A DNA stretch of 64,000 nucleotides from Asterias rubens (GCF_902459465.1 NC_047066.1:8122001-8186000); one strand, 5' to 3'; shown: positions 1 to 64,000, numbered from the stretch's first letter. The notes: generated by a model from the sequence alone, not told the origin. Translations and numbers: made by a program.

Positions 1-13502: not shown

Positions 13503-15723
13503 CTGGAGCTGGAGCCTAAGTTGAGGTTTGGAAAAGGCCTACATGTACAATTTAAGGCTGGATCAGAAACAAAATAAGAAAGTAGTCTGGCCCCCTTTCA
13601 AAGACACCCCAAACTAGAACTATCATTGTCTCTTTGGGTATAGGGACCCCAACAAAAACAACCGTGGTGTGATAAATAAGTCTATTGTCATAATTTATTC
13701 ATCCTGTGAGCTTTAAGTGGCTCAACCAGAAGAGGTGACAGCTTGACTGTGTAGTCTCCGTTCCACATTGATTCAATGGGATTCCTTAACAAGATTATCA
13801 ATTTTCATATTTACGACTATGTACAACGCCCTTAGTAGGATGTTAAGCACCATAAATATGGGCCCCTGTCAGCGCGGCCTGTATTTTAAATGCCTTATGT
13901 TGGATAGGATTTTTATTCAATTACTTCTTAGCGTTTGGGGAAGTTGTTGTTGTTGTTGTATTTTGGTGGTGGGTGGGGTTTGTTTGGTCATCTGAAATTG
14001 ACAAACATTACATTTCAAAGACTCCTTGCAAATGGTTCACTTCCATGTGGCAGTAATTTGACACTCGGCTATTTGGACCCCAATTGGATGTACACAATTA
14101 TTATTATTTAACATCAAAATTGCAGCAAACAGCTGAATTACAATGGTATTAACTGAATTAAAAGATGATAAAAATCGAACAAAGTGACTGTACATAATGA
14201 CATGTTAACGTATGTAGGTACGTTTGCTTTGGAATACCGGACCTTTCCTATGGAATAATGCAAATTGCACATCACGCATGCTCACAAACGCGAGTGATTT
14301 GGACTTGTTGACCCTTTACACACTTGTTTATACTGACCCTGTCAAACTCCTGGGCTTTAGATAATTTTTACAGGGAAAGAGTCGCTTCTGCTTAGGTGTA
14401 GGGGTACAGCAAGCCTTAAAGTAACCCACGACACCCACAGCAATTGCCAGGGTGCCCTGTGCTGTTGCTGTGGTGCCCTCATAGAAGTGCCCCTTACCCG
14501 AGGAACATTGCTGTGCCCCTTTAAGAGTGAAGTTCAAGACCTTGGTAAAGGGAACAACCCCATGGAATAGCACACTCTACTCCCATGGTTTCCCTTGCGA
14601 TTTAGTACTTGATTATAAAGTTCAATAAACATTGGAAATCTCGTAAAGTCCAGGAAATAGCCTTTGAAGACACAACACACCGGTATGGCTTGTTTTGATA
14701 GCGCCCCAATCAAAATAAGCCTATTATGAACACACACAGTATTCTTGACATCAGGACATCAGTAGTTCCCCCCCCATAACAACACCCCCCCCCCTGTTTT
14801 ATCAGCTAAAACATGGCCACCAAATTTGATAACAATTTTACAGGTAGTTCTTGTCCTTTGTGTTTATTGCAAATAGGCTCTGGATACCCTCTTTACTACA
14901 GAACAATGAATATGACTTCTAGCAATTACAAATAATAATCTTTTTTTCTTCACTTAAATTGCTCTAAAATTGTATATTGAGAACCTGAAATTTGGAGGAT
15001 ACAAATGCCTGTGACTAATGTAATTTATACAAACTGGACTTGTGTTGTGCATCTCTACATGTCCATACATATAGTGTACACACACTGACACTACAAACTG
15101 TGCAGCATAAATTTGCGCGGACAGGCTGTAAGGGTACATGTGCACTGGAGCCGTATAGTATACATAAAAACTGAGCCGTGTGTCATTGAGTTATGTTACA
15201 CTGTGTGCCATCCATGATGACTAATTATGAAATCATTGCTGAATCACTTTAATGTATGGACATTTTTAAAGGCCCCGGCGCATTTGCATAATGCAGGTTT
15301 TTTTTTTGCTTTTCTTCTGCTGTGTGTTGCTCACATGTATATGCGTGAATTTAAAGATACCATGTAGGCCTCTTTTTCATTTGATTCAAGTACTTTTATA
15401 TACATTACATAGTGTACACTGTGCATAATGTAAACTTTGCCCCATGCATTTACATGTAAGCACTGCATGTACACACACGCTGAAAATAATTGTTAGGGCT
15501 AGGAACGTATTGTCTTTGTTTTTGTTTTTTGGGTGGGGGGAGAGGGTATACACAAGACCACAGGCTCGTTATAGATATTTTTGTTTTAATGGACCAGAAT
15601 TCTCTTTACAATTACCAGAATTGACATAGGGAAAATAAAATAGCCACGCAGTTTAACATTTGAATCTGTTTTAATTTGAATATTAAAAGCACTAAAAGAA
15701 GATTTGTTTTATGGGTTTTACAT

Positions 15724-15905
15724 TTTTTTTAAAACCAGATTGGGGCCTGCGATCCGTAGTGTGGGCAGAAAACCCCAACTGGGGGGAAAACCCACGCAGT
15801 CAGGGAGGGACTGAAAAGCCAATCCACACGCAAGGCTGGGGTGCGGGGCCCTGGGATCCACAGAGGTAAAATGCGGGAAGAAAAAACACTCAGATAATCT
15901 GAATC
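15724..15905 (-). mobile_element. Probable SINE in reverse orientation
   Basis: aaaacccacgcagtcagggagggactgaaaagccaatccaca...ggatccacagaggt: GC-rich island with a SINE-like layout (recalled, not verified). Confidence 0.5.
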
Positions 15906-17715
15906 ATAAAGGCCTTTCCCCTAAGCTACATGTAGTAAACTTTTGGTTTTACCTGCCCAGGTAAATTTTAGTAGCCAGGCTTTAAAAGACAGACGTTCAC
16001 ACAGTCAAAAATAAATTGACACATTTTAAAAATTAATGGAATTTAATATGAGTATTTAAAAAAGTAAATTTATGTAGGTTGCACAGTTTGTAGTGGCACA
16101 CAGGGCAAGTTGTAAAGTGGCTGCAAGAAAGAAAAAAAAACCAGTCTGGTTCCTTTCTCAATGCAATGAATACTAACATTCATTATTGTTAATTGGATAC
16201 AGGGAACATGACCAAAGTGGTGGCAGCAGGTAATTTTAAATCATTTAGCTGGGTGCATTTTCCTACAATGTGTATTCAGTGCTTCGTACAGGGTACACAT
16301 TGCAGGCCACAATTCACATTTCAATGGGAGACTTTTGAGACGCTGGCGGCAGCAGACATAACGGTCCTTTATTGCGGTTCAGTATTGTGCGCGCAGGTCT
16401 GAGCTTGCGCACTAACTGGCGAGAACTGTGCAAATGGACCTTCCAAAAGTCTCCCATCAGGTACATTTCAACAGCCATGGTTTATTACATGATTGTAACT
16501 GTAGGCAATTTTAACTATGACTCCACATCCACTATCAGCAGGAAACTGGAGCGTCAAGACAAAATATACAAATTCCTTTTGGTTACCCACTATCCCTCAT
16601 CGCTGGATACAGAGCAAACCCACCCCCTTGCCTTTTACTGATCTAATAACTTAGTCACGAGGGGAGGTAGGGAAGACTAGAAATCTATTGATGTTGCCAC
16701 CAGCGCTGAGTGAAGTCATGGGCTGATTAATAATATCGATTGTTATCGGCGGGACTCTGTTCAAATGCCCCCTTGACAAAGCAGGGAGCGTATAGGGATA
16801 TAGTATGCAACATTATGCACTGCTCTCTCTCTGCGTGCGTGTGTGTGTACACATTGATATCTCTGCAACTGTGCATTACAGTGTGCTAATGTTTCAGAAT
16901 TGATTTTCTGTCAACTGGAAAATATATATACATTACCATGAGCTCCCTATTTCTTCATTTCATTTTGGCACTGTGGTTTATAACTCGATATTCATTTGAC
17001 CCGAGTTATATTTTATTATTAATATACCATGCACACAATTCCTTGTCATTTGATTGGTGGAACATGCATCACGTGTCATCCATTATTTTGTCTTGTGTTT
17101 ACAGCAGTGTCGCAACAATGCTCTCAAATTCAATATTGGAGCCCAAAATGGATAATTATTGGATGCTCGGTAGTGTTGTTTTCAGACTTGAATCGTTCCT
17201 TGCACATTTGTCCAAATGAAGCAATGTTGTATTAGGGCGGGGGGAGGTTTGTCCACAATCCACATGAAATCATCGATGCTGTTTAAAATGTTGTCAATAC
17301 AATTTTCGAGTGTTGGATGGGCAGGTTTCCCTGTATGTTTTGTATTTATTTTGAACAAAATTTCATGCATTGGCCCATAATATCACCACTTGTATTGGTG
17401 AAATCTGGCTTGTTCATTTCAATCTGCTAAGTTTACACCTCGTGTAACGAAATAGTCGCATATTTCACTTTGTGAAGTATGTGACAGTCATGACAGTGCA
17501 CTCACATGCATCCAATATTTGTATAATATAATTTGTAACTGTTTGCTCGTTGTACATCAAAATTTGCAAAATGGTTTTAATGTACAACAATAACATCCTC
17601 GTGATTGATGTTGTACCGTCTTTACCACTGTTCCTTATTTGAGTTATGATTTTGTTCTTTCTTCTGTTCATGGTGTCACTGACAAAGTTTCCTTCCTGCA
17701 ACTTAAGTTACTTAA

Positions 17716-18098
17716 AGGCAGTGGACACTATTGGTAATTGTCAAAGACTAGCCTTCACATACAGTTGGTGTATCTCAACACATGCATAAAATAATAGACC
17801 TGTGAAAATTTGAGCTCAATCGGTCATCAAAGTTGCGAGATAATAATGAAAGAAGAAAACACTCTTGTCACACGAAGTTGTGTGCGTTTAGATGGTTGAT
17901 TTCGAGACCTCAAGTTCTAAACTTGAGGTCTCGAAATCAAATTCGTGGAAAATTACTTCTTTCTCCAAAACTATGGCACTTCAGAGGGAGCTGTTTCTTA
18001 CAATGTTTTATACCACCAACCTCTCCCCATTACTTGTCACCAAGAAAGGTTTTATGCTAATAATTATTTTGAGTAATTACCAATAGTGTCCACTGCCT
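17716..18098. mobile_element. TTAA-target (Kolobok/T2-type) MITE, family A
   Basis: TTAA|AGGCAGTGGACACTATTGGTAATT...AATTACCAATAGTGTCCACTGCCT|TTAA. Confidence 0.9.
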
Positions 18099-20440
18099 TT
18101 AAACATACATGTATTTTATTCATACTGAAAATGTGAACATAACTTCCTCTCAAAAGCCCTTGTGAAACTCTGCCTTTTTGCCCAGCGTGGCACTGATCAA
18201 AAAGTGAGATTTTTTTCCTTCATACTAAAAACTTTTTTTTTTTATAGTTATACATGATTAAATGTAACCATTGTTTTTGAAAGGGCAAGGGCACCAATGC
18301 ATTTTTCCTTGGTAAAGGGCACCCTTCATGTACTGTATTAGGACATTTTAAATTGCTACTGTAGTATTTCAAAGGCACCAAGGCAATGACCTGTGGGCAT
18401 TCAGGCAATCGCCTTCGTTGCCTCGTTGAAGTTTCAGGCCTTTATGACACACTGGTTTACCTATCTATTATAAAAAAACAAAAATATTAATTTCCTTCCA
18501 GTTGATCTCTAATGTAAGTGATATCACATGTACATGTAACTCAAATCTTTTCTATCCGCTTTCATGACTGACTCGCCCTGGTTTTTCATTGACTTACTAC
18601 ATGTACATGTTGTATGACGTAAAATAAACCAAATTTATCTATTTACTCATTTTTCCTTGATAATTAACATAAATTTTACATGTTTTTATAGTATTTGCAG
18701 TAATTGTGAATTATTTCTGAGGGTATGTAAGGTCTGTATGCTTAATTTTTGAACAAAGGGCAAGGGCACCAAGGCATTTTCTCCTTGGTAAAGGGCACCC
18801 TTTGAAGAAATTGTAAATTTTTACTGTCAGAGCATTTCAAGGGCACCAAGCAATGACCAGGGGGCATCGGGGCAATCGCCTCTGTAAAATACTTTTCCAC
18901 AAAAATTTACAAAAGCAAGGAAGATGTGATGAAAATCTGCACAAGGTCATCCACTACAGTGAATGAAAAATGAAAATAGCAACAGATTTATAACCATCAC
19001 TATCATTGCTTATTACCTGGCATATGGCCAAGTGTAATTCAATGTCCCCCCCCCCCTTCCATCCATCCATCCACTATCTTTACTTAATTAGAATAATTAA
19101 TCAAGGCTACTACTCCGGAGTCTTGACTCAAAAAGCCGTTACCAGTTATTAACAGAGAATGACTGCATTTTTTTCTAATGATTCCACGAACATCAACGGC
19201 TAATTGAGGCATTCTCGATTGTGTTGTCATTTTATTTGTCACTCGGAAATTAATAAGGGTCCCTTCTTTTTGTTCTTCCCTTTCCCCCAAGCCTTGGTGC
19301 CCTTGAAATGCTACAGTAGAACATTAAAATGTCCTCAAAATAGTGTGCTCTCCGAGGAGAAATTTTTTTGGTGTTGGTGCCCTTGCCCTTTGAAAATCAA
19401 AGCATACAAGCCTGCTCCCTCTTTATTTTTTCGTGGTGGGACAGACCTGACTAACAGCTCTTAAAAGCAAGTGACTCCTGTGTCTTTAGTTAAACTGAAA
19501 ACAATTGGCTCAACTCTGGGGCCACTTAAGACTAAATCCCATCAGTGGAGAGGTGCGTAGAACATCCCAGATGGTCTGATGGCGGACTTTTTAACACGGA
19601 CGTTATTTTTTAAGCTGTTCTAAAATAGAAGCTACTCAGCCAGGGCCCGATTTCATAAAGCTGTTTTTAAGCAAAAAATACTGCTTGACAAATATCTTTG
19701 CTGAGCAAAAATTGAGTTGGCACCAGCCACCAGTCTCAACAATGTGAGCTTAATGTAATTTTGGCTGGTAACCAAGAGCAGGGGTCATCCATAGAAACGA
19801 GAGTCAAGAAAAATATATATCGGTTGTAAAAAATCCCCCCCCCTCCTTTTTTATATATTAGGTTTTCCTTTTTTTAATCAATTTCGAAGAAATACAAATC
19901 CCCATTGAAAAGGACTACGACAGTGGCAAGTTTGATGTACAGAAAAAAAGAATTGCCCACATAGGCTTTATTACATGAACTAGTATGTAAGTACATGTAT
20001 AGCAGAAAATACATTAGAATATAGGAATGTGTACATGTATGCAGGAACCAGCTTTAGTAACATGATTGATAGTTGTTATTTTTTATGGCAATCCAGCGCC
20101 AAGTGATTACTCCATGAATCGCGTGACAATTACAGGAACATGAATTTTTAATCCATTTACATACGCACCTACCATACTATATCATTATTTCGCCGTCCGA
20201 CCTTCAATTATAATAACATACATATTAATATGTATACAGCCTTTACGGGGGTAATTAAAAACGCAGGCGATCTGCGACGCTGATCAATTTGGGAATGACC
20301 AAGAGTTTATGGTTTTTGTAATAACAGAAACAGACGTTCGTCAAAATTCCCAAATCAATTTGCGAATGCATCTAGACTGGGACATTATGTGGGTATGTGC
20401 TGTATTTACTGTCCAGTCATCAATTTACACAGATTGTTAT

Positions 20441-20825
20441 AGGAACACGTTGCCTTGGATCGGACGAGTTGGTCTTTGAAAAGCGTTTGTAACCGTTTGT
20501 TATAAAATGCATATTATTAGAAAGATATTTTAAAAGTAGAATATAATGATCCGCATAGTGTCACTCGAAATTGCGTGGTTTTCCTTTTACCTCGTCGACT
20601 AACATGGTCGGGTACTTATGGGAGTCAAATCTTTGACTCCCATAAATGGCCGACCGTGTTAGGTCGCAAAGTAAAAGGAAAAACCACACAATTTCGAGAC
20701 ATGTTTGTGGGGATCATCATTGGAATTTACTTTTAAAACATCTTTCAAACAATATGCATTTTATAACAGACGGTTACAAATGCTTTTCAAAGACCAACTC
20801 GACCGATCCAAGGCAACGTGTTCCT
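20441..20825. mobile_element. TTAA-target MITE family F (partial copy at ~29110-29445)
   Basis: TIR AGGAACACGTTGCCTTGGATCGG; flanks TTAT/TTAA. Confidence 0.85.
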
Positions 20826-20995
20826 TTAATGAAAAACACAATTGACAGTCGCCAACGGGGACATTTCTAATATGGAACGTGCATGTAAATATCGTTTTTG
20901 TATTTTGTTTTCTTTCAGTCTGTCGTACGTTGTACATGTAGACCTAGTTTCCTAAGAATGATCTCCATATTTCTTCATTCCATTTTACCTTTTAA

Positions 20996-21710
20996 AGGAA
21001 CATTACAGAATTGTTTTTTCTAACCAAACAGTTGCTGGTAGTGTAAGTACTTTATGTAATCCACCATATACATAAACTGACAAACCTATAGAAGTTTGAG
21101 ATCGATCGGCCATGATATGGGTTACGAGAAAATAGTGAAAATAGACCAATTCTGTATCATTCTTTGGAGAAAAACAATTTTTTTGAACACCCAGCAGGGT
21201 GGATATGTGCGCATTACAAGTCTTATTATTATCGCTTTTATAAAATATGCACAAATGATTAAAAGCTTTCAAGTTGTCAATTTGTCCATGTTTTAAAGCA
21301 CATGTGTAACATTTGTAATTGTAAAAGACCAGTATCCACACTTGATGAGACCAAATTAATATTTCACATGAAATAACAAAAATGTGAAAGTTTAGACTCA
21401 ATCAGTCATGGGAGTCAACTTGAATGTTTTCAAACATTTGAGTTTTGGACTTGCAAGATCAAAACTAATTGTTTTACTCATTTCTATAAAACTATTGCAT
21501 TTCAAGCAAAAATATTTTAAGGGAGTTTCCCAAAATTACCATTGATCTTTATACCATTTATTTTTAATCTTACCAATGTAATGCACGACCTTTTAAAAAA
21601 GTTACAAAAACAGAATTGTTCAGGATAAAAAGATGTTTTGTCAGCTCTACTAATCCTCATAATACCTTTAAATGATTGTTTAGGTGATGGGGGGGGGGGA
21701 TAATGTCCCT
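20996..21710. mobile_element. TTAA-target MITE family G (~715 bp)
   Basis: TTAA|AGGAACATTA...TAATGTCCCT|TTAA; the right end could instead be at 21667. Confidence 0.6.
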
Positions 21711-22430
21711 TTAAAGCGATGTGGATTCTTGACCCATTTCTCGATATTACCATTCACGGCATGAACTCTTGAAAATGATAATTCTGTCTCTTTCAGGATA
21801 TGCATGGCTTGAGTAAAGTGCATCTTATTCCAGTGTGACCCAATCATTCATAAACACGCACACTGTACAAGCGAGTTAAAGTGAAGGTTGTCGTATAAGT
21901 GCACGCCTGGCACTTAACAGAGGCAGCAGAGGCAATAACCTCCATTGCCCTGGTAGTAGACCTTTAGCATTCTGCCACCATTTTGGTCATGTTTCTTGTA
22001 ACCAACAGCATTAATTGATATTAATGTAATCATTGTACAAAAAGGAACCAGACTATTTCTCCTACTGGCCTTGTTTTTTGTTAAATTTGTTTAATTGCGA
22101 GCAAATCAAGAAGACTGGATCTTGGTGAAGGTCTTATTTCCTTTGTGCCCTTGAAGTGTTCCAGTAGAAATTAAAAGCCACATTGTAGGGTTTACGTTAG
22201 TAATGACCCCTAAACCATGGTGTATTTTTTGTCAAATCCCTCCTTGTTATAAAGATGGTTACAATAGTAAGCATCATGTGAAACTCTTTTGGCCAGAAGT
22301 GCCCCTGTTTTAAAGTTACATTTCAATAAAAGTGTGTCGAAAAAGGCAATCACTGGAGATTCAAATGTCCATGGTGTCAGTTTTTTTGGATGTTGCGGTT
22401 GGTACCCACTGTATGTCCCCTCACCATTAA

Positions 22431-22798
22431 AGGGTCTGAGTACTTTTTGTAGGACAAAAAAACACAATGTCCACAGATTTACATTAAACTTACACAGTTT
22501 GAAGATAATGATGGTAGGAAATTTCCCTGAAAATATTACTTGCTGAGGTGCTGTAGTTTTTGAGAAATGAGTAAAACAATGTCTTGAAAATAGTTTTTGT
22601 CTCAGTGATCGATCGTGAGACGGAAATTATTTTAGCATGTAACATTCATGACATTGTTTTACTTATTTCTCAAAAACTACAGCAACTTAGCAATTAATAT
22701 TTTGACGAACGCTTTTTACTATCATTATCTTCAAACAATGTAAGTTTAATGTAAATCTGTGACATTGTGTTTTGTGTTACAAAAAGTACCCAAATCTT
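22431..22798. mobile_element. TTAA-target MITE family H
   Basis: TTAA|AGGGTCTGAGTACTTTTTGTA...TACAAAAAGTACCCAAATCTT|TTAA. Confidence 0.8.
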
Positions 22799-23647
22799 TT
22801 AAACGAGGATGGATTTGATGTTCTTGATGAAAATACAGTGACAATTTCCCCCCTGTTATCTCAACGAGCAGACACTGTATCCAGCTAAAACTTTTGTAAT
22901 GACTTTTATTATCTGTCTTGATATTGTGATATATAAATTAGCATAATGTTGCTATAAACCGAACAGACGATTCCAGAGATGCCAAGTGTTCTGGTTTTTA
23001 TTTAAATTTTGTCTTAAAACATAAGTTGGTAAAAGTCTGGCATTTTGTCTACAGTAAAATTTGTGGTTATTTTATTTTCTATTTTTTTCCCCGGTCTGGC
23101 CCCATTGCGTGAGCAAATGGTTGCGGCGCGTGAGACAGACCCCAAATGCTGAGTCTCTTGCCTAATGCGTGAGACTTGGTAGGTCTGCGATTCGACCTTT
23201 ATTATGAGATTAATTGCTCATGTTTCAGGATAAATTGTCTAAGTGATTTGAAGTTTGTGGATTGAGGTTGTTCTATCCTCATAATTGCTCTAAATTTAAA
23301 TTAATAAGTTTTAAAAAACAATGTCTGGTACATGCGGAGTACATTGTAATTAAACTAAAGCTAGACTTAATTAGCATACATGTGTAAACACCATTGCTGG
23401 TTTTTTTGTATACTGTCTCTGTCAATTGCAATTGTATCACATACATGTACCCTTTGATACATTGACATCTTAGATTGATGACTAATACTATTGCAACATT
23501 GCTCATACTGCAACAATCTGAAAGCGGTGAACACGTTTGGTAATTACTCAAAAGACACATTCATAAATACCTCAGACAGTTTCGCTATTCCTATATAAAA
23601 ACATGGGCGTGACACGCGAGCTTGCACCTGTGATAATAAGACAGTTT

Positions 23648-25190
23648 CTTCATTCCTATTGGTCGAGAGGTAAAATTATCAAGAACCAGGCCTTGTTGGG
23701 TTTAAACCACTAGTTGAAAACCTCTTCACCACTCATTGATTCCCTTAGTTAACGAGCAATGGAGAGCTGTTGATAGTATAAAACATTGTGAGAAACAACT
23801 CCCTCTGAAGTACAAAATGTAAAATATTATTTTAGAAAAAAAAGAGATAATATCTCACTAAAATATCTGAGAAAAAAATTCAGGGCAGCCTTTCTCAGGC
23901 ATCTGAAAGCACAACAATTTGTACGCAAGTTTTTTTTTCTTCCCATTATTTTCTTGCAACTTATATGACCAATTCAGCCAAAATTTTCACAGATTATTGA
24001 ATGCATACTGTACGTTGGGATACACCAATGGGGAACAGTGGTCTTTGACAATTACCAAACAAGTCCAGGGGTCAATTTCACAAAGAGTTAGGACTAGTCC
24101 TAACTTAGGACTAGTCCTAGGAGATATTAAAAACGTCAGGCTAGTCCTAAGTTAGGACGAGTAACTTGTCCTAACTCTAGATAAGACTAGTTTTAACTCT
24201 TTGTGAAATCCACCCCAGGGCCTTAAAAGTCCCAAATCCTATTCCTGAAAGTAGCCTTATGGTACGCAAAGCCCAAATAATAGTTTGCATATCAAAGTCC
24301 AACATTTTAGCTTTTGAGTTATAATAGAGCGGAGCCTGTTGGAAGAACTCAAGACACATGTTTCATGGCACAGACACTGAAAATAAGAAAAAAAGAATGG
24401 TTTGATACGTTGAATAGCCTTCATTCCTATTGGTCGAGAGGTAAAATTATCAAGAACCAGGCCTTGTTGGGTTTAAACCACTAGTTGAAAACCTCTTCAC
24501 CACTCATTGATTCCCTTAGTTAACGAGCAATGGAGAGCTGTTGATAGTATAAAACATTGTGAGAAACAACTCCCTCTGAAGTACAAAATGTAAAATATTA
24601 TTTTAGAAAAAAAAGAGATAATATCTCACTAAAATATCTGAGAAAAAAATTCAGGGCAGCCTTTCTCAGGCATCTGAAAGCACAACAATTTGTACGCAAG
24701 TTTTTTTTTCTTCCCATTATTTTCTTGCAACTTATATGACCAATTCAGCCAAAATTTTCACAGATTATTGAATGCATACTGTACGTTGGGATACACCAAT
24801 GGGGAACAGTGGTCTTTGACAATTACCAAACAAGTCCAGGGGTCAATTTCACAAAGAGTTAGGACTAGTCCTAACTTAGGACTAGTCCTAGGAGATATTA
24901 AAAACGTCAGGCTAGTCCTAAGTTAGGACGAGTAACTTGTCCTAACTCTAGATAAGACTAGTTTTAACTCTTTGTGAAATCCACCCCAGGGCCTTAAAAG
25001 TCCCAAATCCTATTCCTGAAAGTAGCCTTATGGTACGCAAAGCCCAAATAATAGTTTGCATATCAAAGTCCAACATTTTAGCTTTTAAGTTATAATAGAG
25101 CGGAGCCTGTTGGAAGAACTCAAGACACATGTTTCATGGCACAGACACTGAAAATAAGAAAAAAAGAATGGTTTGATACGTTGAATAGCC
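23648..25190. repeat. Near-perfect 771-bp tandem duplication
   Basis: ORFs 23919/24690 and 24177/24948 are offset by exactly 771; only one substitution seen (ttttgagtt vs ttttaagtt). Confidence 0.95.
24069..24215. mobile_element. Harbinger-type palindromic MITE family E (duplicate 24840-24986; another at 53551-53717)
   Basis: CAG TSD; TIR GGGTCAATTTCACAAAGAGTTA; internal ttaggactagtcctaa repeats. Confidence 0.85.
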
Positions 25191-26606
25191 GCCGCCCCCC
25201 CCCCCCCCTCCCCAAACCTCCCACCACGACCGAAATTATACCTCTGTCCCTGCCGTTTCCCACACATTACTTATTATGATACAGAAGTTATTGGAAGTTA
25301 TTTCAGAAATGGATTCTAATTTTGATAAAATTTAAATGGACCATTCTATTTCCCCCTTCAGCCTCATTTTGGTTTGCAAGATGGCTACACTAAAGATAAA
25401 AGTCTACTGGTAGGAAAATCCCAGCCCAACCCAAATCCAATTTTTATGAGCCACTGACCGTAATTTTCAGTTTATAATTACTGGTGATGCCACAAAGGTA
25501 TTCACCCTTTAATGTCTTGCCTCTCTCTCTAGTAGTACATTGTACACTGGCAACTAAGCTGCATATATTCACACACAGTCTACACTCGGAGTCACACCAT
25601 AGGAATATGCATAATAGAATACCCTTGGTGCTCCGAATTAAACACACACGCATTTACACATTATGCATGCAAGGTTGCGTTTCATTGACCCAACGCTGTG
25701 CAGTCAACAGAACAAAACCCCCCCGTGTCAATTTTTCATGATCTTGAATGCGTCAGATAGTATATATGGGGACCCGCTTGCATCGTTGTAAGTCCACAAT
25801 ACCTCTTGAAGATTCCACTTAATTATATATTAAGGATTTTTTTTTTTTTTTTTTAATTATTTTTTGGAGATGCGTTTCAAATCAGTAGGGCGGCTGATGT
25901 TCTTCAAGCTTGGGGGAGATGCCCAAAATTAAAAATTAAATTTAAATTCTCACATTATTTAGCAGTTGGATTCAGCCAAACAAATGATTTCTTCAAGGTT
26001 TGGGGAGCTTCCCCCCCCCAAAAAAAAAAGTATATATATATTGTTTTTTATAAATCTAACATAAAAAAAAACTCTTCCTGTTTGACCTTTATTTGGAAAG
26101 GTTGTCAGACTCAAGATTTTTCTCAGAAACGCATTTGAGGGGCTCTATCTGTCACTTTGAATCGCCTTTTAAAGGGACTGGAAATTACGTTGATTTGTTT
26201 GACTGTCCTGTGGATGGTTAGAGAAGGTAGTTTTATAAAGAAATTTCCGTTGCAAAAATAAACAGTGAGTAGCGCTTTGTTTTATTATTGCAAAATGTTG
26301 TGATTTTTTTTTGAGAATTTATTTTACATCAAGTAATAAAACCACAATGGAAACTGACTTGGTAAATTTTTAAATAAAGAATTTTGCTTTGAGGAAATTT
26401 TTATTTCACAATTACAGACAATAACAAAAATTATTCATTGAATGTTTCTGAAAGGAAATGAAATTTTATTTTCGTCAAATCCTGGTCCAAAGTTTTCTCA
26501 AAATACGAAGAGAATGGTTGGATTAAAAATAATAATATTAATAATAAAATAGTCTTAGGGAGCTCATGTATATTTGAATAACGTAAATTCTACTAAAGGC
26601 AGTTAA

Positions 26607-27006
26607 AGACACTGGACACTAACTAATTGGTAATTGTCAAAGATCAGTCTTCTCACTTGGTGTATCTCAACATATGTACAAAACAACAAACCGGTGAAAT
26701 TTTTACTCAATTGGTCGTCGAAGTTGCCAGATAATAATGGAAGAAAAAACACCCTTGTCACACGAAGTTGTGTGCTTTCAGATGCTTGATTTTGAGTTTC
26801 AAACCTCATAATCTAATTCTGATGAGGTCTCGAAATCAAATTCAAATGTTTTAATTGAAAATTACTTCTTTCTCAAAAACTATGTTACTTCAGAGGGAGC
26901 CGTTTCTCCCAATGTTTTATACTATCAACAGCTGTTCATTGCTTGTTACCAAGTAAGTTTTTATGCTAACAACTTTTTGAGTAATTACTAATAGTGTCCA
27001 GTGCCT
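26607..27006. mobile_element. Family A TTAA MITE
   Basis: TTAA|AGACACTGGACAC...GTGTCCAGTGCCT|TTAA. Confidence 0.88.
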
Positions 27007-29938
27007 TTAAACACACAGAAACATTTTAAAGATGTTGAAGTCTTTTGAAATTATGAGACCAATTTATATAGCACCTTCTTATGATTTTAAGGTGCTGCGA
27101 TGCATTCAGCAGCCACTGCCAGAAACACCAGGGCAAACCCCTATTCTTAGGGATGACTGACTTAAATTTATGTAGTATTTTGGGACTATTTAACTTGTTA
27201 TATTTTTTCAAGCACCATTAAAACCACGCTGATTTCCGTTGTTTTGCCTTCAGCAAAATTAGCAAAATTTTTATTTAAACAGCTTGCAAAATAGACACCA
27301 GATGTACATTCAGTAGGTCAGCCCTTATGCTGGATACAAAAAATCCTAATTTTTTTTTCAACAGCCAACTATCATGCCTGTAAAACAAAATAATGTAGAC
27401 TGGGTTTATTTGGTAAAGTCAGCTGTGACAGCAAGTAGCCCTGCATGCTCAAAGAGGAAATTGTGTATTACATAAAGTAACACATTCATTGTATTACACT
27501 ATTGCTACATTGTATAACATAGTTGCTACAATGTATAACTTTCTAAAACAAGCTAGTAATATGTTCAGTAGCTGTGCTTGTGTTACTTAGTATGGTACAT
27601 GTAATACTAATTGTATCATTATGCAATTGCATTACTTGTTCACCTCTGCCCTCCTTTTTCGAATAGGTTCTTTTAAATTGTGTGAATGGGAACCATGCTG
27701 CCAGGATAGGAAACGGCTGAGCACATTATTACATTGAGCTTTTTGCAAAGATTAACAATTCAAATGTGAAAAGGTCAAATAATTGTTAACATGATTTACT
27801 GGAAAATGTGTGTTGGGTTTAACATGTTTATTTATCGTTGGTTCAAAACTGGCTCTTAGAATTTTGTCTTTGTTCAACCCCAAGTCATTTGTAATATCTT
27901 AGGAAAAATAAATTATGTTCCAATGTTGACTTTGGTTCTTATAAAATAACCTTTTAATTCTTTGAGTAATCAGGAATATTTTATACCATAAAGATAAATG
28001 AGATCCAAATTTTCTCTTACACATGCATTAAGTGCTTGAAGTTAAATATATGTTTAACTGTGTCAGTAAGTTTTTACTTGTTATTTGAATCTGGTTTTGA
28101 AAAAAGAAGTCTTGCTCTGTAATTATTTTTTGCGGTTTCAAGCTCTGTTGTCTGGTGGTTTTTCTCTTATTTCAAGCCTTGCTGTTCACAACAATACTGA
28201 AGACAGAACATTGCATAACCTGGACAAATGGTGTAACAATTTGAACTGATATTTGACAGGGGGGGGGGGAGCATTGGAGAAGTATGGCCCATCTCCTGCC
28301 AAGCTTATGATCAGACTGATATTTAAGATACATATATTTCCCCCCATCCTTCACGCACCGTTAACCTTTATCTGTCTGGCGCTCTCCAAAAGAGCATTGA
28401 TTTTAATCGGTTTATTTGCCGTGCATCCGCAGAGGAAACGCACTCATAATCTGGTAAATTATGTTCCACAGGAATGCTATCAGGCGTCCACTTAGTGGAC
28501 GGCGCACGGTGAGCGGGACACAGGGAGGAACCCTGTCAGGGGCACGCACTTGTGGGACAAGAGGGGGCCCTGCATGTGTGGGATAAGAACTGTTTGCCCC
28601 AAAGGACAGTGGTGGCAAAGTGACAATAGCATAGAGTGAATGTTTTCCCTTTGCATTGTAGAGCAAAATGCTACACGAAATGTTTCAGTGGCTACTCAGA
28701 AATCATCATTTTGCTCACTCGATATTAGCATTCTGTGTACACAAAGTCAGTGCTCTGTCAAAATATTTTGCAATGCAAAAGTACTTGAAGAAATTGTTCC
28801 CTAAATACATACATGGTTTCCATGTCTAGGTTGCTATGTGAAGATAATCTACATTGATCATCAGTTTGGAAAATCATTGTTATAAAACTGAGTACTTTAA
28901 AATGGATTGTGATGCTATTTTTGGACAGGTGTATTCATTTTTATTCTGGATTTTAAAATAGACCTTTTTTTGTGTCCAAATCATGCATTAAAAATAATTT
29001 TCAAAATTTACTAATTACCACATTAATAGTTGATAAATTATAGTGTCTGACTTCACTTAGGATCAGACATTATTGTACTACATGTACACATGTATATGAG
29101 TAAATTAACTAGACCGTTCGTTATGAAATCGATATGGTTAGAAAGGTATTTTAAAAGTAGAATATAATTATTCACACAAATATGCCTCGAAATTGCGTGG
29201 TTTTTCCTTTTACTTAGCGAACAAATGCGGTCGGCCATGTTAGGGAGTCAAAAACTTGACTTCACAAAATGGCGTGCAGTGTTTGTTTATGACGTTTAAG
29301 GAAAACCATGCAATTTTGAGGCATATTTGTGTGGATGGTTATATTCTACTCTTGAAACATCTTTCCAACCATATGCATTTTATAACAAACGGTTTCAAAG
29401 GCGTTTCATAGACCAACTCACCCAATCCAAGGCAACGTGTTCCTTTCAGCTGACACATTTTTGTCTGGTAACCTCATTCTTTTTTTTTAATTATTTTTTA
29501 TTATAGATGTACAGTCCATTGTAGGTTGTTTTTTTGCGCTTAAAGCAGCTCTATGAAAATGGGTCCTAGAGCTTGCTCCCCGTACACAAACATGTATTAG
29601 ATTGTGATTTGTACAAACTCAACGTTCAAATTGAGACATTATGGCACAATTTCATTGCGCTGCCCACATTTTAACTCTGCGCTTACATTCCAGCCAGGAC
29701 ACTGTGGCCTTGGTTACAAGTTTGGTTGTATCTGGTGTCACAAAAGCATCTTTGTTAAAAATCTGCATGCTGTCAAACTAATAATAAAGGAACAAACGTC
29801 CATTCTGCCTTCTTTAAAAAGCAGAATTTGATCTTCTCTAGGGGAAAAATTTAACTGGAATGCCTCTTAGTACTTATTTTTTTATTTTGTTTTTTTGTTT
29901 TTTTTAATACGAATGTCTGGTTTTTGTTTTGTTTGCAG

Positions 29939-30013
29939 AGGTTAAGGAGGATTTGGAACAACTAATGGCCGACATCAAGAAAACGGCAAATAGAGTTCGA
30001 GGGAAATTAAAGG
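29939..30013 (+). CDS. STX1A: Syntaxin-1 exon equivalent to human exon 4 (Habc): (x)VKEDLEQLMADIKKTANRVRGKLK
   Basis: ttgcag|AG...AAG G|gtgagt; 75 nt, phase 1/1 as in human STX1A; peptide matches [24 protein letters not shown]. Confidence 0.95.
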
Positions 30014-30676
30014 GTGAGTGTTTTGAGCCTTTCATCAGGCCTGGAATATGACAGAGACAATGGAGGCCATTGCCTCTTTTGCCCCTGGTCTTGGCCTTGG
30101 TGCCCCTTTCAAAAGTTACCTATAGACTTAAGGATCTTCCAATGGAAGTGCTTGTGCAAAATGAAAATAGCATTGCCCTCCCAAAGATGAAATTCCAGGC
30201 ATTTTAGGAAAACCTAGGTACGGTCAGACGACTGTCCATTTTTGTATTTTTGTATTTTATTTTTTCCATTTTTAAAACCTCAGGTTAGGCTCAGTAATAA
30301 GTAGGATTTGAAAATTGTGCATGTTGGGAGTAAAATCATTGGACATTTTTACAAGTCAACAAATTATGCTAGGAAGAAAAGAAAGTAGGATTTGAAATGA
30401 ATCAAAACCACCCGTAACTTAAACAGAAAATGTACATACATGACAATACCACATATCCTACCATCTTACCGTATAGAAATAGAGGGTTGTGTTTCTTGCT
30501 CTGTCATAGAGTTGCCCTTAATGATGGACAATCTCCCCCCCCCCCCCCCCCCCCACGGTTCAAGGCCTCAGTTGAATTTATAGATATGAATCTTTGACTT
30601 GCCCAAGGGAGCTCTGCCATACCGTCGTTGTCGGCGAGGAAAAACACTTTAAATTATCTTTTGTTTCCCTCCACAG

Positions 30677-30750
30677 TTATGGAGCAAAGTATTGAGCAAG
30701 AAGAGAGTTCGAAAATGAATGCAGCGGATGTCAGAATAAGAAAGACCCAA
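30677..30750 (+). CDS. STX1A: Syntaxin-1 exon 5: (V)[24 protein letters not shown]
   Basis: ccacag|TT...CAA|gtgagt; 74 nt; matches [24 protein letters not shown]. Confidence 0.95.
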
Positions 30751-30764
30751 GTGAGTTCCCGATG

Positions 30765-30997
30765 TCTCTCGCCAACTCTCTTGTTCTTTTTTTGTCTCTC
30801 AGATGTGAGAGAAAGAAACAACGAGAAAGAGAGAAGAATTTTCTTTTCTCCAACTCTCTCGTTCTTTTTGTCTCTCCGATGTGAAAGAAAGAAAGAGCGA
30901 GAAAGAGAGAAGATTTTTCTTTTTCGCCAACTCTCTTGTTCTTTTTGTCTCTCCAATGTGAGAGAAAGAAAGAACAAGAAAGAAAGAAAGAGAAATT
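30765..30997. repeat. ~77-bp pyrimidine/purine tandem repeat x3
   Basis: ccaactctcttgttctttttgtctctc-n-atgtgagagaaagaaag...gagaag units. Confidence 0.85.
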
Positions 30998-32749
30998 GAG
31001 GAGAATTTTCACATAACGAGGCAATTAAAATGAGAGCCAGCTGACAGGAGATGGCTAGGAAATAGTCAACAAAAGAATCTGGAAATAATTATATGCAGGA
31101 TCTTTTTTGTTTTTGCATTTTTGTCTTTATTTAAGTGAGCAGTTGATACTCAGCTAATGATTTCTCTTATCAAAATACAATCCTTCTAATCTTATTACAT
31201 TTTGACGAGAAATTCATGAAAATGTGGAGCCTTTTTGGGGGAGGATTTTTGTTTAGCAGTTTACTTTTAATTTTGAAGTTTTCTTGCTATAGTCATGATA
31301 GCAAATGAACCCCATACCTGTCTTCATTGATCTTCTGTATGAAAAATGCCCGTGCTCAAATTACCTTGTCGGACAATTTAACACAATAATTTATTATGAG
31401 GTGTACCATATATACTAACACAAGCCACTTCATCAACTGTATTATCAAATCATATTTTCATGGGTAATTGTGACAAAACGCAAGTATTGAATGAGAGAGA
31501 TCTGCCTTGAAGAACAAATTGTTCGCCATCCCTTTAAAATGATAAATATAAACCCAAGCACCTGGTTTATCAATGGAGTGATTGGACTACTTGGCTGCAT
31601 TGTGATTATAACAATCAATGTTCGACACCATTCACGCAAAAACAGATGAATTCCACAGACTTACACCTTCCTTGAGACTTATTCAATAAGAAGAAAAAAC
31701 TAAGGCAGTAAGATAGAAAAAATGGTCGACAGGGAGAGAGGGTAAACTCATGACCTTTAAAGACTCGGTCCGTAATACAATTACCCGTACTTTCGTGCCG
31801 GCGCTCATCGTCAGAGGCCAACAGCGCAAACAATCGCTCGTCCAACGTACCCTTTGCAAACTGACAATACAGATGTGTGTCACAGACTTAAAGCTTAAGA
31901 GTCCAAATTGCTGCCTTCTTTGAAGGGATTTTTGTAGGTCTGCGTTGGGAGATTACCTCTGAAGGCTGTGTTATAATATTAAAGGGGAGGACACTGACAA
32001 GTGAGCGTAGAAATTATCCGTTCGCAATTTGCTTAATTGAATTTAAAGCTTTAAGAAACTCAAACAGTTTGGAAGGTTTTGTGTGCCAGAATGTCTTTGT
32101 TATCATTTGCTTCCAACCATGCCATAGGACAAACAATTACATGGGGAGAGAATTGAGCTGACACAAATTAAACGACTGACAAAAAAAGGGGAAAAAATAC
32201 ACTTTTTGTGATGCAGTTTGTCGAAGAACAATAATCAGGATTCTCTTCATGCGTATAGCATATCAGGCTGATACACGCAAATTGCATGCCGATACGCGCA
32301 CAATTTGGTGGATACCCCAACATTAAAACAAATTGTTCACAATAATAATAAAGAGAAAGCCATATTTAATGATCCAGACTGCACAGTTGTACTTTCAAAA
32401 CCAAGAAAAACATTCCTGAAGACCTTCCAATTCAGCGATAAATCCTGGGGTGAACCCTAATATTTTTTTAGATATTATAATAATCGATATGAAAAATAAG
32501 TGTGAGAGATTTTCGGGGACTCTAGGTGGCAGCAGATTTACCCGATCTCAGATATGTGCATATGCCCCAAACTACGTAAACTATGGATTTGTCTGCCGCC
32601 ACCGAGTGCATCATAATTCCACTCAAAGTGACTCAGTATAACTTAAATTCCTTCCATTTTGTAAGTGATCCGAACCCCCCCCCCCCCCAAAAAAAAAAAA
32701 ATCTGTTAATTCTTTGTTCAACTTGAAAATAATTGCAAACCAGTTTTAA

Positions 32750-33128
32750 AGACACTGGACACTATCGGTAATCGTCAAAGACCAGTCTTCTGCACTTGGG
32801 TGTATCTCAATATATGCATAAAATAACAAACCTGTGAAAATTTGAGCTCAATTGGTTGTCGAAGTAGCGAGATAATAATGAAAGAAAAAACACCCTTGTG
32901 ACACGAAGTTGTGTGCTTTCAGATGCTTGATTTCGAGACCTCAAAATCTAATTCTGAGGTCTCAAAATCAAATTCGTGGAAAATTATTTCTTTCTCGAAA
33001 CTACATTAATTCAGAGGGAGCCGTTTCTCACAATGTTTTATACCATCAACCTCTCCCCATTACTCGTTACTAAAGAAGGTTTTATGGTAATAATTATTTT
33101 GAGTAATTACCAATAGTGTCCACTGCCT
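32750..33128. mobile_element. Family A TTAA MITE
   Basis: TTAA|AGACACTGGACACTATCGG...CCAATAGTGTCCACTGCCT|TTGA. Confidence 0.88.
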
Positions 33129-33293
33129 TTGAAAGGGGGACCTTACAGAAAACTTCTTGAATTAGTCAATTAAAACTTTTAATGTTGTTATTAATTAACC
33201 TGCGAATCTACTAACAGACACTCTTTGCATAAGTTTGCACATGCAAACCGTTCCATATCTTATTCTTGTGCTTGATATTTTTTGTTCCCCCAG

Positions 33294-33402
33294 CATTCAA
33301 CGCTTTCCAGGAAGTTTGTTGAGGTAATGACAGATTATAACAACACACAAACGGATTACAGGGAGAGATGTAAAGGTCGTATCCAGAGACAGCTAGAAAT
33401 TA
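33294..33402 (+). CDS. STX1A: Syntaxin-1 exon 6: [36 protein letters not shown]
   Basis: ccccag|CAT...ATT A|gtaagt; 109 nt; near-identical to the syntaxin-1 Hc helix. Confidence 0.97.
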
Positions 33403-33449
33403 GTAAGTATGGTACCCTTAAGACAGTACTGTAGTATAGTCCAAGGCCC

Positions 33450-33739
33450 ACAGTTTGTGTATCACAACTTCTATATAAAATGACCAACCTGTGAAAATTA
33501 AGGCTCAATCGGTCATCGGAGTCTGGAGAAAATAACGGGAAAACCGACCCTTGTAAATAAATCCGTAATTCTCGATATCGAGAATTGATATTGTTTTAAT
33601 GTTTTCTCAAAAAGTAAAGCATTTCATGGAACAATATTTCAAGAGAAGTCTTTCACCATTACCTTCGGTAAACCCTGTAAGTTATTTGTAAATCTGTGAA
33701 CTTTTTTTCTTTTTTTTGTACCGAAAGTGTCCAATGGCT
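33450..33739. mobile_element. Family B TTAA MITE, left end truncated
   Basis: Right end gtaccgaaagtgtccaatggct|ttaa; reverse complement of the 50549-50892 copy. Confidence 0.75.
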
Positions 33740-33789
33740 TTAAGAGGTGACATATGACATATTTTATTTTAAAGAGTTTTGGGTCGAAA

Positions 33790-33875
33790 CAAAAAGAAAT
33801 TGATTAGAGCAGGACATGAACTTGTGACCTCCAGATTAATGTGCCAGCGTTTTACCAACTGAGTTATCTACCCCT
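33790..33875 (-). mobile_element. Short tRNA-derived SINE (plus-strand copy at 52777-52885)
   Basis: Reverse complement tagataactcagttggtaaaacgctggcacattaatctggaggtcacaagttc resembles a degenerate tRNA head. Confidence 0.65.
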
Positions 33876-34051
33876 AATGCTAGCCCTAATGTCTCCTTCC
33901 ATTTTAGTTAGTTTTCACTGGTTCACACAAGTTTACCAACGTAGGTCTTTGAAATCGAAAGTAGTTGCCCAATGTTAATTTGAATCCGTTTGTTCAAATA
34001 ATATAAAATGTCTTTCAAATTTCAATGTTAAGATTTTGTTTCCATCAACAG

Positions 34052-34125
34052 CTGGAAAATCAACCACTGATGAGGAGTTAGAAGACATGTTGGAAAGCGG
34101 AAACCCAGCGATATTCACATCCGGT
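34052..34125 (+). CDS. STX1A: Syntaxin-1 exon 7: (T)[24 protein letters not shown]
   Basis: caacag|CT...GGT|gtaagc; 74 nt. Confidence 0.96.
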
Positions 34126-34972
34126 GTAAGCTACAAAAAGAAACGCATAAATAAATCTGTCATAACACAACGACCTCTTCTGGCTTCTAATTAGAATTGT
34201 TGTGTAGGATAATGCCCAAGGTGCAAGTCATTCGTGGGTAGGAATCCTGAGGTCCATTCGTATCCCAGGAATGGCGCGTACAAAGAGGGCATCATGCGGC
34301 TTGACCACCTATCGCTATTGTTCCAGCGCTCCATTATTTTGAACGAATGGCGCAATATTGTTAAATACATACACCAATCCCGCCATCCATGCAAAATAAT
34401 GGAGTGATGGAACAACAGCAGAATGCATCCCAGGTGGAGGTTAATATCAATTCATCTCCTAGTGTAGTTATGAGCCCAGAGACGCCATTTAGCTAAGTGG
34501 CTATCAAAATTGAGCTCAGAGACTCCATTTTGTCGTTTGGTTTTGTAGTTTAGTGGCTATCAAAATTTCATCATGAGAACTAAGGCTTTATCAAAAATTG
34601 TGGCTATGTCTGGATAGCTGCATTAAGTGTTGAAGTATAGGTCATCCTAAGCGGCATAGACTTTATCGTTGTGAGGTGTGGAATGTGGTGCATACTGAAC
34701 TAGTTAGTACTCCTTGATGTAATTTTTTAGCTAGTCAATATAAAATTTTAATGTGAAGTTTTGCTTACACAAACATCAGAGAGTTAATAGACTGTGCAAG
34801 TTTCGCGCGCATTCAAATTTTGGGACCCGTCAAAGTTTCCTTTTGCATTACAGCAATGCGAATGGGAGCATTGTGCTCCCTCAAGATGTTTGAATATGCT
34901 GAGACGTGCACAGTCTAGTAGATTTTCTTAAACTTTGAGCTCTCATTTTGTAAATGAACTTTCTTTTCTTAG

Positions 34973-35110
34973 ATAATAATGGATACGCAACAGGCCAAAC
35001 AGACGTTGCGTGATATAGAAGCAAGACACAACGATATTATCAAATTGGAGAACAGCATTCGAGAACTACACGATATGTTTATGGATATGGCCATGCTGGT
35101 TGAAAGTCAG
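34973..35110 (+). CDS. STX1A: Syntaxin-1 exon 8 (SNARE motif, N-half): [46 protein letters not shown]
   Basis: ttcttag|ATA...CAG|gtatga; 138 nt; ends at the Qa zero-layer Gln. Confidence 0.97.
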
Positions 35111-35181
35111 GTATGACAGATATAGCAAGGAAGCATTGGGGTTTTTTTTCTCAGTAGTTATTTTTTTTTGGCCTTAATGCA

Positions 35182-35490
35182 GGGAGTCATGGCCGAGTAA
35201 TTAAGAGCATCAAATTCAAGTTCTGGTGGCTAAGTCAACAGGGTGTCGGTTCGAATCCTGCTCATGACACTTGTGTCTTTGAGCAAGACACTTAACTCTA
35301 AAGGCTTCTCTTCACCCAAGGGGTAAAATGGGTACAGAGATGGTTCTTGTGATTGATTTAGCTTAGTTCTCTACATAATTGACAGCACAGGCTATATACT
35401 CCCCAGGGAGCTGTGAGATGGTTTATGGAATGAAATAAATGGCCCAGTGACCAGGGGTAATAATGTACAAGTGCTACGAGTGTCACTGAA
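35182..35490 (+). mobile_element. tRNA-derived SINE with a central ttgagcaagacacttaac domain
   Basis: A-box-like TGGCCGAGTAA at 35190; B-box GGTTCGAATCC at 35248-58. Confidence 0.8.
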
Positions 35491-35928
35491 TTGAATTTTT
35501 TGTAATTTTTTTTTTTATAGAAAGCCAAATTTTAAACTAGCACAAACTAGTTTCTTAGCAAAGACAAATTGGCAGAAATGTACTCCGCGGCAGTAGAATA
35601 TATATCAAGACAAGTTCTGTTATGACAATACAAGTTTAAAATCTAGGCTACTGAAATTTACTGGGGGGGGGGGGGGAGTAAAACGCACAGTCTACTAGCC
35701 CGGTAGTTATGAAAAGCTGAAGGCCTGGGGTGAATTAGCCAGTGGTTCATCACTGGCCAATGTGACCAAAACATTTATTGAGTACAGCCACAAAAAAAAA
35801 CCCCTGACTGCATCCAACCCTTTGTGAAACAACTATATTTTCAGTTAAGTGGAAAGAAAGTTACTTCAACACCTTTGATCAGAGTGTTTTAACGGTTTTA
35901 GTTTTTAAATATTTTTGATTTCCTATAG

Positions 35929-36039
35929 GGAGAAATGATTGACAGGATTGAGTTCAACGTAGAACAGTCAGTGGACTACGTAGAAACAGCCAAAATGGAC
36001 ACTAAAAAAGCTGTCAAGTACCAGAGTAAAGCTAGACGG
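35929..36039 (+). CDS. STX1A: Syntaxin-1 exon 9 (SNARE motif, C-half): [37 protein letters not shown]
   Basis: cctatag|GGA...CGG|gtaagc; 111 nt, ends phase 0. Confidence 0.97.
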
Positions 36040-38199
36040 GTAAGCTATTTATCTCTTTGTTCCTTCATTACCAATAGCCATGTGACTTACAGGTACCAGG
36101 TTAAGACTGTCCCCAATTATGCTGCATGTGTCAGTCAATGTTACTGTATGGATATTGGCTATGGGTACCAGACTTGTTCTGTTGCTATTGTGGAATGTTT
36201 GATTTTTTTGCAGGTTGACCTTTGAACTTTTGTGTATGTATTTGTTAATTTGGTACCATTTTTATTTTAGTATTCTTTGATGTGTTTTATTTTATCTGAA
36301 CTGTGATTTATGATGGAAATTGTAATTGTGGTTAAAGCGTGTGATCGTATTTTTTTATTTGATCAGTTGTTAATATGTGTAAGTGTAGTAATGTAGTCTA
36401 AATGGGCGCCATACACGGCAACTTGTTGAGATCTTTGCCATATACGGCAAGTTGTTGAGATCTTTACTGATTGCAAAGTATGTTGGACCTGACGGGAACC
36501 AATGGTTGTGGATATGTATTTGCATAACCACTGGTTATTTGCTGGATCAACACTTTTGCAAAATGACATCATGCTTTACTTCAGTATTGGGTTTGTTGTT
36601 GTTGTTGTTTGTTGTTGTTTTAGGGGAGGGGGCGTCAAGAAGCTATGGTGTACATCATCTGTGTGTATTCTTTCAGAGAAAATTGCAGCCACAAATGGCA
36701 CCCACAGCGGCCACAAATGGGCGCAAGATACCATCATCTATTTCCACTCATCCCAAAAGGTCAAAGTAAAGGTCATGACCTGAATTGAAATTTTTTCAAT
36801 TTTCACATGTTGACATAATAGCTAGTGTTGTAAAAACAAAACTAGATTTTTTCACTTGTGAGCCAAATGGACATTTATTCGAACCTCGGCTTTGGCTCCG
36901 GAGTCGAAGCCGCGGTTTGGAAAAGGCTCCCTCCAAAGGAAACTATCCTTAATGTGTACCTAGATTCCCTCTCCACAAAAGCAACAGTAAACAACACTGA
37001 TTAAAACAAACTTAATTACCAGAATAAAAGCAATCTGGGAAGTCGCATGATGTGTTTGCAAGAGGATCTATCCATTATTCTGTTGGTGTTTTGTTTTGGT
37101 TTTATTTTTTGTGATCCGTACTCAATGTAATTGTCAAGATGGTTGTCAAGATGCTACTGCAATGCAGAAGACATACATAAGCAGAGGACATCCTTCCAGC
37201 TTCATTGACGAAAGTTGATAACGAAAGAAATGTTTAGTTCCACATTTATGTTCCAACTTTTCTTGTAAGAGGACCAAATTTCAGGAGAGGCAAGTTTCTT
37301 GAACAGCTCCGTCGTCAGTTAAAGTTCCCATTCCTGATTTAGAGATATGTGCGGACAGTGAGTGAGACCTCGACGCCAGTGACATGCAGCAAGATTTTGG
37401 ACATCTTGGCTTAAATATTTTGCACGTTGACTGTTTGCATGTGATTGCTGTTTAATGTACTTACCATTTCAGGCTAACCTGCATTAACCATTTATCATGG
37501 CAGTATGGCTGATCCCATGTAAAGCATGATCAGTTTACTAGTGCAGTCCTTAAGTCCAACACCACTCATTAACTCAACACCCAAATGGTTGATTATGGTG
37601 GTATGCCTGATCCCACACAAAGCATGTCGGTTCCCTGATCAGTACCCAGTCTAACAGAATCAAATAAAACCGGCAGTTGGATTTTGAAAGGTTCGGAGGG
37701 TTTGAGGATAGTGAAAACCAGCTTCTGAGACATTTTGATGAACACTAAAACTTGGACCTAATTTTCTAAAATGTCCCTAAATAATATTTTATCATCTGTC
37801 ATTATTTAGAGTGTTCTTTGAAAAATAAGATAGTAACACAGAGACACGAATTGAGGACTGTGGTATAAATTCTTTCCAGTATTCAAGTGAAATGCTGTGG
37901 TTTATTTCTATTTTGTGGAGTATGTGGCTAGTTAGTAAATCTGGTATAAAAAGATACAAATTTCTTTTTGTTGATTTTTGTTGTGAATTTCGTGTAGTGT
38001 TGTAAAGATTGGTTTTGATTTTTGATTTTTTTTTTTTTAAAGATTCTCTGTGCTTGACTTTTTCCAGTTTGATATTATCTTTCATGGAATATTAACCGTC
38101 ATACTGTTGGTACCATTTTCCATTGAGTGTACCGACCATTTTTTGAAATCATTAAACTGCATGGGTGGTGTGTGCTTGTGCAGCTATGCACAGAACTAT

Positions 38200-38650
38200 C
38201 TATGCACACTTGGTGGGTGCATCGTCCAGGTAATGTCATTATTGCATGCTGGCATAGTTTATCTGTCATTCTAAACCACCAGTGAATGATATGAATGGTG
38301 AGACAGTAGGAGGGTTGACTGTGTACTGGGTAGATGCATTCACCGCATTGTGAGATCATGCTGCAGGCTGGCATAGTTTATCCATCCTTCAAAACCACAG
38401 TGGATGGTATTGAATGGTCGGACAATAAGAGGGTTGACTGTGTACTGAGGAGATGCATTCACTACACGATGTCATATTGCAGACTGTCATAGTGTATCAT
38501 TCAAAACCAGTGTAGAAGATAATAAATGGTCAGATAGTGAGAGGGTTGAATGTGTACTGTGTCTGCATTCACCACGTGATATCATAGTGTACTGATATCA
38601 AAGTGTAGTTTATCTGTCAATCAAAAATTGCAGGGGATGATCCTGATTGG
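38200..38650. repeat. Diverged 121-bp-family satellite units, inverted relative to the 39.1-40.6-kb array
   Basis: gacagtaggagggttgactgtgtactg is the reverse complement of the array core cacagtcaaccctcctactgtc. Confidence 0.85.
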
Positions 38651-38659
38651 TTAGGAGTG

Positions 38660-38830
38660 GTTTTTTTTATGCAAGTCGCCAGACACACAAGGCCTGAATG
38701 CCACTTCAAGGTGTGGGCTACAACCATTTTTTTCCAGAGGCCGTTGCCACCTACTCCTATAGGGCTGAAACAGGGTTACCCCTTTTACAGTCCATACAGA
38801 AGTAGGCTTGGGTATCATCAATTCAAAGCA
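38660..38830 (-). mobile_element. Poly(A)-tailed retroposon 3' end (second copy at ~46370-46512)
   Basis: T-run followed by gcaagtcgcc(a/t)gacacacaaggcctgaa...cacttcaaggtgtgggctac in both copies. Confidence 0.7.
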
Positions 38831-39129
38831 ACGAGAAGAAATGTTTTACCTTTTGGAATTTGTAAATTTAAATTTTCCCCGCATCTCTCTTTTAATACGA
38901 TCAAAAAAATATCTGGATACAGTTATATATTAAATACAATTTCTGATTACGTTTGGAGCCAATGCCATTGTCATCCTTCAGACTCTCATCAATCAAAATT
39001 TCATTTAATCTTTCTACATAATACCTTTTCATTTAATAGCGATGGTTGTAACATCTGGTTACATGTATAGTCATCAATGCTATCTTCTCTCTGCCATAGA
39101 CAAGAGACACCTGTATGTTTTTATGCATT

Positions 39130-40580
39130 CATTTTCACCTTTGTCCTCCTACTGTCTGACCTTTCAATGTGATTCACTGTGGTTTTGAATGATAGACTAA
39201 AAAAGTCAGCTTGCAATAATATGGTGGGGGTGAATAATGCATCTACACCACAGCACACAGTCAACCCTCCTACTGTCTGACCATTTAATGTGATTCACTG
39301 TGGTTTTGAATGATAGACTAAAAAAGTCAGCTTGCAATGATATGGTGGGGGTGAATAAGGCATCTACACCACAGCACACAGTCAACCCTCCTACTGTCTG
39401 ACCATTTAATGTGATTCACTGTGGTTTTGAATGATATACTGAAAAAGTCAGCTTGCAATGATATGGTGGGGTGAATAATGCATCTACACCACAGCACACA
39501 GTCAACCCTCCTACTGTCTGACCATTTAATGTGATTCACTGTGGTTTTGAATGATAGACTAAAAAAGTCAGCTTGCAATGATATGGTGGGGGTGAATAAT
39601 GCATCTACACCACAGCACACAGTCAACCCTCCTACTGTCTGACCATTTAATGTGATTCACTGTGGTTTTGAATGATAGACTAAAAAAGTCAGCTTGCAAT
39701 GATATGGTGGGGGTGAATAAGGCATCTACACCACAGCACACAGTCAACCCTCCTACTGTCTGACCATTTAATGTGATTCACTGTGGTTTTGAATGATATA
39801 CTGAAAAAGTCAGCTTGCAATGATATGGTGGGGTGAATAATGCATCTACACCACAGCACACAGTCAACCCTCCTACTGTCTGACCATTTAATGTGATTCA
39901 CTGTGGTTTTGAATGATAGACTAAAAAAGGCAGCTTGCAATGATATGGTGGGGGTGAATAATGCATCTACACCACAGCACACAGTCAACCCTCCTACTGT
40001 CTGACCATTTAATGTGATTCACTGTGGTTTTGAATGATAGACTAAAAAAGTCAGCTTGCAATGATATGGTGGGGTGAATAATACATCTACACCACAGCAC
40101 ACAGTCAACCCTCCTACTGTCTAACCATTCAATGTGATTCACTGTGGTTTTGAATGATAGACTTAGTCAGCTTGCAATGATATGGGGGTGGGGGGTAAAT
40201 AATGCATCTACACCACAGCACACAGTCAACCCTCCTACTGTCTGACTATTCAACATGTGGTTTTTGAAGGGTAAACTATGTCAGCTTGTAATGATATGGT
40301 GTGGTGAATACATCGACACAGTACACAGTCAACCCTCCTACTCTCTGACCGTTCAATATATTTCACTGTGTTTTTGAATGATAAATTATGTCAGCTTGCA
40401 ATGATATGGTGTTGTGAATGCATTACACAGTGCACAGTCAACCCTCCTACTGTCTTGCCATTATATATGACTCTCTGTTGTTTTGAATGATGAACTATGT
40501 CAGCCTGCAATACGATATGGTTTGGCAGGTGAATGTATCCACTCAGTACACAGTCGACCCTCCTACTGTCTGACCATAAC
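39130..40580. repeat. ~121-bp satellite array, ~12 units, homogeneous core with diverged edges
   Basis: cacagtcaaccctcctactgtctgaccatttaatgtgattcactgtggttttgaatgat recurs every 120-121 bp. Confidence 0.97.
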
Positions 40581-40672
40581 ATTAGACCTGATAATCATCT
40601 CTCGACTACATTAACAAAACAAAGTGCCAATTTCGCAGAGCTACAATTTATTTTCACGGAATAACCCATTAG

Positions 40673-42432
40673 ACAATAATTGCTTGAAATCATTGATATG
40701 GCAAACATGGTTGAATCATAATATGCTTATTAACATGGTAATTTTTCTCTTTTCATCTCTCTCTCTCTCTTTATACCCTTGCTTCCCCGACCCTTTTGCT
40801 AAATTTTATTTGATTAATTTTTGTTTTACGCTGCACTTGTTCCCCCACGTTTGATTAACTTTGTGATCTTTCTCAATACACTTTGATTGTTTACTTGTTC
40901 ACTTATCCATCGTGACACATTTGATGCTGTGTTGTTGTGTTATTAATCAACCCATCTGCTGCCCCCACCCCTTGCTGCCAATCATCTGTTCTGAATACCC
41001 TCTCCATCTCGCCCCTCCCCTTCTAAATGCACTTCTGTTTCTCCTTTATTTCCCCCATGTGTGTTATCTCCTTACAAATTTACCTTCACCTTCTACCCCT
41101 TTTACTGTGATCATCTTTTCCTTCCATTTCATGGCCTCTCACATCCTCCTATTGTGTTTTTCCTCCTCTTTGTTTATGCTCCTCCTATTTGTTTTGTGCT
41201 CCTCCCCTTTATATTTATGCTCCTCCTCTTTGTGTGTATGTTCCTTCCTCTTTGTTTATGCTCCTCCTCTTTGTGTGTATGTTCCTCCCTGTGTTTATGC
41301 TCCTCCTCTTTGTGTGTATGTTCCTCCCTCTGTGTTTGTGCTCCTCCTATTTGTGTGTATGTTCCTTCCTCTTTGTTTATGCTCCTCCTCTTTGTGTGTA
41401 TGTTCCTTCCTCTTTGTTTATGCTCCTCCTCTTTGTGTGTATGTTCCTTCCTCTTTGTTTATGCTCCTCCTATTTGTTTTATGCTCCTCCCCTTTATATT
41501 TATGCTCCTCTTTGTGTGTATGTTCCTCCCTGTGTTTATGCTCCTCCTATTTGTGTGTATGTTCCTACCTCTGTGTTTATGCTCCTCCTCTTTGTGTGTA
41601 TGTTCCTCCCTGTGTTTATGCTCCTCCTATTTGTGTGTATGTTCCTACCTCTGTGTTTATGCTCCTCCTCTTTGTGTGTATGTTCCTTCCTCTTTGTTTA
41701 TGCTCCTCCTCTTTGTGTGTATGTTCCTCCCTCTGTGTTTATGCTCCTCCTCTTTGTGTGTATGTTCCTCCCTATGTGTTTATGCTCCTCCTCTTTGTGT
41801 GTATGTTCCTCCCTATGTGTTTATGCTCCTCCTCTTTGTGTGTATGTTCCTCCCTATGTGTTTATGCTCCTCTGTGTGTGTATGTTCCTCCCTGTGTTTA
41901 TGCTCCTCCTCTGTGTGTATGTTCATCCCTCTTTGTTTATGCTCCTCCTATTTGTTTTATGCTCCTCCCCTTTATATTTATGCTCCTCCTCTTTGTGTGT
42001 ATGTTCCTCCCTATGTGTTTATGCTCCTCCTCTGTGTGTGTATGTTCCTCCCTATGTGTTTATGCTCCTCCTCTTTGTGTGTATGTTCCTCCCTATGTGT
42101 TTATGCTACTCCTCTTTGTGTGTTTGTTCCTCCCTATGTGTTCATGCTCCTCTTTGTGTGTATGTTCCTCCCTATGTGTTTATGCTCCTCCTCTTTGTGT
42201 GTATGTTCCTCCCTCTGTGTTTATGCTCCTCCTATTTGTTTTATGCTCCTCTTTATTGTCAACCTTTCTGTTACTTCCCACTCCTATGTTCATTTATACC
42301 CTTTATAACCCACCTCTCCCACACATGCTCCTCCCACTTGCTGTGCACCACCCCCTCACATTGCACCTCCTGCATTCCTCCTCCTGCACTCCTCCTCCTG
42401 CACTCACTCACCCCTCTTGCATTCATCGCTAC
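40673..42432 (+). promoter_or_regulatory. AG-exclusion zone / extended polypyrimidine tract before exon 10a; candidate distant branch point TTAAC (A at 40733)
   Basis: No AG dinucleotide seen between AG 40671-72 and acceptor AG 42433-34; strong Y-tract at 40742-40790. Confidence 0.7.
41150..42250. repeat. ~41-bp pyrimidine/TG-rich minisatellite (two ~20-bp subunits)
   Basis: atgctcctcctctttgtgtgtatgttcctccctctgtgttt repeated ~27 times with variants. Confidence 0.97.
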
Positions 42433-42434
42433 AG

Positions 42435-42518
42435 AAAAAGATATGTATCATGGTGTGCTGTGGGGTCCTGTTGACGGTGTTGGTCATAGTCATAATCACG
42501 ACAGTGGCCCCGTCGTGA
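42435..42518 (+). CDS. STX1A: Alternative terminal TM exon 10a: KKICIMVCCGVLLTVLVIVIITTVAPS*
   Basis: ctacag|AAA AAG ATA TGT...TGA; phase 0; restores KARRKK and the CC pair aligned with human C271/C272; not in the ORF track. Confidence 0.88.
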   Translation, partial: KKICIMVCCGVLLTVLVIVIITTVAPS

Positions 42519-45500
42519 TACCACTTCCTACCACACGTGGGCGCTTTCCATCTTACCACTTCTCTTATAATTCCATCTTGTCCGGACCAAAACATCTACA
42601 CCGCTCGAAAAAAAAAAACTAAAATCGTCTCATACTGGAACGGTCGGCTGGCTTGTACGTGGCTTACCACAGTGTGCTCCAAGAGAGGCGATTATTCAAT
42701 TATTTTGAAGGGGGAAACAAAGAACCCTTGAATGTATTAAGGGTTGTTGTTGAAGTGTGGGATTGTAGACTTGGGAAAAGAAAATGTCATTCAGTAAAGG
42801 ATGAAAGTTGTGTAAGATAAATCGATATAAGAATTTTGTTTCTGTTTTTCTTTTTTAGTTGGGTTAATCAGTTTATATAGAATAGTACAGATTGTGAATA
42901 TAATGTGGATTCGGGGGTGTTTTTTTTCTCTCTCTCGAAAGTTTCAAGTATAGACAGAGGAACTTTATTAGATTGCAGGTTTGAGGAACGGAAAAACAAA
43001 AAAGAATGGATCTCGAGGATGAAGTATGAGGATCTGAATTGTGCATTTTTTGTGCAGTGTTGGTTTGTACCATAGGACTAGAATCTCTAACAGAGTAAGA
43101 CCTCCCTTGTCAATGTTGCTGCATCCATGTAAAACCTAAAACTAAAGCCGCCACGTGCTGAACGCACGCTGTCTTTTGAAAGCTAGCAGAAGAGTATATA
43201 TATTCACGCTAGTAAGTGTGGGGAGTGGCATGAAGGCATAACACACAAATACAAACATTTCATCAAGACGCTTGTATCGTTTAGCAGATGAAGGGTTTTT
43301 CAATGGTTTTTTTAGGTTGGCGTTTGTAGAGACAGCTTTACCCTCAAAAAGGAAAACTCATGTAACAGATTTATTGGTTGCGTTCCTGTAAATTTGTTGT
43401 CAGTTAAGTTTGAACAAATTGAACGACAAATTTGAACACTACTAGATTGTATCAGAAGACAAGACTGCTTTGCAGGACGGCAATGAGTTTTTGGCCCGTG
43501 ACACTCTCAAATAGCAGTTTTATTTACCATTTCTCCGAATCAGAACAGCAGAGTTCATAAGATGAATACCAAATACCTTGGTGGTGTCTTCTTGTTGCTA
43601 GAGACTCTTTTTCTATGGTGTATGTACCCTATGTGTTCAGTGCATTTAAGGACCCGTGACAGTCAGTTTTCATGATGAGTTTTCATGACGATTCTGCAGC
43701 CCCATACATTTTTCTCAAACCAGGAGGTTTTTTCCCGCTTTGATCCCCCTTCCCAGAATCCATCAACGCACTGTTCAATAGACCCCGCCAACACTGCACA
43801 ATAGCAGCAAAATAGCTATTTATAAAAACAGAAATAAAATATATTATACCATTAATAATAGTACAAAAGATATAGTGAGGAGCATCAAAGTGTAACTGTA
43901 TAATATTTAAAACAAAACTACTATCAATTCGAGTATCATTCCATTGGTGTGTGAAGCTTCAACTTGTAGGAGTTTTTTGATTAGGTGAGAAATAACTCCC
44001 GATTTCGGGAGGAACTATATCAGTTTTTAATAGTAGCAGTCTATGTTGTTAAGTATACTCTAAGTTGACTATCCTGTTGTTGAGGTTTGTGACATTTCTA
44101 TTGATAAAAATAATAATAGCGTGTGTTTGTGCGACCATTTTGTAAGTTGACAAAACTGCACCGTGTAGCGTTCAATAAACACAAGTTATATACAACGGGC
44201 GTACAGAATGGGGCACGCTTGTCTCCTTGCAGTCCTGTCACGTTTGTGCAAGAAGCATCACCAGTGCGCCTTCTAGTTCTTATATATAACTCTATGAGTT
44301 CAAGTATTCTCGAATTGTTGGGGAAGTGAGCATGAACAAGTGCGTTTTTAGTTTATGCTGGAAAAGAGTGATGCTGTGCAATTGCCTGTATAGCTCCTGT
44401 AAATGGCCAACTGTTCTAAGTTTCAACAACGAGTCTTGCATATTAGCCCCTAATTATAGCAAAAACAATCAGGCCAGGAATTTCATCTTTGAGAGGGCAA
44501 GGCCATTTTCGTTTTGCAAAGGGCACTTCCATCGGAAAATCTTAAAGTCTATGGAACACTTTTGATAGGAGAGGAAGGCCAAGCCCAGGTGCAACAGAAA
44601 GTAGTACGTCTATGTCTCAAATTCTTTCCCGTGTCAGTGTTTGGATTTTGGACTTCCTTTGAGCAGTTGAGCTATCACGCTTGATTGGTTTAGTCCAGTT
44701 ATGGTAGGTTCCAAGCGCAGACTCTGCGACACTAGGTGGCAGCAGACATACTGGGCAAGTTTGGGTTACTGACGTAGATCTGGACAGCACCATAGATTTA
44801 CCCAGTTTTCTTAAAACCCAACCATTTTACGCCAACATTTTGTGGGAGTGCAGGTATGGCTGTAGCACTTTCCTTTTAACAGGATAGTCAACTCTAGAGT
44901 GTCTTCTTTTTTTCCTTCTTCTTTCTACCAGTGAATTCTTAGAATTATTGTTATTTTTTTATATTGGCATAATTTTAATGTTGGAATTGTTAAACATATT
45001 TTAGAAAGGTATCCTTTCTGTTTTTTGTGTATTTCGGCTTCAGATTTGTATGATATCAAAAGTAAGTGTTGGTTTACTGAATTATGACGACTGTAATTAG
45101 TAAATATAGTTGTAATATTTACTACATTCTAAGTAACTTAAAAAACAAAACTAACATTATGTTAGTGCAACCTATATACTCAAAATATTTGTAGTCATGA
45201 GATAACCACTGTAAATCTATCTATATAGCTGATATTTAGAGCGCGATAAAAACTATTACATTCGTTGTCCTCTTTATGCAATTTTTCGGGACAATTATTT
45301 TTTTGTCAGTGAAATGTCAGTAAGATGTAAAGGTTTTTTTTTTAAATCAAGAATGGCTCTTTTTCTTCGCTTCATATGTGTGCAATCAAAATGGGCTTCT
45401 TTTATGTTTTGTCGCAGTTGTTTTAATAAAAATTATTTGAAGTGTTTAATGGTTATGTTGCAGGGGACTTTGTACGCACGTGCAAGCGCCAAGTACGCAT

Positions 45501-45552
45501 GTGTCAAAATGCAAGTATTCTGATGACAGGGTTTCATTTCATATAAATCATG

Positions 45553-45982
45553 TTATAACACCCCTTACAAATATTCTGCCTTTTCATTGGTTTAGGGCGC
45601 GTCACATGATACGTCTTAGTTTTACTAGAAACGGCGGCCGTGTGATAGTGCATTGTTTGCCGTGTGATAGTCCGATGACTATCACAAGGCGAGCAGTACC
45701 CAGACATCTTTTTACCCACCTCAAACCCAATCAGTTGTACATTTGTGTATCTGAAATGCGTGTACGAACGTTACCTGTACGAGGATGATAAATAGTATGT
45801 TGGGGTGTTATAAAACAAATATTGACTGCTTTAACTCGTGCTATGGTTGAAACTCTGATTCCCTCGGTGATCCTCAGACTGTTCCATTTTCCCTCGGCTG
45901 CTCCTCGGGAAAATAGAACGCTCCGGGGATCACATCGGGAGTCATAGTTTTAACCATAGCACTCGAAGCAGTCAATATTTGT
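45553..45982. mobile_element. Bipartite element: short-IR-bounded segment (45553-45813) plus a 168-bp hairpin (45815-45982)
   Basis: ttataacacccc/ggggtgttataa IR; acaaatattgactgc.../...gcagtcaatatttgt hairpin arms. Confidence 0.65.
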
Positions 45983-47366
45983 ATATTATTACACGGTCAC
46001 GATAACTTTTTACAAATCGACATGTCACAAATCAAAGAAGAATGAGAAGGGATCAATTACTCTATGACTTATTCTCTGATTTGCGGGCTACCATATTTTA
46101 GGGTGCCCATGGAGTGGATCTACCACAGGTCATATTAAATTGTGCCGTTTATTTGTATATTAAAATTACCCAATTCTGGGGTTTATGAGCTGTCACGGTA
46201 TGCTGGGGGAAAATTTGCGTGATTGATCACCCTTGTGAACGAGGTTGGCGCACACACACGCTCAGAATAAAGTGAACAAAGGTTACCCGGTTTGTACGCT
46301 GCCATGTTGCATTCCAAATCTTTTAGTACTCAAATGTTTGCATGCTCTATGAAATAATCAACGGTACAGATTTTTTTTTTTTTTTTGCAAGTCGCCTGAC
46401 ACACAAGGCCTGAAGGCCACTTCAAGGTGTGGGCTACAATTTTTTTTTCCAGAGGATGTTGCCACCTACTCCTAGGGCTTTTACAGTCCATACAGATGTA
46501 GGCTTGGGTATGCTTCTTGAGAAGTCTTACTTACATCTTTTTTTAAAGCTGCCATAACTTATGAAGTACTGGTACAAACGTTAAATGATTGGGGTTTTTT
46601 CTAAAGGGAATCGATAACATCTGGTTTCCACTTAATATAAATAGTTGTTTTTTGCTTAAGAGTCACCAGCTAAAAAGTTGGGGGAAAGTTCCAATCATAT
46701 GGACGAATGATTACATTTACAGTTCTTTCAAGATCCTCCATAAAGTTGTTGCGGTTTCGACATCAAAACCCTTTTTTGTGCGGCTAGTTGTGATGTAACA
46801 TCACAGGTTTGTTTTATGATGTATTAAACTTATGGATTTGAGTAAACCTCAGCTGCCAAAAAAGGGTGGTGGCGGATTCTTCCTTTAAGACTTTGGTGAA
46901 AACGTTCTTGTGCAGTCGTATACCTTTTACTTGGAATAGAGGCAAATAATACGCTATCCAATGCCAAGTAATTGAATAAAGATAATATAAACTGACTGTT
47001 ATTTCTGATAAAAGGATAGATTTTTGTTTCATCAACGTATTGAGAAAGACTTGTTTAGTATAGAGAGAAAAAGGTTTGCTTGGTGTGGTTGAATTTTAAG
47101 GCACGATGCAACGTTGTTGCAGGAATAAAACAAAAGAAAGTTTTTAGAACCTTCATCGTTTAAACTTTAGCAGTTGGCATTTGGCTGTATCCATGGTGCA
47201 TCCTTTAGCCTTTTTTAACAAGAATATGTGTGCGTGGTGAGTTGAAACAAAGCGAACCAAAAACATTTCTTAATAGTGGAAAAAGAAAACTTGATATTGT
47301 AAATCCACTGTTCACTTTCCGAGTAGGCTTTATCCCTAGAGCTTGGAGACACTCCTGTAAGATTAA

Positions 47367-47490
47367 GGCTGTGCCCAAGATGGCAGCTATGGCTACGGCT
47401 AGATTTCTGCGTCGTCATGCGTTAAAGTATGGGACAACACACTTGGCAACAGTCGTAGCCGTAGCTGTAGCCGCCTATTCTGATGCGGCC
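47367..47490. mobile_element. Small Harbinger-like MITE (relative at 62792-63016)
   Basis: ggctgtgcccaagatggcagctatggctacggct / agccgtagctgtagccgcc...gcggcc; TAA/TCA flanks. Confidence 0.6.
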
Positions 47491-50313
47491 TCAGTAAGAA
47501 TCAGATTTGTATTTTTAAACCTTTTAAGGGGTAAATGTCCACCCTTAAATTCTTGTAGTTGCAATGTTACTTGATGGACACAGCTTAACTTGGCATTTAG
47601 TGCTTTACGACACCCCTACCCTATCGAATCAGGGCGGTATTTGAAAGAGCCGTTAAGCAGAGATCATTGCTTTGAACAGAATCAGTGAACCAGTTGCAAG
47701 TGATATACATAGAACATTAACATTTGGCTGGTAATCTGTTTCTGTTTAGTGAGATTGTTTAGTCAAATACATGAAAATGATGTCCCAATTTCATGGCTTG
47801 CTTAGCGCGCACTCACTTCGCTCACTCACTTCGCAGACTCACTTCTGTCAGAGGCTACCTGGAAGCATTGAATGCTATGATGAGCGGTAAGCGCAGAATC
47901 TCGCAGCAAGCGCAGAATTCCGCGATAAGCACACTATCAGGGATAAGTTTCTGACCTGAATTTCAAAGAGTGTTTAGCGCGCAAATCTATGAAGCACAGG
48001 GTAACCAAAATGCTATGTAAGTTGTCTGTGGTTGGTTCCCTGCTTAGCGAATCTCTTCAGCAATATTCTCTGCTAAGCGGCCCCATCAAGTTTGGCCCCG
48101 AGGGTGTGCTTTATCATCATAGAATAAATTGTAACAAATGGAGGTTTATTCAGTGTTTTAAGAGCGGAGAATGTTTTTTATCCTAGCATGGTTGCATGAT
48201 GAGTTAAACACATGTACATGTATATATTATTCGATAAACAGATAAATGTTAATATACAGTAATCATTAATATTTATATATATTCAACCTTTTTACATACT
48301 AGATGTTACCGCAGTTACGTTTTGAATTTCTAGTCAATTTAGAGAGAGATCTGAAGTTTAACTTAGGCTCATTTTTAAATATAGTACAAAATACTGGTAC
48401 ATTGTATATCTTGTAATAATTTAAGAACAAATTTTCCTCTACTGTTAATTTTTTTGCCATGAAACTGTCATCATATTAATCTGTTGATGAAGAAAAATTA
48501 GATTTGTAGATTTTGGTTTTTGTTTTAAAATAGTCTTTTTTATCATACGCAGTTTTCTGACTCTCTCCTTGTATGTTTTTACAAGGTTGTGTGATTATCT
48601 TTTTTTTCATCTGTGTCATCTTTCATTCTTTTTTCGTTCGTCTTTTTTTCCTCTTTTTTTTTTTTTAATTATGCAATTATTTTAAATTTTTGTTTAGTAC
48701 TTATTTGGAGAGAAATGAAGATGATGGATGGAACTTGGGTTTAAACTTAAAAATTAAAATTTTTTTTTTTAAAGATTTTGTCAAGAGAAAAAAATCAAGA
48801 TATGCATGTACGACATTCAGTTTGAGCTACAAAGCGTACATTTGCTAACACTCCTTAAAGAGGAAATTAAACAAGATTGAGCATTTGATTATTTAAAAAA
48901 CATTATTTGGGGTTTTTAAATAAAAAAATTACTTAGGTAACTGAATAACCAACTGAGGGTGCTGTTTGCAATCATGCGTATAAATTGAACACTGCGTATA
49001 CGCTGAGTGAATTCATGCGGGCGGCCACATCGGCTGTGTGACCGTCGCTTCTATCCCTTCATGTAAAAGATCTAAGCTAACTGGTGATCAACCATTGAAG
49101 AAGGAAAAACAAAAGACACAAACAAAAGAAACAAACTAAATCTTATACAAACTAAACTAAAGCAATTCCAATCTTGATTCTACATTTTTGTAAGGGCGTG
49201 GTCAACCTCGTCCCCATTGTTTACTTTATTTTCAACCATGTTTACAATAGTAAACCCTGGGATGGAAACTCCTTACTTGGACCCTGATTGGACAAGGACT
49301 TTACAATATTAGAATATGTTCCATATTCATAGGTACAGCCAGCCACCGGCAACCGACAATGTACAAACAAGCTATGAAATCTGGTACCGTACTACGAGAT
49401 TATGACGAAGATGTGAATTTTAAAAAGTAGCCAGACTATTTTAATTTGCATGCGTATCCAAAAATTTTGGATATGCAAATGATCCAATACCAGGGTGAGA
49501 GAGCGGTCAACCTTGTAACCGCTTGACCAACACTGCGCTCGACACACCCTTGGGACGAGGTTGGGGCGTGGTGGTTTTTTTTCTCAGTATTAAAAGGGCA
49601 CCTCTGTGAGGTAAGATGTACTAGAACATTTCAAGGGGCACCAAGGCAATGGCCAGGGGGCATGGAGGCAACCGCCTCCATTGCCACTGTGTACCAGGTC
49701 TGCTTCCAGTTGTTAACGAGAAAGTATTATCATTGAACTCTTTTATATTCTTCTCTTTTTATTTTGAGTTTATTGTCCCGTATTGAAGACATACATTTTC
49801 TTTTAGAAGTTTTCTTACTGGCTAATCTGTATCTTACATTGAGTTTTAGTATCCTTATTGTCGCCTTACTTTGCAGCCCGTTTTTTTTTTTAAGACTGTT
49901 TGATTCTTTTGACAGATTTTTAAAAAGTTTTGTTTTCCCATATTTGTTTCTCTTTCTCTGGGTTATTAATATTCATGAATAACTTAGTCAATATTACTGT
50001 ATAGTATTTGTATATTGGCGCAAAACTTTACCATAGTTTAGTGAGAAACAAACTCATTAAATAATCTAATTTAAAAAAAATCTTCTTGTAAAGTAGAAAC
50101 TAGATTGAAAAAAAAAAAACATTATTGACAGATTTGCGCAGTCAGTTCCCAGAGTATGTAGCTGTATTTGTGGAACAATTTCTCTGAAATAAAAAATAAA
50201 AGTACTGTACTTAAATCCATTTCAGTTGTTGTGTTACTACATCATTAAAATGTATTTCAATTAATATCGTCATGTTTAATGCCTTATTGATTTATATTTT
50301 TGCTTTTATTCAT

Positions 50314-50892
50314 AAACAAAATTGTCACACGAAGCTGTGTGCTTTCAGATGCTTGATTTCGAGACCTCAAAATCTAATTCTGAGGTCTCAAAGTCAAATT
50401 TTTGGAAAACTACTTCTCTCTCGAAAACTACGTCTTTTCAGGTGGAGCCGTTTCCCACAATGTTTTCTACTATCAACCTCTCCCCATTAATCGTTACCAA
50501 GGCTACTAATTATATTGAGTAATTACCAATAGTGTCCACTGTCTTTAAAGCCATTGGACCCTTTCGGTACAGAAAAAAACAAAAAAAGTTCACAGATTTA
50601 CAAATAATTTACAGGATTTACAAAGGTAATATTAGTCCATGAAATGCTTTACTTTTTGAGAAAACGGTAAAACAATATAAATTCTCGTTAGCGAGAATTA
50701 CGGATTTAATTTAAACACGTGTCATGACACAGCGAAACGCGCGGAAACAAGAGTGGGTTTTCCCGTTATTTTCTCTTGACTCCGATGACCGATTGAGCCT
50801 AAATTTTCACAGGTTTGTTGTTTTATATATAAGTTGTAATACACGAAGTGTGGGACTTGGACAACACTGTTTACCGAAAGGGTCCAATGGCT
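50314..50892. mobile_element. Family A right half (to 50544) abutting a full family B MITE (50549-50892) across one shared TTAA
   Basis: gtccactgtct|TTAA|agccattggaccctttcgg...ccgaaagggtccaatggct|TTAA. Confidence 0.85.
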
Positions 50893-51428
50893 TTAAGGAA
50901 GGGGGTTGCATGATTGACACTGCATGTTGATGTTACGCTCTGAATGTGACACTGGGTTAGTTTGGTTTTGTCAGAGTTTTTCAAGGTGGTTGAGGTCATT
51001 CACACAGAGAACACTGAAAGATTCCCTTCACACAAAAGTTTGTTATGTTTTTATCAATGATGTTCTTCTGTGTGCATGAATGTAATAATGTTCATTTACT
51101 ATTATGTATTTGTTTTAATTGTGTTTTTCCAGCTTTTATTCTAGTGTAGAAACATTAAGAAACACTTTGTTATATATCCCTGCTGCCCCCACACCCCAAT
51201 CTTACCCTTTGTATGACCATGAAAATGTTTACAACTTTTGACAGCCTTTTGTACGGTTAGCTTTGTGAGTATGAACTCTCCATTCTCTTTGTGAAACATA
51301 AGAGGGCGCTATACACTTCTCTTCAGAGCTGCTTTGTACCTAATTTTCAATCTTGTTGAATTATTTTATCTCTGTGGATTTCTTTTGATCTGTTTTGTTG
51401 AGAAGTTAAACAGAATCAGCACAACCAG

Positions 51429-51626
51429 TTTTTGTTTTTTTTTGTTTTTTTTAATTCATCATTTGAACTGATAAATCATATTGCTACACTAACACTGCTA
51501 TGCTTTTTCCACATACTGTGAAATTGTTCACCAACATATTCTTACTAAAAAAAAATAACCATGTTGTTTCCCGTTTTGTTGTTGTAATTGTTTGCTTTGC
51601 TTGTCTCCATTTTTCTTTGTTCCTGC
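51429..51626 (+). promoter_or_regulatory. 198-nt AG-exclusion zone before exon 10b; candidate branch point CTAAC (A at 51492)
   Basis: Last upstream AG at 51427-28; TACACTAAC at 51485-51493. Confidence 0.65.
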
Positions 51627-51628
51627 AG

Positions 51629-51706
51629 AAAATGATTTGCATCGGCATTTGTGTAGCAGTCTTAGTAATCATTCTCGTCATTGTTCTATTATCAACGCTA
51701 ACTTAA
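51629..51706 (+). CDS. STX1A: Alternative terminal TM exon 10b: KMICIGICVAVLVIILVIVLLSTLT*
   Basis: ttttctttgttcctgcag|AAA ATG ATT TGC...TAA; phase 0; 24-residue hydrophobic anchor. Confidence 0.85.
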   Translation, partial: KMICIGICVAVLVIILVIVLLSTLT

Positions 51707-51749
51707 GAGGGCGCTTTCCATAAATCTCCTTTCATGTTACTACAGCCCT

Positions 51750-52135
51750 TTTCAAAACTATGGCTTCAGCTTCGCCTAGGACTTTTAAGCCCGGTTCATA
51801 CTTCCTGTGAATGCAAATCCGAAGCCAATTTTGACATAACAAATTCACAATGCATAATTCGCATCATCAGTTGACTTGTGCTCAACTCCTGCGAAACATT
51901 CGCTGCAAAAACGGAGCTGTGACTTCAGAATTCGATTCGCGTTCGCATTCGCAAGGAAGTATGCACCAGGCTTTAGGCTTCTCCAATGACTTAGGCTTCA
52001 CCTATGGCTTAGGCTTCCCCTATGGCTTAGGCTTCTCCTACGGCTTAGGCTTCTTCTGCCTGTTTGCAGCATCGCAGAAATAACTGACAGACCATCAGAG
52101 TCAGAGCCGAAGCTGAAGCTGTAGTTTTCGAAAAA
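51750..52135. mobile_element. MITE with 18-bp internal repeats and a nested MITE (51788-51972, TTA TSD) in the exon-10b 3' UTR
   Basis: caaaactatggcttcagcttc / gaagctgaagctgtagttttcg TIRs; ttaggcttc-n3-tatggc repeats. Confidence 0.7.
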
Positions 52136-54897
52136 TGGCCTATTGACCCATTGTATAGCACGCAGTGCAATTACATGTACCAGGACCCAATTTCATAGAG
52201 CTGCTTAACAGTAAGCAAAAAGGTGTAAGAGTATTTCATAGCTTAGGGCATTACGCCTATGGTTGTTAACTCTTGTCAGGTTGTCAAGTGTAGAAGTGTT
52301 CCAGGGCGCAATTCCATATTTTAGCCCTGGCGTCAAAATTTGCTCTTAGAGATATCTTCCTTAGTAGAAACATGTGCCAAAACTTTGGTAAGCGCAACAA
52401 AATTGCTTATCACAGAAATGTAGTTTACACACACATTGGCAAATTTTCATCACATATAGTACAAATAGTACACATAATTTGTTCAGCTGATAATCTGTTT
52501 CTGCCGTATTTTTCTATCATCCTTAAGCAACTATTTCTGCAAAACAGTTTCATGGCATTTTGCACTTTCTGCCACTTTGCACATCTTGAAAGCCATTTCA
52601 TTGGGAAAGAAAATTCTGGTTGCATTTCCGCACCCATATTGTTTTTAATATGGATATTAGGTTGTATCGTAAACCTGGGGGTGTCCCTGGTCACTCGACA
52701 GCTAAAGGTTACATGGCTTCTGACTGCCACCTCCCCCGAACAAAGATATTGACTAATAGGGAGATATCTAATATTAGGGATGGATAGCTGAGTTGGTAGA
52801 GGGCCGGTATGTTAATCCGAAGGCCATTCATTAAAGTCCCGACCTCAGTCAGTCAATTGTTCTTTATTCAAACCCAAACTAAAAACAATATTTCTGCTTA
52901 CACAAAACATTAGATTGGGTGCTTTGGGCAACAACAAAAAAACATTTGTCAGAAATGGAAATGGTGGGAAAGATGTTTTAAAAGTAGAATATAATGATTC
53001 ACACAGATATTCCTAAAAGTTGTAAGGTTTTTCCTTTTATAAATCCACCTTTTTGTAGCATAACATCTTTGACGCCACAAAATGGCGCCAAAACTCGAGA
53101 CAATGAAGCAGTTTGCTATTAGGTTTTTTTCTTTAATAACATTTCTGTGTAAAGTAGTTGAAAGGGCTCAGGTTTGTCAAACTAATCTAATCCAAAAGAA
53201 AACAAATATTTCGCCCTTAAATCAGAAGAACAAATGTTGGAAAGTGGCCTGTTATTACCGGCAGAAAAAAACCATACATACTCTACCCAACAGTGTTTTC
53301 TTGTATATATATTTTTTATCGCCTGATATAAATTACCTGTCACTGTCAGGATGCTATATAAAATACCTATTTACTATTTATTATGTAATGTATTTTTCAA
53401 TTATTTTTTTCAAATCACCTGAATTCCAGTAGTAGCCAGTGGTATTTCCTAATGATTGCCTCTTGAGTGATACATTTAATCAAAATTTCTTCCTTGTGTA
53501 AACTCTTTTACAACCACTGTTGCTTTGCGTTTTGAACCTAAAAGGCCCAGGGGTCGATTTCACAAAGAGTTAGGACTCGTCTTATCTCGAGTTAGGACGA
53601 GTAACTCGTCCTAACTTAGGATTAATCTTAAGGTCTGCATGCTACAGTGCAGGGTTGGGACTTGTGTTAAGTCCTAAGATTAGTCCTAAGTTAGGAAGAG
53701 TTTGGTGAAATCGACGGCAGCTTGTTTAACTTTTTTCAAAATTCAATATTAGAAAAAGTATCTTGCAGGTTTCTGTTGCCTTGGTACATTACATCCCAAA
53801 GCCAATAGTATATCTTGAGTCTTAATGCCCTCTCATGATAACATGAATATTATGGGTCGTACATGTATGATTGATGACTCTTCTTGAGTACATAAGAAAG
53901 ATTATCCATGTATGGCACTTTGGGAATACATAAAATTGATCCGTACATGTACGACCTTGGCAATGAAAGAGTTAAAGAGGAAGGGAAATGTCTACTTCAA
54001 TTTGATGGTGTACTCATTTTCTAGTAGATAGAGTCCTTGTATGAGTGGGGAAAATTGAAAAGCCGCTAACCTCACTTTAAAATGGTGCAAATTGCCATGA
54101 AATTCAATACCCTTCCGGTGCAAATTTTGTCAACATTAAAAATATCCGACTACATTCTGAGAAAAGCGGGTCTTTACAATTTTGCACGGTGATGTTTTTG
54201 TTCTTTCCTTACCTTTTTTCAGTGTGACGTTTGCAACCTGACGTCATTGGATGTCAACAACTAATGGGTCTTAACATTTTCAAGGAGGAATTTTTCCTCC
54301 GTCTAAATGTCAACTTCAAGGCTGTTTTGATAGAATATCATCAAAAGTCACCACTGAACCAAAACATCCCGTACAAAAAATGTACAGACCCATTTTTCTT
54401 AGAATATGTCATAGGATTTTTTGGATGTTGACAAATTTTCCCCTGGAAGGTTACTGAATTCAGTAGCAATTTTCACCATTTTAATGTGACTTGTAATTTT
54501 TCACAACTTTTTTTAAACATCTATTCCATCATGCGTAACCCAATTGTATGCCAGCAAAAATATTACTTAAGGATTTTTGTCTAGTCCCAGTCGGGAAGCA
54601 TAATTCATGTGAGTTGATGACAGTTTGTAGACTAATTATTTTGTATTGATATTTCCATTCTACCTTACTGTGCAGATTAGAAAAATAAATGTTCATACTA
54701 TGGAAATGTAATTAGAGGCGATGTTTATTGGAAAATTAGGTAATATTTAAAGTGACATTTGTTTCATACCTGATATAATTATTTAACATTTTAATTATAT
54801 ACCTTCAGTAATATCTTTCAGAGAAAGTACAATTTACCTACTATTTTTTGGTTGTCAAGTTATGGGAAACAAGAAACTCAAGTTAATTTAAGTACTA

Positions 54898-55288
54898 CAG
54901 GCCTGGAATTTCAATTTGAGAGGGGCACTTTCATAGGAAAATCTTAAAGTCTATGGGAAACTTCTAAAGGGGCACCAAAGCCAAGACCAGGGCCCAATTT
55001 CATAGAGCTGCTAAGCACACAAATTTGCTTAGCATGAAATTTCTTTCTGGGTAAAAACATGATTACAACCAAAATTTCCGCATGATTTTCAGGATAAGCA
55101 AACAACAGCTAAATACCAGTAACAAGCAATGAGCAACAAATGGAAATTTGGTTGGTAATCCTGTTTTAATCCATGAACAAAGTTCTTGCTTAGTAATTTT
55201 TTTATTTTTGTGCTTAGCAGCTCTATGAAGTTGGGCCCAGGGCAACAGAGGCCATGGTCTCCGTAGCCTCCGTGAAATTCCAGGACTG
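54898..55288. mobile_element. Family D MITE interrupted by a family C MITE (54991-55237, CAG TSD)
   Basis: Host ccaagac-CAG-ggcaa is split: CAG|GGCCC...GGGCC|CAG. Confidence 0.88.
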
Positions 55289-55981
55289 ATAAAAAAAAGA
55301 GGAACACGTTAGTTTTATTTCTTCTAATCAACTAATTTTAAACCTGCCCAACCACTATATATTTTTTATAAGGCAAGGCATAACAATATAATTAACTGTG
55401 GATTACAATTAAGTACAAAATATATGTCTCTGCTCATATTTTAAAGTTGTCCAGGAGCTATTATGAGTAAGTCATTAAATATTTTTGGGGAAATTTAAGA
55501 TTTCACAGATATCGGAGATAATATTTCACAGATATCTGAGAGATATATTCTGCTACAAAGGGTCAAAAGGTCATGAACTATTAATCTGCATCTGGGGGAT
55601 AGAAGATGTAAGTTTCTAATTTTGTAGATAAGAGTAATGTGAATTTTAGAGCTTTTGCTTGTTCTTTTGAATTGATTGTTTATAATTCAGTCAACAAAAA
55701 CTCTGCTCAGAGTTCACAAGTACATGTAAAACAAAATAAAACACTCTAGCGTAGACCGCTATTTGGTTCTCCACTAGAACAATATTTGATGCGTCTGTAT
55801 GTCTGATTAAGAATGGTAATACTTTTATCTGTCTACTTGTATCATCACCTATTTTTTGTTTAAAGCACCGTCATCATTTTTTTTTCCAAATGCACTATCA
55901 GTAATGTTTTCAAAAGTCATTGGCACTGATTTTGCACATATCTCATCCAATCAGGCCTCAAGCTAGATATTATAAGTTATC

Positions 55982-56339
55982 ACACAAGCGCGAGTGGAAT
56001 ACAGAAAAATATAGCGCTTCTGCGTCCTTGGATATGGGACGCAGACGCGCTATATTTTTTTCGTATTCCACGAGCGCGCGTGTTACAACAAATTTATCTT
56101 CCAGTCTCACGTGCAACTCGCAAAGTTTAAAATTTCAGAACGTTATTTCACGACGAAGTGCACAAAGTTTAGAACGTAATTTTTGTGGTCTAAGCGTGAC
56201 GCATTGACCTTCACAATACGCACTCTGTAATAAAAAGAGAGGAAGTAGTATATAAAACAGAGGAAGTAGTATATATGTTTTTATCCCCTTGGTAGTTCGA
56301 GCAACTGATTGGTGGATTAGCGCATACTGGAAGATAAAT
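55982..56339. mobile_element. Bipartite element: hairpin (55982-56083) plus a segment bounded by a 14-bp IR (56092-56339)
   Basis: atttatcttccagt/actggaagataaat; gtggaatac...tatagcgc-tctgcgtcc / ggacgcaga-gcgctata...gtattccac. Confidence 0.65.
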
Positions 56340-57163
56340 ATTGATATCAATAATATTTCATTCATCTTTTCATATTCATTCATTCATTTGTTTATTGGTG
56401 ACATGGATTAAACGACAGGAATTTTTTCCTACTGCACTTTGCACAAACATTAACAGTCCTGTATGCTTCATTTTTGAAAAGGCAAGGGCACCAAGGCATT
56501 TTCTCTTTGACAAAGGGCACCCTATGAGGAAATTGTAAATTTCTACAGGAGCATTTCAAGGGCACCAAGGCAATGGCAAGGGGCAACGGAGGCAATCGCC
56601 TCCGTTGCCTCCGTGAAGTATCAGGCCTGCATTAAGTATCTCACCAAATAATCACAATATCAATACTTAAATAGCTTCTCAAGTGTAAACATTTTAACAA
56701 GAGTGCTAGATCATTTAATTTTTTTTTTTTACAAACTAGCTTTACTTGGAGGGGCGCTTCAAAATAACAATACTCGGCCACTTTTTCTACCGCATGGTTT
56801 TTTTTCCATAAATTTGTTATCTTCTGGATTGAAACTGTAAAGTCTTACAAATGACCTTCATTGGATTCTTGATTATGTTGTCAAAATTTATTGCACGCTT
56901 CAGTCCTCTTTGTGTCTTTTTCAAAGTTAAATGAAATTTGTTGGGGTTTATGATCGTGTTTTTACATAATATTCATCTAAAAATGTGCATTGCCTGGAAA
57001 CTTTTTTTTATGGCATTCTTTTAATTTGATGTCAGTACTTCAATTTATTTGGAGGAGGAAATTGTTATTGCTAGTATTTTTGGTTGTCTTCATTTTTGTG
57101 AAGTCATTTTGTTCGGGTATTGAACTGTTTGTGCAACTGCACCATTTGCATGTAAAGAACCAA

Positions 57164-57639
57164 GGCCCAATTTTATGAAGCTGCTTAAAGGCACGTACAC
57201 ATTTGTTAATTGTCAAAGACCAGTGTTCACACTTGGTGTATCCCATCATAAGCATAAAATAACCAGCCTGTGAAAGTTTTGGCTCAATTGGTCATCAAAG
57301 ATGCGAGAAAATGATGAAAGAAAAAACACCCTTGTTGGACGAATTTGTGTGCTTTCAGATAGGAATAAAAGACTTCTAGCTAGAAGTCTTTTAATATTTT
57401 AGTGAGAAATTACCTCTTTCTCAAAAACTACGTTACTTCAGAGGGATTCGTTTCCCACAATGTTTAATACTATCAACAGCTCTCCAATGCTCGATACCAA
57501 GTCAGTTTTTAACAAATAAACAAACCAAGAAACCAGTCATAGATTTAATGCATATATGGCATGGCGTTTCACCTGGTAAACTTATTTTTGTTGTGCTAAT
57601 TATACCTCATGTTCTTAAGCAGCTCTATGAAATTGTGCC
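57164..57639. mobile_element. Family C MITE with a family-A-related element inserted at its TTAA (from 57189)
   Basis: ggcccaattttatgaagctgc|TTAA|aggcacgtacac...; right TIR gcagctctatgaaattgtgcc. Confidence 0.7.
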
Positions 57640-59977
57640 CATGGCTGTAAATAAGAAAATTATGTTTTTAATTTTGTACAGTATTGTCTTACTTTGGCGT
57701 CTTATGTTATAAACATATCTTGTATACACACATATCTTGTCATCATTATGTGTTGGTGTCATTTTTTTGTCTGGGTTAGCAGTGATATCTGTCGGGTATT
57801 TGGTGACCATTTAGTAGACCTATATGATGATGCAATTATTGACCACTTGCACAGCGCGAAAAACTTCTCCACACAATGCGCGTCCATTATTATTTTCACC
57901 ATTTTGGGAGTCAATTCCTTTGTGTACATTTTGACTCCCAAAATGGCGCACAGGTTAGGAGCAGAGAAGTTTACTGAGCTTTGTGACACTCAAAAAGGTG
58001 CCAGACTATTTGTTGACCCCCAGCCTCGATTTGGGTTACATTTGGTTGGAATGATTGCATCATGATAGTGATCTACATTGAGGACTGAGGCAATAGACCA
58101 GGTACTCCAAGCATGATCAAAACGTTAACTACAATTTGCAATGTTGTAACATGCATGGAAGTTCTTAGTCTTGACCCAAGATGTCAGTGATCGATAATGG
58201 ACAGTGTACAACCACATTACACTATCCACTATTGACCAGTGACGACTTGGGCTAGGATAGGAAGTAAGTGCCTGGCCTTAGTCCTGTATAGCATTTTTCA
58301 TTAGGCTTTGGTTCAATCCGTATTATCCATTTTGGAGCAGTCTGTGTTTTACTGGCTTGCTCAGCATCAAATGTATACTGAAGCTGGAGTCATTCCAAGC
58401 CAAGGTTTGAAAAAGCTCCTTTTCTGGGAATCTTGTATCAGTCATTACCACAGGTGAAACATTCTGGAACAATGGTTTCAACCACTCTTGTTTTTTCTTT
58501 GTTAAATGAGCATCAAGTAATCATTTTCAAAATTGTTAATTGCCAGTGTATTCCAATGAAATATCACACACAAAAAGTTTTTAAATGGTTCTCATCGAAT
58601 AAGTCATGATCGCACTTTAGTACATGTATACCCAAGGACCAGGGCCCAATTCCATGGCTCTGCTTACTGCCAAATTCTGTGCTTACAATCATCATTCTTC
58701 ACTTGCGCAAGTGCAAGCGCGGAATTTCTGCGCTAGCTGTGTAAGCGTAAAATGCCTAGTTACATCGTTCAAAGTGGTCCGCTTCTTAACTTTGAATGGA
58801 AGGGGGCTTAAAGATACTAGCACCATTATAATAGTCTACTGAGGGTCAATTGCACTTATTTTTTTTCCAAAGAAACTTATCAATTGAAATTTGAATTCTT
58901 GATTTGAAAAGATAAGCAGACCTTACAGAGTGTATGTACAACTTACATTGTTTTGTTCACATTTGTCTGTTGTGTAATTCTCTTGAATTTGTTTTATTCT
59001 AAATTAATGTGTAATTGTTTGTATGTATAGTCTTCATAAAGAAAGAAATGTTCTTCTTTGTGTCGAAGAGTTAATCTCATTTTCTATATGCTTGTATAAA
59101 TTTGTTCAGACCCAAAATATTACGGTTCTGGCGCAGCTAGTATAGCAGAAATAAGCAAGAGCGGTGAGCGAATACTTGACCAGAGCTGCGACGTGTAGCT
59201 CTCGAATTAACCATCTTGACCATGTTCCAGTGCATGGTTCGAAATAGTCAATCTCCCTGTGCTCTATGGTTTCTGGTTATAGTCTAGTCGGTCTAGTAGC
59301 CACCCGAACTTGCTCAATAACAAACTGGAGTTTAAAAAAAATTAAAAAAATCCTTTTTAAATTTCCGATACAAAAGTGTTGTTTTTGTGTTTGTATTTTT
59401 CTTATGTTTTTTTTTTCTCTTTTGTGTGTGTTTGTTGTCACCCAGACTATTCCCATACGCTCTGTAACTGTTTTCTAAAATATCTTTGATGTAAACAAAC
59501 ACATCAGATTCAGAAGAATCTGGGAAATCTTATCATTGATTATGTTGTTTCTTCCAGCTTATATAGCAAAATGAAATTTTTTTAGATGAAAATTTTTAAT
59601 TAAATTGCAATTTATAGTCAAAAATATGAATTTCTTTATTTTCAAAGTCTCCTTTCACGTATGTAATTCTTCCAGGTTTTTTATTGAAATTTTTAAAAAT
59701 TTTGTTTTCATCATCATCAAACCTACCTTGAAACTCCTTTTCCCATCAACTTTCCACGTCTTGAAACCCACAAGTGGCACACACTTCTTTAAAAGAACAA
59801 CTATAAATATAAATATAAATAGTAGACTTGCAGGGCCAACACTCCCTCAAAAGAGATTTTACACAAGCCTACGATTTATATTTGTATCTAGAGTTATTCT
59901 TATTCTTCACAACATGCAAAGCTTCAAACACCATTTACACTTCTTAATGTTTCACTCTAACTTTTTGTCCTCCACAG

Positions 59978-60064
59978 AAAAAGATATGCATCTTGATATG
60001 CTGTGGAGTTCTCATTTTGGTGATAGTCATTTTGGTAGCATCTTTGGTTCCTACTTTGGGGTAA
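59978..60064 (+). CDS. STX1A: Alternative terminal TM exon 10c: KKICILICCGVLILVIVILVASLVPTLG*
   Basis: ctctaactttttgtcctccacag|AAA AAG ATA TGC...TAA; CTAAC branch 18 nt upstream; phase 0; paralogous to 10a. Confidence 0.9.
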   Translation, partial: KKICILICCGVLILVIVILVASLVPTLG

Positions 60065-60167
60065 ACCATCACATCACTTCTCTACTAGGAATCTACCTCC
60101 AAAGGATCTAGGAGGGGGCTACGGTGTGCACTTACCACGGGTTGCATGTCGGTTGCACTTCATAACG

Positions 60168-60510
60168 GGGCACAATTTCATAGAGATGCTTAAAGGCACT
60201 GGACACTTTGGTAAATGTCAAAGACCAGTATTCTCACTTGGTGTATCTCAACATATGCATAAAATAACAAACCTGTGAAAATTTGAACTCAATCGGTCGT
60301 CGAAGTTGCGAGATAATAATGGAAGAAAAAACACCCTTGTCACACAAAGTTGTTTGCTTTCAGATCCTTGATTTCTAGACCTCAAATTCTAAATCTGAGG
60401 TCTCGAAATTAAATTCGTGGAAAATTACTTCTTTCTCGAAAACTTCATTACTTCAGAGGGTGCTGTTTCTCACAAACCTGTGAACACTTGGGCTCAATTG
60501 GTCATGGAAG
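60168..60510. mobile_element. Family C TIR followed at the same TTAA by a family A element (from 60194)
   Basis: gggcacaatttcatagagatgc|TTAA|aggcactggacac. Confidence 0.75.
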
Positions 60511-60916
60511 TTGCGATGAGAATACTTTCACAAAGAGCTAAGATTTGTCTAAACTGTGTAACACTGGTAATAACTCTTAGCAATGTGTGATGTCACACCA
60601 CAAATCACTATGGTGATACTGACAACTCATCTTAAAATGAATCTTAGAGTTGTGTGAAATCAAGCACTGGTTGTTGTCGATCAAACTATCCTATTATTTT
60701 GTGGTATACTTCTACTCCGATTGGAGCCCTCTTAGGATGTCGGTTAATCCTCTGTCAGGATACCATGAAGTGACAAAGACCAACAATAGTAGCATTTTGT
60801 GCTTCACAAGAATCATTTTGAGCAACTTAGAAACATATGCAATGGGAACTTTTGGACACAAGGTGGCAGCAGACTTACCAAGTAAATCCATTGTTCCTGG
60901 TAATGTGCGAATGCTC

Positions 60917-61198
60917 CATAGAGTTATATATAAGAACTAGAGGGCGCACTGGTGATGCTGCTGCACAAACACGACGGGACCGCAAGGAGACACGCACGCA
61001 GCATCTGTATGCGCATTGTATATGAAGTACACCTTGGATTTTGTGTTTATTGAATGCTACGCGATGCTATTTTGTCAACTTGCACAAACACACGCTGTAC
61101 GATGCTGTTTTTGTCAACTTGGAAAATGGCCGCATGCAAGCATGTCGGGCAGCGTCTATAGGCCAATGCGCCCTCTAGTTCTTATATATAACTCTATG
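60917..61198. mobile_element. hAT-type MITE (partial copy at ~44120-44296)
   Basis: ~30-bp TIR CATAGAGTTATATATAAGAACTAGAGGGCGCA; 8-bp TSD GAATGCTC at 60909-16 and 61199-206. Confidence 0.9.
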
Positions 61199-62215
61199 GA
61201 ATGCTCATAAATACGTAAACAAGGAAAATTTATCAGGTAAGTCTGCTGCGCCTAGTTCTCTAAAGTCTCTCAGTGTTTTGAAAGAAATGGAAATCAACTG
61301 AAACTGGATCCTCTCCTTGGTACTCTGGCGCCCTCTATGGTTGAGATGCCTTGGAGTATCAAGGTGCTATTTGAGAGATACTAAGCTTTGTGCAAACTTT
61401 CAATTTATCTGCCAAGTAATAATGGGGATTATTGAGTCCCATGGATCTTTGTTGAAGAGTTCTTTGTTGGGATCTGGCACCCTCTCAATCAGTTTTAAAA
61501 GCAACTGACAGTTTTAAGAACTGCAAATGCACAACAATAAAAAAAAACCATAAGTTTCACTGAGTATTTATTTTTGCAGTTGCAGCAGCATAACATGGCA
61601 ACTTAGCAAGATAGATCTGTGCTTAGTAAATTCCTGAATATGTAACTAGATGGGCAGTACCTCTGGATACCTACTTACAAGTTTGAAAGCTTAAGAACTA
61701 CTAAGCGTTTTACATTCCGCCACCTGTAGCTGTTTCAATGACATTTGTTTTGATTCAGCCACATTTGTATAAAAGTTAATTTCTCTGTAAATTGAAATGC
61801 TTGTAAATTGTGTACCTAGTCTAGACAGTAAACCAGGGCCCACTTTCATGGCACTGCTCAGCGGTGTCCTGTGTGTGATTCTTTTGGCCAAACTCGGTGC
61901 CAAGCAGAACTGCCATGAAATTTGGCTCTGAATGCTAATTATAGTGAGAATAATTGAAATTCTTTTTTAATGAGAGAATAATGGGTTATCAAAGAATGAC
62001 GATTTTAATTAAATTTTCTCCTGAATCTGTCATTTCATTTGAAAGGTCTATTGACAAATCTCATACTTAATCAATCAGCTTGTGATGCTTAAAATGAAGA
62101 TATGTATTTGTGGTTAAATGTGAAAGACTTTGAAGTGTAAAGCTCTCAGCAGTACAGTGTGGGACTTGTTCGGTAGTGACCACTTCACGTAGAGCAATAG
62201 TGACAGATTATTCCC

Positions 62216-62479
62216 TAGTCTTGGGCCAAGACTATGGTGCTTGATTCTGGATAGTGTACTACGCGCGGTTGAATCGCCAAAGCGCGCCCGTCACGGTATG
62301 ATTTAGTTACGTGGACGGCTTGAAATCTAGACTACGTAGCTTGAAGAGTGCTTGCAGAGTTTAAGGCCCTAGAGGGAAGCAAAAGGGGATAAGGCCGTGT
62401 TTCCGAACCGCGCTTTGGCGATTCAACTGCGCGTAGTACACTTTCCAGAATCAAGCACCATAGTCTTGCCCCAAGACTA
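62216..62479. mobile_element. Long-TIR (~70 bp) MITE with TA ends
   Basis: tagtcttgggccaagactatggtgcttgattctgga...aatcgccaaagcgcg mirrored at the right end. Confidence 0.85.
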
Positions 62480-62847
62480 ATTACTCCCTAGAAGATTGAG
62501 GGAAAATGATAAGTAATGTTTTAGGATTCATTTTGTACCTTTATCGGGTCAGGTCTGTATCATATCAGTCAAGTTTTTTTCAGTGCAATTACTGTTTCCA
62601 TTATTGACCCCGATTCACCTGAGGTCAATAGCACAATAATCTTGGTTGCGCCATTTTGGGAGTTATTGTCCCCGTGTGTTATGTGATGCTTACTTTAGGA
62701 GTGGAAGTATTTACACGCTTATCGTAATTTCTACGTGCAATTTGGAAACACAGACATTGGGTATCAGACATTTGGTACTTTCAATTGCTTAGGCTGTGTC
62801 CGAAAGGGCGACTTTGGTTACAGCTACGGCTAGGCTACAGCTACGGC

Positions 62848-62850
<3 letters not shown>

Positions 62851-62878
<28 letters not shown>

Positions 62879-62910
62879 AGAACTTTATTATCCCACACTG
62901 GGGAAATTAA
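62851..62910 (-). mobile_element. (ATAAG)6 plus a 30-nt LINE-like 3' tail inserted in a MITE
   Basis: Reverse complement ttaatttccccagtgtgggataataaagtt(cttat)6. Confidence 0.55.
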
Positions 62911-64000
62911 AACTGGCCATGATTCAAACATGTCACGTCTGCCTATTCTTTATCACTGGCAAACTCTCTGATCTAGCCGTAGCTGACGCCAAAGTCAGAG
63001 TCTCCGTTTGCTGCCCTCTAGGGCCTTAAAGCTCCCCACTGAGTAAGACTGCAGGGATTTTGCATCTGTTCGTATTTACATGTACTTAACCCATACACGC
63101 TTGAATGAACACTGTTCCCGCCTAAGCCTCATATTGCATTTCAATAACCTTTCATCATTTACTGCAGGCATGATATTCTTCCTACTAAAGTCTGATTTCC
63201 AGGGTTTGTTCTTGCCCCTTAGAAAAGTCAGAAAAGTTGTTAGTCAATAGCTCGGCAAGTCTTTAAAAGGCTACAAGTCTTTAAAAGGCTACGCAGAGAC
63301 CCATTTGTCTCAGAATGATGCCATTAGATGATTTGGTTGTTGACAAATTTTTCACTTGAAGGGTATCAAATAAAATGGCAATCTGCACTATTTTAACATT
63401 GGGTAAGGTTGCAGTTTTATATTTATTTCTCCTATCACATGATGACTCTATCTTTTGGAAATTAGTACATCACAAAATTGAATTTCCCTTCCTCTTTTAG
63501 GTAATGTCTGGCAATTCTCTAAAACTTACCCTGAGCATAGAGCTAGTGATCTGAGTGTTTCTTTTTTACACTCTTTGCTAATGTTGTTATCAGATCAAAT
63601 CTTAATGTTTTCCTTTTCAATAAAAATGCCGAAATTATGCAATCATGACAAGACAGTTGTAGGGATTTGATGGCATGTTTACAATTATATTCCATTTTTA
63701 TAAAGTCTGTGACTGTATTTGTAGGAGATGACAACATTGTTGGAATCTCTATTTAGTCAGAAATATTATTGAATTTTATTTTACTGGAACTGAAAATAGA
63801 TGGAGATGAATCGCTTTCCAAGTTGAGGGATGACAATCTATCGGAAGTTATCTATTTTAAATTGTATTGAATCTTATTTAGCTCATAGCGAGGCTTGACT
63901 GAAAATAGTCGGGTACATGTAATGTGTGATGGTTTATCATAATGTGATGACTGCAGTGATAATTAGGTAGTGTTCAAAATAGATTACTGTGGCTATGGCT

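What the first reader, a model, noticed from the sequence alone, without database searches (positions are those of the whole stretch)
42435..60064. Syntaxin-1 with three paralogous alternative transmembrane-anchor exons
Seen: after exon 9 (...KARR, phase 0), three YAG|AAA exons each encode a full anchor plus stop. 10a is KKICIMVCCGVLLTVLVIVIITTVAPS, 10b is KMICIGICVAVLVIILVIVLLSTLT and 10c is KKICILICCGVLILVIVILVASLVPTLG. Over the first 12 codons 10a and 10c differ mostly at synonymous sites (TGT/TGC, GGG/GGA, GTC/GTT, CTG/CTC), which points to exon duplication under purifying selection. Known: alternative C-termini exist in C. elegans unc-64 and mammalian STX2/STX3, while vertebrate STX1A has one main TM exon. 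Inference: a single Qa-SNARE gene swaps anchors by alternative last-exon choice (for example neuron vs egg cortical granule vs other secretory cells). The exons are too short for the ORF track and are easily missed by annotation.
Basis: partly seen in the sequence, partly recalled or inferred. Interest (0 to 1): 0.85.

Follow-up and report, generated by a model that had tools for sequence, protein, structure and literature searches.

The report
Sea-star syntaxin-1 alternative membrane-anchor exons
The three short exons are real alternative endings of one sea-star syntaxin-1 gene, each giving the same fusion protein a different membrane anchor. The arrangement is conserved, has a fourth anchor exon just outside the window, and is already annotated in related sea stars, so it is solid rather than new.

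Summary
After exon 9 (ends 36039, ...KARR, phase 0) three YAG-preceded exons at 42435, 51629 and 59978 each encode a full anchor plus stop.

The window is the Asterias rubens syntaxin-like gene. The only A. rubens RefSeq product in the protein cluster I listed (210 aa) equals window exons 4-9 plus 10b exactly.

RefSeq for the congener A. amurensis lists four isoforms: 10c-type, 10a-type, 10b-type and a fourth anchor (KQVAIS...). That fourth exon maps about 2 kb beyond the window end.

Patiria and Acanthaster carry the same four anchor types in the same a-b-c-d order. Anchor dN/dS is 0.08-0.17 while the flanking introns are unalignable.

- An mRNA contig from a related star joins 36039 directly to 51629.
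- One RNA run holds about 85% of the sampled words of both the 10a and the 10b exon plus 3' region.
- Each exon is followed by a 97-99% conserved block, against about 90% in introns.

So alternative last-exon choice is supported. It is the same device as C. elegans unc-64 and mammalian STX2/STX3, and I also found such exon arrays in a wasp and an unidentified invertebrate.

The claim that annotation misses these exons holds only for A. rubens. Tissue roles are untested.

The most unusual feature is a 0.6-1.8 kb AG-free pyrimidine tract before 10a in all four stars.

The parts
29939..30013 (+). Syntaxin exon 4 (first exon inside the window; ...VKEDLEQLMADIKKTANRVRGKLK)
   Evidence: tblastn and splice sites. 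The related star's mRNA contig L009 aligns to exactly 29939-30013.
30677..30750 (+). Exon 5
33294..33402 (+). Exon 6
   Evidence: The X5 RNA contig carries the joint 33402->34052.
34052..34125 (+). Exon 7
   Evidence: Sixteen split reads in RNA run X11 join 34125->34973, GT..AG.
34973..35110 (+). Exon 8 (SNARE motif; its last codon CAG gives the Q of ...MLVESQ)
   Evidence: Twenty-one split reads in X11 join 35110->35929.
35929..36039 (+). Exon 9, the common exon ending ...YQSKARR in phase 0; shared donor at 36039|gtaagc
   Evidence: The X5 RNA contig stops 2 nt past 36039.
39145..40577 (+). 121-nt tandem array (about 12 copies) in the intron before 10a
   Evidence: A. amurensis has 7 copies.
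40673..42432 (+). 1760-nt AG-free, 75% pyrimidine zone running up to the 10a acceptor. It contains a 41-nt CT-rich tandem array (41153-42251, 27 copies).
   Evidence: The equivalent AG-free zones are 988 nt in A. amurensis, 1602 nt in Patiria and 613 nt in Acanthaster. Patiria has a 41-nt array of 25 copies.
42435..42518 (+). Alternative terminal exon 10a, coding part (27 aa anchor plus TGA)
   Evidence: Ortholog isoforms are A. amurensis X2, Patiria X3/X4 and Acanthaster X2/X4. dN/dS is 0.10 against Patiria.
42519..44685 (+). Putative 10a 3'UTR: a block 97-99% identical to A. amurensis
   Evidence: Runs X5, X6, X7, X9, X10, X16 and X21 hold 0.84-0.91 of the sampled words of 42435-43300.
51629..51706 (+). 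Alternative terminal exon 10b, coding part (25 aa anchor plus TAA)
   Evidence: The A. rubens RefSeq product P0398 equals window exons 4-9 plus 10b. mRNA contig L009 joins 36039 to 51629.
51707..52380 (+). 10b 3'UTR. It is contiguous with the exon in mRNA contig L009 to at least 52157, and 95-100% identical to A. amurensis.
59978..60064 (+). Alternative terminal exon 10c, coding part (28 aa anchor plus TAA)
   Evidence: Ortholog isoforms are A. amurensis X1, Patiria X1/X2 and Acanthaster X1/X3. dN/dS is 0.08.
60065..60730 (+). Putative 10c 3'UTR: a block 95-99% identical to A. amurensis, with a poly(A) signal hexamer at 60408

Best explanation
This is the 3' half of the Asterias rubens syntaxin-1 orthologue.

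**Mechanism.** One pre-mRNA carries nine common exons that encode the Habc and SNARE regions. The exon 9 donor at 36039 sits right after the polybasic KARR, in phase 0. It is spliced to one of four tandem terminal exons: a, b and c in the window, and d about 2 kb beyond it.

Each terminal exon supplies a complete tail anchor, its own stop codon and its own 3'UTR/poly(A) region. The cytosolic fusion machinery is therefore constant and only the membrane anchor and 3'UTR change.

**How the anchors differ.**
- Cysteines near the membrane face: three in a and c (C..CC), two in b, one in d.
- Length: 24-28 residues.
- Extracellular tip.

**Inferred, not shown.**
- These differences set palmitoylation, clustering or membrane-domain preference for different secretory cell types.
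- The choice is regulated as an alternative-last-exon decision. Using the proximal exon 10a competes with skipping it.
- The 0.6-1.8 kb AG-free pyrimidine tract in front of 10a acts as a platform for a pyrimidine-tract-binding repressor or a distant branch point. This would be analogous to CELF/UNC-75 control of unc-64 exons 8a/8b.
For: **Identity.** P0398 (RefSeq syntaxin-like, Asterias rubens) is identical to the window splice product of exons 4-9 plus 10b.

**Isoforms in relatives.**
- A. amurensis X1-X4 carry the c, a, b and d anchors.
- Patiria X1-X6 and Acanthaster X1-X6 carry the same four anchor types.

**Genomic order.** The order a-b-c-d after exon 9 is kept in A. amurensis, Patiria and Acanthaster. 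Anchors cluster by type, not by species.

**Selection.**
- dN/dS against Patiria is 0.10, 0.17 and 0.08 for a, b and c. Frames, acceptors and stops are kept, while the flanking introns give no blastn hit.
- Between the two Asterias species there are 0-2 substitutions per anchor exon, against about 9% intron divergence.

**RNA.**
- Split reads confirm the exon 7-8 and 8-9 junctions.
- mRNA contig L009 of a related star runs through exons 4 to 9 and then directly into 51629.
- Run X5 has a spliced exon 6-9 contig and no depth on unique intron, so it is RNA.
- X5 holds 0.84 of the sampled words of 10a plus 3' region and 0.85 of those of 10b plus 3' region.
- The X5 contig ends 2 nt past exon 9. 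That is the exact length of sequence shared by AAA-starting a/b/c and AAG-starting d.

**Separate 3'UTRs.** Blocks of 97-99% identity start at each anchor exon.

**AG-free tract before 10a.** It is 1760, 988, 1602 and 613 nt in the four stars, against at most 218 nt before the other anchor exons.

**Precedent.** unc-64 A/B and STX2 (PMC4946901); long AG exclusion zones mark alternatively spliced exons (PMC1431707).
Against: - No junction-spanning read from this species was seen for 10a or 10c. The single read-laying run had its loose-end table swamped by an intronic repeat.
- The only A. rubens product in the protein cluster I listed uses 10b.
- Run identities are coded, and X5's library type is not on record. 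Its RNA nature is inferred.
- RefSeq isoforms in the relatives are computed models. That they rest on transcript alignments is my knowledge of the NCBI pipeline and was not checked here.
- Nothing here tests tissue specificity, palmitoylation, or binding of any factor to the pyrimidine tract.
Confidence: 0.85

Rival explanations
1. Only one terminal exon (10b) is used in this species. 10a and 10c are unused duplicated relics or belong to something else.
For: The only A. rubens product in the listed cluster uses 10b. The two assembled star transcripts found (P0402, P0403) are b-type. No junction read to 10a or 10c was recovered.
Against: - 10a and 10c keep acceptor, frame and stop in four sea-star genomes, with dN/dS about 0.1 amid unalignable introns.
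- There are 1-2 substitutions between the Asterias congeners, against about 9% in introns.
- RefSeq isoforms with these anchors exist in three relatives.
- The 10a exon plus 866 nt downstream is 84-91% covered in runs that behave as RNA.
- Conserved 3'UTR-like blocks follow both exons.
Confidence: 0.05
2. All anchors are spliced in, but they are functionally interchangeable. The array persists without anchor-specific roles.
For: Transmembrane helices tolerate many hydrophobic substitutions. Anchor dN/dS (0.08-0.17, and 0.5 for d) is well above that of the constant exons (0.009). No tissue data were obtained.
Against: - Each anchor type is separately recognisable in two sea-star orders, and types a and c also in a brittle star.
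- Exon order is kept.
- Each exon has its own conserved 3'UTR block.
- In C. elegans the B anchor cannot replace the A anchor in neurons (PMC4946901).
Confidence: 0.1
3. The exons are mutually exclusive internal exons that are all followed by a shared downstream 3' exon, rather than alternative last exons.
For: The window ends before the gene does. The 3' ends of the transcripts were not mapped.
Against: - Every exon carries its own stop.
- mRNA contig L009 continues colinearly with the genome for at least 450 nt past the 10b stop.
- Conserved blocks run 0.7-2.2 kb directly from each exon.
- In the A. amurensis locus record the gene range (protein X1) ends at the stop codon of exon d.
Confidence: 0.03

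Closest known systems
C. elegans unc-64 (syntaxin-1) isoforms A/B, made from alternative 3' exons 8a/8b and regulated by UNC-75/CELF (PMC4946901)
   Same: It is the same gene family. The break point is at the start of the hydrophobic anchor, and the alternative exons each encode an anchor of about 25 residues. Isoform choice is tissue-dependent in the worm, where A is neuronal and B is non-neuronal.
   Different: The sea stars have four anchors in a fixed a-b-c-d order. The proximal exon is preceded by a kilobase-scale AG-free pyrimidine tract. No regulator or tissue pattern is known here.
Mammalian STX2 (2A/2B) and STX3 (3A/3B) alternative C-terminal exons
   Same: These are paralogues of syntaxin-1 in which alternative splicing gives different membrane anchors. 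The STX2 case is described in PMC4946901. The STX3 case is from my own knowledge.
   Different: The vertebrate STX1A/STX1B anchors seen here are of one type per gene. In the star the diversity sits in the single syntaxin-1 orthologue. As I recall, STX3B also swaps part of the SNARE motif, which does not happen in the star.
RefSeq isoform sets: A. amurensis XP_071791076-79, Patiria miniata X1-X6, Acanthaster planci X1-X6
   Same: They are direct orthologues. The a, b and c anchors are 96-100% identical in A. amurensis and 64-89% identical in Patiria and Acanthaster. Exon order is the same.
   Different: In the protein cluster I listed, A. rubens has only a truncated b-type model. Exons 10a and 10c of the window appear in no A. 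rubens product found here.
SLMAP alternative tail anchors TA1/TA2 (PMC2712456)
   Same: It is a tail-anchored protein whose alternatively spliced anchors differ in hydrophobic profile. According to that paper's title and abstract, the profiles dictate subcellular targeting.
   Different: It is an unrelated protein and not a SNARE. I use it only as a functional analogy.

Membership tests
Syntaxin-1-type plasma-membrane Qa-SNARE | Syntaxin N-terminal (Habc) domain plus SNARE motif | tested here: met
   The database's precomputed Pfam families for full-length cluster members such as P0274 are PF00804 and PF05739. Window exons 4-9 are 192/193 identical to A. amurensis X1. The N-terminal exons 1-3 are outside the window.
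Syntaxin-1-type plasma-membrane Qa-SNARE | Central glutamine of the SNARE motif, in the context ...MLVESQ|GEMIDRIE | tested here: met
   Read directly: the last codon of exon 8 (35108-35110) is CAG, within MAMLVESQ. Its assignment as the zero-layer Q is from my knowledge of rat STX1A.
Syntaxin-1-type plasma-membrane Qa-SNARE | C-terminal tail anchor directly after a polybasic juxtamembrane stretch | tested here: met
   KARR is followed by K(K/M) and then 22-25 uncharged residues in each of 10a, 10b and 10c.
Alternative-last-exon tail-anchor switching (unc-64 / STX2 type) | Two or more downstream exons, each with an acceptor in the right phase, a full anchor and its own stop | tested here: met
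   The fourth exon is seen in A. amurensis, Patiria and Acanthaster.
Alternative-last-exon tail-anchor switching (unc-64 / STX2 type) | Transcripts joining the common exon to each alternative exon | tested here: inconclusive
   - 10b is met: the RefSeq product is identical and mRNA contig L009 of a related star carries the junction 36039|51629.
- 10a rests on RNA-run word coverage of 0.84-0.91 and on orthologous RefSeq isoforms.
- 10c rests on orthologous RefSeq isoforms only.
- No junction read from this species was obtained for 10a or 10c.
Alternative-last-exon tail-anchor switching (unc-64 / STX2 type) | Separate 3'UTR and poly(A) site for each exon | tested here: inconclusive
   Conserved blocks begin at each exon. 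L009 is colinear with the genome for 450 nt past the 10b stop. Poly(A) signal hexamers are present. Poly(A) ends were not mapped.
Alternative-last-exon tail-anchor switching (unc-64 / STX2 type) | Cell-type-specific isoform choice driven by an RNA-binding protein | not tested
   There is only an indirect hint: the AG-free pyrimidine tract before 10a in four species.

The most novel reading that the evidence does not exclude
The anchor-exon array may be an ancient, actively regulated switch rather than a sea-star peculiarity.

- Arrays of KK-, KM- and KL-type anchor exons after the KARR exon occur in sea stars, a wasp and an unidentified invertebrate genome. A KM-type tail also occurs in a fish-like transcript. 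The bilaterian syntaxin-1 gene may therefore already have had at least two anchor types.
- Vertebrates may later have partly replaced this splicing diversity with the paralogues STX1A, 1B, 2 and 3.
- In sea stars the proximal exon is gated by a kilobase-scale AG-free pyrimidine tract. In Asterias and Patiria that tract holds a 41-nt minisatellite of about 25 copies whose sequence has turned over while its position, period and composition are kept.
Probability: 0.3. Interest if true: 0.55.

Novelty: new member of a known kind. Interest (0 to 1): 0.3.

Why it matters
It corrects and completes the gene model of a model sea star. The A. rubens syntaxin model I found is N-terminally truncated and shows one of four anchors.

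It also gives a clean natural experiment on what the syntaxin transmembrane anchor contributes to exocytosis. The protein has one invariant cytosolic machine and four anchors, kept apart since before the two sea-star orders sampled here diverged.

The anchors differ in their number of juxtamembrane cysteines, and each has its own 3'UTR. The conserved AG-free tract before exon 10a is a testable handle on how an alternative last exon is chosen.

None of this changes the accepted picture of syntaxin biology.

Tried and rejected
- **Short-peptide protein searches** (exon 9 plus anchor). They found only genomic exon-9 ORFs running into the intron, plus one fish-like KM-tail transcript. No star isoforms appeared, because of the length filter.
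- **Exhaustive HMMER search with exon 8**. It returned mostly exon-ORF fragments. I used these only as scaffolds.
- **First scaffold alignment**. It misaligned two exon pieces and was rebuilt as A4 and A5. A5 then retrieved the echinoderm isoforms.
- **Read laying at exon 9**. It was meant to show what follows donor 36039, but the loose-end table was filled by a high-copy intronic repeat at 33433-33754.
- **Loci L006 and L007** have no anchor exon within 10 kb of exon 9. I did not walk further.
- **P0388** is not on record for a locus look-up. P0326 worked.
- **Loci L002-L004.** I first took these for an echinoderm. Their KL-type anchors and exon 8 look closer to unnamed sequences that I guessed to be lophotrochozoan, so I treat them only as an unidentified invertebrate.
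- **Deep homology of KM-type anchors across phyla.** Overall identity of 10b to the wasp KM and KK anchors is equal at 0.44. Only the first 11-12 residues favour a KM class, so I keep this as a possibility only.
- **Literature searches** for an echinoderm description found none.
Full report
**1. Observation**

The sequence is as described. Exon 9 ends ...AGA CGG|gtaagc at 36039, in phase 0. Three downstream exons each start after a pyrimidine tract plus YAG.

| Exon | Coordinates | Anchor length |
|---|---|---|
| 10a | 42435-42518 | 27 aa |
| 10b | 51629-51706 | 25 aa |
| 10c | 59978-60064 | 28 aa |

Each begins with K(K/M)IC, encodes an uncharged anchor and ends in a stop.

I scanned the whole window for AG followed by K/R, a run of at least 18 uncharged residues and a stop within 20-40 codons. 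The scan returns only these three inside the gene, one unrelated hit at 13873, and none on the minus strand.

The upstream gene structure matches the conserved syntaxin-1 structure. Exons 4-9 are at 29939-30013, 30677-30750, 33294-33402, 34052-34125, 34973-35110 and 35929-36039. Exons 1-3 are not in the window. In the congener the intron between exons 3 and 4 is 31 kb, which places them just upstream of base 1.

**2. Identity of the locus**

I built a profile from window exon translations placed on scaffold proteins (A5). It retrieved echinoderm syntaxin isoforms.

Cluster listing and sequence comparison show that RefSeq "syntaxin-like [Asterias rubens]" is residue-for-residue the window's splice product. 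That product (P0398, 210 aa) runs from the Met inside exon 4 through exon 9 plus 10b. The window is therefore A. rubens, a sea star, and that model uses 10b only.

The A. amurensis locus (L008) is colinear with the window at about 88-96% identity.

**3. The other anchors in relatives**

A. amurensis RefSeq has four isoforms that differ in the tail.

| Isoform | Anchor type | Relation to the window |
|---|---|---|
| X1 | 10c-type | one residue different |
| X2 | 10a-type | one residue different |
| X3 | 10b-type | identical |
| X4 | fourth type, KQVAISILCGVILVIVIVAIITLA | not in the window |

Patiria miniata (X1-X6) and Acanthaster planci (X1-X6) show the same four anchor types.

In all three genomes the exons lie in the order a-b-c-d after exon 9.

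| Genome (locus) | a | b | c | d |
|---|---|---|---|---|
| A. amurensis (L008) | 62203 | 71019 | 79757 | 86005 |
| Patiria (L011) | 62801 | 70081 | 74708 | 80711 |
| Acanthaster (L012) | 40390 | 47336 | 50218 | 56305 |

The window end aligns to L008 position 83988. The fourth exon should therefore sit about 2 kb beyond base 64000, and tblastn finds no d-type exon inside the window.

Anchors cluster by type rather than by species. A brittle star (Amphiura) has recognisable a- and c-type tails.

**4. Selection**

Between the two Asterias species the anchor exons differ at 1, 0 and 2 nucleotides, while the surrounding intron differs by about 9%.

Against Patiria the flanking introns give no blastn hit, yet frame, acceptor and stop are kept. 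Nei-Gojobori estimates are:

| Exon(s) | dN/dS |
|---|---|
| 10a | 0.10 |
| 10b | 0.17 |
| 10c | 0.08 |
| Constant exons 6, 8, 9 | 0.009 |
| d (A. amurensis vs Patiria) | about 0.5 |

It is clearly not met.

**5. RNA evidence**

- Raw RNA reads of run X11 give 16 and 21 split reads across the exon 7-8 and 8-9 junctions.
- Run X5 has a 961-nt contig joining exons 6-7-8-9 and shows zero depth on unique intron. It therefore behaves as RNA.
- X5 holds 0.85 of the sampled words of 10b plus 3' region and 0.84 of those of 10a plus 3' region. Six further runs hold 0.87-0.91 for 10a.
- The X5 contig ends exactly 2 nt past exon 9. Exons a, b and c begin AAA, and in A. amurensis exon d begins AAG. Two shared letters is what a de Bruijn contig would keep if both a d-type and an a/b/c-type continuation were present. 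This is an inference, because the two letters were not shown.
- A Logan mRNA contig from a related star (L009, about 95% identical in coding exons) aligns to window exons 4 to 9 and then directly to 51628/9. It continues colinearly to 52157. This is direct evidence for the 36039|51629 junction and for 10b being a long terminal exon.

I did not obtain junction reads to 10a or 10c in this species.

That RefSeq alternative isoforms rest on transcript alignments is my knowledge of the NCBI pipeline. It was not tested here.

**6. Separate 3'UTRs**

Identity to A. amurensis jumps from 77-92% before each exon to 97-99% from the exon onwards.

| Exon | Conserved block | Approximate length |
|---|---|---|
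| 10a | 42435-44685 | 2.2 kb |
| 10b | 51629-52380 | 0.75 kb, patchier to 53.6 kb |
| 10c | 59828-60728 | 0.75 kb |

This fits three independent 3'UTRs, and so alternative last exons rather than internal mutually exclusive exons.

**7. How the choice might be made (inferred)**

The stretch without any AG upstream of the 10a acceptor is much longer than for the other anchor exons.

| Species | AG-free stretch before 10a |
|---|---|
| A. rubens | 1760 nt |
| A. amurensis | 988 nt |
| Patiria | 1602 nt |
| Acanthaster | 613 nt |

The stretch is 71-76% pyrimidine in all four. Before the other anchor exons it is 50-218 nt.

In A. rubens the zone contains a 41-nt CT-rich tandem array of 27 copies, and A. 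amurensis has 7 copies. Patiria has a 41-nt CT-rich array of 25 copies in the same place, with a different unit sequence. Acanthaster shows no array.

Long AG exclusion zones mark distant branch points and a higher prevalence of alternative splicing in human exons (PMC1431707).

I therefore propose that use of the proximal exon 10a is gated through this tract. Skipping it would give access to b, c and d. This is by analogy with CELF/UNC-75 control of unc-64 exons 8a/8b (PMC4946901). No binding or branch-point data exist.

**8. What differs between the products**

The cytosolic part is invariant. The anchors differ in three ways:

- Cysteine content: a and c have C...CC, b has two separated cysteines, and d has one.
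- Length.
- Extracellular tip.

Effects on palmitoylation, clustering or membrane-domain preference are plausible but untested. The neuron/egg/other assignment is speculation.

**9. Comparison with what is known**

The device is the one described for C. elegans unc-64 A/B and for mammalian STX2 (PMC4946901). From my own knowledge it also applies to STX3.

- The wasp Phymastichus has a duplicated exon 9 followed by KM-, KL- and KK-type anchor exons.
- An unidentified invertebrate genome (L003) has three anchor exons.
- Hemichordate, sea urchin, brittle star, nematode and insect RefSeq or assembled proteins show alternative tails.

I found no paper describing the echinoderm case. The isoforms are nevertheless in public annotation.

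**10. Verdict**

It is a new member of a known kind and is already captured by annotation in sister species. Interest is modest at 0.3. The conserved AG-free tract and minisatellite before 10a, and the possible antiquity of the anchor types, are the parts worth a follow-up.

Noticed in passing
window 33433-33754 (intron 6): This is a high-copy repeat with thousands-fold RNA-seq depth in all runs. Reads join opposite strands at 33433-33457/33719. Most copies carry a 35-nt insert at 33554/33555 that the window copy lacks. It looks like a hairpin-forming, MITE-like element that is transcribed genome-wide.
   Followed up: no
window 35169-35471 (intron 8): A second repeat, with about 100-200x depth in the RNA runs and many variant letters.
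   Followed up: no
window 42539-42551 and 51709-51721: The 13-mer GGGCGCTTTCCAT occurs exactly twice in 64 kb, both on the + strand. It lies 21 nt after the 10a stop codon and 3 nt after the 10b stop codon. It is identical in A. amurensis. In Patiria a GAGGGCGC core sits at both corresponding places. It may be a shared 3'UTR element or a duplication remnant.
   Followed up: partly
window 41153-42251; L011 61667-62703; L008 61732-62009: A 41-nt-period CT-rich tandem array lies directly upstream of exon 10a in Asterias (27 and 7 copies) and in Patiria (25 copies). Period, position and composition are the same but the unit sequence differs.
   Followed up: partly
window 29939 onward; P0398: The A. 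rubens RefSeq model is N-terminally truncated. It has 210 aa and starts at a Met inside exon 4. Exons 1-3 exist in A. amurensis at L008 about 9.9-18 kb and should lie just upstream of the window.
   Followed up: partly
L002 499-606 and 1276-1383; L007 8573-8656: The unidentified invertebrate genomes (ENA ERZ25069870 and ERZ25069866) carry two tandem copies of exon 6 and a partial extra copy of exon 8. This suggests further mutually exclusive exons in their syntaxin gene.
   Followed up: no
L010 28170-28280 and 28887-29000; P0273; P0223; P0238: A wasp, the pearl oyster Pinctada and other, unidentified proteins have a tandem divergent second copy of exon 9, the C-terminal half of the SNARE motif. 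The sea star lacks this.
   Followed up: no
L005 (Logan SRR11241629 contig, 1537 nt): This is a vertebrate-like STX1 transcript contig. It contains a divergent exon-9 copy, retained intron, the normal exon 9 and a KM-type tail (KMIFIGICIAV...) that resembles sea-star 10b.
   Followed up: partly
L008 1-4171 and L010 3343-4182: An Arf/Ras-family small-GTPase gene lies immediately upstream of the syntaxin gene in both the sea star and the wasp. This may be old microsynteny.
   Followed up: no
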